This document shows positions 1 to 64,000 of a stretch of DNA of 64,000 nucleotides, one piece after another. The position numbers were made by a program, and so were the translations under genes. The notes under the pieces were generated by a model. That model had not been told where the DNA came from. It made no database searches and saw nothing but the letters and a program-made list of their open reading frames with translations. Within the stretch, counting starts at the first letter, position 1; each line of letters opens with the position of its first letter. The stretch spans positions 1,244 through 65,243 of the forward strand of contig CAMCOS010000010.1 in NCBI GenBank assembly GCA_945876565.1. The letters run 5' to 3'. This DNA comes from Lautropia mirabilis. GTDB taxonomy: Bacteria; Pseudomonadota; Gammaproteobacteria; Burkholderiales; Burkholderiaceae_B.

Positions 1-1764
1 TTTCCGGTTGATGACAAAACAATTGATTATTTCCGGGGCACTGGCCGCACAAAATCCGAAATCGCTGCCTTTGAAGCTTACTTCAAGGCGCAAGGCATGT
101 TTGGTGTGCCGCATGGCAAAGACATCAATTACACCCGGCTGCTCAAGCTTGATCTTGGCACAGTCGCCCCCTCGCTTGCTGGCCCCAAGCGACCACAAGA
201 CCGAATCGAAATCGGGCATGTGGCGAACACCTTCGACACCCTGTTTTCCACGCCGATTGGGGACAATGGCTTTAACCAGCCGCCAGCCAAGCTAGAGAAA
301 GCTTTCACCACTTCAAAAGGCACCGAGCTTCACAATGGCGACGTCCTGATTGCCGCGATTACCTCTTGCACCAACACCTCCAACCCAAGCGTGATGCTGG
401 CTGCCGGACTCGTTGCCAAAAAAGCCGTTGAAGCAGGCTTGACTGTGCCATCTTACGTTAAGACGTCATTGGCACCTGGATCACGTGTGGTGACTGAGTA
501 TTTGAAGAAAGCCAAGTTGCTCCCTTACCTTGAGAAACTTGGCTTCAATGTCGCGGCCTATGGCTGCACCACCTGCATTGGCAACGCTGGCGACCTGACT
601 GCTGATATTAATGAAGCCATCATCGACAACGACCTCATCTGCTCGGCAGTGCTGTCTGGCAACCGGAACTTCGAGGCTCGCATTCACCCCAACATCAAGG
701 GGAACTTTTTGGCCTCGCCCCCGCTGGTGGTGGCCTATGCGCTGGCTGGGACGATGCGACGTGATTTGATGACCGAGCCAGTAGGCAAAGGCAAAAAGGG
801 CGATGTCTACATCGGCGATATCTGGCCAACCTCGGATGAGATCAATGCGCTGATGAAGTACGCGTTGGATGCCAGAGTGTTTCGCGGCAACTACGCCAAC
901 GTCAAGAAAAACCCAGGCAAGCTTTGGGAGCACATCTCTGGCGTCAAAGGTGAGCGCTACAACTGGCCCACCTCAACCTACATTGCGGAGCCACCATTTT
1001 TTGAGGGGTTCACCATGCACCCGACAGCTGTGCCCGTCGTCCACGGTGCCCGAGCACTTGGCGTATTTGGTGATTCGGTGACAACGGATCACATCTCACC
1101 CGCAGGCTCCATCAAAGAGACATCACCGGCTGGCCAATGGCTACTGGCCCACAACGTCAAAAAGCCTGACTTCAATAGCTACGGATCGCGGCGAGGCAAC
1201 CACGAGATCATGATGCGCGGCACATTTGCCAACGTGCGCATCAAAAACCTCATGATTGCGCCGCGCCCTGATGGCAGCCGCGTTGAGGGCGGTGAAACCT
1301 TGTTTCAGCCCTCTGGCCAGCAAATGTCAATTTATGATGCAGCCATGGCCTATCAAAAAGCCGACGTACCCACCGTGGTGTTCGGTGGCGAAGAGTACGG
1401 CACCGGATCCTCGCGTGACTGGGCGGCCAAGGGCACCATGTTGCTAGGGGTTAAAGCAGTGATTGCGCGCAGCTTTGAGCGCATTCACCGCAGCAACCTT
1501 GTTGGCATGGGGGTGTTACCGCTGCAGTTCAAGGGCAACGACAGCGTTCAGTCACTTGGTATCACCGGCAAAGAAACCTACGATATTGAGGGGATCGAGG
1601 CTGGCATCATGCCACAGCAAGATGTCACGCTCGTTATTCACCACGAAGACGGTAAGACCGAACGCGTTAATGTTCTACTGCGCATCGACACCCCTATTGA
1701 AGTGGACTACTACCTGCATGGCGGGATTCTGCCCTATGTGTTGAGGGAGTTGCTCGCGGCCTAG
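1..1764 (+). CDS. acnA: Aconitate hydratase A (5' part lies outside the window)
   Basis: Frame 1 is open from base 1 ([16 protein letters not shown]...). It carries the [4Fe-4S] motifs [11 protein letters not shown] and YGCTTCIGN, plus [21 protein letters not shown] and the swivel-domain [10 protein letters not shown]. Confidence 0.97.
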
Positions 1765-1799
1765 CTCACTTACCTACCACGCAGCCATCTTTGCATCCC

Positions 1800-1831
1800 G
1801 CAGACAACCCGACCCCTGTCGGGTTGTCTGC
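1800..1831 (+). terminator. Intrinsic terminator hairpin between convergent acnA and yeiH
   Basis: GCAGACAACCCGAC-CCCT-GTCGGGTTGTCTGC is a perfect 14-bp stem followed by TTT. Confidence 0.8.
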
Positions 1832-1867
1832 TTTCGGTCACTCATTGCATTTCACCAACGACGAAAT

Positions 1868-2902
1868 CTAGGCGACCCACTTGACCAACAGACCCGTGAG
1901 GCAAAACAAAACCACAAACAGCACAGCTGCCAAGGCCAAGACGCGTGGGCCTGCGGCTTTCAACTGAGCAAAACGCGTTTCAATGCCCAGTGCGGTCATG
2001 GCCATGGTCAATAGAAAAACATCGATGGCACGCAATGTTTCCAGTAGTGGCGCCGGCACAATGCCAGTTGAATTGATGACGGCGAAGATTAAAAACCAAA
2101 TCGCAAACCAGGGAATGGGTAAGCTTGCCTTGTTGTCAGCTAAGCTAGCGTCGCGACGCTGCAGCCACAGGCCGATGACAAGCAACAACGGCACGAGCAA
2201 GGCCACGCGGGTCATTTTTACAATCGTGGCCACTTCCGTGGTGGCCGGATCAATATTGCTGGCAGCAGCCACCACTTGGGCGACCTCATGAATGCTGCCA
2301 CCTAAAAAAATTCCCAGTGCCCTGCCCTCAAATGGCAACCAGCCTACCCCGGACAAAAGTGGGTACAGAAACATCGACATTGTGCCAAACAACACCACGG
2401 TGGCCACTGCCACGGCACTCTTGTGAGGCGCTGATCGCAAGGTTGACTCAAACGCCAGAACAGCTGCCGCACCGCAAATTGCACTACCCGCTGAGGTCAG
2501 CATGGCCGTGTCCCGGTCAAGTTTGAGCCAGCGGGTACCGAGCCATGTGCCAAGCGCCAAAACCCCAACCGCCACGCCAATCGAGACCACCATGCCCGCC
2601 ACACCCACTTCAACAATCTGCTGGATACTGACGTTCAAACCATAAAGCGCCACTGCGACCCGCAGCAAACGACGCGCCGCAAAGTCCACCCCGACACCCC
2701 ACTGAGCTGGCATGCTGCCCCTTAACAGGTTGCCATACAGCATCCCACACACAATGCCAAGTACCAGCGGACTGATGCTCAAGGCCCGGATAGGTGCAAG
2801 CTGTGCCAACTCGAATACAGCAAACGCCATGAGCGTGACAAACAACAGGCCGCTGCCACGGTCGCGCCACGTGGTCTCTGAAGTCGCTGCCGCTGTGTTC
2901 AA
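1868..2902 (-). CDS. yeiH: YeiH family (putative sulfate exporter, PSE) membrane protein
   Basis: Polytopic membrane protein with GSAICGAAAV, IHEVAQVVAA, KMTRVALL and AMTALG motifs; divergent from a LysR gene as in yeiH/yeiE. Confidence 0.9.
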   Translation of the reverse strand: MNTAAATSETTWRDRGSGLLFVTLMAFAVFELAQLAPIRALSISPLVLGIVCGMLYGNLLRGSMPAQWGVGVDFAARRLLRVAVALYGLNVSIQQIVEVGVAGMVVSIGVAVGVLALGTWLGTRWLKLDRDTAMLTSAGSAICGAAAVLAFESTLRSAPHKSAVAVATVVLFGTMSMFLYPLLSGVGWLPFEGRALGIFLGGSIHEVAQVVAAASNIDPATTEVATIVKMTRVALLVPLLLVIGLWLQRRDASLADNKASLPIPWFAIWFLIFAVINSTGIVPAPLLETLRAIDVFLLTMAMTALGIETRFAQLKAAGPRVLALAAVLFVVLFCLTGLLVKWVA

Positions 2903-2985
2903 ACCAGTTTTCCTGTCGTCAATTTTTGTATGGCAAGTCTAGTCAATCACAACACATTTGAAAATCTGTTATTTTCGATTGTAAA

Positions 2986-3002
2986 TATCAGTTTTTCTGA
3001 TA
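2986..3002. promoter_or_regulatory. LysR-type binding site
   Basis: TATCAG-TTTTT-CTGATA inverted repeat (ATC-N9-GAT, fits T-N11-A) in the divergent yeiH/LysR intergenic region. Confidence 0.6.
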
Positions 3003-3024
3003 ACTTGTCCGCTCATGCCTAAAT

Positions 3025-3063
3025 GCTTACACCGCTCGCTTACACCGCTCGCTTACACCGATC
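3025..3063 (+). repeat. 13-bp tandem repeat x3
   Basis: GCTTACACCGCTC GCTTACACCGCTC GCTTACACCGATC. Confidence 0.9.
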
Positions 3064-3083
3064 AACGTTTACCTGTTGTTCAA

Positions 3084-3959
3084 ATGACACCCGATCAGCT
3101 CATTACCTTCAGCATCGTTGCAGAACACGGCAACATTAGCCACGCAGCCCACGCCCTGCACCTGTCCCAACCGGCCGTCTCCGGTCAGCTGCAGGCACTT
3201 CAGCAATCATTTGGCGAAGCCCTGTACCGACGCCAAGGCAGAGGCATCGTGCTGACATCGGCTGGCAAACGGCTGCTCGCACCAGCCAATCGTCTGCGTG
3301 CTGCGATGGCCCAAGCCATGGACGAGCGCAAGGCAAACCAATCTCTAGCCTCTGGCACTTTGCGCATCGGTGCCAGCACCACGCCGGCGAGCTATCTGCT
3401 ACCAGAGATCGTGGCACGCTTTAAGCACACCTACCCCGGCATCGACATCCAAATGATTGCAGGAAACACCGCAGACATCATCGCCAAACGTTCAGAGCTA
3501 GACCTCGCCGTGCTCGAGGGCGAGTTAAGTCCAGACACCCTAAGCCAGTGCAATGTTGTGCCGTGGCAGACCGACGAGGTCGTGGCGATACTGCCGTCCA
3601 ATCACCCCATGGCCAAGCGTGACTCGATCGAGGTCAATGAACTGGCGGCGCAGCCACTGGTCATGCGCGAAGACGGCTCCGGGGTTCGAAACCTGGTGAT
3701 CAAGGCGTTTAATGACCAGGGCCTATCCATTAACGGCTACTTAGAGTTAGCCGGTGTCGAGGGTATCAAGCAAGCCGTTCGAGCGGGTTTGGGCGTGGGG
3801 TTCGTGTCACGGCTTTCACTGATCCACGAAGATGGGCATTTGGTCGGTATCCGAATAGGCCAGGGACTGACTCGCTCCATTCGCCTCGTTTTACCGAAAT
3901 TGGGCAAACCATCCAAAGTGACCCAGGCGTTTATGCAAGCAATCGATGGACCGCGTTAA
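3084..3959 (+). CDS. LysR family transcriptional regulator (YeiE/CysL-like)
   Basis: N-terminal HTH (NISHAAHALHLSQPAVSGQLQALQ), LRIGASTTPASYLLP and MREDGSGVR. Start placed at ATG 3084 (MTPDQL) rather than the ORF-track start 3015. Confidence 0.93.
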   Translation: MTPDQLITFSIVAEHGNISHAAHALHLSQPAVSGQLQALQQSFGEALYRRQGRGIVLTSAGKRLLAPANRLRAAMAQAMDERKANQSLASGTLRIGASTTPASYLLPEIVARFKHTYPGIDIQMIAGNTADIIAKRSELDLAVLEGELSPDTLSQCNVVPWQTDEVVAILPSNHPMAKRDSIEVNELAAQPLVMREDGSGVRNLVIKAFNDQGLSINGYLELAGVEGIKQAVRAGLGVGFVSRLSLIHEDGHLVGIRIGQGLTRSIRLVLPKLGKPSKVTQAFMQAIDGPR

Positions 3960-3990
3960 TATAGGTAGTTAACTCAAATAAAACTTTCCA

Positions 3991-5175
3991 ATGCCCAAAA
4001 AGCAACCACCGCCAGTATCGCCTCGCGCCACCAGTCAGCTTGTGACACTCGTGCGCGCGGCTGCAAGTTCGACCAGCCGTTTTGAGGACAGGTACTGGGA
4101 AGGGCGAATTGAGGGTCTGATCCATAAACACCTGGCGGCGAGTCAGGATGATGTGATCGAAGCCGCCTTAGATGAACTGGCTAGCGTCGACCCAGACCAA
4201 GCCGACGATTTGCTAGAACACGTTCAATCGGCTAGCCAAGCCCTGAACATTGAAGTCGAAGGCCAGCCATGGCAGGTGCTTCTGGTGACCAGCGCACTCG
4301 CTGTCTGGACCCGCTATCAGCTGCCACAGGGTGACCTCTCAGACAAAATGGTCGATTTTTTTACCGACGGCCTCAAACAACATGTGCTGGCGCCAGACGT
4401 GAAGGTAGAGGCCTTGCCCAAGTTGCTTGGTATCGATGAAATGCCACGCTCGTTTGGCGAGATCTATCAGTGGCTGCAGCGCCTAGCAAATCGAACACTG
4501 GGCAAACGCGCGGCACTGCCCTCAACGATCACGATTGAGCCGAACCCAGCTCTGCTGGTAGATACCCGACATTTGGTGTTAGCGGTTGCGGTGCGCCAAG
4601 GGGAACCTTTATTTCGATGGCAATCAGACCTTCATGCCACCCAAGAACGGTGCCTCGAGCAATGGACGCATTACGTCACGCCAGCCCTAAGCCAGTTGTT
4701 GCCAGGATGCCAGTTCCACGCGCTACTACCCCAGTCCTATCACGCCAGCATTGAGCTATCGGAACAACACGTGCGCATTGTTGCCATCCATTCAGCCAGT
4801 CAATGGTTAAACAGCGCCTTAAACCTTAAACCGGGTGAGTTGCGAGCGACCATTGCGGCGGTGGGCGAGCGCGATGCACAGGAATATCGGATTGGCTTTC
4901 ATCGGGGTCGTCAGCAAGATGTGATTTACGGGACCATTTGGCCCGTGTTCGATCAATACGGTAGCGGTACTGGCGAGACGATCATTGACACCGTTGACGA
5001 AATTGCTGCGGTTTTAAAAGATAGTGGCGTCAATCACATTAAACGAATCCCAGGTATTTTGTTGCCAGAGTCGTGCGAGGACTGCAGTGCGCCGCTGTTT
5101 CCAAATCCCGCTGGCGAACTGGTACACGTCGAGTTGCCTGAAGAAGCGTTTGACGCGCCACAACATTTCCATTGA
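3991..5175 (+). CDS. DUF2863 family protein
   Basis: EDRYWE near the N-terminus, C-terminal CEDCSAPLFPNPAGELVH, and position immediately upstream of earP as recalled for Burkholderiales. Confidence 0.75.
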   Translation: MPKKQPPPVSPRATSQLVTLVRAAASSTSRFEDRYWEGRIEGLIHKHLAASQDDVIEAALDELASVDPDQADDLLEHVQSASQALNIEVEGQPWQVLLVTSALAVWTRYQLPQGDLSDKMVDFFTDGLKQHVLAPDVKVEALPKLLGIDEMPRSFGEIYQWLQRLANRTLGKRAALPSTITIEPNPALLVDTRHLVLAVAVRQGEPLFRWQSDLHATQERCLEQWTHYVTPALSQLLPGCQFHALLPQSYHASIELSEQHVRIVAIHSASQWLNSALNLKPGELRATIAAVGERDAQEYRIGFHRGRQQDVIYGTIWPVFDQYGSGTGETIIDTVDEIAAVLKDSGVNHIKRIPGILLPESCEDCSAPLFPNPAGELVHVELPEEAFDAPQHFH

Positions 5176-6284
5176 ACGCCAGCCTGCACCACCAGCCGGA
5201 TTTATCGGCCGATTTGTTTTGTCAAGTCGTCGACAACCTAGGCGACATTGGCGTGATGTGGCGTCTGGCGCGCCAACTGACGCAAGAGAAAGGATGGCAG
5301 ATCCGGCTCTGGGTCGACAAGCTCGCGCAGTTCAAGCGAATCGAGCCCGCCATTGACGCCCACCTGCCTAGACAAACCTGCCAAGCAATCGAGGTGTGTC
5401 AATGGCTTGATGCTTGGGTGCCAGTCACACCGCACCCGATCGTTATTGCCGGGTTCTCGTGTGCACTGCCAGACGAGTACGTCAAACAGCTGGCTGGTCA
5501 CCCGGGTTCAATTTGGTTGCAGCTGGAGTACTTGAGCGCTGAAGACTGGGTCGACTCGTTTCATGGCCTTCACTCTCAGCGAAACGATACGCTCAAACCA
5601 TTGTTCTTTTTCCCGGGCTTTACCGAGCGCACTGGTGGACTCATGCGCGAACAGGGTTTACTTGAACAACGAAACCAATGGCAAATGAGCCAACAGCCTG
5701 GACCTTGGCTATCTTCATTGGGGGTCAACCTCACCGAACCCGCGAGGTTAGTGTCGGTTTTCACGTACTCCCATGCGCCACTGCACCTGCTCATCCATCA
5801 ATTAAGACAAACGGGTGAGCGTTTTCATTTGCTCATGCCTTCCGGTCAGTCCATGCCGATTTGTCCAGAAGGCGAGCAAGTCACCTGGCAGGCGATTGAG
5901 TTTCTAAACCAGCCTGACTATGACAAATTGCTCTGGTCGTGTGATTTGAATCTGGTGCGTGGCGAAGACTCCTTCATGCGTGCCATCTGGGCAGGCAAAC
6001 CCCTGTTCTGGCAGATCTATCCGCAAACAGATGGCGCGCATCATGCCAAACTTGATGCTTGGCTGCGACTGTCGTGCCCGCCTTCACCCGTTGCTAGCGC
6101 CATGCGCGAGTGGGCTGATGGCAAGCTCAACACTGACCTAACCCACTATCTCACGGGCACTGGCTGGGAAAGCTGGCAACAGACGAGCGCCGCATGGTGT
6201 CACGAACTAGCCCAGCAAAGTGACCTCGCCACTCGCCTAGACACCGCGGTGTGTAATCAAATTGGCCCATCAGATCGGTTATGA
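5172..6284 (+). CDS. earP: EF-P arginine-32 rhamnosyltransferase
   Basis: [44 protein letters not shown] and NLVRGEDSF motifs; directly upstream of efp. Confidence 0.95.
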
Positions 6285-6351
6285 TCTTGGGTTTACTATC
6301 CCATTGCGCCGCGGCAACGCTTTCGGCGCACCCAAGACGGAGCAATTAGTC

Positions 6352-6912
6352 ATGAAAACAGCGCAGGAACTGCGTGTCGGCAACGTGGTCGTCGTTGACG
6401 GCCAAGCCCAAGTGGTGCAACGCGCCGAGTACAACAAATCGGGCCGCAACGCCGCTGTGGTCAAGTTAAAGTTCAAGAACCTCCTGACAGCCTCAGGCAG
6501 CGAATCGGTCTACAAAGCCGATGAGAAGTTTGACGTGGTCGTGTTAGACCGCAAAGAATGCACCTACTCCTATTTTGCGGATCCGATGTATGTATTCATG
6601 GACACTGAGTACAACCAGTACGAAGTGGAAGCGGACAGCATGGGCGACGCCCTGAATTACCTCGAAGAGGGCATGGCTGTTGAAGTGGTTTTTTATGATG
6701 GTCGGGCGATCTCTGTTGATATGCCAACGTCGGTGGTGCGCGAGATCATCTATACCGAACCCGCCGTGCGGGGCGACACTTCTGGCAAAGTCATGAAGCC
6801 AGCCAAAATCAATACAGGATTCGAATTGCCCGTGCCACTATTTTGCGACATCGGTGACAAGATTGAAATTGACACGCGTACAGGCGAGTATCGCAGCCGT
6901 GTCATGTCCTAA
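6352..6912 (+). CDS. efp: Elongation factor P (Arg32 type)
   Basis: [11 protein letters not shown]...KSGRNAAVV with Arg at position 32 counted from ATG 6352; PAVRGDT and DTRTGEY motifs. Confidence 0.98.
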
Positions 6913-6926
6913 GTTGGAACACAGTC

Positions 6927-6967
6927 CCCAATAACAAAGCCGCGTCATACGCGGCTTTGTTATTGGG
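6927..6967. terminator. Bidirectional terminator between efp and DUF1178
   Basis: CCCAATAACAAAGCCGCG-TCATA-CGCGGCTTTGTTATTGGG, an 18-bp stem between convergent genes. Confidence 0.85.
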
Positions 6968-6977
6968 TAGCTACAAA

Positions 6978-7460
6978 TTACTGCAAACGATCATTGGCCA
7001 AGATCTCGGGCACCATCATCACCGAGATGCCATCCTCGGCAAGCTCTTGGCGTTCCTCTTGGGTTGCGGTGCCTCGAATCGAACGCGGTTGGGCTTCGCC
7101 CTCGTGAATCGCTCGAGCCTCTCGCGCAAAAGTGGGTCCAACATTTTCCGCACTGTTAATCACTTGACGCATCTGCGCCAAAACCTGCGCCTGAAGCCTT
7201 AGAAGCTCTGGTGAAGTGGCCACGGGCGCGGGTACTGAACCTGACGCTGAGCCGGTGGTCCGGCTTTCCTCAATGGGCGCAAGCGTCCGTGAGGAATTGA
7301 TACGCGGCGCAGAAGGCATCTTGTGAACGTCAGGACTGTGACACATCGGGCACGTGACTAGCCCTCGTGCGTGCTGCGCGTTGTAATCCTCGTGAGAGCC
7401 GAACCACCCTTCAAACAGATGACCCGCATCACATTGCAAGTTAAATACTTTTAGCGACAT
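6978..7460 (-). CDS. DUF1178 family protein
   Basis: FNLQCDAGHLFEGWFGS...CPMC zinc-ribbon-like N-terminus; ENVGPTFAREARAIHEGE and RSIRG C-terminus. Confidence 0.88.
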   Translation of the reverse strand: MSLKVFNLQCDAGHLFEGWFGSHEDYNAQHARGLVTCPMCHSPDVHKMPSAPRINSSRTLAPIEESRTTGSASGSVPAPVATSPELLRLQAQVLAQMRQVINSAENVGPTFAREARAIHEGEAQPRSIRGTATQEERQELAEDGISVMMVPEILANDRLQ

Positions 7461-7490
7461 AACACCCAGATGGGGACAAACCCAATCATT

Positions 7491-9215
7491 TCAAGCCTCT
7501 AGTATACCGGGCTCGCGCTCTGGGCGCCTCGGATCAACCGTGCCGAATGACAAGCGTGGCACTGCATTGAGCAAACGCTCGGTAACAGCATGCTGTGGAT
7601 GATGCAGCACAGCCTCTGCTGAACCCACCTCCACTAGCTCGCCGGCATCCATAATCGCAATGTCATTTGCGAAATACTCAACCACACCAAAGTTGTGCGT
7701 AATAAACAGATAAGCCATGCCCGACTCACGTTGCAAATCAGTGAGCAAATCAAGGATTTGGGCTTGAACCGAGACATCAAGTGCAGACGTGGGCTCATCC
7801 AAGATCAGCACTTTAGGCTCCACAGCCAACGCCCGGGCAATCGCGATGCGTTGCCGTTGGCCACCAGAGAACTCGTGCGGATAACGGATCGCGGCATCGG
7901 TGGGAAGCCCTACCCGATCGAGCAGATGCACCACCCGCGTTTGCCGGTCCACCGCAGACACGTCAGGCAGCAAAGCCGCCACGCCTTCTTCTAAGATCTC
8001 ACCAACCCGCATGCGCGGATCAAGCGAGGCAAACGGGTCCTGAAACACAATCTGAATCTGAGTGCGCAGGCGCCTTAAGTCTGCGCCCTTGGCAGCAAGC
8101 AGATCTTGACCGCCGACACGAACCTCGCCACTAAAAATCGCCGTACCATCCAAAAGCCTGAGCAATGTTTTAGCGACCGTGGTTTTGCCACAGCCTGACC
8201 CACCCAAAAGCGCGAGGGTCTGGCCTGCGCACAACTCGAATCCAACACCATCGACAACCTGGGTCACGCCCACTAGGCGTCGCAACCAGCCCCGTCGAAT
8301 CGGATAACCTACCTTCAGATTCTTCACGAGCAAAACGGGCTCTGCGTTGCGCTCAACCACCGGAGCTTGACTCTCCAGTCTTTGCTGGCCCATGGCCGAC
8401 AACGGTCTGCCGCGCTTGGCAAAGGTGGGGATCGCATCAAACAACTCTCTGGCGTAAGGGTGTTTGGGTGACTTAAAGAACTCGTTGGCAGGGGCTGTCT
8501 CCACGATCTTGCCGTGACGCATCAGCGCCACCGTGTCAGCCACCTGATACACAATGGCCAGATCATGGGTGATCATGAGCACTGCCATCCCAAGCTCTCT
8601 CTGGATATCAGCCAAAAGATCAAGGATCTGCGCCTGCACGGTCACATCAAGCGCGGTGGTTGGCTCATCAGCAACCAACAAGTCCGGTTCAGCCGCTAAC
8701 GCCATGGCAATCATAATTCGCTGCTTTTGCCCGCCGGAGAACTGGAAAGCATAATGATCGATGCGCAATTCCGGTTCTGGGATGCCCACACGTTTTAACC
8801 AGTGAATCGCTTTGTCGCGCGCCTGTTGGCCTCTGAGCTGCGTGTGCGATTCAATCGTTTCGAGCAACTGCTCACTCACGCGCATGACTGGGTTCAAGCT
8901 TGTACCCGGCTCCTGAAAAATCATGGCGATTCGACCGCCACGCACGCGCTGCATCGCAAGCTCAGTCAGGGCATTGATGTTCTGTCCTTCGAGCAACACT
9001 TCGCCCTGCACGACTTGCAAGGCCTCAGGCAAGAGCCGCATCAAAGCCAGTGCGGTCATGCTTTTACCGGAACCTGACTCACCCACCAGCGCAAATGTCT
9101 CACCGCGATGCACACTGATGGCCAGCTGCTGCACCGCAAACTTCAAATCCTTATCGTGATCAATCGCAATGGAAAGATCAGTCACTGAGAGCACCAAGTC
9201 TTTATCAACAGCCAT
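7491..9215 (-). CDS. Peptide/nickel-type ABC transporter ATP-binding protein (two fused NBDs)
   Basis: Walker A motifs GESGSGKS and GGSGCGKT, two FSGGQ signatures, DEPTTALD and DEPTSALD. Confidence 0.95.
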   Translation of the reverse strand: MAVDKDLVLSVTDLSIAIDHDKDLKFAVQQLAISVHRGETFALVGESGSGKSMTALALMRLLPEALQVVQGEVLLEGQNINALTELAMQRVRGGRIAMIFQEPGTSLNPVMRVSEQLLETIESHTQLRGQQARDKAIHWLKRVGIPEPELRIDHYAFQFSGGQKQRIMIAMALAAEPDLLVADEPTTALDVTVQAQILDLLADIQRELGMAVLMITHDLAIVYQVADTVALMRHGKIVETAPANEFFKSPKHPYARELFDAIPTFAKRGRPLSAMGQQRLESQAPVVERNAEPVLLVKNLKVGYPIRRGWLRRLVGVTQVVDGVGFELCAGQTLALLGGSGCGKTTVAKTLLRLLDGTAIFSGEVRVGGQDLLAAKGADLRRLRTQIQIVFQDPFASLDPRMRVGEILEEGVAALLPDVSAVDRQTRVVHLLDRVGLPTDAAIRYPHEFSGGQRQRIAIARALAVEPKVLILDEPTSALDVSVQAQILDLLTDLQRESGMAYLFITHNFGVVEYFANDIAIMDAGELVEVGSAEAVLHHPQHAVTERLLNAVPRLSFGTVDPRRPEREPGILEA

Positions 9216-10705
9216 CAGGTGCTCCCTTTTTTGAGCATGGCCAGCAGGCGGCTGCGACGAGCGGGTCGGAAGTTTTGGCTACGCGGATCAAAGGCATCGC
9301 GCACACCATCTGCAAATAGATTGGCAGACAACACCAAAGCCAACATAAACACAAAAGCAGCCAGTAGGTTCCACCAGATCATTGGGTCACGCGACATCTC
9401 TAGACGAGACTTATCAATCATCGTACCAAAGGAGTTCATGGTGGGATCCACACCGATACCCAAGTAAGACAGCACCGCCTCATACAGAACGAGCGCTGAG
9501 AACTCCAGCACCACCGTAATCAGAACAATATGCATCACGTTGGGCAACAGGTGGCGCAACATCACGGTGAAGTGCGAAATACCAAACGCACGCGCAGCCT
9601 GCACGTATTCAAGTTCACGCAGTTTCAATGCCTCAGCACGCAACAACCGGCACAAGCCAGCCCAGCCAGTCAAGCCCAAAATCATGCACAATAAAAACAG
9701 TCGAAGATCAGCGCGCTGGGCAGCCGTCGGAAACAGATCAGGGTGCGTATCAATATAGACTTGCATCATGAGCACAGCTGCGGCAATCAACAAGACGCCT
9801 GGAATGGCGGTCAAGGTTGTGTAAATGTACTGAATCACATCATCCACCCAGCCTTTGAAATAGCCAGCCGAGATGCCAAAGAACAGTGCTGGAGGCAACA
9901 TCGCCACGGTTGTCAGCGTGCCAATGACCCAGGCCGTGCGCACACTCTTTAAGGCCTGCCAGAGCACGTCATTGCCGGTCTGATCCGTGCCCATGACGTG
10001 ATACCCAGTCGCCAGCCCAAACACCACGCCCAGAACCATGCACATGATCAAGGCTGTCACCAACATCGCTCGCCAAGGCACGTCACTTTGTCCACGCCAG
10101 ATTTCACCAGCCACACTGGACCAACTGCCAACTGGTGATGCGTGATGACGGCGCGATCTGGCAATGCCAGAAATAACAATACCAATCAAGACAAGCGCAA
10201 CCGCCAAACCACCCACTAGGCCTAAGCCGGCACGTTGACTCACATCCGCTAGCCACTGTGCTTCAGGATTGTCAAGATGACTGCCACCAAAGCGCAGGCG
10301 TGGAAAGTCTCGATAAGGTTCACCACCCTCTTGCAAGATGGTTTCCTTGGTGAACTGCCGATAAGCCAGGGGTGCAGAGTAAGTCTTCTCTTGATGGGTC
10401 AGCGCTGTGTCGTCTAGCAAGGTATCGAGCAACGACAGCACTTGGGGGGAGTAGACCACGGGCGCATCGGGTGGCGCATCGGGCGCCTGGGGCAATCGCG
10501 GCTGAAAGTGCACCGAATCCAGTAGCCCCACCACCACAAAAAACATCAACACGACAGCCGAACTCATGGCCGGCGCGCTTCTGGCAACGCGTGCCCACGT
10601 TGCGCGCGCTGTCGCTAAACGGCTCACCCGCCAGGCATAAACAATAACCGCAGCCACCATCAGAAACAGCGCAACGTCAGTCCACAAGAACACGAAGTTT
10701 GGCAT
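9215..10705 (-). CDS. Peptide-type ABC transporter permease (DppC-like)
   Basis: MGTDQTGNDV, EAA loop (EYVQAARAFG) and HLLPN; overlaps both neighbours by one base. Confidence 0.93.
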   Translation of the reverse strand: MPNFVFLWTDVALFLMVAAVIVYAWRVSRLATARATWARVARSAPAMSSAVVLMFFVVVGLLDSVHFQPRLPQAPDAPPDAPVVYSPQVLSLLDTLLDDTALTHQEKTYSAPLAYRQFTKETILQEGGEPYRDFPRLRFGGSHLDNPEAQWLADVSQRAGLGLVGGLAVALVLIGIVISGIARSRRHHASPVGSWSSVAGEIWRGQSDVPWRAMLVTALIMCMVLGVVFGLATGYHVMGTDQTGNDVLWQALKSVRTAWVIGTLTTVAMLPPALFFGISAGYFKGWVDDVIQYIYTTLTAIPGVLLIAAAVLMMQVYIDTHPDLFPTAAQRADLRLFLLCMILGLTGWAGLCRLLRAEALKLRELEYVQAARAFGISHFTVMLRHLLPNVMHIVLITVVLEFSALVLYEAVLSYLGIGVDPTMNSFGTMIDKSRLEMSRDPMIWWNLLAAFVFMLALVLSANLFADGVRDAFDPRSQNFRPARRSRLLAMLKKGST

Positions 10706-11682
10706 TATTCAAACCTCACACGTGGATCGGCCAAGGTGTACGAAATATCAGCCAATATCAGGCCAACGATGTATAGAGATGCGCCTAGAAACACCATCGC
10801 TCGCACCACTGAGAAATCCTGGCCATTGATCGCGTCAATGGTGTAGCTGCCAAGTCCTGGGATGCCAAAAAACGATTCCGCAATCAGGCTACCCATGAAC
10901 AACAAGGGCAGCGCTGATACCGTACCCGTCAAAATCGGCAACATGGCATTACGCAAGACATGCTTAAAGAGCACCACTCGCTCGCTCAAACCCTTGGCGC
11001 GCGCCGTGCGCACGTAATCTTTACTGATCTCTTCAAGAAACAGACTGCGGTAAAAGCGCGCCTCAGGCCCAAGCCGGGAGATGATGGCCACGAGCACCGG
11101 CAACGCCAGAAACTTGACCATATCCAGGCCACCGATATAACCAGAATAAGGAACTAGTCGCAGGACTTTGGCAAACAACCACTGGCCTGCGATGATATAG
11201 AACAGCCCTGATATGGAGAGCATTAATACACAGAGCACCACCCCCCAAAAATCTAAGGGGGTGGTCCGGAAAAACACCAGCAGCAAGGCAAACGAGATGC
11301 TCGCCAGGATCCCCAGCACAAAACTCGGGATTGCCAAGGCGAGGCTCGGGCCCATGCGCTCACGGATTTCCCAGCCGATGTCACGCCCACTATCAGACAA
11401 CCCAAAATCAAATCGCAACAACGGCACCGATCTTTGATAAAAAATGGTGTCCGTGAGAGTCTGAGCGCCCGAAGCTTGCGTATTGACCCAAAGTGGCTTG
11501 TCATAGCCGCGTTCGGCCTTCCATTTCTCAATAGCATCCGCACTGACTCGCTGCCCCCCGATCGCAAGCCTCGCCATATCGTCTGGCGTATTGACCGCAA
11601 AAAAGAGCACAAAGGTCAGCAGGTTCACGCCAATCAAAATCATGACGCCATACATCAAGCGCCTAAGGATGTAAGCCGTCAT
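10705..11682 (-). CDS. Peptide-type ABC transporter permease (DppB-like)
   Basis: DYVRTARAKGLSE, KHVLRNAM and ESFFGIPGLG. Confidence 0.95.
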   Translation of the reverse strand: MTAYILRRLMYGVMILIGVNLLTFVLFFAVNTPDDMARLAIGGQRVSADAIEKWKAERGYDKPLWVNTQASGAQTLTDTIFYQRSVPLLRFDFGLSDSGRDIGWEIRERMGPSLALAIPSFVLGILASISFALLLVFFRTTPLDFWGVVLCVLMLSISGLFYIIAGQWLFAKVLRLVPYSGYIGGLDMVKFLALPVLVAIISRLGPEARFYRSLFLEEISKDYVRTARAKGLSERVVLFKHVLRNAMLPILTGTVSALPLLFMGSLIAESFFGIPGLGSYTIDAINGQDFSVVRAMVFLGASLYIVGLILADISYTLADPRVRFE

Positions 11683-13934
11683 TGCCCGTCTCCCAAGCTA
11701 GAGACCTTCGGTGGCAAGGCCGTGCGTTGCTGATGCGACTTGACCATGCGCCAGGCCGGCCAAATGATCAATGCCAGCAACACGGCCAACACAATCAGGG
11801 GCCACCAGACCGGATGATTCCATTGAGCGATCTTCTGTTGACGCAGCTCACTGTCGATACGCAGGTATTGCAAGCCGTTGCGCACCATCTGCGATGGCTT
11901 GGCGTTATGCACCCACTGCTGATATGCACCGGCCGATTTAGGAAAAAAACCAAACATCCAGGGCGCGTCATGTTGCACAACCTTGATCATCTGGTCAATG
12001 ATCGCAGCTTTCTCAGGGCCATCGGGCAAATCCCGCATTTTCTCGAACAAGGCATCGTACTGAGGACTGCTGTAGTTGCTGGCGTTTTCACCACCCTTGC
12101 CGGCCTTGACCTGTTTGCCGTAGAGCAAAAACAGGAAGTTCTCGGCATCCGGATAGTCGGCAATCCAGCCCCACATGAACATTTGTGCCACACCACGTGA
12201 CATTTTTTCTTGAAAACGGTTGTAGTCAGTCGCTCGAATATCAAGCTGTGCGCCTAAGTGACTGACTTGACGCCGCATCCAGTCAAGCGCCGGATTCGAT
12301 GCGTTGGCACCTGCGGCCGAATCAAAATACAAGACCAGCGGCTGGCCAGTTTTCTCGTCCCGTCCGTTGGGATAGCCTGCCTCGGCCATCAACTGACGGG
12401 CGTAGTCAAGCGACTTTCGCTTGGGCTTGCCATCGACCAAATCATAAACAACGCGATTGATGCCCTCTGGCGCGGCTTGATAGCCCAAAATGCCAGGTGG
12501 CACTGGCCCAAAAGATGGTTGGGCCTGCCCCTGCCGAAAAATCGCGATGTACTCTTCCCAATTGAAAGCAATGCTAAGCGCCTGGCGCAGCTTGCGATTC
12601 TTTTCTTGTTGTTCAGGTGTATCACCTTGCCCGACCACGGGGTCAAGCCAATTAAAGCCAAGGTAAAAAATCGATGCCTCAACTGTGGACGGTAACTGTA
12701 TGCCGTGCTCAGCATAAAGCGCTGCTTTCTCGGAAGAGTCTCCAGCAGCAACCAGCATGGCCACGCCCACGTCGCCCCGGTTGGCCTGAGGCAAATCGTA
12801 ATAGCCTTGCATGAACTTGCCTTGCAGTGGAATCGACTCCTTTTCGATGTTAAACACCATGCGGTCAACAAACGGCGTCATCTTGCCGCAGTCATCGAGC
12901 AGCCCCGCCTCGCGATCGCTGGGCTCACCCTCGCACGGATATGGCTCACCGCGAAAGTTTGGATTACGGCCCAATACGTGGCGGCGATTTTCCAGGGACT
13001 CCACCATCATGAACGCCCCGGTGCCCACAGGCCATGTGTTGAGCGACAGACTGTTGGTCGCCATGCCAGGCTGACTGTAAAACCGATCGGCCTCCCACGG
13101 TATAGGGGCCGTAAACGTCATTGACAACCAATATTTGAACTGCGGGTAACTGCCTTTGACCCGAATGCGCAGGGTATGGTTGTCAATTGCCTGAACTCCA
13201 TCAAAGCCAAAATCTCGCAGATCGAGCCAAGGCAGCTCACCGTCACCAGACTGCTCTGGCCATTGCGCGCCCACTCTTTTCAGCTCATCGCCATATTGCG
13301 CAAAGCCCACCACATGCTGAGCCAGTGTCGAGTAGATTGGCGAGGCCACGCGCGGGCTTGCTAATCGCCGAAACGCATACACATAATCATGTGCCGTCAG
13401 CTCGCGCGTGCCCGTCTGAGAAAAATCCGTGATGGCGTAGCGACCATCCAGCGCACCTGGCGCCAATGGATAGTAGGTATATTGCCCATCAGCATTCTTC
13501 GCAAAAGCCGGGTGCGGCTGAAACAAGATACCAGGCCTGAGCTTGATTTCGTGGATGCTCTCATGCACCAGATCAGGAGGCGCGGTGTCGGGCAAGACGT
13601 TACCGGCGACATCGAGCAAGACCGGTGTGGCCACCTGCTCAGCAGCACGGGCATTGAGCTCATAAGGGCGCTTTAGGTAATGGTAGCCATACAGGGGCTC
13701 ATAGATGCTGTAGGTGTATGGGGTCTCATCGCTGGAATACGACTTGGCTGGGTCGAGGTAACGCGGTGAGCGCTGTGTAAAAGCTGTGTATAGCGTATTT
13801 TGCGCCTCGGCACCTGCCTGATAAGGACTATTGATTGGCTCGGCAACCCAGTCACAACCCGCTAACGCAAAAGCGAACCCAAACAGGGCCGCAAGGGCCG
13901 ATCGCCGCCAAAACCCATGACTTATTTCCCGCAC
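11679..13934 (-). CDS. Large family-5 ABC substrate-binding lipoprotein with a C-terminal TM helix
   Basis: Lipobox LAGC; SBP_bac_5-like LDPA, IYEPLY, PVGTGAF and WIADYPDAENF; hydrophobic C-terminal WWPLIVLAVLLALIIWPAW. Start placed at GTG 13934 behind GGAGG. Confidence 0.88.
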   Translation of the reverse strand: MREISHGFWRRSALAALFGFAFALAGCDWVAEPINSPYQAGAEAQNTLYTAFTQRSPRYLDPAKSYSSDETPYTYSIYEPLYGYHYLKRPYELNARAAEQVATPVLLDVAGNVLPDTAPPDLVHESIHEIKLRPGILFQPHPAFAKNADGQYTYYPLAPGALDGRYAITDFSQTGTRELTAHDYVYAFRRLASPRVASPIYSTLAQHVVGFAQYGDELKRVGAQWPEQSGDGELPWLDLRDFGFDGVQAIDNHTLRIRVKGSYPQFKYWLSMTFTAPIPWEADRFYSQPGMATNSLSLNTWPVGTGAFMMVESLENRRHVLGRNPNFRGEPYPCEGEPSDREAGLLDDCGKMTPFVDRMVFNIEKESIPLQGKFMQGYYDLPQANRGDVGVAMLVAAGDSSEKAALYAEHGIQLPSTVEASIFYLGFNWLDPVVGQGDTPEQQEKNRKLRQALSIAFNWEEYIAIFRQGQAQPSFGPVPPGILGYQAAPEGINRVVYDLVDGKPKRKSLDYARQLMAEAGYPNGRDEKTGQPLVLYFDSAAGANASNPALDWMRRQVSHLGAQLDIRATDYNRFQEKMSRGVAQMFMWGWIADYPDAENFLFLLYGKQVKAGKGGENASNYSSPQYDALFEKMRDLPDGPEKAAIIDQMIKVVQHDAPWMFGFFPKSAGAYQQWVHNAKPSQMVRNGLQYLRIDSELRQQKIAQWNHPVWWPLIVLAVLLALIIWPAWRMVKSHQQRTALPPKVSSLGDGQ

Positions 13935-14545
13935 TGGCCTTGCCTCCAGCACTGATATCGCCAAACCCAAGGCGCCACTGGCGCTGGCTCAGCCCAAAGT
14001 CCGCGCTTGTTGGCTCTGGCATCGTCTTGCAACGCCAAGAGCCTGCGATCGCGTAGGTACTTGTCTTTGCCTTGCCGATTGGCCCACGCCATGCCCGCAT
14101 AAACCAGTAGCTGATTGGCTGTGACATCACCGAGCACCACATCACAGATATGCCGGCCAAATCGGTCTTCTTCAAAACACTTCAATGTTACGGTCTGGCC
14201 CGCGACCTGATCAGCCAGGAATCGCCTAGCGGCCTCACCGTAAGGCTGACCGGGTTGCTTACCACCATTGCCTTTTTCTGGCGCGTCGATGCTGGCCAGC
14301 CGTATACGATAGTTTCTCCCAGCATCACGCACGTTAATAGTATCGCCGTCGGCCACACTCACCACTTTCCCATTGAGCTCGTAAGCAACTGCAGACTGCC
14401 AACCCGCCACAAGCCACAGCAGCAGCAATCCGGGCAATTTGATTGCCCAACCCTGCATCACAAACCAGTTTCTAGTGTCACTGCAGCGATTTTTCATGAT
14501 CTTAATGACAAAACCCAAAGCTGGCCTGCGCAAGATGGCACCCAT
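13922..14545 (-). CDS. Thermonuclease (SNase) family protein, probably secreted; start uncertain
   Basis: VVSVADGDTI, IRLASIDAPE, DRFGRHI, NQLLVYAGMAW and ARANKRGLW; hydrophobic signal-like segment LLLLWLVAGWQSAVA. Confidence 0.92.
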   Translation of the reverse strand: MGAILRRPALGFVIKIMKNRCSDTRNWFVMQGWAIKLPGLLLLWLVAGWQSAVAYELNGKVVSVADGDTINVRDAGRNYRIRLASIDAPEKGNGGKQPGQPYGEAARRFLADQVAGQTVTLKCFEEDRFGRHICDVVLGDVTANQLLVYAGMAWANRQGKDKYLRDRRLLALQDDARANKRGLWAEPAPVAPWVWRYQCWRQGQCGK

Positions 14546-14769
14546 CTGCTTGCCGTGGTCACAAGATTACCTCAATCTGGCGGCAGACATCGATGCTGCT
14601 GCCAAACGAGTTAGCGGACCGACTGCATATCGGGTTTACCTGAGAGCCTGGTGATCGGAATTAGTGTTTTGAACTGCAGCACACCATAAAGTTCACAGCT
14701 TGCCGACCTGGAACCTATGCCAAAATGCCCCCATATCGATTAGAAGCTCCCAAGACGGCCCAACCGACC

Positions 14770-15717
14770 ATGAAAATCGTTTTTCTTGACAGCGACACCC
14801 TGCCTCACTCAATCAAGCGCCCTGCCTGGGCCCAAGATTGGGTCAACCTGCCCGCCACCGATCAAACCACCGGGGCCGTGGTCAAGGCATTGGACGGCGC
14901 CGAGATCTGCATCACCAACAAGATACGCATCACGCCTGCCATTGTGGCGCAATGCCCCAAGCTGAAGTTTGTCTGCGTTGCTGCCACGGGCTATGACTGC
15001 GTTGATTTGCAGGCCTGTCGTGAGCATGGCGTGGTGGTTAGCAATGTGCCTGGTTATTCCAGGCAAAGCGTGGCGGAAAATGTCATCGCCAATATTTTTG
15101 CGCTAAGGCGCAACCTGCTGTCGTACGCCGCCATCGGTCCGCAGTCCTGGTCTGAGTCCTCGCATTTTTGTGTGCACGATCGACCAATTCTTGATATCGC
15201 GGGCGCAGCGCTGGGCATTATTGGTCAGGGCGCCATTGGCGCTGAGGTAGCGCGCCTTGCGCAAGCGCTGGGGATGAAAGTTCTGTTTGCCGAGCACCGT
15301 GGCAAAGCGGAAATCCGCGAGGGATACACCCGATTTGAGACCGTCATCGCACAAGCGGATGTCATCACCTTGCACTGCCCGCTAACACCGGCCACCCAGG
15401 GCCTGATCGGCCAAGCCGAGATTGCCCACATGAAGCCCGGTGCACTATTAATCAATACAGCGCGTGGGCCTTTGGTCAATGAAGACGCCGTACTCGACGG
15501 CCTAAAGACTGGTCACTTGGGCGGTGCGGCCCTGGACGTGCTGGTCAAAGAGCCACCAACCGGTCATGAGCCGTTACTGAATTTCAAGCACCCCAATCTC
15601 ATCATCACACCGCACATTGCCTGGGCAGCCACCGATGGGCAAAGCAGCCTGGTTAAAGGCATCCAAGCCAATCTCGAGGCATTCCATGGGGGCACACCGA
15701 TCAACGTGGTCAATTGA
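14770..15717 (+). CDS. D-2-hydroxyacid dehydrogenase (glycerate dehydrogenase/HprA-like)
   Basis: MKIVFLD, ATGYDCVD, GIIGQGAIG Rossmann motif, LINTARG, DVLVKEPP and TPHIAWA. Confidence 0.9.
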   Translation: MKIVFLDSDTLPHSIKRPAWAQDWVNLPATDQTTGAVVKALDGAEICITNKIRITPAIVAQCPKLKFVCVAATGYDCVDLQACREHGVVVSNVPGYSRQSVAENVIANIFALRRNLLSYAAIGPQSWSESSHFCVHDRPILDIAGAALGIIGQGAIGAEVARLAQALGMKVLFAEHRGKAEIREGYTRFETVIAQADVITLHCPLTPATQGLIGQAEIAHMKPGALLINTARGPLVNEDAVLDGLKTGHLGGAALDVLVKEPPTGHEPLLNFKHPNLIITPHIAWAATDGQSSLVKGIQANLEAFHGGTPINVVN

Positions 15718-15789
15718 ACGTTGAAGCAGTCACTGTTTTTACGGAATTTGTCGTATGCTTGAATTCAGTAGTGTGCAGTTTGAACGTGG

Positions 15790-16365
15790 ATGACTGAGCC
15801 AAACACGAGGGTTTACAGCATGCAGGACATCACAGTGCAGCAACCGACAGATTTCTGGCGTCGATCGATGAGCCAGATGGCTCAGAGCGCTCGTCAATGG
15901 GTTTTGGCGATAGCAATGGGGTTGGCTTCGATCACGGCCCAAGCCATTGAGGTCGGCGACACACTCATCATCGACAACCTCACCACCATCGATGGCCAGA
16001 CCATCACCCGAGAAAGCCTGGCTGGCAAACATGTTGTGGTTCAGGTTTGGGCGACCTGGTGCCCCTTTTGCCACCGCCAGAATGTCAACTTGGTCGAACT
16101 AGTCAAGCGCACCGAGGGCATGCCGATACAAGTGATCGCTCTGTCCATTGACCGTAAGGCGGCAGACGTGCCTCCTTACGTCAAAAAGCACGGCCTGAAC
16201 TTCCCCGTGGCGATGATGACACCCGAACTTGACAAGGCCATCGGCAAACGCCAAGGCATCCCCGAACTCTACGTCGTTGATACCTCAGGCAAAGTCATAC
16301 AAAAGGACTACGGTGAAATGATCGACCTCGACATCTACGACTTGGCTAACTACGTCAAGCCCTAG
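15790..16365 (+). CDS. TlpA-family thiol-disulfide oxidoreductase (periplasmic); start uncertain
   Basis: VWATWCPFC CxxC motif, signal-like WVLAIAMGLASITAQA and GIPELYVVD. Confidence 0.85.
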   Translation: MTEPNTRVYSMQDITVQQPTDFWRRSMSQMAQSARQWVLAIAMGLASITAQAIEVGDTLIIDNLTTIDGQTITRESLAGKHVVVQVWATWCPFCHRQNVNLVELVKRTEGMPIQVIALSIDRKAADVPPYVKKHGLNFPVAMMTPELDKAIGKRQGIPELYVVDTSGKVIQKDYGEMIDLDIYDLANYVKP

Positions 16366-16370
16366 GCACC

Positions 16371-16400
16371 TGGGGGGACTTGGGGCCATCTGGGGCCAAC
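16371..16400 (+). repeat. Imperfect 10-bp G-rich tandem repeat x3 between convergent tlpA and soxH-like genes
   Basis: TGGGGGGACT TGGGGCCATC TGGGGCCAAC. Confidence 0.6.
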
Positions 16401-16408
16401 TAAGACCC

Positions 16409-17338
16409 TCACTGAGCCGACTGAATCGACAAAAACACGTTGTAAGCATTCATCCGGTTAGCGGCTTTGAATAAAGGGTAGCCCTCGTAAGGTGACCAAT
16501 CGACTTTCTCATATGCCTGATCAAAATCATCGAGATTCTCTGCTGGTTCACGCATGACATCGCGCAGATACTTCAGATAGTCACGCGTGAATTGAAGGTC
16601 TTGACCGGGGTTGGTTGAATGAGGCCCGTGACCTGGCACCACAACCGCTGGCGTCAGCGTCATCAAACGATCGAGTGACTCGATCCAGCCAGCACTATCA
16701 GCATTGCCCACAAATGGAATCCGGCCTTGAAACATGAGGTCACCTGCAAACAGGACGTTCTGATCAGGCACATAGACTGACAAGTCATCTGGCGTATGGG
16801 CCGGACCAACTTTGAGTAAATCAAACTGCCAGCCACTGAGCATCATCTGCTCGTCATCGATCACCCAGATATCGGCGCCTTCCAGACGGGTCTTGTCATT
16901 TACCCAGGGTGCAAGCTCCTCGCGTGAAACCTCAAGCCTAAGCTTGGCAGTATCCGAAGTCAGATAGAGCTTACCCTCTTCTTGGGCGATGACCTTGGCA
17001 CCAAGGTCTTTGAATACCTGCAAGCCGTAGACGTGATCGGCATGAAAGTGGGTGACGATGACATACTGAATTGGCTTGTCCGTGATCTTACGAATTTCAG
17101 CCACCAGGCGCTCGGCCAAAGAAGGCGAACCGAGCGCGTCAATCACGACCACCCCATCAGGCGCCACCACCACACCCGCATTAGAAATGAAGTTCTGATT
17201 CAAGGGTGTGCCAAGCGCAAACAAACCCTCGACATAATAGGCATGCGCACTGACTTGCTTGAGCACCAGTTTCGGTGGCTCGTTGGCCTGAACCACCGAT
17301 GCAAACAGAAAAGCAATGCCCGCATACCAATTCCTCAT
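16409..17338 (-). CDS. Periplasmic MBL-fold metallo-hydrolase, SoxH-like
   Basis: NFISNAGVV, VIDALGS, THFHADH, GPAHTPDD, FAGDL and VVPGHG; signal peptide; ATG 17338 behind AAGGAG; lies at the end of the sox operon. Confidence 0.85.
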   Translation of the reverse strand: MRNWYAGIAFLFASVVQANEPPKLVLKQVSAHAYYVEGLFALGTPLNQNFISNAGVVVAPDGVVVIDALGSPSLAERLVAEIRKITDKPIQYVIVTHFHADHVYGLQVFKDLGAKVIAQEEGKLYLTSDTAKLRLEVSREELAPWVNDKTRLEGADIWVIDDEQMMLSGWQFDLLKVGPAHTPDDLSVYVPDQNVLFAGDLMFQGRIPFVGNADSAGWIESLDRLMTLTPAVVVPGHGPHSTNPGQDLQFTRDYLKYLRDVMREPAENLDDFDQAYEKVDWSPYEGYPLFKAANRMNAYNVFLSIQSAQ

Positions 17339-17437
17339 CACTCCACTCCTTCTGTGCCGTATAACATTGGAGCCCAATTAGCAAAAACCCCGCACCAAGC
17401 AAGCTTGATCCGGGGCATGTGCGTCAGATGCAAGCCC

Positions 17438-17881
17438 CTAAGGCTTAATGTAAGCGTGACCATCCTTCAATTGCAAATCCGTCAACGCGACCACACCAGA
17501 GGGCGTGAACTCAGTCTCAAGAATGAACTGATCTTTGCTCAAATTACGACGCTTGAGTGTGATTTCGCAAACGAGAAAGCGAACACCCTTTGAACGCAAG
17601 TCAGCAATCAACGGACCATACGCTGTCTCAGACTGACCGTGCGTCGCCCCTTCAAACATCAGGTCAACACCACCCGAGTGCATCACCAAAACAATATCGG
17701 TCTCGGGTTCCGTGTCCAAATGATTGCGTATGTTACGCAACGCTTTCAGCCCATTACCAAACGCGTCATCCAAGTGATAAACCGCCTTGGGCTTTTAGTT
17801 GTCCTGAGCCTGCACGGTTTCGGGCGCCAAGCCCATCGAGCCAATAACAGCCGCTAATGCCAATGCAAAAATTGTTTTCAT
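17438..17881 (-). pseudogene. DsrE-family periplasmic protein interrupted by an in-frame TAA
   Basis: AAGGAG RBS, then MKTIFALALAAVIGSMGLAPETVQAQDN*KPKAVYHLDDAFGNGLKALRNIRNHL...FLVCEITL...PSGVVALTDLQLKDGHAYIKP. The TAA is at 17797-17795. Confidence 0.8.
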
Positions 17882-17932
17882 GTTTGTCTCCTTTATTGAT
17901 GATGTGTTTGAGCCTCTGTGGACCCAAATGAC

Positions 17933-17955
17933 ACGGCGGGGTCTAGCCCCGCCGT
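17933..17955 (-). terminator. GC-rich hairpin downstream of soxB
   Basis: ACGGCGGGG-TCTAG-CCCCGCCGT; the U-tract on the minus strand is weak, so it may be a stabilising hairpin. Confidence 0.5.
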
Positions 17956-17988
17956 TTACTCAAGAAAGCTCTAAACAACCGACCCTTC

Positions 17989-19722
17989 TCAACTCAGGGG
18001 TGCATACCCTGGGTTATTCTGAGCCCCAATGATCTTGGGCTCATTGAGCTTGACGTCGTTGACAACTTTCTGATCACGCAAGTAACTTGCGACCACGTCC
18101 CAAATCGGCTCGCCGCCAGCATCACGCGCTTCAACAGACACAGGTGCCCAACCGGCAACCTTGTAGTTCTTGCTCGCATCGATCAACGCGCCATCTAGCG
18201 TCATGTCAGAGATACGATTGCCGAAGTCTGCGGTCGGGTTGATGGTGTACTCCAAACCACCCACACGAACCATGTCACCGCCCTGCTGATAGTAAGGATC
18301 CGGATTAAAGAGGTTATCTGCCACATCTTCCAGGATGACCTTGATCATTTCACCCGACATGTTTGTCACCGTCGTCCAAGGATAAGTAATGGCAGTTTGA
18401 TCGAGAACGTTCTCCATCAAGATGTCCTGGCCTGGCAACAACGACGTACCCCAGCGGAAGCCTGGCGAGAAGGCAATCTGTGCATCTTTGCCCTTCATAA
18501 GCGCCTCGCAGATGACCTGGTCAAACGTGCCATTGAAGTTGCCGCGGCGATACAGCAGGCCTTCAGTGGTGGCAAGCACCTCATTCAGTTTGGCCTCATG
18601 CGGCTCACGCACACGCTTAATCAAGGCGGTCATGTCGGGATCTGCCGGCAGCAGATCCGAGAACACGGGTAACAACTTATACCGGAAGTCCGACACCTTG
18701 CCGTCCTTCACATCAAAATCCATCACACCGAGGAACTTGCCGTTTGAACCTGCGTTGGTGACCAACGTCACCCCGCCCGGGTTCTGCACTTTGACGGGTG
18801 CTGGCACGCCATCGTGCGTGTGACCACCAAAAATCGCATCGATGCCAGTAACGCGGCTGGCCATCTTCAAGTCCACGTCCATGCCGTTGTGAGAGATCAC
18901 CACCACGACTTGGGCGCCTGCTTGCCGCGCCTCGTCCACGGTCTTTTGCATGTTCTCTTCATCAATGCCAAACGACCAGTTTTCCACAAGGTAACGCGGG
19001 TTTGCAATCGGTGTGTAAGGGAAAGCCTGACCAATGACGGCGACTTTGACGCCGTTCATTTCGCGCATCGTATAGGCATCAAAGACGGGATCTTCAAAAT
19101 CTGTGGTCTTGATGTTCTGGGCGATGAAAGACACTTTGTCAGCAAAGTCGTTTTGCACGATTTGCATCACACGTTCTTCACCGAGGGTCATTTCCCAGTG
19201 CGCCGTCATGATGTCTACGCCAAGCGCCAGGCAGGCATCAACCATGTCCTGCCCGTTAGTCCACAAAGCAGTGCCTGAACCTTGCCACGTGTCGCCACCG
19301 TCAAGCAACAAGGCGCCAGGACGTGATGCCTTCATTTGCTTGACCAGTGTAGCCAGATGCGCAAAACCACCTACTTTGCCGTACTGCTTGGCAGCGTCGG
19401 TAAAGTTCAAGTAGGTAAATGCATGGGCATCGCGGGTGTCTGGCGAAATACCGTAGTACTTCAGAAGGTACTCGCCCACCAAGTGAGGCGGGCGGTCATA
19501 CATGATGCCAAAGCCTAAGTTGACGTTTGGCTCGCGGAAATAAATCGGGTTTAACTGAGCGTGACAGTCGGTGAAATGCAGGAAATGGACGTTACCAAAC
19601 TTGGGCAGGTCATAAAAAGCGTTCGCCGCGGCTTGCGCTTGCGACATACCAGGTCTTAGTACCATGCCTGCCGCAGAAGCAAGCGCCAAAATCTGCATAA
19701 ACTCACGACGATTCATACTCAT
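17989..19722 (-). CDS. soxB: Thiosulfohydrolase SoxB
   Basis: Tat motif RREFM, HFTDCHAQL, DGGDTWQGS, SHNGMDVD, GGHTHD and LYRRGNFNG. Confidence 0.97.
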   Translation of the reverse strand: MSMNRREFMQILALASAAGMVLRPGMSQAQAAANAFYDLPKFGNVHFLHFTDCHAQLNPIYFREPNVNLGFGIMYDRPPHLVGEYLLKYYGISPDTRDAHAFTYLNFTDAAKQYGKVGGFAHLATLVKQMKASRPGALLLDGGDTWQGSGTALWTNGQDMVDACLALGVDIMTAHWEMTLGEERVMQIVQNDFADKVSFIAQNIKTTDFEDPVFDAYTMREMNGVKVAVIGQAFPYTPIANPRYLVENWSFGIDEENMQKTVDEARQAGAQVVVVISHNGMDVDLKMASRVTGIDAIFGGHTHDGVPAPVKVQNPGGVTLVTNAGSNGKFLGVMDFDVKDGKVSDFRYKLLPVFSDLLPADPDMTALIKRVREPHEAKLNEVLATTEGLLYRRGNFNGTFDQVICEALMKGKDAQIAFSPGFRWGTSLLPGQDILMENVLDQTAITYPWTTVTNMSGEMIKVILEDVADNLFNPDPYYQQGGDMVRVGGLEYTINPTADFGNRISDMTLDGALIDASKNYKVAGWAPVSVEARDAGGEPIWDVVASYLRDQKVVNDVKLNEPKIIGAQNNPGYAPLS

Positions 19723-19746
19723 TTGAAACCCAACCTAGAAATAGAA

Positions 19747-19766
19747 AAAGGGTCCGAAGACCCTTT
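19747..19766 (-). terminator. Intrinsic terminator-like hairpin between soxX and soxB
   Basis: The minus strand reads AAAGGGTC-TTCG-GACCCTTTTTCT: a cUUCGg tetraloop followed by a U-run. Confidence 0.65.
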
Positions 19767-19780
19767 GGTATCGGAACTGC

Positions 19781-20419
19781 TTACTGATTGACCGGCGAAC
19801 TAGGATCAAGCAACAAAGCCATCACGTCCTTGATTTGCTGCTCAGTCAAAATATTGAAATGCGTAAACCGGGGCATGTTACTGCACAGGTTGTAAGCCTT
19901 GGAGTTGTTGATGCGATTCCAGGTGTACTCAATGATTTCCTGGCTATTGCCACGCAGCTTGCCATATCCGAGCAAAGACGGTCCGATGTTGCCGTACGAT
20001 ATTTCTGCTTTGGTCACCTGATGGCAGTTGTAGCAAGACCCACCATTCGGAGTATCCAAACCGTCACTCCAAGTCATCCCACGGCCACTTTGAGCAACCT
20101 TCTCACCAGCCTTCCAGTCACCGAGATACTTTCCATCTGAGGGGGGCTTGATGGCCTTCAGCGCAGCTTCTTGCAGTTCAATGGCTTTTTTCTGACCTTC
20201 GGGGGAGTTGAAGTAGGCCTGGTCAGCGCAAAGAATTTGCACCTCGTCTGGAATCATCCGGCTCTTGTCTGCAATGCCTTGCGAGCGAAAACTAGACTCA
20301 ATGACAGCCATCACGGCTGGATCAACGGCTTGCGCGTGAACGCCAATCGAAGTAGCCAGCGTCAAGGACCCCACTAGACCAGCAACTGCCATGTATGTAT
20401 GTTTCATGTGTGTCTCCAA
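19781..20419 (-). CDS. soxX: SoxAX cytochrome complex subunit X
   Basis: GDWKAGEKVAQSGRG, GGSCYNCH heme motif, GNIGPSL and SNMPRF. Confidence 0.96.
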   Translation of the reverse strand: METHMKHTYMAVAGLVGSLTLATSIGVHAQAVDPAVMAVIESSFRSQGIADKSRMIPDEVQILCADQAYFNSPEGQKKAIELQEAALKAIKPPSDGKYLGDWKAGEKVAQSGRGMTWSDGLDTPNGGSCYNCHQVTKAEISYGNIGPSLLGYGKLRGNSQEIIEYTWNRINNSKAYNLCSNMPRFTHFNILTEQQIKDVMALLLDPSSPVNQ

Positions 20420-20423
20420 CCGA

Positions 20424-21233
20424 TTAACGCTTCAAACCCGGGGTATTCATTTCACCTGCGCCGTTTGCTTGGTTTGCCATATAAAGCGACAAAGCAATCG
20501 TGGCATCAGAAGCGAAGATCGGGAACGCAGCACGTTGCTGCCGATAGCAATCGTTCAAGCGGCGCTGCATGGTCCAGAAAGTACCACTTGACACGCGATA
20601 AGCCGGCCAATTTCCCCACCCCTCCGCAGCGCCCTTGGGGTCGGTCAAGTTAGGCAAATCCTGCATGCGGATACGCTGGCCATCAACTGCGTGGCAAGAA
20701 GCACAGGAAAAGTCAAAAGGTCCGCCTTCCAAGAAAAACAACTGCTCACCAACGGCAAGCATTTCCTTCTCTTTGGGATGGTTAGCCGGCACATTGATTG
20801 GCACGCCCTTGGACTGACCAACGATGTAAGCCACAACCGCTTCCATGGGCTTACGCACGCCTTGACCAAATCTGGCCTTAACGACTTCCTCAGAGGGAAT
20901 CCCTTGCAAAGTTTCCATGCAGGTCATCAAGCGCGACTCGAGGTCTTGCACCCTGTCCGTATCGGCAAAGTATCGCGGCAATTGAGCAGCAGCACCTTCA
21001 ACCACGCCAGGCCCTAAACCTAAATCGCACATCTCCAGCGTTGCATTCTTTGGTCCCGCAGGCTTGGCCCACAACTCCTGGCCTTCCATCTCGTAGAGTT
21101 CAGCCGGGTTGCCGTCGGCCAGCATTGCCCGATACTCTTTCAACTGGTCTGAAGCGGTCTGTGCAAACGCAGAAAAACTCATCAAACCGCAAACCGCAAC
21201 GGCGGCGGCATACTTGCTAGCACCTGATTTCAT
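20424..21233 (-). CDS. soxA: SoxAX cytochrome complex subunit A (monoheme type)
   Basis: DGNPAELY, a single CASCH motif, WPAYR, and QRRLNDC with the active-site Cys. Confidence 0.96.
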   Translation of the reverse strand: MKSGASKYAAAVAVCGLMSFSAFAQTASDQLKEYRAMLADGNPAELYEMEGQELWAKPAGPKNATLEMCDLGLGPGVVEGAAAQLPRYFADTDRVQDLESRLMTCMETLQGIPSEEVVKARFGQGVRKPMEAVVAYIVGQSKGVPINVPANHPKEKEMLAVGEQLFFLEGGPFDFSCASCHAVDGQRIRMQDLPNLTDPKGAAEGWGNWPAYRVSSGTFWTMQRRLNDCYRQQRAAFPIFASDATIALSLYMANQANGAGEMNTPGLKR

Positions 21234-21264
21234 TTTGTCTCCTCCCGAGCAATCATGCGTCGTA

Positions 21265-21582
21265 TTATTTGATTGCCGTCTTATCGGTACGTGATTCGCC
21301 CTTGTTGTCTTTCCAGGTCACCACAAGCTCGTCGCCCGCTTTAGCAGAGCCCTTAAGCTTGAAATTCAGGAACGGATCTTTCGAGACAGCCGGACCAAAC
21401 AGTGCGGTGAACACAACCTTGTCACCGATCTTGGCCTCTACTGTTTCAATGTACCAAGCTGGAACTAGCTGACCATCAGCGCCTTTGCGCTGACCCGTTT
21501 CCATGGCGTGACGCATCAAGACTTTGACGTCAACCGCACCATCTTGTTCGACTGTTGCTCGAATACGCATTGGACTTGCCAT
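21265..21582 (-). CDS. soxZ: Sulfur carrier subunit SoxZ
   Basis: VKVLMRHAMETGQRK, AVSKDPFLNF and WKDNKG. Confidence 0.96.
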   Translation of the reverse strand: MASPMRIRATVEQDGAVDVKVLMRHAMETGQRKGADGQLVPAWYIETVEAKIGDKVVFTALFGPAVSKDPFLNFKLKGSAKAGDELVVTWKDNKGESRTDKTAIK

Positions 21583-21651
21583 TTTGTGCCTCTCTTTATC
21601 TCGTGTATCGCTTAGCGCGAATTCAAAATCATGCCGGGATCACGTCAGCGC

Positions 21652-22107
21652 CTAGCCGCCGCAACCGCCCAAGGTGACCTTCACTTCCTTGGATGCCATG
21701 AGCCACTTGCCATCAGACTTCACCATCGCGATGACGTTCGACGTCTGACCCATCTTCACGCGAGTGGTCGCGAAAGACTCCGCACCCTCTGGCAGAACAA
21801 ACATGGCAGCCAAGGCGCTGGGGTTCTTCTCAACCAAAATGGCCATTTCAGTGGCTTTGAGCGAACTTTCCACCCCAACCGGCACCACGGCACCGTTCTC
21901 AGCAATGTCAGGCGCACGCACTTGAACTTTGTCCGACACCACGGGAAGGCCAGAGGAGCCAAGCACCTTAGCCACATCTTCTACCGTCTTGGCTTTGAAT
22001 GCTGCCTCGTTCCAAGCAGCCGCTTCAGCTTGGGTCATCAAGCCAGCACTGGCCATCAGACCGACCAACGCGGTCATTTGCATGAGCATACGTCGTTGTT
22101 GATTCAT
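21652..22107 (-). CDS. soxY: Sulfur carrier protein SoxY
   Basis: Tat signal (QRRMLM), APDIAENGAVVPV and the C-terminal swinging arm VKVTLGGCGG. Confidence 0.98.
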   Translation of the reverse strand: MNQQRRMLMQMTALVGLMASAGLMTQAEAAAWNEAAFKAKTVEDVAKVLGSSGLPVVSDKVQVRAPDIAENGAVVPVGVESSLKATEMAILVEKNPSALAAMFVLPEGAESFATTRVKMGQTSNVIAMVKSDGKWLMASKEVKVTLGGCGG

Positions 22108-22165
22108 TTGTTAACTCCTCTTCAAATATAAAAACTGCTTTGTTAAACCGGCCAGCACGCAAAAA

Positions 22166-23242
22166 CTACGAGCCCGAAACCATCCACTTAACCATCACAG
22201 CAATGTCCTCATCCGATATCTGAGGATGCGGTGGCATGGGAATTTGCCCCCATGTGCCCACGGCACCGTTCTTGACCTTTGCCGCTAACATCACCAACGC
22301 ATCGGGCTGATCTTTGTATTTGGCTGCCACCTCGGCAATCGAGGGTCCAACCATCTTGGTGTGGGCGGCGTGACAGGCAGCACAGTTATTTTTGGCGAAC
22401 AGAGCCTTTGCGTCAATGGCACCACCCCCCGCATCGGAAGCAACCACCGCGGTCATGGCCACTGGCTGATAGTCAGCACCAGGCAAAGATGACAATGGTG
22501 GCTTGGTGGTATCCGCCCCACGGTAGGGCCCAAATATACGGTTCTGCTCAGCAATGTTGTAGTGAGCATTGCGCGCATAATCAGGCAATGTCGATGTAAC
22601 GGTCACTGTCTCAACGCAATTGGTCATGCAAGTGCTACCGTTAACATCAGGCTTGCCATTGCGCTTCCACATGCCGTGTTCCAGCGTCATCCCGTTACGA
22701 TTTGGCATGCGCTCCTGAACCTCAGCGATGGTCTCATTCGACAAGACAAAGTCTTCCGGGACGATCTCACCGAGATACAACATGTAGGCCAGCACCGCAT
22801 AGGTGTCGTCAGCTGACAAGGTGCGAGGATTGGTCCATGGCATCGCACGATGGATGTAGTCCCACAGGGTCGAGACAGTGGGCACCTTCATCAACGTGCT
22901 TCGCTGAGGCTGATTAGGATCAGTCAGTGAGGCCACCCGCCCAGTCTTTTGATCCTCCAAAGTGGTTCCACCGATGATCGGTGTAAACACTTCGTTGGAC
23001 TCACCAAAAGAGCCATGGCAGCTTGCGCACTGAGCATCCCAGATGCCCATACCATCATCGACCGAGCCCGAGCCCTTGGGTAGACCCACAAAATCGGGCC
23101 GAACATCGATATCCCAGGCAATCACTTCGTTGGGGGTCGCCAAGCGACCAATACCTTCGTACGTTTTGGCATCTTGTGCCAATGCAACGCCAGCCATGCC
23201 AGCCAGCGCAAAAGATCCGATAAGCTTAGCCAACTTGAACAT
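22166..23242 (-). CDS. soxD: Sulfane-sulfur dehydrogenase diheme cytochrome subunit SoxD
   Basis: GIGRLATPNEVIAWDIDVRPD, CASCH and CAACH heme motifs, YIHRAMP and MPNRNG. Start set at ATG 23242 (MFKLAKL). Confidence 0.95.
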   Translation of the reverse strand: MFKLAKLIGSFALAGMAGVALAQDAKTYEGIGRLATPNEVIAWDIDVRPDFVGLPKGSGSVDDGMGIWDAQCASCHGSFGESNEVFTPIIGGTTLEDQKTGRVASLTDPNQPQRSTLMKVPTVSTLWDYIHRAMPWTNPRTLSADDTYAVLAYMLYLGEIVPEDFVLSNETIAEVQERMPNRNGMTLEHGMWKRNGKPDVNGSTCMTNCVETVTVTSTLPDYARNAHYNIAEQNRIFGPYRGADTTKPPLSSLPGADYQPVAMTAVVASDAGGGAIDAKALFAKNNCAACHAAHTKMVGPSIAEVAAKYKDQPDALVMLAAKVKNGAVGTWGQIPMPPHPQISDEDIAVMVKWMVSGS

Positions 23243-24605
23243 TGCTAACCTCTCCGTTTGTGCCAACCTTCCAAGACTGGATGGCGTTGTTGTGATAGAT
23301 CGAACGGGTGCCCCGAACTTCACGCAACTGGCGAATCGCCGGCTGCACATGTCCGGTGCTGTCAACCGCACGTGACTGCAGAATCGCTGGCTTACCGTCC
23401 CAAACCCAATCGATGCTAAAGCGTGTCAAACACTTATCCATGACCGGCGTCTCTAGGCGAGCCTGGCTCCAGTTTTTACCGCCATCAACCGAAACATCAA
23501 CGCGCTCGATCTTCCCGCGACCAGACCATGCCAAGCCACTGATTGCATAAAAACCCGTATTGAGCAACTGCTGACCACCAGACGGGGTGGTAATCACCGA
23601 CTTAACCTCCTGAATGGTGGTGTACTGCCGATGCAGGCCATCAGGCATCAAGTCGATGTAGTGCACTGCCTCGTCTTTTGCGGCGTAGGGCTGATCGCCC
23701 ACCTCAATACGACGCAGCCACTTGACCCAGCTCACGCCCTGCACGCCTGGCACGACCAGACGTAAGGGATAACCGTTTTCCGGGCGTAGCATCTCACCGT
23801 TCATGCCAAACGCAACCATGACATCATCTAAGGCGATGTCCATCGGGATGGTACGTGTCATGCCCGAGCCATCATTGCCCTCAGCCAAAATGTACTTGCC
23901 TTTCTTCAAGTCTGCGCCCGCCATCTCTAGCAACAGCGACAACGGCACGCCAGTGAACTCGCAACAGGACAGCATGCCGTGGGTGTATTGCACGGTGGGC
24001 ACGGCCACGTTGCCCCACTCCATGCCGGTGTTGGCACCGCACTCAATGAAGTAAAACTTCGATGTGCGTGGCAGCCGCAACAAGTCATCCATCGTGAAGA
24101 CGAGTTCTTTTTTAACCATGCCATTGATCATCAAGCGATGCTTGTTTGGATCGATGTCATACCAGCCTTGATGGTGACGCTCAAAATGCAGCCCGTTTGG
24201 GGTGATGATCCCAAAAAAGCCCTGCAACGGTGCAAACGCAACCGATGCCGCATCCACCGCGGTTAGCCCAGGCGACTGGCGGCGCTGCAGATACTTTTCA
24301 TAGATTGATGGCTCACCGTAGGGCTTTACTGCCACTGGCTGACCAAGCGTGGTTTGCCAAATCTGCTTCTCAACGATGGCAGGATCATCAGGGCCGGCTT
24401 GCGCCATGGCCTTGGCACCGACGCCCGTGGCCAAGCCTGCACCAACAGCACCTAAGAAGCTCTTGCGCAAAAACCCTCTGCGCTCTTCACTCATCCCATT
24501 GGCTGACACATCAGCCACAAACTCGGCGGGCAAAAAATTCTCGGGCGCTTTGCGCACCTGCCCGGGTATTTCAGAAAGCTTTGACTTGCTCAAGACAATC
24601 TCCAA
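23226..24605 (-). CDS. soxC: Sulfane-sulfur dehydrogenase molybdopterin subunit SoxC
   Basis: Tat motif RRGFL, ITPNGLHFERHH, FIECGAN, LRPENGYPLRLVVPG, GLAWSGRG and HNNAIQSW. Confidence 0.96.
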   Translation of the reverse strand: MEIVLSKSKLSEIPGQVRKAPENFLPAEFVADVSANGMSEERRGFLRKSFLGAVGAGLATGVGAKAMAQAGPDDPAIVEKQIWQTTLGQPVAVKPYGEPSIYEKYLQRRQSPGLTAVDAASVAFAPLQGFFGIITPNGLHFERHHQGWYDIDPNKHRLMINGMVKKELVFTMDDLLRLPRTSKFYFIECGANTGMEWGNVAVPTVQYTHGMLSCCEFTGVPLSLLLEMAGADLKKGKYILAEGNDGSGMTRTIPMDIALDDVMVAFGMNGEMLRPENGYPLRLVVPGVQGVSWVKWLRRIEVGDQPYAAKDEAVHYIDLMPDGLHRQYTTIQEVKSVITTPSGGQQLLNTGFYAISGLAWSGRGKIERVDVSVDGGKNWSQARLETPVMDKCLTRFSIDWVWDGKPAILQSRAVDSTGHVQPAIRQLREVRGTRSIYHNNAIQSWKVGTNGEVSNVQVG

Positions 24606-24799
24606 AAATCAACCCTAGCTGCGGCGTGGATTTGTTTATTATGGTTATTTGATAATTCGATAAAGTAATAAAAATCTGACGTTTAAGCAAGATCAATAGA
24701 AACCCTAATATCCCTCTTGCTTTCATTCGGGCAAGGTGTATTTCTTAAGGCAAATATCATCAAAAAATAAAGCAAGACTTACACAAAGAGGTGGCATTT

Positions 24800-25738
24800 A
24801 TGTCAGAAAAAAGTCACGATTCCCAATCAGCGCACGCTTCAGACGATCTGTATGCCGATGGCAAAGCCCTAGGCGGCCGATCGGACACCACGCGTCGTGC
24901 ATTCTTACGCAACACCACAGCAGCCAGTCTGGCAGGCGGCTTTGCTCTGGCTGCTCACCCGATTCAGGCGCAACAAGTGATCAGCACCGATTTCGACGGC
25001 TTAGATACGGGTGAGGCCAGCATTGAGGAAAACGGTATCGAACTTTATGCCTATTACGCCAAGCCCAAAGATGCCAAAGGTCCCTTGCCAACGATTATCG
25101 TCTGTAGCGAAATATTCGGCGTGCATGAGTACATCGCCGACACGGCGCGGCGATTCGCCAAACAGGGCTACCTCGCGATTGCGCCTGAATTCTTCACACG
25201 GGCTGGCGACCCAACCTCGCTGGGTACTTTCGCTGAGATTCTCAAAGAAATTGTAGGTAAAACGCCAGACGCCCAAGTCATGGATGACATTCGCGCAAGC
25301 CTGGCCTGGGCTGCCAAAAATGGCGGTGATTCAAACCGAGTTGGCATCACCGGGTTTTGCTGGGGTGGACGCATCACTTGGCTGGCATGCGCCAATATCC
25401 CGGAAATTAAAGCGGGCGTGGCTTGGTATGGACGCTTGGTCGGCGAGAAAAGCGCGAACTTCCCGGCTCACCCAGTTGACCTGGCCAAAGATTTAAATGC
25501 CCCGGTGCTTGGCCTTTACGGCGAGAAAGACGATGGCATTCCACTTGAGTCAGTAGACCAAATGAAGCAGGCACTTGCAGCCGCCACGGGCAACCCTGCG
25601 GCGCAGGGTTCGAGGTTCGAAATCTACCCAGATGCTCCCCACGCATTTCATGCCGATTACCGTGCAACGTATCGGCCCGGTCCAGCCAAAGACGGCTGGC
25701 AAAAGTGTCTGGCTTGGTTTGCCGAGCATGGCATTTAA
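24800..25738 (+). CDS. Dienelactone hydrolase family protein with a Tat signal
   Basis: TRRAFL Tat motif, EIFGVHEYI, nucleophile motif GFCWGG, and PDAPHAFHADYR. Confidence 0.9.
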   Translation: MSEKSHDSQSAHASDDLYADGKALGGRSDTTRRAFLRNTTAASLAGGFALAAHPIQAQQVISTDFDGLDTGEASIEENGIELYAYYAKPKDAKGPLPTIIVCSEIFGVHEYIADTARRFAKQGYLAIAPEFFTRAGDPTSLGTFAEILKEIVGKTPDAQVMDDIRASLAWAAKNGGDSNRVGITGFCWGGRITWLACANIPEIKAGVAWYGRLVGEKSANFPAHPVDLAKDLNAPVLGLYGEKDDGIPLESVDQMKQALAAATGNPAAQGSRFEIYPDAPHAFHADYRATYRPGPAKDGWQKCLAWFAEHGI

Positions 25739-25848
25739 ACAAGCCGCCAAGGCAAATCGACGCGTCATGAAAACACACGACCAGTAAGTCGCCATTAGAA
25801 AAAACAATTTGCTTCTGCAAATAAAAAAGTTTCGCAACACGACATTTC

Positions 25849-25862
25849 TTGATATAAATCAA
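25849..25862. promoter_or_regulatory. FNR/Anr-type box upstream of fccA
   Basis: TTGAT-ATAA-ATCAA is a perfect match to TTGAT-N4-ATCAA and ends 49 bp before the fccA ATG. Confidence 0.8.
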
Positions 25863-25910
25863 CCGTGAATCAGAAAAAGCCTATACCGGCAAAGTTAAAG
25901 GAGACTCACG

Positions 25911-26243
25911 ATGAAGGTAGCTCGAAAGGCTGTTGGACTTGCTTTGGCCAGCGCAGCTTTGGCAATTGGCACAAGCAGCATGGCGGTGGCCAGCGATGTC
26001 ACTGCAGAACGCGTTTATCACCTCAGCCTTGCAGCAACCTGCGCCAACTGCCACGGCACCAATGGGGTAAGCGTGGCTGGCGACAGAATGCCCAAGATCA
26101 ACGAGTTAACTCACGTTCAGTTAGCACAAATAATGCGCCAATACAAGTCTGGCGAAAAGACTGGCACGATCATGCCTCAGATTGCCAAAGGCTACACCGA
26201 GGAACAAATCGACATCATCGCCAAAGTACTTGGCAAAAACTAA
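25911..26243 (+). CDS. fccA: Flavocytochrome c sulfide dehydrogenase, monoheme cytochrome subunit
   Basis: Signal peptide, CANCHGTNG and TIMPQIAKGY; directly upstream of the flavoprotein gene. Confidence 0.88.
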   Translation: MKVARKAVGLALASAALAIGTSSMAVASDVTAERVYHLSLAATCANCHGTNGVSVAGDRMPKINELTHVQLAQIMRQYKSGEKTGTIMPQIAKGYTEEQIDIIAKVLGKN

Positions 26244-26267
26244 AAGACCATCCTCGAGGAGAACATT

Positions 26268-27545
26268 ATGAATCGTCGCTTGTTTCTCGGACAAAGTGCC
26301 GCACTGTTCGGCACGACAGCGGGTATTAACAAGCTTGCTCTTGCCAGCGCACCGAGCAAAGCTCAGGTCGTGATCGTTGGCGCTGGCTATGGTGGCGCCA
26401 CTGCTGCCAAATATCTTCGCATGCTGTCAAACAATTCGATCAGCGTCACGCTCATTGAGCCCAACGACAACTTCATTTCCTGCCCATTGTCAAACCTTGT
26501 GGTCGGTGGTGAAGAGAAGTTGGGTGCCCTGACCACCTCCTACAAAGGTCTGCCTGACAAATACGGCGTTACCATGGTCAAGGACACGGTCACTAAACTC
26601 GATACCAAAAAGAAAACAGTCACAACTGCCGGTGGCAGCACAATTGCCTACGACAAACTAATCCTCTCACCGGGTATCTCGATGAATATGGCCAGCGTTG
26701 AAGGTCTGGCGCAAGCCAACGCCGAGGGCATCACCCTGCAAGCCTGGAAAGCCGGTCCAGAGACAGTCGCGCTGCACAAGCAGATTGCCGACATGCCCGA
26801 TGGCGGTGTGGTCGCTTTGACAATCCCGCTGGCCCCCTATCGCTGCCCGCCAGGACCGTACGAGCGAACCTGCCAGATTGCGAATTACCTCAAGAACAAC
26901 AAGCCCAAGTCCAAGATCGTGGTGTTTGATGCCAACGAAGACGTGACATCGAAAGGCAAACTATTCAAACAGGTTTGGTCCAGTATGTATGACGGCTACA
27001 TCGACTACCGCCCGGCACACAACGTGGTCGGAGTCGATGGTAAGACACGCACCTTGAAGTTTGAGCTCTCCGACGATTTCAAGGCTGATGTGCTTAACGT
27101 CATACCGACCATGGGTGCTGGTTCGCTTGTGGTGGACTCGGGCTTAGCTAACATGAACAATCGCTGGGCTGAGGTCGCTTTTCTGAATTTTGAGTCGACC
27201 CAAGCCAAGGACGTGCACGTCATTGGTGACTCAATCCAGATTGCACCTGGCATGCCGAAATCCGGTCACATGGCCAACCAGCATGCCAAAGTGGCGGCTG
27301 CTGCGATTGTGGCTGAATTAAACAACTTCCCAGTTAACCCAAACCCTGTCGTCACGAATACCTGCTACAGCTTCATTAGTGCGCGAGAGGTCGTGCATGT
27401 GGCGAGCGTGCACCAATACGATGCTGCACAGAAAACGTTCTTACCCGTCAAGGGGGCCGGTGGTCTTTCGCCGGAGCCAAGCCAGCTCGAAGGCATTTAT
27501 GCCTGGGGTTGGGCCAAGAACATCTGGAACGATACCGTCGGCTAA
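26268..27545 (+). CDS. fccB: Flavocytochrome c sulfide dehydrogenase flavoprotein subunit (FccB/SoxF)
   Basis: Tat RRLFLG, GAGYGG, SCPLSN (FAD-linked Cys), YRCPPGPYER, MPKSGHMAN and NTCYS. Confidence 0.95.
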   Translation: MNRRLFLGQSAALFGTTAGINKLALASAPSKAQVVIVGAGYGGATAAKYLRMLSNNSISVTLIEPNDNFISCPLSNLVVGGEEKLGALTTSYKGLPDKYGVTMVKDTVTKLDTKKKTVTTAGGSTIAYDKLILSPGISMNMASVEGLAQANAEGITLQAWKAGPETVALHKQIADMPDGGVVALTIPLAPYRCPPGPYERTCQIANYLKNNKPKSKIVVFDANEDVTSKGKLFKQVWSSMYDGYIDYRPAHNVVGVDGKTRTLKFELSDDFKADVLNVIPTMGAGSLVVDSGLANMNNRWAEVAFLNFESTQAKDVHVIGDSIQIAPGMPKSGHMANQHAKVAAAAIVAELNNFPVNPNPVVTNTCYSFISAREVVHVASVHQYDAAQKTFLPVKGAGGLSPEPSQLEGIYAWGWAKNIWNDTVG

Positions 27546-27568
27546 TCCAGACTCTGGTTCAAACCAAC

Positions 27569-27598
27569 AAAAACGCCACTCGATCGGGTGGCGTTTTT
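27569..27598. terminator. Intrinsic terminator after fccB (A-tract and T-tract, bidirectional)
   Basis: AAAAACGCCAC-TCGATCGG-GTGGCGTTTTT. Confidence 0.85.
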
Positions 27599-27630
27599 CT
27601 GGTGGTTGTTAGCAGTTATTAACGCTGGTT

Positions 27631-27670
27631 GTTACTGATTGTTACTGATTATTACCGATTGTTAGTTGTT
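27631..27670 (+). repeat. Degenerate 10-bp tandem repeat in a T-rich low-complexity tract
   Basis: GTTACTGATT GTTACTGATT ATTACCGATT GTTAGTTGTT. Confidence 0.7.
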
Positions 27671-27727
27671 TATTTTTATTGTTGGCTTTTGTATCAGTAC
27701 TCGTTGGCGGCTTTGAGCCGCCAATGC

Positions 27728-28294
27728 TTAAGTTGCCGGGGACTTTGGGGGGACAAGAAAGCCCATCAACAGCTTGGCCGCATACAGCATAAAGAACGTG
27801 CCAATCAAATCGCCCACAAACATAGTGACAAACGTGTCACTAAACGCATCAACCGCGCCAATGGCAGTGAAGTGCAAGTTGTGAAACACCGACCCAGCGA
27901 GCGCCACCACCACACTTAAAACGACTAACTGTGACGCGCTCAGTCCCTTGAGGTCTGAGCGCAAACCAAACCAGCGGGCGCAGACCAGATAAGCCAACAT
28001 GGGGGCAAGCGCCGACAAGCCAGCCAGCACAATGACCATGCTCGGGTCCGAGAAATCGTGTGTGTAGTAACCCGTAATCAAACTGCCGATAAACAATCCA
28101 AGCACACCAACCCAGCCACAAAGCAACACCGCAAGCATTCGCAATGCAGCAGGCAAAAAAATCCAGGATGCATACTGTGAGATCGCGACGTAATCAAATA
28201 GCCAGTCGTTTACGATGTAAAGAAACACCCACGCGCCAGTAATGAGTATCAGTTGCGCCAACACCGATGGCACCGCAGGAGAGCTCGATGACAT
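27728..28294 (-). CDS. Stand-alone MASE1-like membrane protein
   Basis: About five TM segments; WIFLPAALRMLAVLLCGWVGVLGLFIG and a terminal MFVGDLIG resemble MASE1; no cytoplasmic output domain. Confidence 0.65.
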   Translation of the reverse strand: MSSSSPAVPSVLAQLILITGAWVFLYIVNDWLFDYVAISQYASWIFLPAALRMLAVLLCGWVGVLGLFIGSLITGYYTHDFSDPSMVIVLAGLSALAPMLAYLVCARWFGLRSDLKGLSASQLVVLSVVVALAGSVFHNLHFTAIGAVDAFSDTFVTMFVGDLIGTFFMLYAAKLLMGFLVPPKSPAT

Positions 28295-28305
28295 AGCGCA
28301 GTCCC

Positions 28306-28662
28306 TTAAGCTCTGCCCGCTTCATTCAGGCAACGACCCAAGGCGCTGAAATAGTCGTCGGTGCGTCTAGTCGGTACAACGTATTTGATGCGCGTATCCG
28401 ATGCATCAGTCTCAAGCGCCAATAGGTCTTTGGCGCGCAGAGACTTCAGTCGTCGATGCAAAGTCGTGGGCGAGACATCGACCGGCAAGGCCATGGCCTC
28501 AAGCACTGTTACACGCCCACCACCATGCCAGATCGAAGCCAGCGCATTGAGCAAGCGCTCTTCGACCGGATCAACGTGCGGAAAAGACGGCAACTCCCGA
28601 ATGGCTTGCATCAAGTTCAGGAATCGCAAGTAGACACTGGAGTACTTGGTTTGTTCGCTCAT
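28306..28662 (-). CDS. Small winged-helix (MarR-like) DNA-binding protein
   Basis: VSPTTLHRRLKSLRAKDLL helix-turn-helix and DASDTRIKYVVPT wing. Confidence 0.75.
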   Translation of the reverse strand: MSEQTKYSSVYLRFLNLMQAIRELPSFPHVDPVEERLLNALASIWHGGGRVTVLEAMALPVDVSPTTLHRRLKSLRAKDLLALETDASDTRIKYVVPTRRTDDYFSALGRCLNEAGRA

Positions 28663-28710
28663 AGTTCCATATTAGAACATTTTGCACCGGCAAGCGGATT
28701 CAGTTAACGA

Positions 28711-30213
28711 TCAGGCAGCCTGTTGCCAAAGCCCACTCATCCAGAGACCAATTTGTTCACGGTTGGTTTCAGACAGCGTCGTCGTCGGCGAAAGTCTGCC
28801 GTTAAACATCACGGCAATCCGATCAGCCACATCAAAAATCTCCTCAAGTTCTTCAGAGATAATCAGCACGGCGCAACCGCCCCGGGCCAGATCGATCAGG
28901 GACTGACGAATCAAGGCCGCGGCGCCCACATCGACGCCCCACGTAGGTTGTGCGCAAATCAGCACCGTCGGTGCTTGCAAAACCTCACGCCCTACAATGA
29001 ACTTTTGCAGGTTGCCGCCCGATAGCGAACGAGCCTGTGCGTGCGGGCCTGTTGCCTTGACCTGAAAAGAGTTTATGCAGCGCTCGGTCCATGCGCGGGC
29101 TTTTTCAAATTGCAAAAACCCTTTGCTCACCAAGCCCATGCGATCAGCACCCGTCAAAATGGCATTTTCTGTCAAGCTCAAGTCAGCCAACGCCCCAGTA
29201 CCCAAACGATCTTCAGGCACATAGCAAAGGCCGAGGCGCCTGCGCTGCATGGGATCATCCAACATGAAAGAGCGACCAAACCAGCGCAACTCGCCTGCAT
29301 CAGGCAAGACCTCGCCAGCCAACAACGCACAGAGCTCACGCTGGCCATTGCCTGAAATGCCAGCAATCCCCATAACCTCGCCGGCGCGCAAGCTTAGCGT
29401 GATGTCAACTAGGCTGACGCCCTGCGACTCAACAGCTTTCAGTGCTAGCCCATCAGCCTGCAAGGCGATCACGCCCAACGAAGGCTCGGGCTTGACAGGG
29501 TGCTCAAAGTCATGACCAATCATCATGCGCGCAAGCGACGCTGGCGTTTGCTGATGTGTGACGCACTCGCCAGTGACTCGCCCATCGCGCAGCACCGTGA
29601 CCCGATCGCACAATGACAGAATCTCGTCTAACTTGTGACTGATGTAGAGAATCCCACAGCCTTCTGAGCGGATCTGGCGAAGGGTTTCAAACAAACGCTC
29701 AACGGCCGTTGGCGCAAGCACTGATGTGGGCTCGTCCATGATCAAGAGCTTGGGTTTCTGGATCAGGCATCGAATGATTTCGACGCGCTGCCGCTCGCCA
29801 ACAGAGAGGTCGTGCACATAACGGCTTGGATCAATCGGCAGGCCGTAGTGCTCAGATACCTCGTGAATCTGTTCAGACAATGCGTCAAGCGATTGCCCAG
29901 GCGGCAAAAACAATGCTGTGTTCTGCGCCACCGTTAACGTCTCAAACAACGAAAAGTGCTGAAACACCATGCCAATGCCCAGCGCCCTGGCTTGGGCAGG
30001 ACTCGCAATCGTGACCGGACGATCTTCCCAAAAAATGGTGCCGCCAGTGGGAGACGTCACGCCGTAAATCATTTTCATGAGCGTGGACTTGCCAGCACCA
30101 TTTTCGCCAAGCACGGCGTGAATCTCGCCAGCATCAACGCTCAGGCTGACCTCATGATTGGCCAAGACTGAAGGATAAGCTTTCGATAGTGATTCGACGC
30201 GCAAACGCGGCAT
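28711..30213 (-). CDS. CUT2-type (nucleoside/purine/sugar) ABC transporter ATP-binding protein
   Basis: GENGAGKST, GMVFQHF, LSVGERQRVE, LSGGNLQK, QPTWGVDVG and ISEELEE. Confidence 0.92.
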   Translation of the reverse strand: MPRLRVESLSKAYPSVLANHEVSLSVDAGEIHAVLGENGAGKSTLMKMIYGVTSPTGGTIFWEDRPVTIASPAQARALGIGMVFQHFSLFETLTVAQNTALFLPPGQSLDALSEQIHEVSEHYGLPIDPSRYVHDLSVGERQRVEIIRCLIQKPKLLIMDEPTSVLAPTAVERLFETLRQIRSEGCGILYISHKLDEILSLCDRVTVLRDGRVTGECVTHQQTPASLARMMIGHDFEHPVKPEPSLGVIALQADGLALKAVESQGVSLVDITLSLRAGEVMGIAGISGNGQRELCALLAGEVLPDAGELRWFGRSFMLDDPMQRRRLGLCYVPEDRLGTGALADLSLTENAILTGADRMGLVSKGFLQFEKARAWTERCINSFQVKATGPHAQARSLSGGNLQKFIVGREVLQAPTVLICAQPTWGVDVGAAALIRQSLIDLARGGCAVLIISEELEEIFDVADRIAVMFNGRLSPTTTLSETNREQIGLWMSGLWQQAA

Positions 30214-30317
30214 GGCAGGCGGTAAAACAAAGGTTGTATCAAGCCCGCATTATCGTCTAATTTCTACATAAACAGACTCAGAAACGCCACAAAACAGTCA
30301 CGCTTGCCACATCCAAC

Positions 30318-31835
30318 ATGAATCTTAGCCAGCAGGCACATGATCGGCTTGTCAAACAGCTAGCCAGCCGCTTAAGCAAACAAAGCGGCAAGCGGGCACG
30401 CATCTATCGCACCCACATTTCAAGCGTGATCGTTTGCGGCAAACGCGCGTACAAGCTTAAACGCCCAGTTAAGCTGCCATTTGTGGACTTCTCCACGCTG
30501 GCCTTACGGCATGAGGATTGCGTACGGGAGATGCGCATCAACCGACTCGCCGCCCCTACGCTCTATTTAGGGATGGTCAAAATCACTGGCACGCCAGAGG
30601 CACCACGAATCAATGGAGCCGGGCCAGCACTCGATTGGGCGGTGCTCATGCGGCGGTTTGATCAAACCGCTATTTTGAGTCATCTGATTGAACACGACGG
30701 CATCTCAAGCCAAGATGCCGAGTCACTTGGCCGCTATGTCGCACACCAAATCAGTCAACGACCCGCCCTTAAAGTCCATGTCACCGAAGGGCACCGCCCC
30801 GCCATCGATTGGCTGCAAGAAAGCTTAAATGAAATCACGGGCATCGATGCTGACCTACTGCCTGAAGCCAGCGCCATCGAACAGTGGGCAAAGCGCCAAG
30901 CAAAACAGCACAACGCCTTGATCGAGCAACGCCGCAAAGCGGGCTATTACCGTGACTGCCATGGTGACCTCCACCTGGGGAATTTGTTAAAGCTTGGCAA
31001 AAACATCGTCGCCTTCGACGCGCTTGAATTCAATCGTGACTTAAGCCAGATTGATGCGGTAAGCGATATTGCATTTACTTTCATGGATTTTCTGGCGCAC
31101 GGCCGATCGGACTTGGCCTGGTCAATGATTAATCAGTGGTGCGAAGTAACGAAAGACTACGAAGCACTGTTACTGCTGCGCTACTACACGTTGTATCGCG
31201 CTGTGGTTCGGGCAAAAGTTGCGGCGCTAACGAACCGCAACACCCGCGTTGAATCGTTTGAGCGCTACTGGCGCTTGGCAAATAGGTTAGTGAAACCTGC
31301 CAATGCGCCCAGGCTAATTATCGTTGCAGGACTCAGCGGCAGTGGCAAATCAACAGTTGCACGCGCGTTGGTTGGCAAACGATCAGCCATCCAATTGCGT
31401 GCTGACATCATTCGCAAGCATTTGTTTACTGATCTGCTTAAGGACCCCAAAAGGCTTTACTCAGAAGAGGCTGGCAACGAGACCTACTCAAAGCTAGCCA
31501 CCATCGCCCACCAACTGCTCAAACAAAACCTCACGGTGCTGGTGGACGCGACCTTTCTTGTGCAAGAACACGTCGACCAATTCAGCGAGCTGGCCAATAA
31601 ACACAAAATCACGCTAGAAGTCGTCTGGTGTGAAGCACCGCTGCCTGTTTTAAAGCGGCGGATCAATGCGCGTGCCAAGCTTGGTCGTGATCCATCTGAC
31701 GCCGATGCCGCTATACTCGATCAACAGATCAGACGGCTTGAGAACCACCCCGTGTGTTGGCCAAATCCACCCTACCGTATCGATACGAATACAACACGTT
31801 CCGAAATGATGTATTTCGTTGATCAACTGGCCTGA
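30318..31835 (+). CDS. Bifunctional aminoglycoside-phosphotransferase-like / AAA P-loop kinase protein
   Basis: THIS, AYKLKRPVKLPFVDFST, CHGDLHLGN and FDALEFN in the N-terminal half; GLSGSGKS, DATFL and DPSDAD in the C-terminal half. Confidence 0.9.
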   Translation: MNLSQQAHDRLVKQLASRLSKQSGKRARIYRTHISSVIVCGKRAYKLKRPVKLPFVDFSTLALRHEDCVREMRINRLAAPTLYLGMVKITGTPEAPRINGAGPALDWAVLMRRFDQTAILSHLIEHDGISSQDAESLGRYVAHQISQRPALKVHVTEGHRPAIDWLQESLNEITGIDADLLPEASAIEQWAKRQAKQHNALIEQRRKAGYYRDCHGDLHLGNLLKLGKNIVAFDALEFNRDLSQIDAVSDIAFTFMDFLAHGRSDLAWSMINQWCEVTKDYEALLLLRYYTLYRAVVRAKVAALTNRNTRVESFERYWRLANRLVKPANAPRLIIVAGLSGSGKSTVARALVGKRSAIQLRADIIRKHLFTDLLKDPKRLYSEEAGNETYSKLATIAHQLLKQNLTVLVDATFLVQEHVDQFSELANKHKITLEVVWCEAPLPVLKRRINARAKLGRDPSDADAAILDQQIRRLENHPVCWPNPPYRIDTNTTRSEMMYFVDQLA

Positions 31836-31870
31836 ACGCACATGACGGGCGAATCCCCCTAACACCCTAA

Positions 31871-31884
31871 TTGACTTAAATCAA
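31871..31884. promoter_or_regulatory. FNR/Anr-type box upstream of cydA
   Basis: TTGAC-TTAA-ATCAA inside the longer inverted repeat CCTAATTGA-CTTAAA-TCAATTAGG (31866-31889). Confidence 0.75.
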
Positions 31885-31981
31885 TTAGGCGAACCACTAG
31901 TAGTAATATAAAGACGAAATGAGCTCTATCGTGAGCTCATTGCACTAGAGCACAGCACACCCTATCCATGTGGAGATAGCC

Positions 31982-33388
31982 ATGGAACTTGACCCTCTGT
32001 TTCTTTCGCGTCTGCAATTTGCCTTTGTTGTCTCATTTCATGCGATCTTCCCAGTCTTCACGATAGGACTGGCCAGTTACATCGCCGTTCTTGAGACCTT
32101 AGCCTTGCGCACCCAAAATCCCCATTGGATCAAACTCGCCACTTTCTGGACCAAAATCTTTGCCGTGGTGTTTGGCATGGGCGTGGTCTCAGGACTGGTC
32201 ATGGCCTTTCAGTTTGGCACCAATTGGAGCAATTTCTCCTACACGGCATCGAACTTTCTGGGTCCGATTCTCGCCTATGAAGTGGTCACGGCATTTTTTC
32301 TGGAAGCCGCTTTCTTGGGCGTCCTGCTCTTTGGGCGCAATAAAGTACCGCCAGGTTTACATTTGCTCTCAGCGTATATGGTGGCCATCGGTACATTTAT
32401 CTCATCCTTCTGGATTCTGTCAGCCAACTCCTGGATGCAGACACCCGCAGGCGTTGAGATGCGTGATGGCATGATCCACGTGACCAGTTGGCTGGAGGCA
32501 ATCTTTAACCCCTCTTTCCCCTACCGTTTCGCCCACATGGCGTTGGCCTCTTTCCTGACCGGTGGCTTCGTGGTGGCTGGTGTGTCAGCGCTATACATCT
32601 TGCGCGGACACGCCGTACAAACCGCCCAGAAAGCGCTGAAGATGACCATAGCTTTGCTGGCAGTCATCGCACCGCTGCAACTGTTTGTTGGTGACGCTCA
32701 TGGCTTGAACACTTTGGAGCACCAGCCTGCCAAGGTGGCTGCGATGGAAGGTGCTTGGGAGACCGAATCAGGCTTACCCTTGCTGCTGTTTGCCATACCC
32801 GATCAAGCAGCGCAAAAGAACCACTTCGAGATTGGTATCCCCAAGCTTGCCAGCCTGATCCTGACCCATGATCTGGATGGCACGGTCAGAGGCCTGAAGT
32901 CGTTCCCCGTGGCCGAGCAGCCGCCCGTGTTTCCAGTTTTCTGGAGCTTTAGGGTCATGGTGGGCATTGGCATGCTGATGATCGTGGCGAGCCTCTGGGG
33001 TGCCTGGCTGATGTGGCGTGGCAAATTGCTGCAATCCCGGGGCTACTTGCGTTTGCTGACGTTCATGATTCCAGCGCCCTTTGTTGCTGTGCTGGCCGGA
33101 TGGTTTGTCACCGAAATAGGCCGACAGCCTTATCTAATCTACGGCATGATGACCGCAGCCCAAGCGGTCACACCGAGCTTAACCGGCTGGATGGTGTTGG
33201 CGACCTTAGTCGGTTACGCGGCAGTCTACGCCGTGGTGTTCACCGCCGGCATGCATTTCTTGCGCAAACTGATCAACCACGGCATCAGTGAAGACACATC
33301 TGTCGTCAGTGACACTGGCCGTCCCAAGCGGCCAATGTCAGCGGCTGACCCGCAGCCAAGCGCTGCACCCTCGTTCTTTAATGCGTGA
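31982..33388 (+). CDS. cydA: Cytochrome bd ubiquinol oxidase subunit I (short Q-loop, Cio-like)
   Basis: SRLQFAF, FH heme ligand, FQFGTNW, ANSWMQTP, QPAKVAAMEG and GWFVTEIGRQP. Confidence 0.96.
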   Translation: MELDPLFLSRLQFAFVVSFHAIFPVFTIGLASYIAVLETLALRTQNPHWIKLATFWTKIFAVVFGMGVVSGLVMAFQFGTNWSNFSYTASNFLGPILAYEVVTAFFLEAAFLGVLLFGRNKVPPGLHLLSAYMVAIGTFISSFWILSANSWMQTPAGVEMRDGMIHVTSWLEAIFNPSFPYRFAHMALASFLTGGFVVAGVSALYILRGHAVQTAQKALKMTIALLAVIAPLQLFVGDAHGLNTLEHQPAKVAAMEGAWETESGLPLLLFAIPDQAAQKNHFEIGIPKLASLILTHDLDGTVRGLKSFPVAEQPPVFPVFWSFRVMVGIGMLMIVASLWGAWLMWRGKLLQSRGYLRLLTFMIPAPFVAVLAGWFVTEIGRQPYLIYGMMTAAQAVTPSLTGWMVLATLVGYAAVYAVVFTAGMHFLRKLINHGISEDTSVVSDTGRPKRPMSAADPQPSAAPSFFNA

Positions 33389-33399
33389 AGGAAACAGCC

Positions 33400-34398
33400 A
33401 TGTATGACTTCACGTACCTGTGGGTTGCCATCATTGGGTTTGGCGTGCTGATGTATGTATTGGCGGATGGTTTTGACTTGGGGGTCGGGATTCTGTTTCC
33501 GTTTGCCAAGGACGATGCCGAGCGCGACATCATGATGAACTCGGTCGCGCCAGTGTGGGATGGCAACGAAACCTGGCTCATCCTTGGCGGGGCTGGCCTG
33601 TTGGCGGCGTTTCCGCTGGTCTACAGCGTGTTTCTGCCCGCCCTTTACATTGGTGTTTTCTTGTTGCTTGCGGGCCTGATATTTCGAGGGGTGGCCTTTG
33701 AGTTTCGCTTCAAATCATCGCCCGAAAGAAAGCACCTCTGGAACTTGTCGTTCAGTCTGGGTTCGTTCGTGGCTTCATTTGCGCAAGGCGCCGTGGTGGG
33801 GGCATACATCCAGGGCTTTGAAACAGAAAACTTCCGCTACGTCGGTGGTGCATTTGATTGGCTCACCCCATTTACGGTCATGACGGGCTTGGGGGTGGTA
33901 GTTGGCTATGCGCTGCTTGGCGCCACTTGGTTAGTCCTCAAGACTGAAGGTGAGCTGCAAGACCGTGTGCGTCAATGGGCTCACAAGCTGCTGATTGCCA
34001 TGATGATCTTTTTTGCGATTGTTAGTCTCTGGACGCCCATGATCGACACCTACGTCAATGATCGTTGGTTCGGCAATGTGAGTTGGCTCTGGATCTTGCC
34101 CGCATTGACGGCATTCATGGCGATCATGGTGTGGCAATGGCTTGGCAAGAAACATGATGCCCTGCCCTTCATTGGTACCATTATCCTGTTCGGTTTATTC
34201 TACGGTGGCCTGCTCTTTAGCAAATGGCCCTACGTCGTGCCGCCGAACTATACTTTTCATGATGCGGCTTCTGCGCCTGAAAGCCAATTATTCCTGCTCG
34301 TAGGGGTTCTGTTTGTCGTGCCGTTTGTCTTGATGTATACAGCATGGACGTATTACGTCTTTAGAGGCAAAGTCACCAGTGCAAGTGGATACCACTGA
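33400..34398 (+). CDS. cydB: Cytochrome bd ubiquinol oxidase subunit II
   Basis: YVLADGFDLGVG, PVWDGNETWL and RGVAFEFR. Confidence 0.96.
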   Translation: MYDFTYLWVAIIGFGVLMYVLADGFDLGVGILFPFAKDDAERDIMMNSVAPVWDGNETWLILGGAGLLAAFPLVYSVFLPALYIGVFLLLAGLIFRGVAFEFRFKSSPERKHLWNLSFSLGSFVASFAQGAVVGAYIQGFETENFRYVGGAFDWLTPFTVMTGLGVVVGYALLGATWLVLKTEGELQDRVRQWAHKLLIAMMIFFAIVSLWTPMIDTYVNDRWFGNVSWLWILPALTAFMAIMVWQWLGKKHDALPFIGTIILFGLFYGGLLFSKWPYVVPPNYTFHDAASAPESQLFLLVGVLFVVPFVLMYTAWTYYVFRGKVTSASGYH

Positions 34399-36124
34399 CA
34401 ACTCGAGTTCATCTGCTGACCCAAGGCCGACGCCTGAATTAGCGTCGGCCTCTTTTCTGGGCCAACTCAAGACCGAATCCAAGCCTGTGCTCAGGCTCCT
34501 CGGCATGTCAGCGGCTTTGGCTACTGTGGGTGCGATAGGCTTAAGCGCAGCTTTCGCGCTGATTGTTCATTCAGCCATGAATGATCGCTACCCTGAGCAT
34601 TGGCTTTGGTTACTTGCTGTAGCAGGCATTGGCACAAGGATGATCGCTAACCTTTGGCGTGATCATCTTGGTCAATCCTTGTCTGCTCAGGTGCGAGCCA
34701 ACCTCAGAAGTCAATTGCTGGCACAGGCCACCCAATCAGGTCCGCATCGGCTGGAGCGGCAAGGCAACACGGCCTGGTGGGCACATCAATGCCTAGAACA
34801 GGTTGACGCTTTACATGGATACCTGGCGAGATATCTGCCGGCCAAGCAGGCTTGCGCTGTCATTCCATTGATCATCATTGGCATAACGCTTTGGGTTGAC
34901 TGGATTGCTGGAGTATTGATTTTGCTAGCCACACCCATCATTCCGATTTCGATGATCTTGATTGGATGGGGCACCGAATCGGTGCATCGTGCGCAACAAG
35001 ACCAGCAAGCCTCACTGGCCGCGCACTTGATGGACCGCCTGCAGGCCTTGCCATGGCTTCGGCGCATGGGTGCCACTGAACAGGCCAAACTTGGGGTTGA
35101 GCAAGCCGCCGAGGTCTACCGAAAGATATCGATGCGGGTGTTGCGAGTCGCCTTTCTCTCCTCGGCCGCATTGGAGTTCTTCAGTGCACTGGCCATTGGA
35201 CTGATGGCCATTTATATCGGCTTTGCCTTGCTCGGATTGGTCAGCTTCGGACCTGCCCAACAAATGACCCTGGCCTCGGGTCTATTCATCTTGCTACTCG
35301 CACCAGAATGCTTTTTACCGTTGCGCCAACTTGCTCAAGCGCATCACGACATGAATGCAGCCAAAGCAAGCGCTGAAATTTTGGGCCCGCTCATGAATAA
35401 AGAGTCTGCTGCGACAGCCAAAGGATCTGAAGACCGAGCGGTATTTGGCATGCCGGCCAGCGGTGGTCAATCAGGCTTCGATCAGCCCGATGTGGCGGCT
35501 GATTTGATGGGCGTCACACTAACCTGGCCAGATGCCACTGAGCCGGTACTTAATCGCATTGACCTACGTATTCAGCATGGCGAGATCATCGGCATCGCAG
35601 GCGACAGCGGTCAAGGCAAATCAACCTTGATCAACATTCTGGCCGGCTTTATTGAACCAACGCACGGCAAATCCATTCGTGATCCACACTGGGCATGGCT
35701 TGGCCAGCGCCCTCATCTTTTCCATGCAAGTCTGCGCGAGAACCTATTACTTGGCAGCCAAACACCCATCACAGACGATGCGCTGAAAGTTGCATTGGCC
35801 AAGGTTGGACTGCCACTGCCCAATCCCCTGTTGCAAGCTGGCCTTGACACGCCAATTGGCGAGTCAAGGCAAGGTGTTTCTGGCGGCCAGGCGCAGCGTA
35901 TCGCGCTATGCCGGGCTGTTCTGAGCGGTGCAACACTTTGGCTGCTCGATGAGCCAACCGCAGCGCTAGATGCTGACACCCGCGATGCCTTGCTCGACAT
36001 CATGAGCCAGCACGCCAAACTGAACCACATTACTGTTGTCATGGCAAGCCACGACCAGGCTGCACTGTCACACTGCGACCGTGTCTTTGTCATCAAGAAC
36101 GGCTCTTTGCAGGAGCGCAAATGA
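34379..36124 (+). CDS. cydD: Thiol-reductant ABC exporter subunit CydD
   Basis: RYLPA, LRVAFLSSAALEFF, LAPECFLPLRQL, GDSGQGKST, VSGGQAQR and DEPTAALD. Confidence 0.93.
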   Translation: MQVDTTDNSSSSADPRPTPELASASFLGQLKTESKPVLRLLGMSAALATVGAIGLSAAFALIVHSAMNDRYPEHWLWLLAVAGIGTRMIANLWRDHLGQSLSAQVRANLRSQLLAQATQSGPHRLERQGNTAWWAHQCLEQVDALHGYLARYLPAKQACAVIPLIIIGITLWVDWIAGVLILLATPIIPISMILIGWGTESVHRAQQDQQASLAAHLMDRLQALPWLRRMGATEQAKLGVEQAAEVYRKISMRVLRVAFLSSAALEFFSALAIGLMAIYIGFALLGLVSFGPAQQMTLASGLFILLLAPECFLPLRQLAQAHHDMNAAKASAEILGPLMNKESAATAKGSEDRAVFGMPASGGQSGFDQPDVAADLMGVTLTWPDATEPVLNRIDLRIQHGEIIGIAGDSGQGKSTLINILAGFIEPTHGKSIRDPHWAWLGQRPHLFHASLRENLLLGSQTPITDDALKVALAKVGLPLPNPLLQAGLDTPIGESRQGVSGGQAQRIALCRAVLSGATLWLLDEPTAALDADTRDALLDIMSQHAKLNHITVVMASHDQAALSHCDRVFVIKNGSLQERK

Positions 36125-37776
36125 GCACCTGGCGCTATCTGCTAAAGCTATATCGACCAAGAGCTGGATGGCTGCTCGTCGCGTTCCTGAGCTTAGCGGT
36201 GACATGGCTGTCTGCCGTTGCTTTACTGGCCGTTTCAGGCTGGTTCATCACGGCCTGTGCAATGGCTGGCCTGGGGCTCATCTTAAACCTCAACATATTC
36301 ACGCCATCGACCGCCATTCGAGCATTGGCCATGCTACGAACGGCAGCCCGCTACGCTGAACGCGTGATCGGCCACGAAGCCATTTTGCGCATTCTGACCG
36401 ATCTGCGAGTCAGGTCATTTAACGCGCTAGCCAAGCGCCCTGCCCGCAGCCTAGATCTCACCCGAAACGCTGACCTGGTCAATCGCTTGACTGCAGACGT
36501 TGACACACTAGACGGTGTGCCCCTTAGGGTAATCGGACCGCTATTTGCGGCGCTCCTTACCTGCGTAGCCGTGCTCGCCATCGCAGCTATCTGGGGCGGC
36601 TGGCTGATTGCCACTGTCATCGCGTCAGGCTCCGCACTGACGTTCATCACAGCAATCTGGTGCGCGAGATCTGGACAGTTACGCGGGCAAGCTGTCATCC
36701 AATCGCGCGCAAAGCAGCGGATCGCCATGATGGATCACTTGGGTGGCTTGGCCGATCTCTTGGCCTATGAGAAAGCCAGCACCTCGCAGAAAAGGCTCAG
36801 CGATCTCGATCAAGACCAATCAAAACGACTGGTCTGGCAAGAGCGTTACGTCAGCGTCTCAGAGCACAGCGTACAAGCGCTTACCGGGCTCATGGCGCTG
36901 ACCGTGCTGGCACTGGCTTGGCCAAATCTGGGAGCCCCGCAAGCCACCCTGCTGGCACTGATGACTCTGGGCTTAAACGAAGCGCTAGGCAGCTTGCCTG
37001 GCGCTTTTTGGCGCATGGGTGAGTCCAATGAAGCGGCAAACCGCCTGATGAATCTCGAGACAAATGCTCAAGTCGGTACAGAACGAGCGCAAACGCCAAG
37101 CGATCTTCCCAGCACGTTCGCCAGCGCCAGTCCCGTCGTGGATATCGTCGATTTGTCCTGCCAGCGTCAGCCCGATGCGCGCTTGCGACTCAATGCCCGC
37201 CTGACTGAGGGTCTGCCTTTGGTGGTGCACGGCCGCAGCGGCACTGGCAAGTCAAGTCTCCTGGCCACCATGGCAGGCGAGTTAGACGCAAGCAGTGGTC
37301 AGGTGCTGCTCAATCAGGTCGACTTGTTGATGTTGGCAGACCAATCGCGCTACGCATTGGTTGGGTTTTTAAGCCAAAACGATCAACTACTTGATGTCAC
37401 CATCCGTGAGTTTCTGTGCCTCGGACTGGGTCCCGTCAAAGAGAGTGACTTGTGCCACGCCTTACACATGGTTGATCTGCTGCAGACGCTGCAGAATACC
37501 GAGGAAGGTTTTGCCTATCGACTTGGTGTTGGTGGCAGTCGGGTTTCAGGCGGCCAGGCCAGGCGCCTTCAGCTTGCTGCGCTGCTGCTGCGAGATCCAA
37601 GACTGGTCTTGCTTGACGAACCATTTCGAGGTTTGCAGGCATCGCTGGTGCAGACCATTGTTGAGCGCATGAGCCCCTGGCTATCGAGTCGCTGCTGCCT
37701 ACTCGTGACCCACGATCCGCACGCACTGCCAGAACAATGGCCACGCTTTGCGTGGCCATTGAAGCAACATCGTTGA
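36121..37776 (+). CDS. cydC: Thiol-reductant ABC exporter subunit CydC
   Basis: SGWFITA, RTAARYAERVIGH, DVDTLD, GRSGTGKS, VSGGQARR and DEPF; ATGA overlap with cydD. Confidence 0.92.
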   Translation: MSTWRYLLKLYRPRAGWLLVAFLSLAVTWLSAVALLAVSGWFITACAMAGLGLILNLNIFTPSTAIRALAMLRTAARYAERVIGHEAILRILTDLRVRSFNALAKRPARSLDLTRNADLVNRLTADVDTLDGVPLRVIGPLFAALLTCVAVLAIAAIWGGWLIATVIASGSALTFITAIWCARSGQLRGQAVIQSRAKQRIAMMDHLGGLADLLAYEKASTSQKRLSDLDQDQSKRLVWQERYVSVSEHSVQALTGLMALTVLALAWPNLGAPQATLLALMTLGLNEALGSLPGAFWRMGESNEAANRLMNLETNAQVGTERAQTPSDLPSTFASASPVVDIVDLSCQRQPDARLRLNARLTEGLPLVVHGRSGTGKSSLLATMAGELDASSGQVLLNQVDLLMLADQSRYALVGFLSQNDQLLDVTIREFLCLGLGPVKESDLCHALHMVDLLQTLQNTEEGFAYRLGVGGSRVSGGQARRLQLAALLLRDPRLVLLDEPFRGLQASLVQTIVERMSPWLSSRCCLLVTHDPHALPEQWPRFAWPLKQHR

Positions 37777-37781
37777 GATCA

Positions 37782-38883
37782 AAAGGTGCATTCCCGGCCT
37801 TTGACGCGACCAAGTACCTTGAGGTAGGCACTTTTGCCAGTCGCCTACCGGACGACATCAAGGCGTTGATCGTCAAGCACGGCATTCGCACCAGCTACCT
37901 GATTTCGATTGCACCAACCGGCACCGTTAGCCTGGCATTTGCAGACAATGCCTCTAACGGCATCGAGCCTGCATTCTCCTAGCGTTATCAACGCAAGAAA
38001 CGTGAAGCCGACGGCACCACCCAAGAGTACGCAGTCGAAGACCACGCCTAGCGCCTCAATCGTGAGCTTGGCGGTGACGTTGACAATCTACCGGACCACT
38101 TCATCTCGGCACTTGAACTGTCTGCTGGTGATCACATCGCCATGATGGAAGCCGTTCAGCCCTTTGTCGACACGGCCATTTCAAAAACGGTCAACATTCC
38201 TGCCGACTACTCCTATGCTGACTTCAGGCAGCTGTATGTCAAAGCCTGGGCGGCTGAACTGAAGGGACTAGCAACTTACCGGCCCAACAGCATTCTGGGC
38301 TCGGTGCTCTCCACGACACCCGAACCCGCCAAGACCACGGCGCCAGCGGTTGACCCCATGCGCACGGTTATGGAAAAGTGGCCCAAGGGCAGCCTGCCAG
38401 CAGTAGCCGAAAAGATCGAGCATGTCACCCAAGACGGACAAAAGACCCTTTACGTCGTGGTTTCGTTCATTCCGATCACCGACCCCGACACAGGGGAAAC
38501 CGTTGAACGTGCGATTGAGCTTTTTTATGCCAGTCGGACAAAGCGAGAAATCCCAGCAATGGGTGACCGCCAGCATGCGCCTACTGTCGCTCGCTGCTCG
38601 GGGCGGATTCTTAGAACGTGCGCTTAGCGACATGATCAAGGTCGTCTGGGATCGTGGTCCTGCCAGGCTAGGCACCGTGCTCAAAGCCGATGGCACTGAA
38701 GTGCCGCACTGGCACGACTCCGAGGTTGCAGCAATTGCTTATGCGCTTCAACGCATCATCGATCGCTGGCGCGGGCTGGTTACCGAGGCTGCACATACGC
38801 TTGCACATACGGCTGCAACTACTGCACTGCCTGCGGCCATGTTGGAAGCTGCGGATAGCAGCATTCAAGTGACCGAGTACTAA
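37782..38883 (+). pseudogene. nrdJ: C-terminal remnant of a class II (B12-dependent) ribonucleotide reductase
   Basis: KGAFPAFD, SIAPTGTVSLAFADNASNGIEPAFS*, EDHA*RL, FVDTAISKTVN and LKGLATYRPN. In-frame TAG stops at 37980 and 38049 and a +1 frameshift near 38520 (IE/FFMPVGQ). No N-terminal or NPCGE region. Confidence 0.88.
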
Positions 38884-38888
38884 AAAAA

Positions 38889-38910
38889 GGCCTCCCTGTT
38901 CAGGGAGGCC
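38889..38910. terminator. Bidirectional terminator between the nrdJ remnant and the TRAP permease
   Basis: GGCCTCCCTG-TT-CAGGGAGGCC with an upstream A-run and downstream ATTTT. Confidence 0.8.
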
Positions 38911-38988
38911 ATTTTCTACCACTTAGATCGAATTGACACGGGCACGGAACAAATAAACCCGCGCCATCGCATCACAGCCACCGACACG

Positions 38989-40938
38989 TTAAGCTGCAAC
39001 CGCCGGCGGACCTTTTCTCTTTTTAACAAGCTGCACCAAAGCTGCAAACGCTGCCAAGCCAAACCCGGCGAGATCGGTTGTCAATCCACCGGAGATCAGC
39101 AGGATCGAGGATGCCAACAAGACAAGACGAATCCAGCCCTTGGCCAACCCAAAATACCAGCTCTGCAGCGCCGCTGCGAGCAAGTACACACCAAGCAGCG
39201 CCGTGATTGAATAGTGAACAATCTGCCAGACATCATCACTTTGCATCAACAAGGCCGGGCTGTAAAAGAACATAAACGGCACGAGAAAGGCGGCCATACC
39301 GTATATGAACGACGTCACCGAAGTCTTCATGGGGTCACTGCCCGCAATCGCGGCACCTGCATAGGCTGCAAGCGCAACAGGCGGCGTGATGGCTGAAATG
39401 ACTGCGTAATAAAACACAAACATGTGTGCCACCAGCGGACTAATCCCAAGCTTGATCAAGCCCGGTGCGACCACGGAGGCCGCCACCGCATAAGCTGCCG
39501 TTGTTGGCATACCCATCCCGAGAATGATAGCGATCAGCATGGCGAAAACTAGTGCCATGAGCTGACTCTGACCAGCAATGTCAAGAATCATGTTTGAGAA
39601 GCGACCGCCAATGCCCGTCAATCCAATCACCCCGACAATCAATCCCGCACACGCACAAACCGCAATCAACTGAATCGTGCCCTTGGCCCCCAGATGCAAT
39701 GCATCGATTATGCCTCGCGGCCCCATACGATCCTGTATGCTGAGCCAACTCACGACCAAGGTACTAAACATGGCCAGCGTGCCAGAACGTATCACCGAAT
39801 AGCCCATCACAAGACCGCCAATCAAGATCACCAGCGGCGCAAACAAATAGACTTTCTTGAGCATCTCTGCCAGCGATGGCAGCTCGTCACTAGAAAGCCC
39901 AACCATGTTGAGTCGCTTTGACTCATTGTCGACCATGAAGTAGACCGCCAAGAAATAGAGTGCGGCCGGCAGTGTCGCAGCCACAATCAATTCAAAATAT
40001 GGAATACCCGTGATCTCGGCCATGATGAAGATACCGGCACCCATCACTGGCGGCATCAACTGACCGCCCGTTGATGCGGCTGCCTCAATCGCCGCCGCAC
40101 TGCGCGGTGGATAGCCGACCTTTTTCATTAAAGGAATCGTAAACGTTCCCGTCGCAGCCACGTTGCCCGCTGACGTTCCATTGATGGTGCCCATCAAAGC
40201 ACTGGAGAGCACCGCCACTTTGGCCGGGCCGCCTCGAGCTTTACCAGCAATCGCGAACGCAAAGTTGATGAAGTAATCACCCACTTTGGACACTTGAAGA
40301 AATGCCGAAAATGTAATGAACAGAATGATGTAGGTAGACGAAACCGCCGTCGTCGGCCCAAACACACCTTCCATGGAGTACACAAACGAGAACAACAAAT
40401 CGGGTGAAATGCCACGGTGGTACAAAACGCCCGGCATCCAGGGCCCGACCACGCAATACAGCAAAAAAATGACTGAGATGACCGGAAGCGCCCAGCCGGC
40501 ACAACGGCGAGTGATCTCGAGAATCAACAACGTACCGATGACGCCAATCACCACGTCGCCGGATGTGGGAGCCGCGCCTGCACGAAACAGCAAAAAGTCC
40601 AGATTAATCAGGATGTAAACAAAACAGGCAATGCTCGCAGCAATGGCAACCCAGTCAACTAGGGGCACACCCGTCTCGGACTTTTTGCCCATGCTGTACA
40701 TCATGAAACCAAGCGCACACCCAAACGAGACGTGAGCACTGCGATAGAGCCACGGATCCATGGGATATAGATTTAACACCAAAATATGAAAGGCCGTGAA
40801 GGCAACGCATCCCCAAAAAAATAGGTGCCTCTCAAAAGGCCTAAGCGTTCGCTGTTCACCGCCTACTTCAGCATCCTCAACAGCGTGGGCGGCCTTGGCA
40901 GTCAGGTCGGGATGCGATACCGAATCAACGTGGGACAT
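38989..40938 (-). CDS. TRAP transporter fused 4TM/12TM permease (TAXI-associated)
   Basis: RGGPAKVAV, AAASTGGQLMPPVMGA, GMGMPTTAAY and ITPPVALAAY. Confidence 0.95.
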   Translation of the reverse strand: MSHVDSVSHPDLTAKAAHAVEDAEVGGEQRTLRPFERHLFFWGCVAFTAFHILVLNLYPMDPWLYRSAHVSFGCALGFMMYSMGKKSETGVPLVDWVAIAASIACFVYILINLDFLLFRAGAAPTSGDVVIGVIGTLLILEITRRCAGWALPVISVIFLLYCVVGPWMPGVLYHRGISPDLLFSFVYSMEGVFGPTTAVSSTYIILFITFSAFLQVSKVGDYFINFAFAIAGKARGGPAKVAVLSSALMGTINGTSAGNVAATGTFTIPLMKKVGYPPRSAAAIEAAASTGGQLMPPVMGAGIFIMAEITGIPYFELIVAATLPAALYFLAVYFMVDNESKRLNMVGLSSDELPSLAEMLKKVYLFAPLVILIGGLVMGYSVIRSGTLAMFSTLVVSWLSIQDRMGPRGIIDALHLGAKGTIQLIAVCACAGLIVGVIGLTGIGGRFSNMILDIAGQSQLMALVFAMLIAIILGMGMPTTAAYAVAASVVAPGLIKLGISPLVAHMFVFYYAVISAITPPVALAAYAGAAIAGSDPMKTSVTSFIYGMAAFLVPFMFFYSPALLMQSDDVWQIVHYSITALLGVYLLAAALQSWYFGLAKGWIRLVLLASSILLISGGLTTDLAGFGLAAFAALVQLVKKRKGPPAVAA

Positions 40939-40964
40939 AATTAGAATCCATCAGATTAAAAAAT

Positions 40965-40991
40965 ACCCCTGCGACCGATGGTCGCAGGGGT
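40965..40991 (-). terminator. Terminator-like hairpin between the TAXI receptor and permease genes
   Basis: ACCCCTGCGACC-GAT-GGTCGCAGGGGT, followed by ATTTTTT on the minus strand. Confidence 0.65.
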
Positions 40992-41015
40992 TAGAACTTT
41001 GGCTTAGCTAAACGC

Positions 41016-41996
41016 TTACATGGTACCCGGATTCAGTTGAATGCCTTTCTCCTTGAAGTACTTCACAGCACCCGGGTGGAATGTCAAAAAGTCGTTCTTG
41101 GTTGCGTTCTGCGGCAATGTTTCCTTGGCAGCAGCGTGACCTTGAACCATCGCAGCATTGTTCTCCATGACCGCCTTGGTCAGTTCATACACCAGGCTGT
41201 CTGGCAGGTCCTTGTTGGCCACCGCAAAGTTATACAAGCCAACGGTGTTCATGTCGGCTGTTTGGGTACGATAGGTACCCTTGGGGATAACTGTTGGCAC
41301 GACTTCTGGTGCAGCCTGGCGAATCTTAGCGATTTCATCGGCCGTAAAGCCAAAGAACGTGACTGGACGCTGTGCCTCAATTTCAGAGAACGCAGGAATC
41401 GGTTGACCTGCTGCAAAGCAGAACGCGTCGATCAAGCCATCGCTCAGTAGACCAGCCATGTCAGAAGCGCCACCATTACGCACCGTGACTTTCATGCCAA
41501 GCGCATCAAAGAAAATCGGGAAATACGTGCCTGGTGTGCCAGCGCGAGGACCAACGCCGACGTTTTTGCCATTCAGATCAGAAAAACTCTTGAGGCCCGA
41601 GCTCTGGTTGGCCACGCACGCAAATGGTGTGTCGTACATGGGGAACATGGCGCGCACGTTTTGGTGCTTTTTACCATTTGCCCAGCCTTTGCCATTCCAG
41701 CCGTTGTAAGCAACACCCATGGTGACCATGCCCAAGTCAACGTTGTTGCCATCGACCAAGATCATGTTTTGGTTAGGGCCTTGCGTTTGCTGGGTCGAGA
41801 CGTTCACGCCGGTTTTCTCGGTCATGATGTTGGCAGCAACACCACCGTAGACAAAGTAAACACCGCCCACAGACGCAGTGCCCAGCGTCAAGCTCTTGGG
41901 CCAGCCGGACTTGTCCTGAGCCAATGCCACTGAGGACATTGAAACCGCCGCCAGAACGGCAACGGAGCTTTGAGTCAATAGTCGTGACAGTTTCAT
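41016..41996 (-). CDS. TAXI family TRAP solute receptor
   Basis: Signal peptide, LGTASVGGVYF, GVGPRAGT, PKGTY and FHPGAVKYFKEKG. Confidence 0.93.
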   Translation of the reverse strand: MKLSRLLTQSSVAVLAAVSMSSVALAQDKSGWPKSLTLGTASVGGVYFVYGGVAANIMTEKTGVNVSTQQTQGPNQNMILVDGNNVDLGMVTMGVAYNGWNGKGWANGKKHQNVRAMFPMYDTPFACVANQSSGLKSFSDLNGKNVGVGPRAGTPGTYFPIFFDALGMKVTVRNGGASDMAGLLSDGLIDAFCFAAGQPIPAFSEIEAQRPVTFFGFTADEIAKIRQAAPEVVPTVIPKGTYRTQTADMNTVGLYNFAVANKDLPDSLVYELTKAVMENNAAMVQGHAAAKETLPQNATKNDFLTFHPGAVKYFKEKGIQLNPGTM

Positions 41997-42074
41997 AAAG
42001 TAGTCCCTTTTTTCGGATTGTGAAAGACTTACAGGAAGCTTAAAATGGTACCACTTTCAAGATCAGATTGGATT

Positions 42075-42086
42075 AGGGTATACCCT
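42075..42086. promoter_or_regulatory. 12-bp palindrome upstream of the TAXI gene (possible operator)
   Basis: AGGGTATACCCT is a perfect palindrome about 80 bp upstream of the TAXI ATG. Confidence 0.45.
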
Positions 42087-42171
42087 TGGCCCAAGTGGTC
42101 GCCAAGACTTAGAGGGTGCTCTAACCAGAACCCTTAGAGCTATTCGATCCGGCTCAGGACCGATGGCTGGG

Positions 42172-42711
42172 CTAGCCCAGCAACTGTCGCTCATGGCAAG
42201 CCAGTGTAAATCTGGCCGTCATCCAATCCAAGTGAGCGCCGCCGTCACTCTTAAACACCACAATATCCAAGCTCGCATGCGGAAACATTGTTTGATAAGC
42301 CGACAATGCAGTTACAACAATCCGCCCTGCCCCTTCGATCAGCACTTTGTCACAATCGGGTCGTGCGAGTTTGCTGGCGGCCAGAAAACTATCGCCCGCG
42401 GTCTTAAATCGAGTAACCAAATCGAAGTCCACCATGGCTTCTAAACCACCAGACTGATCGCTATAGAGGACGACGCTTGCTTGAACCGATGGCAACTGAT
42501 TCAGCTGAATGCCAGGAAAAATCGTAGCCACTTTGACGGACATACCACGGCCATCGATCTAGGCCAAACGCATCAAAAGCGTCTGGCTCTCACGCGTGAG
42601 AAAACTATCACTGATTCGAGCCTTCGGGAGCCGGTGCCCCTGCCAAATGGCCTGAGCAAGCCATGCCCACCATCAGTGATGCTCAACATCTGAGGCAAGG
42701 ATACTTAGCAT
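42172..42711 (-). pseudogene. Ornithine cyclodeaminase/mu-crystallin family remnant
   Basis: One frame reads ...GHRLPKARISDSFL...LLMRLA*IDGRGMSVKVATIFPG...LYSDQSGGLEAMVDFDLVTRFKTAGDSFLAASKLARPD...LIEGAG. Stops at 42675-42673 (TGA) and 42561-42559 (TAG); the Rossmann domain is truncated. Confidence 0.75.
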
Positions 42712-42728
42712 GCCAACTGTACCGTGAT

Positions 42729-43346
42729 TTATTGGCAGCGTGTGGCTGCTGAGCCCGATTTGCCTGTTCTCAACCCCGCGCTAATGGCCTGGGCAAGACG
42801 CTCAATATTGGCCTGCTGCGCCTTCACCAGCGGCGCGACGCCAGGTTCAACAGGTTCACGCAGCTCGGTATAACAAAACAGCCTGCTCTTTTTAGCGCCC
42901 GAACGGTCCGACACAACCTGCCACGCGGCACTCAACTCCGCGTACTTCCCTGGCACCAAATCAAATCGCTGCACGTCCACCGAAATGGTCGATATGCCAC
43001 TGCTAATGGTTCCGGCTTGTAATCGAGAGAACGGCGGCATGCCAAGCTCGCGAGTCAGCGCCGCGGCCAACGCGTTACTGACTTGTTTGCTCAAAGGCGC
43101 AGTCCATCGGTCGTGCGCTAGCTTCATGAGCTGGTCATCCGAGCGACGAACCACAATCAAAACATCGTCTACAGGCGCTGGCACTGCGACGGAACCAATC
43201 GAGTAGGGGCCAACAGGGGCAAGTGCTGCAGCAGTCGCAGGCTCACGATCAACCGAAGGTGTCAGGGTGTAATACACACTCGGTTTACCTGCGCAGCCAA
43301 CCAATGCCGCAGCAACCGCCATGAACAAAACAATCCGCTTAATCAC
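42729..43346 (-). CDS. pqiC: Intermembrane transport lipoprotein PqiC
   Basis: Lipobox LVGC, YYTL, RWTAPL and VDVQRFD; downstream of pqiB. Confidence 0.88.
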   Translation of the reverse strand: MIKRIVLFMAVAAALVGCAGKPSVYYTLTPSVDREPATAAALAPVGPYSIGSVAVPAPVDDVLIVVRRSDDQLMKLAHDRWTAPLSKQVSNALAAALTRELGMPPFSRLQAGTISSGISTISVDVQRFDLVPGKYAELSAAWQVVSDRSGAKKSRLFCYTELREPVEPGVAPLVKAQQANIERLAQAISAGLRTGKSGSAATRCQ

Positions 43347-44989
43347 TTGTCGGCTCCTAGGGTGTCGCGCGAATATGATGTCGTTGGCTCGCCAAACAGA
43401 AGCGAGTTTGGCCGCTCGCGCAACTCATTGACAAACTCACGGGTCGAGCGCAAAACCTCATCTAGATCTTCAATGGCTTGTCCAACCTGCGCAGGCAACT
43501 CATCGCTTGATGCCAATATTCGATTGACATCGTCAAGCGTGCCTTGCAGCTTGCGCAAGGTATCAGCGAGCTCAGGCGTTAACGTCTGGTTTACAGATCT
43601 GCCAACCTTAGTCAACTCATTGAGTGCTTGCTCAAGATCCTTGCCGATCGCTTGGAATGGCACTTGATCGATGTGATCAATAATGTCACCAATCTGCTTT
43701 TTAAGATCAGCAAATGTTTGCGATGCAATGGTTGGAATCTGAACGGGAAAGGTGCCTTCGAACTTTGAGCCAGCCGGTGTCCCGGCGCGGTTGACCAAGT
43801 CGATATACAGCCCACCAGTCAGCAAACTGGCTTGCTGCAATTGGGCCCGCATACCTAGATCGATTGCTTGCTGCACGAGCATGCCCAATGTCCGCGGGTC
43901 CCGCTCTTTAACCTGCATGTGTTCGTAGGCAGCACCCAGCATCGCCGGGTAAAGCGTGGCCCTGACCCGCGTGTAAAAGCTTTTGTCGGTCGGGTCAAGA
44001 TCCAGATCGACCGACTCCACCACGCCTATTTGCACACCATGGAACTCAACAGCAGAACCAACCTCAAGGCCGCGAGTGGACTGATCGAAGCGCATGGCAA
44101 TCGGTACGTTCGGACCCTGTGGCAAGGACTTTGCCAGCTCACGGCTATCGAACAGTTTAAACACATTATGAGGCGCAACCGGGGTGTGTGGCCCAAACGA
44201 TGCAAATGCGATGCCGCTCGATAGAATCGAGGCTAACGAACCCACGTGGACTCGCACGCCATTGGGACCCAAATCCACATTGATACCACTCTCATTCCAG
44301 AAACGTGTGTTCGCGTTGACGTACTTGTCGTAAGGATCATGAATAAACACATCAATATCGACGTACTGTCCCGACGGATCCAAGGTGTACTGCGTCACAA
44401 CGCCCACTGGAATTCTTAAAAAATAAATCGGTGTACCAGGCTGGATCGAACCAAGCGTGGGTGCACGCAATCGAAACCGCTGACCAGGACGAGCACTGGT
44501 GATGGGTGGCGGATTACCCAGCCCCACAAAATGAAATTGATTGCTTTGCACATCACCTTGGGCTTGAGTATCAACCTCAATGTAAGAACCCGAGAACAGC
44601 GTGGCCAAGCCAGATATGCCTGTCACCCCAACCGTTGGTTTGACTATCCAGAACTGGGAGTTCTCGTTGGCCAATGCCTCGGCATCCTTGTCGAGCTGGG
44701 CCGTGACAACCACAAACTCGCGGTTTTTACTTAGCTCTATGTCGGTGACCAAACCAACCACCACATCACGAAACTTGACGTGTGTTTTGCCCTCTTCAAT
44801 GCCGCCAGCCGATTGAAAGGAAATTGTGATGACCGGCCCACGAGAAGCCCATTCTTGCCAGACGATGGAAGCACCGGCTAGCGCCGCGACCAAAGGAATC
44901 ACCCAAACCCAAGCGAGATGTCGTTTATGACGCTGGCCAACGCGGGGCTCAGGGGGCGTTGCTTTCTTGCTTGGCGTCAAATCAGTCAT
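43343..44989 (-). CDS. pqiB: Intermembrane transport protein PqiB (multi-MCE)
   Basis: WVIPLVA, GPVITISF, SQFWIVKP, LFSGSYI, TRFWNESG, SLLTGGLYI and PNSLLFG. Confidence 0.93.
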   Translation of the reverse strand: MTDLTPSKKATPPEPRVGQRHKRHLAWVWVIPLVAALAGASIVWQEWASRGPVITISFQSAGGIEEGKTHVKFRDVVVGLVTDIELSKNREFVVVTAQLDKDAEALANENSQFWIVKPTVGVTGISGLATLFSGSYIEVDTQAQGDVQSNQFHFVGLGNPPPITSARPGQRFRLRAPTLGSIQPGTPIYFLRIPVGVVTQYTLDPSGQYVDIDVFIHDPYDKYVNANTRFWNESGINVDLGPNGVRVHVGSLASILSSGIAFASFGPHTPVAPHNVFKLFDSRELAKSLPQGPNVPIAMRFDQSTRGLEVGSAVEFHGVQIGVVESVDLDLDPTDKSFYTRVRATLYPAMLGAAYEHMQVKERDPRTLGMLVQQAIDLGMRAQLQQASLLTGGLYIDLVNRAGTPAGSKFEGTFPVQIPTIASQTFADLKKQIGDIIDHIDQVPFQAIGKDLEQALNELTKVGRSVNQTLTPELADTLRKLQGTLDDVNRILASSDELPAQVGQAIEDLDEVLRSTREFVNELRERPNSLLFGEPTTSYSRDTLGADK

Positions 44990-45024
44990 GGCTGCACAGC
45001 TTCATGGTCAATTGATATCCAACA

Positions 45025-46200
45025 TCAAACCGCCGGGGAAACAGTCGCTGTTGGCCAAACAACAGACCTGCGGTAACCTGCGCGGCGCCAGGCCAATCTG
45101 GAGTCAAAGTTCATGGCAGACAACATGGTGAGTACAACCACCGCCCCAAATGCAATCGCACCACCGCCAGGCGTAATTGAGAGTAACTGGCCAAACTGCC
45201 CAAGCGAGGTCAAGAGTATCACGACAAACACATCAAGCATGGACCATTGACCAATGGTCTCCACCAGTCTGTAAAACCGTGTCCTTCGTTTCAAACCCAA
45301 CGCAGATCGACGTTGAGTCAACCACAACAATGTACCAAGCAAAAGAATTTTAAAAATAGGCACAAAGACGCTGGCGGTGAACACCACCCCAGCAATCGCC
45401 CATGACCCCATGTTTGCCAGCTCGATCACGCCCCCCAAAATGGTGTGACCTTCTCGCCCATTCAAGGTGCCGATATACATGACTGGCAGCGCATTGGCAG
45501 GGATATAAAGAATGGCAGCCGCAAGCAATAAAGCCCACGACCCAGGCAGGCATGCTGGCGTCGGCGCAGGATCTGGCTTCGGGGGTGCTGCCGGCAAATC
45601 TGCATCAAGCGCCATGTAACGAATCCGAGCGGGCGTGAGCCTAGCCAATGCCGTAAAGAACAGCGCACTGATTGCCGTTGCGTACAGTCCCACACCGACG
45701 ACAACCTGTGCCAGATCAATTAGCTTAATGATGGCAACCAGCGATCCAACCAGAAACACTGGCACCATGCACCAGTGCCGCACCCAACCCAGTAGGCCCA
45801 GAACGAACTCGAAATACTTAGGAAGCCGCCCAAACGCCATGGGCACAAACAATAGCGCCAACAAAAATAACTTCAACAGTGGAAAGCCAAAGCCAACCAG
45901 GCCAGTCAGAACAGCAACCTCACTAAAACCCGCATTCCACGTTGCCTTGACCGCCCCAAGAAAATTAGTCGCTTGCGCTGTCCCCTGAAGAGACAAGGTC
46001 ACGACAGAAAAGACATTGGCGAACGCAAATGTGACCATCGCTGCCAAAACGATAGCTAACCAGGCTTGCGGCGTAAATCGACCGTAGGTGTCTAAAACCC
46101 CATCACAACGGGTGCAACGTGACCATTGCCCTGGCTCAAGGCGGGCTCTATGAAACAAAGCACCACAGTTGTGACAGTTGAGTGTGACTGCTTTATGCAT
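45025..46200 (-). CDS. pqiA: Intermembrane transport protein PqiA (two PqiA domains)
   Basis: CHNC...CTRC N-terminus, WCMVPVF, YIPANALPVM, ASVFVPIFK and IGQWSMLDVFVV. Confidence 0.92.
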   Translation of the reverse strand: MHKAVTLNCHNCGALFHRARLEPGQWSRCTRCDGVLDTYGRFTPQAWLAIVLAAMVTFAFANVFSVVTLSLQGTAQATNFLGAVKATWNAGFSEVAVLTGLVGFGFPLLKLFLLALLFVPMAFGRLPKYFEFVLGLLGWVRHWCMVPVFLVGSLVAIIKLIDLAQVVVGVGLYATAISALFFTALARLTPARIRYMALDADLPAAPPKPDPAPTPACLPGSWALLLAAAILYIPANALPVMYIGTLNGREGHTILGGVIELANMGSWAIAGVVFTASVFVPIFKILLLGTLLWLTQRRSALGLKRRTRFYRLVETIGQWSMLDVFVVILLTSLGQFGQLLSITPGGGAIAFGAVVVLTMLSAMNFDSRLAWRRAGYRRSVVWPTATVSPAV

Positions 46201-46258
46201 GCTAGGGGTCTACACCAAAATTAGGCTTTGAGTGTATCTGAACCGAGTGAAGTTCGGT

Positions 46259-46284
46259 ACTGAACCAAACCACTGAACCAAACC
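46259..46284 (+). repeat. 13-bp direct tandem duplication upstream of pqiA
   Basis: ACTGAACCAAACC ACTGAACCAAACC. Confidence 0.85.
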
Positions 46285-46394
46285 ATGGGCCATCACGTGC
46301 GATTCAAGGTTAAGTGATTATTAGTTGTAGAACTCCAGCACCACGGCCACGAAATGTCAGCAAACAATCCCCAAACGACAAACAAACTAAAGCT

Positions 46395-47120
46395 TTAAAA
46401 CCAGCCAAGCACCAGCGGTATCCAGATGGATGCCAGCACGGCCTGCGCAGCCAACGCTAGACCAGCATAAGCGCCCGCCTGGTGACTGACCTGAATGGCT
46501 CGAGCTGCGCCAATGCCGTGCGACACCGTGCCCAGCGCAAACCCCCGCCTCATCCAGGCCACTTTGGTCACACCCTCGCCCAAGATGCCAAACACCGAGC
46601 GCGCCAAGAGTGCGCCGATCAAGCCGCTCAGGACAGCGAAGATCGCAGCAAGCTCCGCAATGCCGCCAATGCTGTCAGCTAGCCCCATGGCAACCGGTGC
46701 AGTGACTGACTTTGGAATCAATGACAGGGCCACCGCCTTTGGCACATCGAGCCACCAGGCCAGTGCAAATGCACTCAGAGCACTCACCGCCCCGCCACCC
46801 AAGGCCGCCAGCGTCAAAGCCAGCGCATGTCGCCTAAGCTCCACCCTTCTTTGCCAAAGTGGCAGTGCCAGTGACACGACCGCCGGACCCAATAAAAAGT
46901 GAATGAACTGAGCGCCCGCGAAATACCGTTGATACGGGATATCAAGCCACCACAATGCACTGCCCAAAGCCACAATGCTCCAGAGCACAGGGTTAAGCCA
47001 GGGCGACTGATCAAACTGCTGATAGATGGCCAAGCCAATGACGTAGACGAGTAAGGTAGCCGTCAAACCAAACAAAGGTGTGGCTGACAGGTAGGTCCAC
47101 AACTCGACGAAGTCAGCCAC
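46395..47120 (-). CDS. lrgB: LrgB/CidB family protein
   Basis: FLLGPAVVSLALPL, SLIPKSVTAPVAM and GTVSHGIGAARA; GTG start 7 nt behind AGGAG, overlapping the lrgA stop. Confidence 0.93.
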   Translation of the reverse strand: MADFVELWTYLSATPLFGLTATLLVYVIGLAIYQQFDQSPWLNPVLWSIVALGSALWWLDIPYQRYFAGAQFIHFLLGPAVVSLALPLWQRRVELRRHALALTLAALGGGAVSALSAFALAWWLDVPKAVALSLIPKSVTAPVAMGLADSIGGIAELAAIFAVLSGLIGALLARSVFGILGEGVTKVAWMRRGFALGTVSHGIGAARAIQVSHQAGAYAGLALAAQAVLASIWIPLVLGWF

Positions 47121-47493
47121 GATCACGCTCCTGCTCAGCATCGCCCGACTCAAACGGTTCGCGTATCAACCACCGCAACAAAAGCACCGTGGCGATCAAG
47201 CCAAGAATGGTCGACACCAAGAGTGCGAGCGCTATTTGCCACCAGATGGTTGAAAGCAAGTCCAGGTGCAAAATCACCCCAACGCCCACTGGTATGAACA
47301 ACAACGACAGGTTGGAGAGTAAAAAACCAGCCACTGCACCGACTTGCTCCCGAATCCACTGCACCTGCAAGGACGGCCACAACAACATCAGCCCAAGCAC
47401 GGGTCCTGGCAAATCAAGCGCAAACAATCGTGCGATCACTTCACCGGCGACCTGGTAGAGCAGCAACAACGTAAAACCAATCAAGGCAGGCAT
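47113..47493 (-). CDS. lrgA: CidA/LrgA family holin-like protein
   Basis: LPGPVLGLMLL and LSLLFIPVGVG. Start set at ATG 47493. Confidence 0.92.
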   Translation of the reverse strand: MPALIGFTLLLLYQVAGEVIARLFALDLPGPVLGLMLLWPSLQVQWIREQVGAVAGFLLSNLSLLFIPVGVGVILHLDLLSTIWWQIALALLVSTILGLIATVLLLRWLIREPFESGDAEQERDRG

Positions 47494-47585
47494 GCGTTTA
47501 TCCCACAAATGTGTTTGCACAAAGTCTAGACCAAATTGCCGAGACCAACCGCCCGCAGCATCAAGGACTTGCTTGTGAACCTGCC

Positions 47586-48209
47586 TTATGCAGGCTTTGC
47601 CCGCAGTTCGGGCATTTGCCCCAGAGTCAAATACTGGCGCGCCGTCTGCGGTGTTGCGCTTAACCACGAATCAAGCGATGCCTCTGACAACACCACCGGT
47701 GTGCGCTTTTCATCTTCGGGTTTGTGCATGCGGGCCATGACCGGATGTCCATCCGCGTTAATGGTGAGCATGGTAAATGACGCAAGCACGGTACTCGTGG
47801 CCGGATCAAGCCAGCGCTGCCATAGGCCCGCAATGGCCATGGGTTCGTCGTCTGCCTGCTCGACACACCAGCGAACTGCTTTGCCTGTTTCGTAGCAAGG
47901 CTCATAGAAACAATCCGCAAGCACCAAGGCCCAGTGTGCCTGACGCCATGCATCACGATAACTCGGCTTGTCTGCCACTGTCTCCACGCGGGCGTTGTAG
48001 GTATGACGCGAGATCTTGGCATGCTTAGCCCAAGGCGGCACCAAGCCAAACTGGGCCAAGCCAATGGCCATACGACCATCTCGGTGACTACGAACAATCA
48101 CCGGCCCTAGATGACCTGGATAAACCTCGCGAGGCGCTAGAGGTAAATCCAGCCCGAATGTCGACATAACCCAGTCGGGTCTTGCGGTGGGGGTGTAAAC
48201 CGCACACAA
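47586..48209 (-). CDS. SOS response-associated peptidase (SRAP/YedK/HMCES family)
   Basis: FGLVPPWAK, TYNARVETV, PSYRDAW, FYEP, AGLWQRW, FTMLTINAD and HKPEDEKR. A TTG start at 48209 puts the catalytic Cys at position 2. Confidence 0.9.
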   Translation of the reverse strand: MCAVYTPTARPDWVMSTFGLDLPLAPREVYPGHLGPVIVRSHRDGRMAIGLAQFGLVPPWAKHAKISRHTYNARVETVADKPSYRDAWRQAHWALVLADCFYEPCYETGKAVRWCVEQADDEPMAIAGLWQRWLDPATSTVLASFTMLTINADGHPVMARMHKPEDEKRTPVVLSEASLDSWLSATPQTARQYLTLGQMPELRAKPA

Positions 48210-48243
48210 AGGCAGGCACCTCAATTAAGGAGCCATCGGCCCC

Positions 48244-49125
48244 TTAATCCTTGACACCATTTAAGGCACGATAAGTCTGAATGACCTGGCTATCATCGGC
48301 CTTGCCATCGCCTCTACCTGACGCAGCGAGATACATCTGATGGGCCGCTGCAGCGATTGGCAAACCAGCGCGTATATCGTGGCCGGTTTGCAGCACGATC
48401 GATAGGTCCTTCACGAATATGTCCACCGCGCTCTTGACCTCTGGATTGTCTTGCAAAATGCGTGGTCCACGGTTCTGAAGCATCCAGCTTGACGCCGCCG
48501 ACCCACTCATGATTTGCAGCAACAACTCAAGGTCCAGACCCGCTTTGTCAGCCAGCGCAAACGCCTCAGCTGCCACTGCGATATGCACACCGCATAGCAA
48601 CTGGTTGATGGTCTTAACCATGGCACCCTGACCGGGTGCCTCACCAACGTGAAATACGCGCTCACCCAGTACCTGAAACAGAGGCGACATGGCCTCATAC
48701 GTGGCGGTCTCGCACGCCACCATCATCGTGAGCGTGCCGTCTTGTGCCCCCACCACGCCGCCAGATACAGGCGCATCCACCAAGCGATGGCCTTTTTCAG
48801 CGACTTGCTGCGCCAGCTTTTGTACTGCTGCCTGTGGACAGGTTGCCATCAGCACCACAGTCGATGCAGGGTCTAAGGCAGCCAGAGCGCCATCTGCAAA
48901 CAACACTTGTTCGGCCTGGACAGCGTTAACGACCATGAGCATCAGAACAGTGGCGCCCGTGGCGGCCTGTTTGGCTGAAGCTGCCGCTGCACCACCTGAG
49001 TTTTCTAGTTCGGTCAATGCAGGGGTGTTCAGATCGAACCCGCGCACCTCATGACCAGCCTTAACCAAGTTCTGTGCCATGGGTAAACCCATGGCGCCTA
49101 GCCCTACAAATGCAATGGTTGTCAC
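48244..49125 (-). CDS. NAD(P)-dependent beta-hydroxyacid dehydrogenase, L-threonate dehydrogenase (LtnD)-like
   Basis: GLGAMG, DAPVSGG, KTINQLLCGVHIAVAAEA, SWMLQNR and SAVDIFVKDL. Confidence 0.85.
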   Translation of the reverse strand: MTTIAFVGLGAMGLPMAQNLVKAGHEVRGFDLNTPALTELENSGGAAAASAKQAATGATVLMLMVVNAVQAEQVLFADGALAALDPASTVVLMATCPQAAVQKLAQQVAEKGHRLVDAPVSGGVVGAQDGTLTMMVACETATYEAMSPLFQVLGERVFHVGEAPGQGAMVKTINQLLCGVHIAVAAEAFALADKAGLDLELLLQIMSGSAASSWMLQNRGPRILQDNPEVKSAVDIFVKDLSIVLQTGHDIRAGLPIAAAAHQMYLAASGRGDGKADDSQVIQTYRALNGVKD

Positions 49126-49202
49126 AACAATTATCCTTTCATCGACAACAAGATTCAGGCATATTCCCCAGCGGCAGGCTTGATGCCATAAAAAACCAAC
49201 GC

Positions 49203-49811
49203 TTAGACAGCCACATCACGCAGCGCTTGCTCCAAAAACATCAAGCGATCCTGACCCCAATACAGCACACCCTTCAGTACGTAGGTTGGCGCACCAAACA
49301 CCCCAAGCTCAATGGCTGTGTCGGTGTAGTGATCGTAAGCCGTTTGAACCGACACCGATTCAGCCTCGGCCAAACAATGGGCTGGCAAGGCACACTCATC
49401 CAACACCTTGGCCAGTGTCTGCGGACTTGCAATGTCGCGCTCTTGCACCCAAACGGCGGCCATGAGCGCACCAGCCACCTTAAAGGCAGCTGGCTCGCCA
49501 AGCGCTTGTTGCACGGCAATGATCAACTTTGATGCCATGGTTGGCACCACCGGGAAATGCTTGGGCTCCAAATTCAGTGGTAGCTTTAAGTGATCCCGAA
49601 ATCGGGCAAGCTCCACCAAACGATAGGCTTTGCGCTGTGCTGGCCGATCCTTCAGCTGCACGCCACCGGAGACCGGAAACACCCGGCCAAGGTCGATCGG
49701 ACGCACCCGAATCTGAGCGCCCGCGGCGCTTGCAATTTCGCCCAAGCGCTGATGGCCCAAATATGTCCAAGGACTTTGTGGGGCAAAGTAATAGTCAATG
49801 GCAAGTGTCAT
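49203..49811 (-). CDS. 2-hydroxychromene-2-carboxylate isomerase / kappa-class GST (DsbA-like)
   Basis: IDYYFAPQSPWTYLG, GVFGAPTY and WGQDRL. Confidence 0.9.
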   Translation of the reverse strand: MTLAIDYYFAPQSPWTYLGHQRLGEIASAAGAQIRVRPIDLGRVFPVSGGVQLKDRPAQRKAYRLVELARFRDHLKLPLNLEPKHFPVVPTMASKLIIAVQQALGEPAAFKVAGALMAAVWVQERDIASPQTLAKVLDECALPAHCLAEAESVSVQTAYDHYTDTAIELGVFGAPTYVLKGVLYWGQDRLMFLEQALRDVAV

Positions 49812-50001
49812 GGCAACCCTTCTGTTTATTCAGTACTGCCCTGACGTTAAACGAAAGTAACGCTCTTGTGTAGCGAGTTATTGCCTAGACAGACAAATTT
49901 GCCAGCTTCTGAACCTTACACCTCAAACTCATCCTTTAGTCTCATTGACCCCAACGTTGGCGCGAACTAGACTAAAAACCACTGATTTGATTAGGGTTGC
50001 C

Positions 50002-50838
50002 ATGAAACATCCACTTGCCTCGTGTCTTCTCGCATTAGCACCAACCCTGTGTCTGGCTCAAGAGATCCCGGATGCCCTGATTGGCGTATGGGCCACCCCC
50101 ACTTGTGCGGCGCCCGCAGACACACTGGTGATTTACAAGAACTTCTACCTGTGGCTCGGAGAAGAAGAAACTGCGCTCACTGGCTTGACTGCTTCAGCGG
50201 CGCAGCCCGACGGCTGGACAAGGCTTCAAGAGTCCGATGGTTATCCCAACTTCTTTCAAATTCAACCAGACGGGCGCCTGCGTGAAGCGTTCTTGCCCGA
50301 GAGCGCAGACAAGGCAGCAGCACCTAGCCAAGACTGGCAAACCGCTGACTACGAATCCTGCGCAAATGCATTGCCGCCGGGCAAAGTGCTTTTACATGGT
50401 GAGCCAGTGGCGCTTTTACGAGTGATCAGCAATGCTCAAGGGCTATGTGAGACGGATCGACAGGCTTGCGCGAACCAGCTTTTTGCTGGCATCGATGTCT
50501 CTGGCGATGGCAATCTAAGCGTGGCGGAAATAGCGCGGTTATTCCGGGTTGCTGGCTACGTGGCTGCCGTCGGCCAAGACACCGCCGCCAACAATGACGA
50601 TCTGGCTGGCCTCTTGGCAGCGGGACTGCCTTTGGGTCCCCTGTTGGCATCAGCAATCGTCAACTCGTTTGACTATAACAACGACAGTGTGGTGTCACTG
50701 GCTGAGTTAAGCCAGGACCGCGGAACATTGATCGAACCGTTTGAACCCAAAACTAGCTCAGCACTAAACTCAAGACTGAATCAAATGAGAGAGGCGTTAA
50801 AGCCACTGGGCCAACTACTGGATCATTTTGGGAAATAG
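50002..50838 (+). CDS. Secreted hypothetical protein with two EF-hand-like loops
   Basis: Signal peptide (MKHPLASCLLALAPTLCLA); loops DVSGDGNLSVAE (50494-50529) and DYNNDSVVSLAE (50671-50706). Confidence 0.75.
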   Translation: MKHPLASCLLALAPTLCLAQEIPDALIGVWATPTCAAPADTLVIYKNFYLWLGEEETALTGLTASAAQPDGWTRLQESDGYPNFFQIQPDGRLREAFLPESADKAAAPSQDWQTADYESCANALPPGKVLLHGEPVALLRVISNAQGLCETDRQACANQLFAGIDVSGDGNLSVAEIARLFRVAGYVAAVGQDTAANNDDLAGLLAAGLPLGPLLASAIVNSFDYNNDSVVSLAELSQDRGTLIEPFEPKTSSALNSRLNQMREALKPLGQLLDHFGK

Positions 50839-50851
50839 GCAGGTAAAGATC

Positions 50852-51163
50852 ATGGCACTGAATTGTCGCGTCGGAGACTTGGCCATCACGGTTAAGTGTG
50901 AAATCCCGGAAAATCTCGGACGAATTGTACGGGTGCTGGCATCTAATGGGATCGAAGACTGGTCCGATTACGGACCCATGCACACGTGGGAGGTTCAAAC
51001 GCTGTCGGAGTCTGACACACTAACTTACATCATCAAAGGCAAGCTCTGCTTTAAAAGCAAGGGACCTGTACCCGACGCGTTTTTAAGGCCCCTGCGTCCG
51101 CCGACCGACGAACCGGCGCTCGAAACAGCAGATCCTGTATCAGCCCAACCAAGCACCGCCTGA
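50852..51163 (+). CDS. Small hypothetical protein resembling a prophage-borne family
   Basis: NCRVGDLAI...ENLGRIVRV...VPDAFLRPLRP matches, from memory, small Burkholderiales phage ORFs; 13 bp after the EF-hand gene. Confidence 0.55.
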   Translation: MALNCRVGDLAITVKCEIPENLGRIVRVLASNGIEDWSDYGPMHTWEVQTLSESDTLTYIIKGKLCFKSKGPVPDAFLRPLRPPTDEPALETADPVSAQPSTA

Positions 51164-51247
51164 AATACCGGCCCAGACGACACGACATCCCCACGCCAGG
51201 CAGGGCTTGGCAGTATCATGCGCTGAGCGTTTCTTGGGGGAGAGAAC

Positions 51248-52726
51248 ATGAAACAGTACCAAGCATACATTGACGGTCAGTGGGTAGATCCAGCCAGCAG
51301 GCAGTGGTTTGAGACCGAAAACCCATTTACTGGACAACCATGGGCGAAGATCCCCCGCTGCAACGCCGAGGACGCACAACGTGCTGTCGCGGCAGCCTGG
51401 CAAGCGTTTGACAAAGGACCGTGGTCTAAGTTTACCGCTAGCCAGCGCGGCGCTATTTTGCGCAAGCTCGGTGATCTGATTGCCGAGAAAGCCGAGTATC
51501 TGGCAGACATCGAGGTTCGCGACAATGGCAAGCTCAAAGCCGAGATGCATGCGCAAACCCAATACATGCCGCAGTGGTTCTATTATTTTGGTGGTCTAGC
51601 CGACAAGATTGAAGGCGCAGTCATCCCGGTCGATAAGCCAGGCATGTTCAATTTCACGCGCCACGAACCCTATGGTGTGGTCACCATCATCACACCCTGG
51701 AATTCGCCGCTGCTGCTGGTGGCCTGGAAACTTGCACCAGCATTGGCTGCCGGCAACACGGTTGTGATCAAGCCCTCTGAATTCACATCGGCTTCGATGC
51801 TGGAGTTCATGGACCTGATTGAGAAAGCTGGATTTCCCAAGGGCGTGGTCAATGTAGTCACCGGTTTTGGTAACGAGGTAGGCAGTGCGCTGGTTGAGCA
51901 CCCCAAGGTTGCCCGAGTAGCTTTCACGGGCGGTGAGATGGGTGGCATCAAAGTGGCTGAAGCAGCGGCACGCGGACTTAAGCCCGTGTCGCTTGAACTT
52001 GGCGGCAAGTCGCCAAACATCATCTTTGAAGATGCCAACATCGACAATGCAGTGAAAGGCGCAGTTTCAGGCATTTTTGCTGCCACTGGCCAAACCTGCC
52101 TGGCAGGCTCGCGCCTGCTGGTGCATGAAAACGTTCACGATCAGGTTGTGGAGAAACTACTGGCCCTAGCCAATACTGCCCAAATGGGTAACCCAATGCA
52201 GGCGACCACCCAAGTGGGCCCCGTGACCACTCGCCCACAATACGAGAAGATCCTCTCCTACATAGAGGTGGCAAAGAGTGAAGGCGCCACCTGTGTGCTC
52301 GGCGGTGCGGCAGCCTTGCGCCCGGAATGCGGTCAAGGCTGGTTTGTCGAGCCGACTATCTTTACCGGTGTTAACAACCAAATGCGCATCGCACAGGAAG
52401 AAGTGTTTGGCCCCGTGCTTTCCATCATCAAGTTCAAAGACGACGAGCAAGCTGTTGAATTAGCCAATGACGTGCTGTATGGATTAGCGGCTGGCATATG
52501 GACCCAAAGCATTAACCGCGCCCTAGACGTGTCCGCACGTATTCGTGCCGGCACCGTCTGGGTCAATGCCTATCGGGTGGTGAGTTACATGTCGCCCTTT
52601 GGTGGCTACAAGCGCTCAGGGCTTGGCCGAGAAAACGGTCAAGCCATGATCTATGAATACCTGCAAACCAAAAGCGTCTGGATCAACACCAACCAAGAAA
52701 TCGCCAATCCATTTGTGATGGGCTAA
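51248..52726 (+). CDS. Aldehyde dehydrogenase
   Basis: ITPWNSP, KPSEFT, FTGG, LELGGKSP, GQTC (catalytic Cys), EEVFGPV and PFGGYKRSG. Confidence 0.96.
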   Translation: MKQYQAYIDGQWVDPASRQWFETENPFTGQPWAKIPRCNAEDAQRAVAAAWQAFDKGPWSKFTASQRGAILRKLGDLIAEKAEYLADIEVRDNGKLKAEMHAQTQYMPQWFYYFGGLADKIEGAVIPVDKPGMFNFTRHEPYGVVTIITPWNSPLLLVAWKLAPALAAGNTVVIKPSEFTSASMLEFMDLIEKAGFPKGVVNVVTGFGNEVGSALVEHPKVARVAFTGGEMGGIKVAEAAARGLKPVSLELGGKSPNIIFEDANIDNAVKGAVSGIFAATGQTCLAGSRLLVHENVHDQVVEKLLALANTAQMGNPMQATTQVGPVTTRPQYEKILSYIEVAKSEGATCVLGGAAALRPECGQGWFVEPTIFTGVNNQMRIAQEEVFGPVLSIIKFKDDEQAVELANDVLYGLAAGIWTQSINRALDVSARIRAGTVWVNAYRVVSYMSPFGGYKRSGLGRENGQAMIYEYLQTKSVWINTNQEIANPFVMG

Positions 52727-52742
52727 TACAGAGGCAGATCCC

Positions 52743-54575
52743 TTGAGAAGCTTTGGCGCTGACAGCGAGAACAGTCAAGGCAAACCGCACCGTGCGGACT
52801 GGCAGGTCATCCGTGACCTGCTGCCCTACCTGCTTGCCTATAAGTGGCGTGTGGCGTTCGCGCTGGCGTGCATGGTACTGGCCAAGTTTGCCAACCTTGG
52901 CGTGCCAATTGTGCTCAAAGACATGGTTGACGCGCTGGACATCAACACCATGGCAGGCGCCTTGTTGGTGGTGCCGGTTGGATTGATCGTAGGCTACGGG
53001 CTGCTGAGGCTGTCGACTTCACTCTTTACTGAACTCAGAGAAGCCTTGTTTGCCCGGGTAACGCAGCATGCAGTGCGCCAGATTGCGCTCAACGTGTTTA
53101 ATCACCTTCACCGGTTATCGCTTAACTTTCACCTCTCGCGTCAAACGGGCGGTGTGAGCCGTGACATTGAGCGCGGCACCCGAGCAGTGCAGACGCTGGT
53201 GTCGTTTTCTCTTTACAGCATCTTTCCAACGTTTTTTGAGTTTGCGCTGGTATTGGGTTACCTGGCCATCTTCTACGACATCTGGTTTTCAGTGATCACC
53301 TTGGTTGCCCTGGTGCTCTACATTATTTTTACGGTCGTGGTGACAGAATGGCGCACCAATTTGCGTCGCACCATGAACCAACTCGATACGCGAGCGAACC
53401 AGAAAGCCATCGACTCGCTACTGAACTTTGAAACCGTCAAGTATTTTGGCAACGAAGACTATGAAACACGCCGCTATGATGAAAGCATGCAGCAATATCA
53501 AAAGGCTGCCATCGTTTCACAACAATCATTGGCCGCACTCAATCTGGGCCAGCAAATCATTATTTCGGTTGGACTGGTTCTGATCGTTTGGCGTGCTGCG
53601 GCAGGCGTGGCCAACGGCAGTTTGACGCTTGGCGACCTGGTGCTGGTCAACACCCTGATGATCCAACTCTACATGCCGTTGAATTTTCTCGGTGTGGTCT
53701 ATCGGGAACTGAAGCAATCCACCGCTGACATTGACCGCATGTTTGACTTACTGAATCAATCGCAAGAGATCACCGATCAACCCGGTGCACCTGCACTGGT
53801 GATTCGAGACCCTGTGCGCGGGCCCACCGTTGTCTTTGATAGGGTAAGTTTCAGTTACGACAAGCAACGACCGGTGCTCAAGGACATCAGCTTCACCATC
53901 GAAGCCGGCACAACCACCGCTGTCGTGGGTCGCAGCGGCGCTGGCAAAAGTACACTGTCGCGGCTGCTGTTTCGCTTTTACGAGGTCGACTCAGGCTGCA
54001 TCAGGTTTGACGGCCAGGACATTCGCCACGTGACCCAAACCAGTCTGCGGCAAGCCATTGGTATCGTGCCCCAAGATACCGTGCTGTTTAATGACACGAT
54101 TCGCTACAACATTCGCTATGGCAAGCCTCACGCCACCGACGAGGAGGTCCATGCCGCGGCTCAAGCCGCTCAACTGGCCAGCTTCATTGATCGCCTGCCG
54201 CAAGGTCATGACACCCCGGTGGGCGAGCGTGGCTTAAAACTGTCTGGCGGCGAAAAACAGCGCCTCGCGATTGCCCGCACCTTGCTGAAAAACCCAGCCT
54301 TGCTGGTGTTTGACGAAGCCACCTCAGCGCTGGACTCGCGCACCGAGCGCGCCTTGCAGGCCGAGTTATGGAAGCTTGCTCGCAATCGTTCAACACTGAT
54401 CATCGCGCATCGACTTTCAACCATCGTGCATGCCGACCAGATTTTGGTCATCGATCATGGCGAATTGGTTGAACAAGGCACGCATGAGTCACTGCTTGCA
54501 CAGCAAGGCACCTATGCCCAAATGTGGCAAATGCAGCAATCTCAGCCCGAAGAGGCGACGCTCGCATCGACCTAA
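52743..54575 (+). CDS. Atm1/ABCB7-like ABC exporter (fused permease-ATPase)
   Basis: LNFHLSRQTGG, DSLLNFETVKYF, PLNFLG, GRSGAGKST, LSGGEKQR and FDEATSALD. Confidence 0.93.
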   Translation: MRSFGADSENSQGKPHRADWQVIRDLLPYLLAYKWRVAFALACMVLAKFANLGVPIVLKDMVDALDINTMAGALLVVPVGLIVGYGLLRLSTSLFTELREALFARVTQHAVRQIALNVFNHLHRLSLNFHLSRQTGGVSRDIERGTRAVQTLVSFSLYSIFPTFFEFALVLGYLAIFYDIWFSVITLVALVLYIIFTVVVTEWRTNLRRTMNQLDTRANQKAIDSLLNFETVKYFGNEDYETRRYDESMQQYQKAAIVSQQSLAALNLGQQIIISVGLVLIVWRAAAGVANGSLTLGDLVLVNTLMIQLYMPLNFLGVVYRELKQSTADIDRMFDLLNQSQEITDQPGAPALVIRDPVRGPTVVFDRVSFSYDKQRPVLKDISFTIEAGTTTAVVGRSGAGKSTLSRLLFRFYEVDSGCIRFDGQDIRHVTQTSLRQAIGIVPQDTVLFNDTIRYNIRYGKPHATDEEVHAAAQAAQLASFIDRLPQGHDTPVGERGLKLSGGEKQRLAIARTLLKNPALLVFDEATSALDSRTERALQAELWKLARNRSTLIIAHRLSTIVHADQILVIDHGELVEQGTHESLLAQQGTYAQMWQMQQSQPEEATLAST

Positions 54576-54614
54576 TACCTCAGTCAGTCCATGGTGGTTT
54601 AGCGGCTAGCCACT

Positions 54615-54767
54615 TTGAAATCAAGCGATGAAATACGGTCGCTGTGCACTGACGGGCGACTCAAACATCATTTCGGTTGGCCTATCGTCCTCGCTTCTAT
54701 CGTCGTGTTCATCATTTTTGCCGTTTCGCCAAGTCCGCCCCATTCATGCCAGACCGACCAACACTGA
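54615..54767 (+). CDS. Possible 50-aa single-TM small protein or gene remnant
   Basis: TTG-start ORF with the hydrophobic stretch WPIVLASIVVFIIFAV; weak RBS; below the ORF-track length cut-off. Confidence 0.25.
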   Translation: MKSSDEIRSLCTDGRLKHHFGWPIVLASIVVFIIFAVSPSPPHSCQTDQH

Positions 54768-54946
54768 CAAAGGGCTTACGTATACTGCATTTGATTCTAG
54801 ACCACCGCGACCCGCGAGCGAAGAAACATGGGCTCGATCTATGCGTTAATGTCGAAGAGTGCGAAATATGAACAAAACAAAACGAGTTACTTGCTACTAT
54901 CAAACGCACTGACTTCAGATCAACCCACACATAGAGGAAAATTCTC

Positions 54947-55729
54947 ATGACACTCAAAGACAAAGTAGCCCTGGTTACTGGCGCAGCGAGCGGTATCGGC
55001 AAAGAATGCGCGATTCAAATGGCCAAAGCAGGTGCCCATATCGTCATCGCTGACATGAATATCGAAGGCGCAAAAGAGACTGCCAAAGAAATCGAGGCAC
55101 TCGGCGTCAAGGCCATAGCTGTCTCCATGGATGTCACTAGCGAAGACCAAGTCAATGCGGGCATCGACGAAGCCGTCAAAACCCTGGGCAGCATCGACGT
55201 GTTGGTCTCCAACGCCGGTATCCAGATCGTGAATCCGATCGAAGAGTATAAGTTTTCTGACTGGAAAAAAATGCTCGCCATCCACCTCGATGGCGCATTT
55301 CTGACCACCCAGGCTGCCATTAAGCACATGTACGCCAGTGGCCGTGGCGGCTCGATCATTTATATGGGCTCAGTACACTCGCACGAGGCCTCCAAGCTGA
55401 AGGCAGCTTATGTCACTGCCAAGCATGGCCTCTTGGGCTTGGCCCGCGTGGTTGCCAAAGAAGGTGCCGAGAAGAACGTTCGTGCCTACGTGGTTTGCCC
55501 AGGTTTCGTACGCACCCCGTTGGTGGACAAGCAAATCCCCGAGCAAGCCAAATCACTGGGCATCAGTGAAGATGAGGTCATCAAAAAGGTCATGCTTGGC
55601 CAAACAGTTGACGGCATCTTCACCACCACCGATGACGTCGCCTCTGTTGTAACCTTCCTAGCTGGGTTCCCATCGGCTGCCATGACCGGCCAGTCATTTA
55701 TCGTCAGCCATGGGTGGTTCATGCAATAA
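54947..55729 (+). CDS. bdhA: 3-hydroxybutyrate dehydrogenase (SDR)
   Basis: [38 protein letters not shown] and VSHGWFM. Confidence 0.93.
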
Positions 55730-55750
55730 GCACGACAAGGAAGGGGCAGC

Positions 55751-56830
55751 ATGGCAACAGTAACGCAGTGCTTCAGTGTGCGGTCTTTGAGGGCCGCCAT
55801 TGAAGAGGTGGTCAAGGGATTTGGCAGTGAACCGACCGAAGTTGCGCTGGTCACTGACAACTTGATTGAAGCCAACCTCACTGGCCATGATTCTCACGGC
55901 ATTGGCATGCTGCCACGCTATGCTCTTTCCCTGAAAGAAGAAGGTGGCCTAAAAGCCAACGCCCACATCAGCATACGAGTCGATCATGGCTCGATGCTTG
56001 GGCTAGACGGCCACGCCGGTTTTGGGCAAGTCATTGGTCATGAGGCCATGCAGCTTGGCATTGAGCGCACCCAGCAACACGGCAGTTGCATCATGTCACT
56101 AGGCAATGTGCACCACCTGTGTCGCATCGGTGCCTGGGCGGAAATGGCGACCGATGCCGGCCTAATTTCAATCCACTTTGTGAATGTCATGTCCAAGCCC
56201 GTGGTAGCACCTTGGGACGGCGCTGATGGTCGATTTGGCACCAACCCGTTCTGCGTCGGCATACCTGTAGAGGGACGCACGCCAGTGATCCTGGATTTTG
56301 CGACCAGCGTGATTGCGCAGGGCAAGACCCGCGTGGCGCACAACAAAGGCGAGCAACTCAAGCCTGGTCTGATGATCGACCATGAAGGCAAACCCACCAC
56401 TGATCCAGCCTATGGCGTCAAGCCCCCTTATGGCGCCATCAAAACATTTGGTGAGCACAAAGGTTTTGGTATGGCACTGGTTTGTGAGTTGCTAGGTGGC
56501 GCTTTGTCAGCTGGCCAGACCTTACACGACAGGCCTATACGTAGCCGAGTGTTTAACGGCATGCTAACGATTCTGATCGATCCGACCAAACTGGCGCAAG
56601 ACAATCTATTCGTACAAGAGTCACTGACGTTTCTTGACTGGGTCAAGCAATCACCACCGATCGAAGGCACGGACGGCGTGAAGATTGCAGGTGAACCCGA
56701 GCAGCACACCAGAGCCGAACGCCTAAAGTCAGGAATAACTGTCGATGAGAACACTTGGCGCGATATTTTACATGCCGCTGACATGCTCGGTGTCGAGCCA
56801 GACCGCATCGATGCCCTGGCCCGGGCGTGA
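55751..56830 (+). CDS. Ldh_2 family (malate/lactate/ureidoglycolate-type) dehydrogenase, YbiC/HcxB-like
   Basis: ANLTGHDSHGIGM, FGQVIG, HHLCRIGAWAE, FGTNPFC, LDFATS and FGEHKG. Confidence 0.9.
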   Translation: MATVTQCFSVRSLRAAIEEVVKGFGSEPTEVALVTDNLIEANLTGHDSHGIGMLPRYALSLKEEGGLKANAHISIRVDHGSMLGLDGHAGFGQVIGHEAMQLGIERTQQHGSCIMSLGNVHHLCRIGAWAEMATDAGLISIHFVNVMSKPVVAPWDGADGRFGTNPFCVGIPVEGRTPVILDFATSVIAQGKTRVAHNKGEQLKPGLMIDHEGKPTTDPAYGVKPPYGAIKTFGEHKGFGMALVCELLGGALSAGQTLHDRPIRSRVFNGMLTILIDPTKLAQDNLFVQESLTFLDWVKQSPPIEGTDGVKIAGEPEQHTRAERLKSGITVDENTWRDILHAADMLGVEPDRIDALARA

Positions 56831-56891
56831 ATACGTATCCCAGCTGACCGTTCAGGCCATGCTTGTGCATGGCCTGAACCACAACAGGGAT

Positions 56892-57872
56892 TTACTGAAT
56901 AGCCTGAATGGCACGAATGTTGTCAGCGCCAAACTCCTTGGCATACTCCGCATAGGCTGGCGTGATGGCTAGACGGAAACTGTCGCCATCGACCTGCTCC
57001 ACTACCTGCATACCATCTTGACGCAAAAGTGCAATACCGTTGGCCTCGTCATCATTGACTTTTTTGCGCTGGGCGGCAGAAGCAGCCTTAGCAGCACTCA
57101 AAAATACCTGTTTATCCGCATCAGACAGTTGATTCCAGACGCTTGGCGACAAAATCAGAACCGCAGGTGAATAGACGTGGTTTGTCAGTGACAGGTGTTT
57201 CTGCACCTGTGAGAACTTGGATGCCAGAATCACTGGAATGGGGTTTTCCTGTCCATCCACGGTGCCTTGCTGCAATGCCGTGAACAACTCGGGGAACGCC
57301 ATTGGCGTGGGCAAAATGCCGAATGTCTTGTAACCATCCATGTGCACCTTGTTCTCCATGGTGCGCATCTTCAGGCCACTGGCATCGCGAGCTTGCACGA
57401 TCGGCCGCACATTATTGGTCATATGGCGGAAACCGTTCTCTGTCCAAGCCAAGCCAACCAACCCCTTTTCCTGCATTTTTTGCAGCAGGTCCTGCCCCAC
57501 ATCCCCATCCATCACCTTGCGAGCGTGGTCGTAATCACGAAACAGGAAAGGAATGTCAACAATCTTGACCTCAGGAACAAAGTTGCCCAGTGGACCAGTC
57601 GAGGTATTCACAATATCTAGCGTGCCCAACTGCACGGACTCAATCATTTCGCGCTCGCCGCCGAGCGCGCTACTTGGAAACTGCTGGCAGGCGTAGCGGC
57701 CTTGCGTGCCCTTTCGAATCTCCTCACAAAACACCGTCGACCCTACGCCGTAATGCGAGGTCGGTGACGTGGCATAACCAATCTTCAAAACATTCTGTGC
57801 CTGCGCAGTCACACCCACCGCTGACAAAGCGGCCAAGAGTGCAGCCAGGCGCATTAATCGAGAAGCTTTCAT
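56892..57872 (-). CDS. TRAP transporter substrate-binding protein DctP (no dctQM nearby)
   Basis: Signal peptide, LGGEREMIE, PFLFRD, ENGFRH, GLKMRTM, LQQGTVDGQENP and LSLTNH. Start at ATG 57872. Confidence 0.93.
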   Translation of the reverse strand: MKASRLMRLAALLAALSAVGVTAQAQNVLKIGYATSPTSHYGVGSTVFCEEIRKGTQGRYACQQFPSSALGGEREMIESVQLGTLDIVNTSTGPLGNFVPEVKIVDIPFLFRDYDHARKVMDGDVGQDLLQKMQEKGLVGLAWTENGFRHMTNNVRPIVQARDASGLKMRTMENKVHMDGYKTFGILPTPMAFPELFTALQQGTVDGQENPIPVILASKFSQVQKHLSLTNHVYSPAVLILSPSVWNQLSDADKQVFLSAAKAASAAQRKKVNDDEANGIALLRQDGMQVVEQVDGDSFRLAITPAYAEYAKEFGADNIRAIQAIQ

Positions 57873-57992
57873 GGTCCCTCCCTGGATATCGGATTCAAGT
57901 CGGCTAACGTTAGCGCAAAAAAGTCCCCCAGGTTCCACAAACCCACAGACAAACACATAGGATTTCCCCTTAGCTACCACCCCCGAGTTTCC

Positions 57993-58931
57993 TCAAACCA
58001 ATCCGGATTTTTTCAGGGCGATCTGCGCCTTGGTCTCGTCCGTTTGCGCTCGCAATTGCTGCAATTGTGCAGCCGACGTCCTGTCCGGATTACAGTAATC
58101 AAGCTTCCAGTGCGGATCATCAGACCAGCGCTGCAGTGACTGCACTGTTGTACGGCCAGCGCGTGCCCAAGCCAGGACATCCAAGGCTAGTCTCAATGTA
58201 TCTCGCTGTGAATCCATGTCATGTGGCTTGCCCGCCGCATTGCCAAGCGGGAAATCACTGAACAAAAACCGCGGCACACCACAGTGTTCAACCACATCCT
58301 TGGCACAACCCATGATCACGGTTGATATCCCGTTGGCTTCCAGATACCTGGCCACTAGGCTCAAGGTCTGATGACAGACCGGACAATTGGCCACCAAGAC
58401 CATGGCATCCACGCCGTCTTCACGGCAGCGCTTCAAAATCTCAGGACAATCGACAGTCAAGGTATGACGCTGGCTGCGATTGGTCGGCGCACCATGAAAC
58501 CGAGGTGCCAGCGCACCGATCATGCCTTGATCGGCAAACGTCCTTAGTAACGGCAATGGAAACCAACTACCTGAATCGGTCATGTCAGTGTGCTGCCGGT
58601 CAATAGCCACATGCGCAATGCGAACGTCGTGATCCAAGGTGGCATCGCCGGAATAGACCTCGTAGAATTTGGCGCGCGCATTGTACTCGGCGCCCGGGCC
58701 CTGATCGCCTTTGTCCGGATCAAAAGGGGCAGCCGTGGTGATAAGCCCAACCACTGCCTCTGGCAAAGGCTTGCCTAGTGGGGCAAATGGCACATCGATG
58801 TAATGCGCCCAACGGTAAGGGTTGTCATAACCAAGCGCCAAGTACCATTGACGAGTTCGTTGCATGTAGGCAACCGGCACATCGAACTCATCAGCGAACT
58901 GAAGTTCAGATACGCCATTGAACTTGCTCAT
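57993..58931 (-). CDS. Glycine/sarcosine/D-proline reductase selenoprotein-B (GrdB/PrdB) family homologue, Cys form
   Basis: PLGKPLPEAVVGLITTAA, DGVDAMVLVANCPVCHQTLSLVARYLEANGISTV and VPRFLFSDFPLGN. Both Cys of CPVC are TGT codons (58385-58374). Confidence 0.8.
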   Translation of the reverse strand: MSKFNGVSELQFADEFDVPVAYMQRTRQWYLALGYDNPYRWAHYIDVPFAPLGKPLPEAVVGLITTAAPFDPDKGDQGPGAEYNARAKFYEVYSGDATLDHDVRIAHVAIDRQHTDMTDSGSWFPLPLLRTFADQGMIGALAPRFHGAPTNRSQRHTLTVDCPEILKRCREDGVDAMVLVANCPVCHQTLSLVARYLEANGISTVIMGCAKDVVEHCGVPRFLFSDFPLGNAAGKPHDMDSQRDTLRLALDVLAWARAGRTTVQSLQRWSDDPHWKLDYCNPDRTSAAQLQQLRAQTDETKAQIALKKSGLV

Positions 58932-59491
58932 GCCATCACAGGCGCACTGTAGCCCGACACAAACGACTTCGCCATGCCGCCTGACTCAGCAAACACATGA
59001 CGGTGAATCTTGCCGATGTTACCGCCATAGGCATGAATACTGATGGAGACGCGATCATCAAAGGCATTGCTAACCCGATGAACATCACCGATGGATGGTG
59101 CTGTAAACCCAATACTACCTGCCTCGAGGCGCTCTAGCTCACCAGTGGGTGTGGGTGGCGAATCGCCATCAATGTTATACGCCTGAGAAATCTCCGCACC
59201 ACGCAACATGCCGATCACACCCCAGACCGTGTGGTCGTGAATCGGCGTGGATTGACCCGGCCCCCAGACAAAACTCACCACCGAGAAACGGTCGTTGGGA
59301 TCGGCATATAGGCAATACTGCTGATAAAACTGCGGATGCGGCACCGCCATGCTTTGCGGCAACCAGTCATCTTTGGCCACCAACTCGCGCATGGCATCAC
59401 CAAGCTCAGGCCAAAAATCCGGCCGCGCCTCGCCACCACCCTCAACCAGCCGATCAAGACTGGCAATAAAACGATCTAATGCTTCTGGCAT
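58928..59491 (-). CDS. mdo: Gln-type thiol dioxygenase (3-mercaptopropionate dioxygenase / CDO family)
   Basis: DDWLP, YQQY, FSVVSFVWGPGQSTPIHDH (His-x-His), DVHRVSN (third His) and SISIHAYG (Ser-His-Tyr triad). Confidence 0.88.
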   Translation of the reverse strand: MPEALDRFIASLDRLVEGGGEARPDFWPELGDAMRELVAKDDWLPQSMAVPHPQFYQQYCLYADPNDRFSVVSFVWGPGQSTPIHDHTVWGVIGMLRGAEISQAYNIDGDSPPTPTGELERLEAGSIGFTAPSIGDVHRVSNAFDDRVSISIHAYGGNIGKIHRHVFAESGGMAKSFVSGYSAPVMA

Positions 59492-59581
59492 CGACCCGCC
59501 CCCCTTACTCGTTTAACCGAATGTCCAACCATGGTTGGTTCTCCCCCGCTTGTCTTGGCTCTCACCTGCCTATCGTTTACC

Positions 59582-60313
59582 TTAATCCCCGGCGCGGTAC
59601 TTCGCAATCCGTTCGTTCAAGCCGGGACTCACCACCGACCTCACCAGATCAGCCAAATCAGCGTCATCGGTGTCCTCGCTTAAGACCTGATAAAGCAGAC
59701 GCCTAGCCTCAGGCGACAATGTGATCGCAGCCTCGTGCTGTTGTTGCACCACTGCCTGCCAGCGTCCCGTATCGACTAACTCGGACACCAGACCTGAGGC
59801 CAAGGCATCTGGCGCGGACAACGTCTGTGCCACCTGCTGTATCTGGCGGGCTCGCTCCCGCCCCACGAGCTGTGCAAGCCGCCTCGTACCCAGCACCAAA
59901 CCGAACTTTAAGCCCGGCATCCGAAACGTCGCATCAGCCGCAGCCACCCGATGCTTGCAGACAGCCATGAGATCCACCCCTGCACCAAAATTCTTGCCAT
60001 GCACCAGTGCCACGGTCAATGCTGGCAGGGCATGCAAGCGCTGCAGCATCTGTTCAATGCGCACAAAGCGCCACAACAGATCTCCTTCACTTGACTGCTC
60101 AATGTCACCAAAGTCAAAACCTGCACAGAAGTTTTTACCCTCACCACGCAGCACCAGTAGGTCGGCCTGCTCAACGCGGGCTTGATCAATCACTTCAATA
60201 AGTGACTCCACCAATTCAGCGTCAAGTGCGTTACGTTTGTCTGGCCGATTCAACGTCAAGGTCCAAACCTTTGATGCTTTGTCGACTTTGTCGACGATTA
60301 AGCTTGTGCTCAT
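59582..60313 (-). CDS. Crotonase (enoyl-CoA hydratase/isomerase) superfamily protein, non-canonical active site
   Basis: LTLNRPDKRNAL, FCAGFD, FGAGVDL and FRMPGLKFG; ATGA overlap with the CoA transferase gene. Confidence 0.9.
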   Translation of the reverse strand: MSTSLIVDKVDKASKVWTLTLNRPDKRNALDAELVESLIEVIDQARVEQADLLVLRGEGKNFCAGFDFGDIEQSSEGDLLWRFVRIEQMLQRLHALPALTVALVHGKNFGAGVDLMAVCKHRVAAADATFRMPGLKFGLVLGTRRLAQLVGRERARQIQQVAQTLSAPDALASGLVSELVDTGRWQAVVQQQHEAAITLSPEARRLLYQVLSEDTDDADLADLVRSVVSPGLNERIAKYRAGD

Positions 60314-61464
60314 CGCCACTGCTCGAAGACCTCATCGTTATGCGCCCCAAGGGCAGGCGGAGCCCGCCTGATCGGCATAGCCTGACCATCAAATTGAACG
60401 GGCGAGGCAAATGTCTGTGTGCGTACCCCGTTGGGCAAGGTAATGTCTTGCACCCACTGCATGTGCTTGACCTGCTCATCGGCCAATACCTGCGAGTAGG
60501 TATTAATCGGTGCACATGGCACACCGGCACTGCGAAACCGCTCAAGCCATGTATCGGTGTCAGATTCTGCAAAGATGGCTTGCAACATGTCACGCAACAC
60601 AACTTGATGCTGCGCTCGAAGCGTGGGGCTCAAAAACCTGGGGTCTTCTGTCCAGCCGGGCTGGCCAACCACCTTGCAGACTGACGCCCACAAGGCATTA
60701 TTGCCCGCGGCCATGCCAAAGTAACCGTCACGGCACTTGAATGCCTGATAAGGCGCATTACGAGGATGCGCCGAACCTAACTTGACCGGATCTTTACCGG
60801 TACCAAAATACTCAGACGTCTGCAAGGCCGCAATGCCTAATGTGGCACCCAGCATCGGCACATCGATGTGGGTACCTTGGCCGGATGCTTGCGCCAACCG
60901 TAACGCACACACCACTGAAAAAGCGGCATAAAGACCCGCAGAAAAATCGGCCAACGGCACACCGCACTTTACCGGATCCCCACCCGCTTGCCCAGTCACA
61001 CTCATGATGCCACTCATGGCTTGCACCGTCAGATCAAAGCCGCCTTCAGCCGCACGCGGGCCGGTCTGTCCATAGGCCGAGATCGAGGCCATGACCAATG
61101 TCGGGTTCAGGGACTTCAGTGTGCTGTAGTCTATGCCAAGCCGACCCATGACGCCTGGCCGATTGTTTTCGATCAGCACATCAGCCGTTTTGACCAGCAA
61201 CTTGAACCGTGCAAGGTCATCCGGATTTTTAAGATCAAGCGCAACCGAACGCTTGTTACGATTAAGCGCTGCGAAGTTTTCGCTATAGCCATCAGAGATC
61301 GGTGGCCAGCTGCGCATAGTGTCGCCCCCACTCGGATTCTCTACCTTCACGAGATCTGCACCCATGTCAGCCAGCAGCATCCCGCAAAATGGCCCAGCCG
61401 CAACGTTACAAAGTTCAATGACTCTCACGCCGTCAAGCGGTAATGGATGGGATAGAGGCTGCAA
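60310..61464 (-). CDS. Family III CoA transferase (CaiB/BaiF)
   Basis: LDGVRV, AGPFCGMLLADMGAD, NRNKRS, ENNRPG, ISAYGQTGP and GVPLADFSAG (catalytic Asp). TTG start behind GAGGAG. Confidence 0.95.
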   Translation of the reverse strand: MQPLSHPLPLDGVRVIELCNVAAGPFCGMLLADMGADLVKVENPSGGDTMRSWPPISDGYSENFAALNRNKRSVALDLKNPDDLARFKLLVKTADVLIENNRPGVMGRLGIDYSTLKSLNPTLVMASISAYGQTGPRAAEGGFDLTVQAMSGIMSVTGQAGGDPVKCGVPLADFSAGLYAAFSVVCALRLAQASGQGTHIDVPMLGATLGIAALQTSEYFGTGKDPVKLGSAHPRNAPYQAFKCRDGYFGMAAGNNALWASVCKVVGQPGWTEDPRFLSPTLRAQHQVVLRDMLQAIFAESDTDTWLERFRSAGVPCAPINTYSQVLADEQVKHMQWVQDITLPNGVRTQTFASPVQFDGQAMPIRRAPPALGAHNDEVFEQWR

Positions 61465-61567
61465 AGTTTTTCTCCTCAAAATCTCATGAAACACACAGGC
61501 AAGCCAATATTATCCTAGTGGCCGGCCTAATAGAACCACCGGATTTAAGTTGTCGTTCGCCACACCC

Positions 61568-62470
61568 ATGACTGCGCAATCACTGTCGATCGTTGACGTC
61601 GCACTGCTTTCATTTGTCAGTCTGGTCTGGGGAATTACCTTTCCGGTCATGAAGCTTGGTCTGCAGAGCTACCCACCGATTACGTTTCGTGCGCTCTCTA
61701 TCATCATCGGTATCGCAGCCGTAGGCCTGTTTTTGCTCATGCGCGGTCAGTCGCTCAAGATTGCACCTGCTGAACTGAAAAAACTCTTTGCCATTAGCCA
61801 GATCAACCTGACCGCTTGGCAAATGGGTTTGCTGTATGGTGTCATTCTGATGGGGGCTAGCCGCGCAGCGATTCTCGGCTACACCATGCCAGTCTGGGCA
61901 TTTGTGGCGAGCGTGTTGATGTACAAAGCACCTGTAAACGAACGTGGCCCGATTGGCGTCACCCTTGCCATGCTGGCAGTCGGTGCGCTGACCTTAAATG
62001 ACTTTTCACAGTTTCTTGCTGCGCCAACTGGTTTGGTTATCCTGGTCGCCGCTGCCATGTGCTGGGGCGCAGGAACGACCATGATTCGCCATACACCCCT
62101 ATCAATCACCAACGAGTCCATGGCATTTTGGGGATTGATTTGGACCTTGCCTGCGTACGTCATTCTGACCTACTGGTTCGAGAGCCACTTGTGGCGCTGG
62201 CCCAACTTTGCTGAGACCCGGACTATGTTGTACGGCGGTCTGGTGACTTTCTCGTTTTGTTACGTGTTCTGGTACCGGCTCTCCAGAAAACTGCCGCCCG
62301 TGGTCAGTAACCTATCGGTCATGCTGGCACCCGTGATCGGCGTTATTAGCAGCGCAATCAGCCTAGTTGAGCACGTCTGAGCCTCGGGCTGGCTTGCACT
62401 TGCATTGATCATCGCGGCCATGGCCGTGGTTCTGCTACCAGCACAAGTCTTTAAGCTCAGACAACGCTAA
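61568..62470 (+). pseudogene. EamA/DMT transporter with a premature TGA before the last TM helix
   Basis: WGITFP...YTMPVW...PVIGVISSAISLVEHV*ASGWLALALIIAAMAVVLLP...*. TGA at 62378-62380; the frame continues to TAA at 62468-62470. Confidence 0.75.
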
Positions 62471-62487
62471 ACCGGAGTGTCTGGGCC

Positions 62488-62775
62488 TTAAGCGCCATCA
62501 ACAATCATCATGTTGAAGTCCGCAGCACCTAAACGCTCTTTCTTGCCGGCTTGATACTCCACCGAGTTGTAAAAATCCCGCGCACGATCGCGCGATTCGA
62601 ATTCGAGCACCACCACGCGTGACCATGGAAATCCACCCTCCATGATTTCTGTGGCGCCGCCACGCACCAGATACTTGCCACCGTACTTGCTGCAAGCTGC
62701 ACTGGCGTGGGCCATGTAGTTTTTGTATTTATCATCATCGGTCACATTGACCATGGCAATCACATACGCATTCAC
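62488..62775 (-). CDS. DUF1330 family protein
   Basis: YGGKYLVRGG, EG...RVVVLEFES, FYNSVEYQ. Confidence 0.92.
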   Translation of the reverse strand: MNAYVIAMVNVTDDDKYKNYMAHASAACSKYGGKYLVRGGATEIMEGGFPWSRVVVLEFESRDRARDFYNSVEYQAGKKERLGAADFNMMIVDGA

Positions 62776-62837
62776 TTTTTCTCTCCCAGATTTTCAGACA
62801 ACTCTCTAACCAATCGCTTCTTTTCTGACCAATCAAT

Positions 62838-63698
62838 TCATTTGCTGCGCGTGACCAGCCAAACCCCCATGACCGTCACAATCGTGCCAAGCGCCACCCA
62901 CAGCGACAAGCGTTCATCAAACAACATCCAGGCCATGACAGACACCGTCGGTGGCGTCAAATAGATGAGGCTACTGACGCGAGTGGCTGCGCCTTGACGC
63001 AGCAACACGATCCACAGACTCATGGCACCAATTGACAAGAACAACACGCTCCAGAGCAGCGCACCGATTAGCTCTGCAGTCCACTGTACAGTCATGGGTT
63101 CAAAAGCCATCATCAAGCAAGCTGTCACCACCGCGCTGGCAGCATACTGAATCATGGTGCCAGCCCGCAGGTCAAACATGGGACAAAACCTTTTCTGATA
63201 GATGGTGCCAGCGGTAAACGAAACCAGGGCAATAAAACACAGCACCACGCCCCAAACTGATACGCCTGCAAACTCGAGCTTATCAGCCAGCACAATCGCG
63301 ACACCGCTAAAGCCAAAAATCAAACCTGCCCACTGACGTGCGCTGACCTTCTCGGCCAAACGTGCCGCCAAGAATGCCGTTAAAACTGGCTGCAAGCCCA
63401 CGATCAGTGCGGTTGGTCCCGCTGGCATGCCAAGTTTGATGGCCGTCCATACGCCGCCCAAATAGCCAACGTGCATCAACAGCCCAGCAACCGCAATGTG
63501 TAACGCGCTCCTGGCATTGGGCCACGTTGGCCGCCACCACAAACTTAAGGGCACCATAACGGCAAGAACGCCCACAAAACGCATGGTCAGAAATGTCATG
63601 GGGTCGGTGTACGGCATGCCGTACTTAGCCACAATAAACCCCGTACTCCACACCAAAACGAACAGCGGACCTGACCACGCAATTGATAAAGTTGGCAC
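62838..63698 (-). CDS. EamA/DMT family transporter
   Basis: WSTGFIVAK, YLGGV, IVGLQPVLT, GTIYQKR and SLIYLTPP. Confidence 0.93.
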   Translation of the reverse strand: MPTLSIAWSGPLFVLVWSTGFIVAKYGMPYTDPMTFLTMRFVGVLAVMVPLSLWWRPTWPNARSALHIAVAGLLMHVGYLGGVWTAIKLGMPAGPTALIVGLQPVLTAFLAARLAEKVSARQWAGLIFGFSGVAIVLADKLEFAGVSVWGVVLCFIALVSFTAGTIYQKRFCPMFDLRAGTMIQYAASAVVTACLMMAFEPMTVQWTAELIGALLWSVLFLSIGAMSLWIVLLRQGAATRVSSLIYLTPPTVSVMAWMLFDERLSLWVALGTIVTVMGVWLVTRSK

Positions 63699-63712
63699 CA
63701 GCGAAACCTTGT

Positions 63713-63779
63713 ATTGAGAATAGATCTCAATCTTATTGAGTTATTGTTTTTCTATCCGTAATTGAAATCGATTCTCACT
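63713..63779. promoter_or_regulatory. Two Fur-box-like sites
   Basis: ATTGAGAATAGATCTCAAT (63713-63731, 7-5-7 inverted repeat) and ATTGAAATCGATTCTCACT (63761-63779) resemble AATGAGAATCATTCTCATT. Confidence 0.5.
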
Positions 63780-63780
63780 C

Positions 63781-63796
63781 ATTGCACAAGTGCAAT
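63781..63796. promoter_or_regulatory. Perfect 7-2-7 inverted repeat (possible operator)
   Basis: ATTGCAC-AA-GTGCAAT. Confidence 0.45.
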
Positions 63797-63942
63797 TTTT
63801 TTTGATGAATGTCAAGAAATTATGGTTGGATACACAGTCGATTCATGACTTTCTTAACTAAGTTTCCGTACAATGATGCTTGAAAGTTAGTCTTGAATTT
63901 TTGTGGCCAGTTTAGTTTGTCGCTTTACATGAGGAAAGCAAA

Positions 63943-64000
63943 ATGAAATCTACCCGTCGTCAGTTTATGGCTGTGTCTGCTGTTAGCGTTGCTACTTTGG
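63943..64000 (+). CDS. Tat-exported protein, N-terminus only (possibly HiPIP)
   Basis: GAGGA RBS, then MKSTRRQFMAVSAVSVATL (twin-arginine RRxF); runs off the window end. Confidence 0.6.
   Translation, partial: MKSTRRQFMAVSAVSVATL

Follow-up and report, generated by a model that had tools for sequence, protein, structure and literature searches.

The window (the whole 64,000-nt stretch of DNA that was analysed) carries, at nt 56892–61494, five co-oriented ORFs on the minus strand, flanked by EamA genes and accompanied by two convergent neighbours:

60310–61494, minus strand: act, family III (CaiB/BaiF) CoA-transferase, SUGCT-like (Pfam CoA_transf_3, E 7e-123, full length)
59582–60313, minus strand: ech, crotonase-fold protein of an Mdo-linked subfamily (Pfam ECH_1, E 1e-31)
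58928–59491, minus strand: mdo, Gln-type thiol dioxygenase, CDO_I-type cupin, predicted 3-mercaptopropionate dioxygenase orthologue (Pfam, E 2.4e-7)
57993–58931, minus strand: grdB-like, GrdB/PrdB-like reductase in Cys form, 312 aa, cytoplasmic (NCBIfam PrdB, 82.8 bits, cutoff 300)
58374–58385, minus strand: codons of its C183-P-V-C186 redox motif, within an invariant N-C-P-x-C-H-Q block
56892–57872, minus strand: dctP, orphan TRAP solute-binding protein, erythronate/pantoate-binding subfamily (Pfam, E 7e-89)
55751–56830, plus strand: Ldh_2-family 2-hydroxyacid dehydrogenase, convergent neighbour (NCBIfam PRK10098, 487 bits, above cutoff)
54947–55729, plus strand: SDR of the 3-hydroxybutyrate-dehydrogenase type, convergent neighbour (NCBIfam PRK13394, 431 bits, above cutoff)

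The co-orientation of the five genes and the two ATGA overlaps, both claimed in an earlier note on this DNA, were confirmed from the ORF coordinates and by direct reading of the sequence, the act stop overlapping the ech start at 60313–60310 and the mdo stop overlapping the grdB-like start at 58931–58928. The ech–mdo and grdB–dctP junctions are gaps of 90 nt and 120 nt, respectively, both with a purine-rich ribosome-binding site ahead of the ATG and neither with a terminator-like site. No regulator gene adjoins the cluster. For dctP, the ATG at 57872, which opens the signal peptide MKASRLMRL, is in all likelihood the true start, and a GTG at 57980 was rejected in its favour.

The identity of the thiol dioxygenase as Mdo was borne out by a PDB search, in which the best matches were 4qma (E 4e-63), the P. 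aeruginosa 3MDO structures 3uss/4tlf (E 2e-58) and 6xb9 (E 1e-51), the match to mercaptosuccinate dioxygenase reaching only E 8.5e-9 and those to cysteine dioxygenases about 1e-4. The YQQY, HDH...H and SISIHAY motifs are conserved in the alignment. Judged by its sequence, the cupin is a genuine Mdo orthologue of the Gln type, which would oxidise 3-mercaptopropionate (3MP) or a closely related omega-thiol acid to the corresponding sulfinate. The best NCBIfam model for Act, succinate-glutarate CoA-transferase, scored 321 bits (cutoff 750), and the best PDB match was 9br6, a succinate-hydroxymethylglutarate CoA-transferase (E 2e-77); the protein carries the GFDLTVQAMSG motif, the site of the family's catalytic Asp, and would form the CoA ester, presumably from succinyl-CoA. 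In all members of the ech subfamily that were examined both hydratase glutamates are replaced, by Asp and Gly, and GAG(V/A)D and (M/F)PG are found in 18/18 members aligned. Since the active site is conserved across the subfamily, the crotonase gene is not degenerate. No description of this signature, or of the link of the subfamily to mdo, was found in the literature searched.

A gene-neighbourhood comparison across a family sample of 121 genomes showed that the proposed link of mdo to a family III CoA-transferase and an unusual crotonase is genuine and widespread. Indeed, mdo was present in 58 genomes, this crotonase in 56 and both in 49, a co-occurrence with a Fisher p of 5e-17 among genomes that are related and hence not independent; the nearest mdo–crotonase distance was at most 10 kb in 33 of the 49 genomes with both, and at most 300 bp in 17. 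Many genomes have an act orthologue (58–84% identity) beside mdo and ech, and IclR<>act-mdo-ech operons recur across many genera. The three genes act, ech and mdo form a widespread, only partly understood module predicted to break down 3MP, as a probable variant of the known pathway for this compound. The window's own act and ech are closer to a second cluster type, in which the pair is followed by a family I CoA-transferase (CoA_trans A/B) and an AMP ligase while mdo lies kilobases off, and therefore the act-ech pair may serve a non-sulfur acid. Under such a reading, which we regard as unlikely, act-ech would degrade a non-sulfur (di)carboxylic or hydroxy acid, Mdo would detoxify toxic thiols, and the GrdB-like protein would be a general thiol-disulfide oxidoreductase, there by chance. 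The SUGCT-like character of Act and the seven genomes of the sample with the crotonase and without mdo are in its favour, but the mdo–ech adjacency is strong and broad, being direct in 17 genomes from many genera, and in many genomes mdo occupies the central position, in the order act-mdo-ech.

The missing desulfinase was likewise verified: no acyl-CoA-dehydrogenase-like gene lies in the window, and no canonical AcdA was found genome-wide, the curated model NF042439 having no match in this genome (G000). The model passes its cutoff in only 3 of the 121 genomes, and the best acyl-CoA dehydrogenases tested scored about 155–205 bits, with a cutoff of 600. In two of the three AcdA-positive genomes a second copy of mdo lies beside AcdA or roughly 4 kb away from it. 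The GrdB-like protein had been cast as the stand-in for this enzyme; it is the crotonase that parallels it instead, as a widely conserved partner that in this lineage sits at the position of acd in Advenella, where the order is CoA-transferase, Acd, Mdo (PMC5373536). Of the genes here, the crotonase is the strongest candidate to remove the sulfur in place of the missing enzyme, but such chemistry is problematic, the sulfinate being on the beta-carbon, where neither simple enolate-assisted SO2 loss nor beta-elimination of a good leaving group is obvious.

Alternatively, the crotonase would act upstream of Mdo, with Act activating thioether acids such as 3,3'-thiodipropionate (TDP) and a single-base (Asp) crotonase beta-eliminating 3MP from the thioether-CoA ester to leave acryloyl-CoA; Mdo would then oxidise the 3MP, and the sulfinate would leave the cell, e.g., through the EamA transporters encoded next to the cluster, or be processed elsewhere. 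In "Variant I" of the pathway proposed for Variovorax paradoxus TBEA6, Ech-type proteins carry out this very beta-elimination on TDP-CoA (PMC6370202), one acid/base residue with an intact oxyanion hole would suit E1cB elimination of a thiolate, the absence of AcdA would be accounted for, and EamA genes lie beside the cluster. On the other side, no thioether-specific gene could be identified, the TBEA6 proteins Ech-20 and Ech-30 are at best putative orthologues of the window's crotonase, and the fate of 3-sulfinopropionate would be left unexplained. We hold this sequence of events to be improbable.

If the crotonase instead removes sulfur after Mdo, the released sulfite could pass to SorA-type and Sox enzymes. 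The presence of sulfite- and sulfide-oxidising genes in the same window was confirmed, about 30 kb from the cluster (20424–27545):

20424–21233, minus strand: SoxA (Pfam SoxA-TsdA_cyt-c)
22166–23371, minus strand: cytochrome c (Pfam Cytochrom_C)
23226–24605, minus strand: SorA-type Mo sulfite dehydrogenase (Pfam Oxidored_molyb and Mo-co_dimer)
26268–27545, plus strand: FCSD flavoprotein (Pfam FCSD_central and FCSD-flav_bind)

The GrdB-like protein gave no Pfam match at 1e-3 and no PDB relative either by sequence or by fold; the PrdB model aligns to its residues 49–254, and the family is highly conserved, with a mean column identity of 71%. In L049 and L053 the codon that corresponds exactly to C183 is a TGA (VAN*PVCHQT), and further copies with one TGA occur in Burkholderiales genomes; the gene represents the Cys variant in a (U/C)-P-V-C reductase family that also has TGA (Sec) members. 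Genomes with a GrdB-like gene are enriched in mdo (13/15 versus 58/121, p 0.0013). A CoA_transf_3 gene and a glutaredoxin-like CxxC ORF adjoin the GrdB-like gene in L039, L040 and L053, CoA-transferases lie near it in L068, L072 and L073, and AMP-binding::GrdB-like fusions were found (P0242, P0244). Substrates of the family may be CoA-activated acids, with recycling by a glutaredoxin- or thioredoxin-type reductant. C–S or S–S cleavage by the putative reductase is possible, and most plausibly it would free or regenerate the thiol used by Mdo through reductive S–S or alpha-C–S cleavage. Close orthologues (57–73% identical) occur in many unrelated contexts, among TctC, EamA, TauE, oxidoreductase and housekeeping genes, a heterogeneity in favour of chance placement under the non-sulfur reading. 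Against chance placement, the 4-nt mdo/grdB overlap is conserved, being also kept in L001 and L005, and an independent, distant cluster in L039/L040 combines a cupin with a rhodanese, a GrdB-like protein, a glutaredoxin and a CoA-transferase.

DctP is about 82% identical to PDB 4pdd (E 4e-164), an erythronate-type TRAP binding protein with D-erythronate in its structure, and the orthologues of DctP (81–83% identity) head dctPQM operons in four-carbon acid-sugar clusters. Another contig of the same genome (C9) carries an orthologous epimerase-like gene, dctQ and dctM, with no dctP there. DctP would be a binding protein displaced from an erythronate/threonate-type TRAP system whose membrane subunits are on another contig. 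Judged by its relatives, it probably does not import sulfur compounds and is probably functionally separate from the cluster though co-oriented with it; the organosulfur import that the earlier note implies for it is unlikely. The TRAP importer claimed for Advenella was not borne out either, import of dithiodipropionate (DTDP) there being termed "hitherto unknown" (PMC5373536). Since dctP is co-oriented and no terminator precedes it, it may be co-transcribed with the cluster despite its separate ancestry. The convergent SDR and Ldh_2 genes are context, possibly on the hydroxy-acid side of dctP.

Orrella daihaiensis, an uncultured Orrella MAG and G113 each carry the same five genes. Together with the co-orientation, the tight packing with two ATGA overlaps, the gaps devoid of terminators and the lack of AcdA, this could point to one dedicated organosulfur operon, with DctP importing the substrate and the GrdB-like protein replacing the desulfinase or disulfide reductase as C–S/S–S cleaver. 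We consider such an operon very unlikely. The five-gene loci share whole-block synteny and are therefore not independent evidence; the Ldh_2 gene, too, is syntenic in every Orrella-lineage locus mapped, as is the SDR except in L029. Within the block the genes vary independently, grdB being absent from L077, where the cluster is otherwise identical, dctP from L029 and L043, and even mdo from L029, so that co-conservation as a unit does not hold. Outside the Orrella lineage (the window's genus), a grdB-like gene never adjoins mdo in 121 + 401 genomes, and DctP is an erythronate-type orthologue with dctQM elsewhere. The unit is a mosaic and not a single conserved five-gene operon, and both additions, the Cys-form PrdB-like reductase and DctP, belong mainly to this bacterial lineage. 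We think it somewhat likelier than an even chance that the mosaic consists of an act-ech-mdo core, a lineage-specific GrdB/PrdB-like insertion translationally coupled to mdo, and a displaced erythronate/threonate-type DctP. Of the earlier reading, Mdo, the CoA-transferase/crotonase linkage and the absent desulfinase stand, whereas the five-gene unit, the DctP importer and the Advenella TRAP system do not.

Compared with known systems, the core resembles the DTDP/3MP cluster of Advenella mimigardefordensis DPN7 (MIM_c31380, CoA-transferase III; c31390, Acd desulfinase; c31400, Mdo) and act/acdA/mdo of V. paradoxus TBEA6, in which a Gln-type Mdo and a family III CoA-transferase occur as here; all belong to one broad bacterial group, with sulfite-oxidising capacity in the genome. 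Unlike in those clusters, an Asp/Gly-type crotonase lies here between act and mdo, an AcdA-type desulfinase is in neither cluster nor genome, no LysR, XRE or IclR regulator is adjacent, a GrdB-like gene is added and DctP takes the place of TctC receptors. The closest solved relative of the crotonase is PDB 3isa (E 4e-72, full length), a structural-genomics entry from Bordetella parapertussis which, as a "putative enoyl-CoA hydratase/isomerase", is assigned no function. A functional analogy for a C–S-cleaving crotonase may be seen in DmdD, the crotonase-fold methylthioacryloyl-CoA hydratase of DMSP demethylation, which releases a sulfur-containing leaving group from its CoA thioester substrate but, unlike the window's protein, retains glutamates of the hydratase type and has an enoyl-CoA as substrate. 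The GrdB-like protein shares a homologous domain, with the redox motif likewise placed and Cys183 aligned with Sec, with PrdB/GrdB of Stickland reductases and with the environmental "proline reductase PrdB" UxxC selenoprotein family of the Sargasso Sea selenoproteome (PMC1088965). It differs from them in having Cys instead of Sec and a score far under the PrdB equivalog cutoff, in its origin from aerobic Proteobacteria and in its neighbours, which lack PrdA/GrdE/GrdA-type partners and link the family to CoA-transferases, AMP-ligases, glutaredoxin and thiol dioxygenases and not to amino-acid reductase genes. Finally, the relatives of DctP (4pdd, Bpro_0088; 4pdh; 4nq8; 4p9k/4pak) go with four-carbon acid-sugar (DUF1537 kinase) clusters, and like these the present genome has orthologous dctQ, dctM, epimerase-like, DUF1537-type kinase and class II aldolase genes, whereas its dctP lies apart from dctQM, on a different contig, beside mdo and grdB.

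The cluster consists of five co-oriented ORFs, found where the earlier note had placed them, and both ATGA overlaps reported there were read directly at the junctions. The features of the region are:

56892-61494, minus strand: five ORFs, in transcription order act (family III CoA-transferase), ech (crotonase), mdo (thiol dioxygenase), grdB (GrdB/PrdB-like protein) and dctP (TRAP binding protein)
60313-60310, minus strand: ATGA overlap between act and ech
58931-58928, minus strand: ATGA overlap between mdo and grdB
57872, minus strand: ATG opening a signal peptide, almost certainly the start codon of dctP in place of the upstream GTG
61495-61549: 55 bp separating the GTG start of act (61494) from the start of a divergent EamA gene (61550)
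61550-63698: EamA - DUF1330 - EamA trio upstream of the cluster

The other two junctions are gaps of 90 nt (ech-mdo) and 120 nt (grdB-dctP), each with a good ribosome-binding site and neither containing a terminator-like site. The Rfam scan of window 54000-64000 returned no RNA element, and no regulator gene adjoins the cluster, as compared with the IclR-, LysR- or XRE-controlled clusters found elsewhere. The EamA trio is kept in the window and in the related loci L001, L042, L043 and L077, some Orrella-lineage relatives showing just one EamA gene upstream of the cluster; elsewhere, in unrelated settings (L031, L056, L061), GrdB-like genes likewise have EamA neighbours.

The observations of the earlier note stood up well, its interpretation only in part. 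In particular, the proposal that the five genes form a single new organosulfur operon does not hold together, since members of the Orrella-like block vary in gene content. The combination act-ech-mdo-grdB-dctP is found in the window, L042, O. daihaiensis and G113, and in L005-L007 with the addition of ACAD and MaoC genes; L029 carries act-ech-grdB, L043 act...mdo-grdB, and L077 act-ech-mdo-dctP without grdB. The idea that grdB is always kept in this block is thus ruled out by L077.

Although scoring weakly with Pfam CDO_I, the cupin matched PDB 4qma (E 4e-63), the 3-mercaptopropionate (3MP) dioxygenase of P. aeruginosa (3uss/4tlf, E 2e-58) and 6xb9 (E 1e-51), as against merely 8.5e-9 for mercaptosuccinate dioxygenase and about 1e-4 for cysteine dioxygenases. 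The 3-His iron site (H-x-H ... H) is present, with HDH and GDVHRV aligning to identical stretches in 3uss/4tlf and 4qma, together with the Ser-His-Tyr outer-sphere triad (SISIHAY, versus SISIHVY in 3uss/4tlf and 4qma) and the YQQY motif with its Gln (FYQQYCLY, versus RYQQYLLH in the P. aeruginosa enzyme). A Gln replacing the substrate-binding Arg of cysteine dioxygenases is diagnostic for the Gln-type (3MDO) enzymes. Judged by these structural matches and residues, the cupin is unambiguously a Gln-type thiol dioxygenase and Mdo orthologue, with a predicted preference for 3MP.

The act product is a full-length family III CoA-transferase (PF02515 positions 1-366 of 366, E 7e-123) carrying the GFDLTVQAMSG motif with the catalytic Asp; its top curated model, succinate-glutarate CoA-transferase, scored 321 bits (cutoff 750). 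The crotonase (ECH_1, E 1e-31) has the oxyanion-hole motifs FCAGFD and FGAG, and its closest relative of solved structure is 3isa (E 4e-72), a structural-genomics entry named just as a putative enoyl-CoA hydratase/isomerase. Canonical hydratases use two catalytic glutamates (Glu144 and Glu164 of the rat enzyme). Both are replaced here, the first by Asp (GAGVD) and the second by Gly (MPG), and all NCBIfam hydratase equivalogs scored below their cutoffs. The motifs GAG(V/A)D and (M/F)PG are common to 18/18 aligned members of the subfamily; this Asp/Gly signature, together with the linkage to mdo, indicates that the odd crotonase is a conserved, Mdo-linked family and not a decayed gene.

This linkage was measured by searching Mdo, the crotonase and the GrdB-like protein in the same 121 genomes of the window's family and taking distances from the coordinates. 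The mdo gene was found in 58 genomes, the crotonase gene in 56 and both in 49 (Fisher p 5e-17, an overstated value because related genomes are not independent); where both occur, they lie within 300 bp in 17/49 and within 10 kb in 33/49. In this sample, grdB adjoins mdo only in the window's genus. Gene maps were drawn for 20 mdo-centred loci. ORFs came from a self-trained codon model; the high-GC loci L055, L057, L060, L062 and L063, on which this model failed, were left out of the neighbourhood tallies. Two layouts recur in the maps. The first is an act-mdo-ech operon under an IclR regulator, behind which an ADP-forming acyl-CoA synthetase gene is often found; in the second, act and ech share an operon with genes for family I CoA-transferase A/B and an AMP ligase, and mdo stands a few kilobases away. 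The window's genes are closer to the second layout (67-73% for act and 50-58% for ech) than to the first (58-64% and 37-46%, respectively). Loci L019-L025 show a recurrent operon in which a family III CoA-transferase gene and an Asp/Gly crotonase gene precede those for family I CoA-transferase subunits A/B and an AMP-forming ligase; TctC receptors and an FAD/NAD(P)-binding protein are encoded close by, and mdo at a distance of a few kb.

Sediments commonly contain 3MP, a thiol that also arises when DMSP and thioethers are degraded. The characterised pathway first activates the sulfinate with CoA, after which the ACAD-like AcdA carries out the desulfination; to our knowledge, the only worked-out route of 3MP catabolism needs this desulfinase. 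As the earlier note had observed, no canonical desulfinase lies in the cluster. With the curated AcdA model (3-sulfinopropanoyl-CoA desulfinase, NCBIfam NF042439, cutoff 600 bits), the genome carrying the window gave no match at E<=1e-90, and the highest scores among the ACADs tested, drawn from this genome and related clusters, were about 155-205 bits. AcdA exceeded the cutoff in only 3/121 family genomes, so most Mdo-bearing genomes of the family are without it, their Mdo being still linked to the crotonase and the family III CoA-transferase.

In the metagenomic locus L005 (10161-11900), and likewise in L006 and L007, an ACAD gene and a RipB/Ich-like MaoC hydratase gene directly follow dctP, the ACAD having APV in place of the canonical YEG catalytic glutamate. 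It was considered as a hidden desulfinase and rejected, scoring 200 bits on NF042439 against the 600 cutoff; no desulfinase entry was found among its listed PDB matches.

Mainly, we infer that the core of the cluster encodes the 3MP pathway in a new form, AcdA being replaced by an uncharacterised crotonase, and that this crotonase supplies the step making the pathway productive. It could do so by processing the sulfinyl-CoA ester, an option whose main weakness is that it is hard to see, chemically, how a crotonase would act on a beta-sulfinate. Alternatively, it would act upstream of Mdo, beta-eliminating 3MP from a thioether-CoA ester, a reaction already proposed for strain TBEA6 as 'Variant I' (PMC6370202).

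DctP exceeded the cutoffs of its family models (TIGR00787, 259 bits versus 175; NF037995, 248 bits versus 50) and shares about 82% identity with PDB 4pdd (E 4e-164), being also close to 4pdh, 4nq8 and 4p9k/4pak. The ligand of 4pdd is, we assume, D-erythronate. Crystals of TRAP binding proteins from this group contained pantoate or erythronate, in most cases as a co-purified ligand (PMC11668362). Orthologues from Hydrogenophaga and Caldimonas (81-83% identity) head complete dctPQM operons, in clusters with a GntR regulator, a dehydrogenase, a DUF1537-type kinase (SBD_N/NBD_C), a class II aldolase, an AP_endonuc_2 isomerase and an epimerase-like gene, a set that marks a four-carbon acid-sugar pathway. 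No dctQ or dctM lies beside dctP in the window. On another contig of the same genome (C9:60065-63872), the orthologous epimerase-like gene (63%) stands together with both of them, without dctP:

C9:61704-62261: orphan dctQ, 63% to the erythronate-type TRAP dctQ
C9:62277-63872: orphan dctM, 80% to the erythronate-type TRAP dctM, with a long Pro-rich C-terminal tail

The acid-sugar kinase and aldolase of this genome are on contig C15, and its only orthologous dctP is the window copy. Because of the 4pdd-type orthology, the acid-sugar clusters and the dctQM pair on C9 lacking its dctP, DctP is best read as a displaced part of an erythronate/threonate-type uptake system, and not as the organosulfur importer that had been proposed. 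It is probably a bystander to the sulfur cluster and may go with the Ldh_2 and SDR dehydrogenases encoded by the convergent genes. The Advenella system named in a TRAP preprint is presumably a gluconate system. The precedent of a TRAP importer in Advenella is not supported, dithiodipropionate import in that organism having been called 'hitherto unknown' (PMC5373536). The locus illustrates how genes that look like one tidy five-gene 'operon' may form a mosaic, dctP belonging to a different pathway.

The GrdB-like protein (312 aa) gave as its sole family matches far sub-threshold scores with PrdB/GrdB models: 82.8 bits with TIGR04483 (PrdB, cutoff 300) and 26-36 bits with the GrdB, GrdF and GrdH models (cutoffs 600-800). 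No Pfam match was obtained at 1e-3, no PDB relative was found by sequence, and a moderately confident AlphaFold model (pLDDT 75.6, pTM 0.80) had no meaningful fold neighbour in the PDB (best E 0.07, TM below 0.3). The family is numerous yet of low diversity: all but two of 8000 scored candidates match, the top 120 matches are at least 67% identical, and after 50% clustering just 141 representatives reach E <= 1e-30. Mean column identity in the alignment is 71%, the N-C-P-x-C-H-Q block is invariant, and so is the C183-P-V-C186 redox motif at the U/C-x-x-C position of PrdB/GrdB. Two related loci have an in-frame TGA at the first Cys of this motif:

L049:2530-3558: GrdB-like gene of an Acetobacteraceae MAG
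L053:6833-7828: GrdB-like gene of a Dehalococcoidia MAG

Further copies with one TGA were found in G504, G438, G508, G324, G434, G357 and G316, several of these genomes belonging to Burkholderiales. Such genes are likely selenoproteins split in two by ORF or gene callers. Given the TGA at the C183 position in L049 and L053, the window's protein is, on sequence grounds, the Cys form of a predicted (U/C)xxC redox enzyme. Evidently, this is the family of UxxC selenoproteins listed as 'PrdB' in aerobic ocean metagenomes (PMC1088965), and the window's protein is a new Cys-form member of this known, functionally unsolved family.

Evidence for a part of the GrdB-like protein in the sulfur pathway cuts both ways. 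It occurs in 15/121 family genomes and in 16/401 genomes of the order sample, and orthologues of 57-73% identity lie in unrelated contexts, among TctC, EamA, TauE, oxidoreductase and housekeeping genes. On the other hand, the 4-nt mdo/grdB overlap is kept in O. daihaiensis and L005, mdo is enriched in genomes with a GrdB-like gene (13/15 versus 58/121, p 0.0013; 0.014 without the window's genus), and a distant GrdB-like clade shares a cluster with a CDO-like cupin (L039/L040, below). Pairing with a binding protein was considered as a conserved feature and discarded, adjacency to TctC or DctP being sporadic and the window's DctP of acid-sugar ancestry. No pyruvoyl (PrdA/GrdE) or GrdA/GrdCD-type partner was found among the called neighbours in the window and in the annotated or matched related loci.

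Across clades, the steadiest partner of the GrdB-like gene is a CoA-activating enzyme. CoA_transf_3 is adjacent, or nearly so, in L039, L040, L053, L068, L072 and L073, and N-terminal fusions to an AMP-binding (acyl-CoA synthetase) domain occur in the representative proteins P0242 (514 aa) and P0244 (805 aa), possibly as gene-call artefacts. In L039 (1-9345) and L040, from genomes G030 and G100, a distant GrdB-like protein (43% identical) is clustered with a distant CDO-like cupin (25-27% identical to Mdo), a multi-rhodanese protein of ~550 aa, an 80-aa glutaredoxin-like CxxC ORF and a family III CoA-transferase; L053 has the order CoA-transferase, Sec-containing GrdB-like protein and the same Grx-like ORF. 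These partners suggest that CoA-activated acids are the probable targets of reductive chemistry by this family, with a Grx/Trx-type donor recycling the enzyme. We conclude that the GrdB-like gene was recruited beside mdo in this lineage, where its product could plausibly release or regenerate the thiol substrate of Mdo.

A bolder joint reading, which we regard as improbable, would make the PrdB-like (U/C)-P-V-C proteins CoA-thioester-dependent reductive C-S (or S-S) lyases and the Asp/Gly crotonase a non-flavin replacement for the 3-sulfinopropionyl-CoA desulfinase. An acid would be activated by a family III CoA-transferase or by a fused AMP-ligase; the Sec or Cys would then attack and expel a thiol, the substrate of the translationally coupled Mdo, and a glutaredoxin would reset the GrdB-like enzyme. 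We know of no function assigned since 2005 to the PrdB-like proteins, an abundant selenoprotein family of aerobic waters.

The present locus offers a useful contextual clue by placing a PrdB-like (U/C)xxC protein next to an enzyme of defined type, Mdo; taken with the recurrent CoA-transferase, AMP-ligase and glutaredoxin partners, this clue narrows the search for the PrdB-like substrate to CoA-activated sulfur acids.

Genes for SoxA, a cytochrome c, a SorA-type molybdenum sulfite dehydrogenase and an FCSD flavoprotein (flavocytochrome c sulfide dehydrogenase) are present at window 20424-27545. These genes indicate that the organism can oxidise inorganic sulfur and, in agreement with the earlier suggestion, that any sulfite or sulfide set free by the pathway could be oxidised in turn.

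About half of the sampled family genomes have Mdo and almost none AcdA, and Mdo travels with the uncharacterised crotonase. This Mdo-linked crotonase, having a relative of known crystal structure (3isa), is a concrete and cheaply testable candidate for a second 3MP route. In two of the three genomes with AcdA (G068, G078), a second mdo copy is the neighbour of the AcdA gene or stands about 4 kb away from it, which reproduces the gene order in Advenella: CoA-transferase (MIM_c31380), Acd (c31390), Mdo (c31400) (PMC5373536). The window has instead the order CoA-transferase, crotonase and Mdo, the crotonase occupying the middle position held by Acd in Advenella.

Follow-up and report, generated by a model that had tools for sequence, protein, structure and literature searches.

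A crotonase lacking both catalytic glutamates, encoded between a family III CoA-transferase and a 3-mercaptopropionate dioxygenase, as a candidate 3-sulfinopropionyl-CoA desulfinase

Introduction

3-Mercaptopropionate (3MP) is a common marine and sediment thiol, formed from DMSP and by the addition of sulfur to acrylate. The compound is a precursor for polythioester biotechnology (PMC6370202). In Variovorax paradoxus TBEA6 and Advenella mimigardefordensis DPN7, the dioxygenase Mdo yields 3-sulfinopropionate (3SP), from which Act or SucCD forms 3SP-CoA. The Advenella operon encodes a CoA-transferase III (MIM_c31380), the desulfinase Acd (31390) and Mdo (31400) (PMC5373536). The Acd of these organisms (AcdDPN7/AcdA) has an acyl-CoA dehydrogenase fold with FAD, and its operon slot is between or beside a family III CoA-transferase and Mdo. 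Schurmann et al. are said to have described AcdDPN7, in 2015, as a beta-oxidation scaffold whose catalytic bases were lost and in which Arg84 is essential. To our knowledge, this flavoprotein route is the only described route from 3MP to propionyl-CoA.

The crotonase superfamily holds several systems with which the present locus can be compared. In classical hydratases, the first of two glutamates is directed at C3 and the water molecule, and the other one deals with the proton at C2. The cai system of Escherichia coli acts on betaine substrates and combines a family III CoA-transferase (CaiB), a crotonase that is a normal dehydratase (CaiD) and an AMP-ligase (CaiC). The methylmalonyl-CoA decarboxylase of E. 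coli (YgfG/ScpB) is a crotonase that expels CO2 to give propionyl-CoA, a reaction of which desulfination would be the sulfur analogue. EchA6 of Mycobacterium tuberculosis is a non-catalytic acyl-CoA shuttle.

Here we describe an atypical crotonase of Lautropia mirabilis, the gene cluster in which it is encoded, and related loci in other genomes. Coordinates refer to the window, which is the whole stretch of 64,000 nucleotides that was analysed.

The crotonase and its active-site motifs

The crotonase, P0001 (243 aa), is encoded on the minus strand at positions 59582..60313, stop codon included, and was recognised as an ORF matching Pfam ECH_1 at 1.2e-31 (110.4 bits, above the gathering cut-off of 27), in agreement with the first-pass annotation of this ORF. 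The ATG start codon (60313-60311) and the TGA stop of the CoA-transferase gene upstream overlap as ATGA. A longer ORF call would use a GTG at 60319 as an alternative start, and the ATG is favoured because homologues start with MS.

The oxyanion-hole motifs that had been noted earlier are present as FCAGFD at residues 62-67 (F62-C-A-G-F-D67) and FGAG at residues 109-112 (F109-G-A-G112). The oxyanion-hole residues, A64(-G65) and G110-A111-G112, lie in motifs that are both conserved and intact, and the CoA-binding RPxxxNA motif is intact as well. The cysteine of FCAGFD is no conserved feature, C63 being replaced by Ser in 70 of 85 relatives. The first-pass annotation had further read Asp and Gly in place of both catalytic glutamates, and the phmmer alignment to Metallosphaera 5ZAI, which retains both (GGGLEL / LPEINLG), confirms this: D114 of the GAGVD motif (G110-A-G-V-D114; codon 59974-59972) falls on the first Glu and G134 of the MPG motif (M132-P-G134; codon 59914-59912) on the second.

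The protein thus shares the crotonase fold, the RPxxxNA motif and the two backbone-NH oxyanion motifs with classical enoyl-CoA hydratases (EC 4.2.1.17; rat mitochondrial ECH, 5ZAI), but carries Asp in place of rat Glu144 and Gly in place of Glu164, and its loop after the second site is three residues shorter. Its place in the crotonase / ECH_1 superfamily is supported by the Pfam score, the oxyanion motifs and the spiral beta-beta-alpha fold of its model. None of its 71 NCBIfam matches reached the respective cut-off; the best was PRK07854 (119 bits against 237), and the methylmalonyl-CoA decarboxylase model NF008506 gave 76.1 bits against 257. With both glutamates replaced throughout the family and no NCBIfam hydratase model near its cut-off, the earlier view that this is not a standard hydratase is supported.

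The surrounding operon

The cluster consists of five co-oriented minus-strand genes, encoding a CoA-transferase, the crotonase, a thiol dioxygenase, a PrdB/GrdB-like protein and a DctP protein. The first gene (60310..61494, minus strand) encodes a family III CoA-transferase of the SUGCT/YfdE (dicarboxylate) type (Pfam CoA_transf_3, 7e-123), whose nearest PDB relatives are SUGCT, YfdE and formyl-CoA transferase, and this enzyme probably makes the acyl-CoA used by the crotonase. The dioxygenase gene begins 90 nt downstream of the crotonase gene (58928..59491, minus strand). Comparison with solved thiol dioxygenases by phmmer places its product in the 3MDO clade as a 3-mercaptopropionate dioxygenase (Mdo), with E-values of 2e-58 for Pseudomonas aeruginosa 3MDO (4TLF/3USS), 1e-51 for A. 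vinelandii 6XB9 and 4e-63 for R. eutropha 4QMA, against only 8.5e-9 for mercaptosuccinate dioxygenase and about 1e-4 for mammalian CDO. In the resulting order of CoA-transferase III, crotonase and Mdo, the crotonase holds the slot that Acd occupies in the Advenella operon.

The start of the fourth gene (57993..58931, minus strand) overlaps the mdo stop codon, an arrangement of translational coupling. It encodes a selenium-free PrdB/GrdB-like protein (TIGR04483 at 2.4e-23, which is far below that model's cut-off; GRDB Pfam at 0.0018) and is single-copy in this genome. The last co-oriented gene (56892..57980, minus strand) encodes a DctP-type TRAP solute-binding protein (Pfam DctP, 6.7e-89), a candidate binder of the organic-acid substrate, and no DctQ/M genes lie beside it. 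A TAXI-type TRAP system is found 15 kb off, at 38989-41996 (minus strand), with an NMT1_3 binding protein and a 649-aa DctM-containing membrane protein. EamA-family transporters encoded at 61550-62380 (plus strand) and 62838-63698 (minus strand) flank the operon and are candidates for import or export of thiol, sulfinate or sulfite. Elsewhere in the window, the product of an ORF at 49945-50838 (plus strand, 297 aa) gave weak EF-hand matches only, below the Pfam cut-offs.

An Acd-type desulfinase was sought in this genome with the NCBIfam model NF042439 (EC 3.13.1.4; cut-off 600 bits), and none was found among the six full-length acyl-CoA dehydrogenases scored, which reached at most 205 bits. 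P0001, as a crotonase, itself falls outside this class, whose members have the acyl-CoA dehydrogenase fold with FAD and score at least 600 bits. The genome has prpB-prpC. It also encodes a SorA-like sulfite-oxidase-family molybdoenzyme (23226-24605, minus strand; Oxidored_molyb and Mo-co_dimer), followed by a c-type cytochrome (22166-23371, minus strand). These two, 35 kb from the operon, are likely a SorAB sulfite:cytochrome c oxidoreductase.

Conservation and structure of the family

All 85 sequences taken from related loci carry D114 and G134. When 1.84 billion cluster representatives were searched with a profile, 354 matched at E <=1e-30 and 25,741 at 1e-10. Among 139 representatives of 50%-identity clusters, a set based on the best 138 full-length profile matches (34-57% identical to the query), Asp114 is kept in 137 and Gly134 in 138. 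Other near-invariant residues are specific to the family, namely R82 (134 of 139), R235 (132), E87 (127), S226 (124) and Y239 (112). The crotonase conforms to the family signature GAG[AV]DL ... [FM]PG..FG..LGTRR, and the database name of every member is 'enoyl-CoA hydratase/isomerase family protein'.

As judged from these alignments, Asp114/Gly134 is a family signature and not drift, and strong purifying selection maintains the two residues throughout at least 150 50%-identity clusters. Such selection, combined with intact oxyanion and CoA motifs, points to an enzyme with altered chemistry rather than a decayed one. Helix 3 carries the near-invariant Glu87, a possible relocated base, and the roles that we give here and below to R82, E87, R144 and R235 are guesses from conservation.

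The nearest solved protein is PDB 3ISA of Bordetella parapertussis (phmmer E 7e-72), a crystal structure deposited by structural genomics in 2009 under the name 'putative enoyl-CoA hydratase/isomerase'. It has GAGVDL and RMPGLKFGLVLGTRR motifs identical to those of the crotonase, belongs to the same family and differs from it in nothing of substance. The AF2 model of the crotonase (pLDDT 84) fits 3ISA with a TM score of 0.94, an rmsd of 1.3 A and 52% identity over the structural alignment. Fits to other crotonases have TM scores of 0.76-0.84, the best being to proteins with a folded-back C-terminus (ECI2, EchA6 and CarB). In the model, the C-terminal helices likewise fold back on their own subunit, with an rmsd of about 3 A to ECI2, EchA6 and CarB and about 15 A to classical hydratases. 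A full-text literature search, in which the Acd literature was partly covered, found no description of this crotonase family's function and no paper on 3ISA.

Gene orders in related loci

We compared 80 loci, taken from one-genome-per-species contigs (Orrella, Achromobacter, Bordetella, Variovorax, Ramlibacter and others), by all-ORF clustering with GC3 as a guide. A CoA-transferase gene lies directly upstream of the crotonase gene in 78 of them; the two others have no clustered CoA-transferase ORF, and one of these begins at a contig end.

In the Orrella type, the order is EamA, EamA, CoA-transferase, crotonase, Mdo, PrdB-like protein and DctP, so that the EamA genes keep their flanking position and the DctP gene stays beside the module. 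The PrdB/GrdB-like gene occurs, among the 80 loci, only in this layout (L001-L004, L006-L009 and L047). In the Variovorax type, the order is CoA-transferase (60% identical), Mdo and crotonase (41-43% identical, with Asp and Gly kept), and the genes overlap. The Achromobacter/Bordetella type accounts for about 60 of the 80 loci (an example is L014:8745-11814, plus strand). Its upstream part consists of Mdo, IclR, a FAD/NAD-binding protein (minus strand) and TctC (minus strand), followed by CoA-transferase, crotonase, a divergent family I CoA-transferase-like A/B pair and an AMP-ligase. The A/B pair matches Pfam CoA_trans (3e-20 and 1e-14) and no NCBIfam model.

The presence of this pair and the AMP-ligase after the crotonase hints at a longer pathway. 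The idea that they are required partners was rejected for the genome studied here, in which the pair has no homologues; the crotonase therefore does not need the pair. The layout of CoA-transferase, crotonase, family I pair and ligase recalls the logic of CaiB/CaiD/CaiC or of IpdAB/EchA20. Like cai, the Achromobacter-type operon has an AMP-ligase that could prime the CoA cycle. The pairing of a type III CoA-transferase with a crotonase is common to cai and the present module as a matter of established knowledge, and on the sequence side the likeness consists of weak NCBIfam matches. We also considered the dca/BaaR adipate operon of Brucella (IclR, family III CoA-transferase and enoyl-CoA hydratase), which resembles the Achromobacter layout, and rejected it as this module because its genes, which include a fused hydratase/dehydrogenase and an acyl-CoA dehydrogenase, serve beta-oxidation.

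Co-occurrence with Mdo and distribution of Acd

Kinship among the genomes makes them non-independent observations, and the scoring in each genome covered a part of the candidates; the counts that follow are therefore descriptive, and absences of Acd or of the crotonase are soft. Among 151 genomes of the same GTDB family, 75 carry Mdo and 72 the crotonase, and 65 carry both (36 expected); a further 10 have only Mdo, 7 have only the crotonase, and 69 have neither gene. Direct neighbours in 21 of these genomes, the two genes lie within 17 kb of each other in 22 more. A sample of 251 genomes from the same order gave 27 with the crotonase, 39 with Mdo and 22 with both (4.2 expected), and 12 genomes from seven further families have the two genes side by side. 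Adjacency thus extends over at least eight GTDB families and three orders (CoAT-ECH-Mdo, CoAT-Mdo-ECH and Mdo-CoAT-ECH, where CoAT is the CoA-transferase and ECH the crotonase). That the linkage recurs in three gene orders and in different families is a stronger argument than the co-occurrence counts. In 12 sampled genomes, the crotonase is present but no close Mdo accompanies it.

Acd exceeded its cut-off in 3 of the 151 same-family and 2 of the 251 same-order genomes. It is therefore rare in the sample (5 of about 400 genomes), whereas the crotonase is a common partner in Mdo-positive genomes (85 of about 111, with Acd in 5). In genus g73, the two proteins are split between species, one with Acd only and one with the crotonase only (G216 and G404), and genus g98 offers the same picture (G381 and G241). 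Strict mutual exclusion was nevertheless rejected, as two sampled genomes, G112 (L134, L135) and G122 (L132, L133), carry both a CoAT-a-Acd-Mdo and a CoAT-b-Mdo-ECH module. Among the sampled loci, the CoAT-Acd-Mdo layout was met only in these two. The Acd and crotonase modules are hence parallel and not strictly alternative. In G112 and G122, the Mdo copies of both modules belong to one subfamily (50-65% identity in all comparisons). The Acd-linked CoA-transferase belongs to another subfamily than the crotonase-linked one, with which it shares only 34-36% identity.

Proposed function

The first-pass annotation had suggested that the substrate of the crotonase is a sulfur-bearing acyl-CoA supplied by the neighbouring CoA-transferase, and the genomic context strongly backs this idea through the ATGA coupling, the pairing in 78 of 80 loci and the linkage and co-occurrence with Mdo. 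Of the two reactions then offered, desulfination is the better fit, by analogy with the Acd slot. Beta-elimination from a sulfinate is chemically doubtful because sulfoxylate, rather than sulfite, would be released. We tentatively propose that the crotonase is a non-homologous, crotonase-fold 3-sulfinopropionyl-CoA desulfinase and a functional analogue of Acd/AcdA, an assignment that we consider plausible though short of probable. Its substrate and products would be identical to those of AcdDPN7/AcdA, for which the function has been shown, on an unrelated, cofactor-free fold. While the signature, conservation, fold and gene linkage are direct observations, we infer the substrate, the product and the residue roles.

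The module would then serve 3MP catabolism with three genes, the crotonase being the third enzyme. Mdo would convert 3MP to 3SP, the coupled family III CoA-transferase would convert 3SP, a succinate look-alike, to 3SP-CoA, and the crotonase-fold protein would cut the C-S bond of 3SP-CoA to give propionyl-CoA and sulfite. Loss of SO2 to give propionyl-CoA would be the sole cofactor-free, redox-balanced fate of 3SP-CoA. In the proposed active site, the thioester would be held in the intact oxyanion hole, and Asp114, at the place of Glu144 facing C3, would protonate C3 while SO2 departs. The sulfinate would be held by a family-specific Arg, R82 on helix 3, perhaps with R144 or R235. The C2-side glutamate would be dispensable, hence Gly134. 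Alternatively, the reaction may proceed stepwise through an enolate. Propionyl-CoA would enter the methylcitrate cycle and sulfite would be oxidised by the SorAB-like enzyme; with prpB-prpC and this enzyme in the genome, both products could be handled.

The desulfinase reading is favoured by the position of the crotonase in the Acd slot, the absence of Acd among the acyl-CoA dehydrogenases scored in this genome and the placement of Mdo in the 3MDO clade. It also gains from the pattern of active-site changes, in which an acid is kept on the C3 side (Asp114), the C2-side acid is lost (Gly134) and conserved arginines are added. AcdDPN7, likewise a beta-oxidation scaffold that reportedly lost its bases and relies on an Arg, offers a parallel. 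Further points in favour are the prevalence of the crotonase and the rarity of Acd in the sampled Mdo-positive genomes, and the split of the two between species of genera g73 and g98. Several points weigh against it. Crotonases stabilise a C2 carbanion, and the sulfinate of 3SP-CoA is on C3, so that protonolysis at C3 would have to proceed without help from an enolate. The decarboxylase YgfG/ScpB differs in this very respect, since its leaving group is on C2 and the enolate is stabilised directly, and its sequence match is weak. Given the low identity of the Acd-linked and crotonase-linked CoA-transferases, their sharing of a thioester product is an assumption. About 60 of the 80 loci have the extra family I pair and AMP-ligase, and the 12 genomes without a close Mdo likewise count against the reading. 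The strict analogy with Acd is further weakened by G112 and G122, which carry both modules, so that the two third enzymes could differ in function.

The main rival, which we hold to be unlikely though chemically attractive, is a one-base beta-elimination (retro-Michael) by a C-S lyase that releases acryloyl-CoA. The CoA-transferase would here activate 3MP, thioethers like 3,3'-thiodipropionate or 3-sulfopropionate; Asp114 or Glu87 would take the C2 proton, the oxyanion hole would hold the enolate, and thiolate or sulfite would depart without a second acid, with Mdo detoxifying the freed thiol or working upstream. E1cB elimination is native crotonase chemistry as generally understood, and one base suffices for it, which fits the loss of one Glu. 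From a chemical point of view, 3MP-CoA, a thioether-CoA or 3-sulfopropionyl-CoA can readily lose thiolate or sulfite, and acryloyl-CoA is the product of the second-best solved relative, the 3-hydroxypropionyl-CoA dehydratase 5ZAI. For V. paradoxus TBEA6, a beta-elimination of TDP-CoA by crotonase-type proteins was proposed by Heine et al. (2019; PMC6370202). The two EamA proteins flanking the operon, taken as exporters, and the further steps suggested by the CoA-transferase-like pair and ligase of the Achromobacter-type operons would also agree with elimination. However, the module has no conserved hydratase or reductase for acryloyl-CoA, and the tight coupling of the three genes, Mdo included, mirrors the known Mdo-Act-Acd order. 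A dicarboxylate-type CoA-transferase moreover fits 3SP better than a monocarboxylic thiol. Nor is an enzyme that oxidises sulfinate to sulfonate conserved, and the sulfinate itself would give sulfoxylate.

It is improbable that the crotonase is a non-catalytic or hydrolytic partner, either an acyl-CoA binder or shuttle like EchA6 or a thioesterase acting on the CoA-transferase product. Of the solved relatives that have been characterised, EchA6 comes next after 5ZAI (E 4.5e-25, about 30% identity); it is similar in length, shares the shortened GL.L...RRL loop and is, like the crotonase, devoid of the two classical glutamates. It is encoded in an unrelated gene context, however, and has no conserved Asp, the alignment placing a Gln where the crotonase has its Asp at the catalytic position. 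An EchA6-like non-catalytic crotonase would be expected to have no conserved active-site acid or base, whereas Asp114 is near-invariant. That Asp114, Gly134, R82 and the oxyanion glycines persist down to 34% identity would be unexpected for a passive binder, and a hydrolase placed right after a CoA-transferase would create a futile cycle.

A hydratase or isomerase of the usual kind whose base has moved elsewhere (e.g., to Glu87, found in 127 of the 139 representatives), acting on a non-sulfur dicarboxylyl-CoA and linked to Mdo for regulatory reasons or by coincidence, has equally little to commend it, because adjacency and co-occurrence with Mdo in at least eight families and three gene orders go far beyond coincidence and no acyl-CoA dehydrogenase that would supply an enoyl-CoA is conserved in the module, even though single-Glu isomerases occur in the superfamily, the folded-back C-terminus of the model resembles ECI2-type isomerases and a close Mdo is missing from 12 of the sampled genomes with the crotonase.

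We hold somewhat more loosely than the assignment of the single enzyme the extension of desulfination to the whole family. It is conceivable that all of its members, at least 150 clusters and 3ISA among them, are cofactor-free, C-S-cleaving desulfinases which, with the CoA-transferase, form the prevalent 3MP/3SP route of Burkholderiales, Acd being a rare variant. If so, the crotonase superfamily would gain a reaction type, desulfination at the beta-carbon. If the crotonase does free sulfur, the main natural 3MP pathway has so far been unannotated, the 2009 structure 3ISA would receive a function, and a new bond cleavage could be recognised by a simple signature (Glu to Asp, Glu to Gly, and a conserved Arg).

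Mdo modules lacking the crotonase

The Advenella layout of CoA-transferase, Acd and Mdo was expected in Mdo-positive, crotonase-negative genomes, and this expectation was rejected, as most of them differ. The usual companions of Mdo there are a rhodanese protein, as in the P. aeruginosa type, a LysR regulator, or genes of unrelated kinds. In five such loci (L100, L101, L104, L107 and L108), Mdo is followed by a protein of 530-560 aa. That of L101 contains four rhodanese domains, as does the protein beside P. aeruginosa 3MDO, and this arrangement is a third kind of Mdo module.
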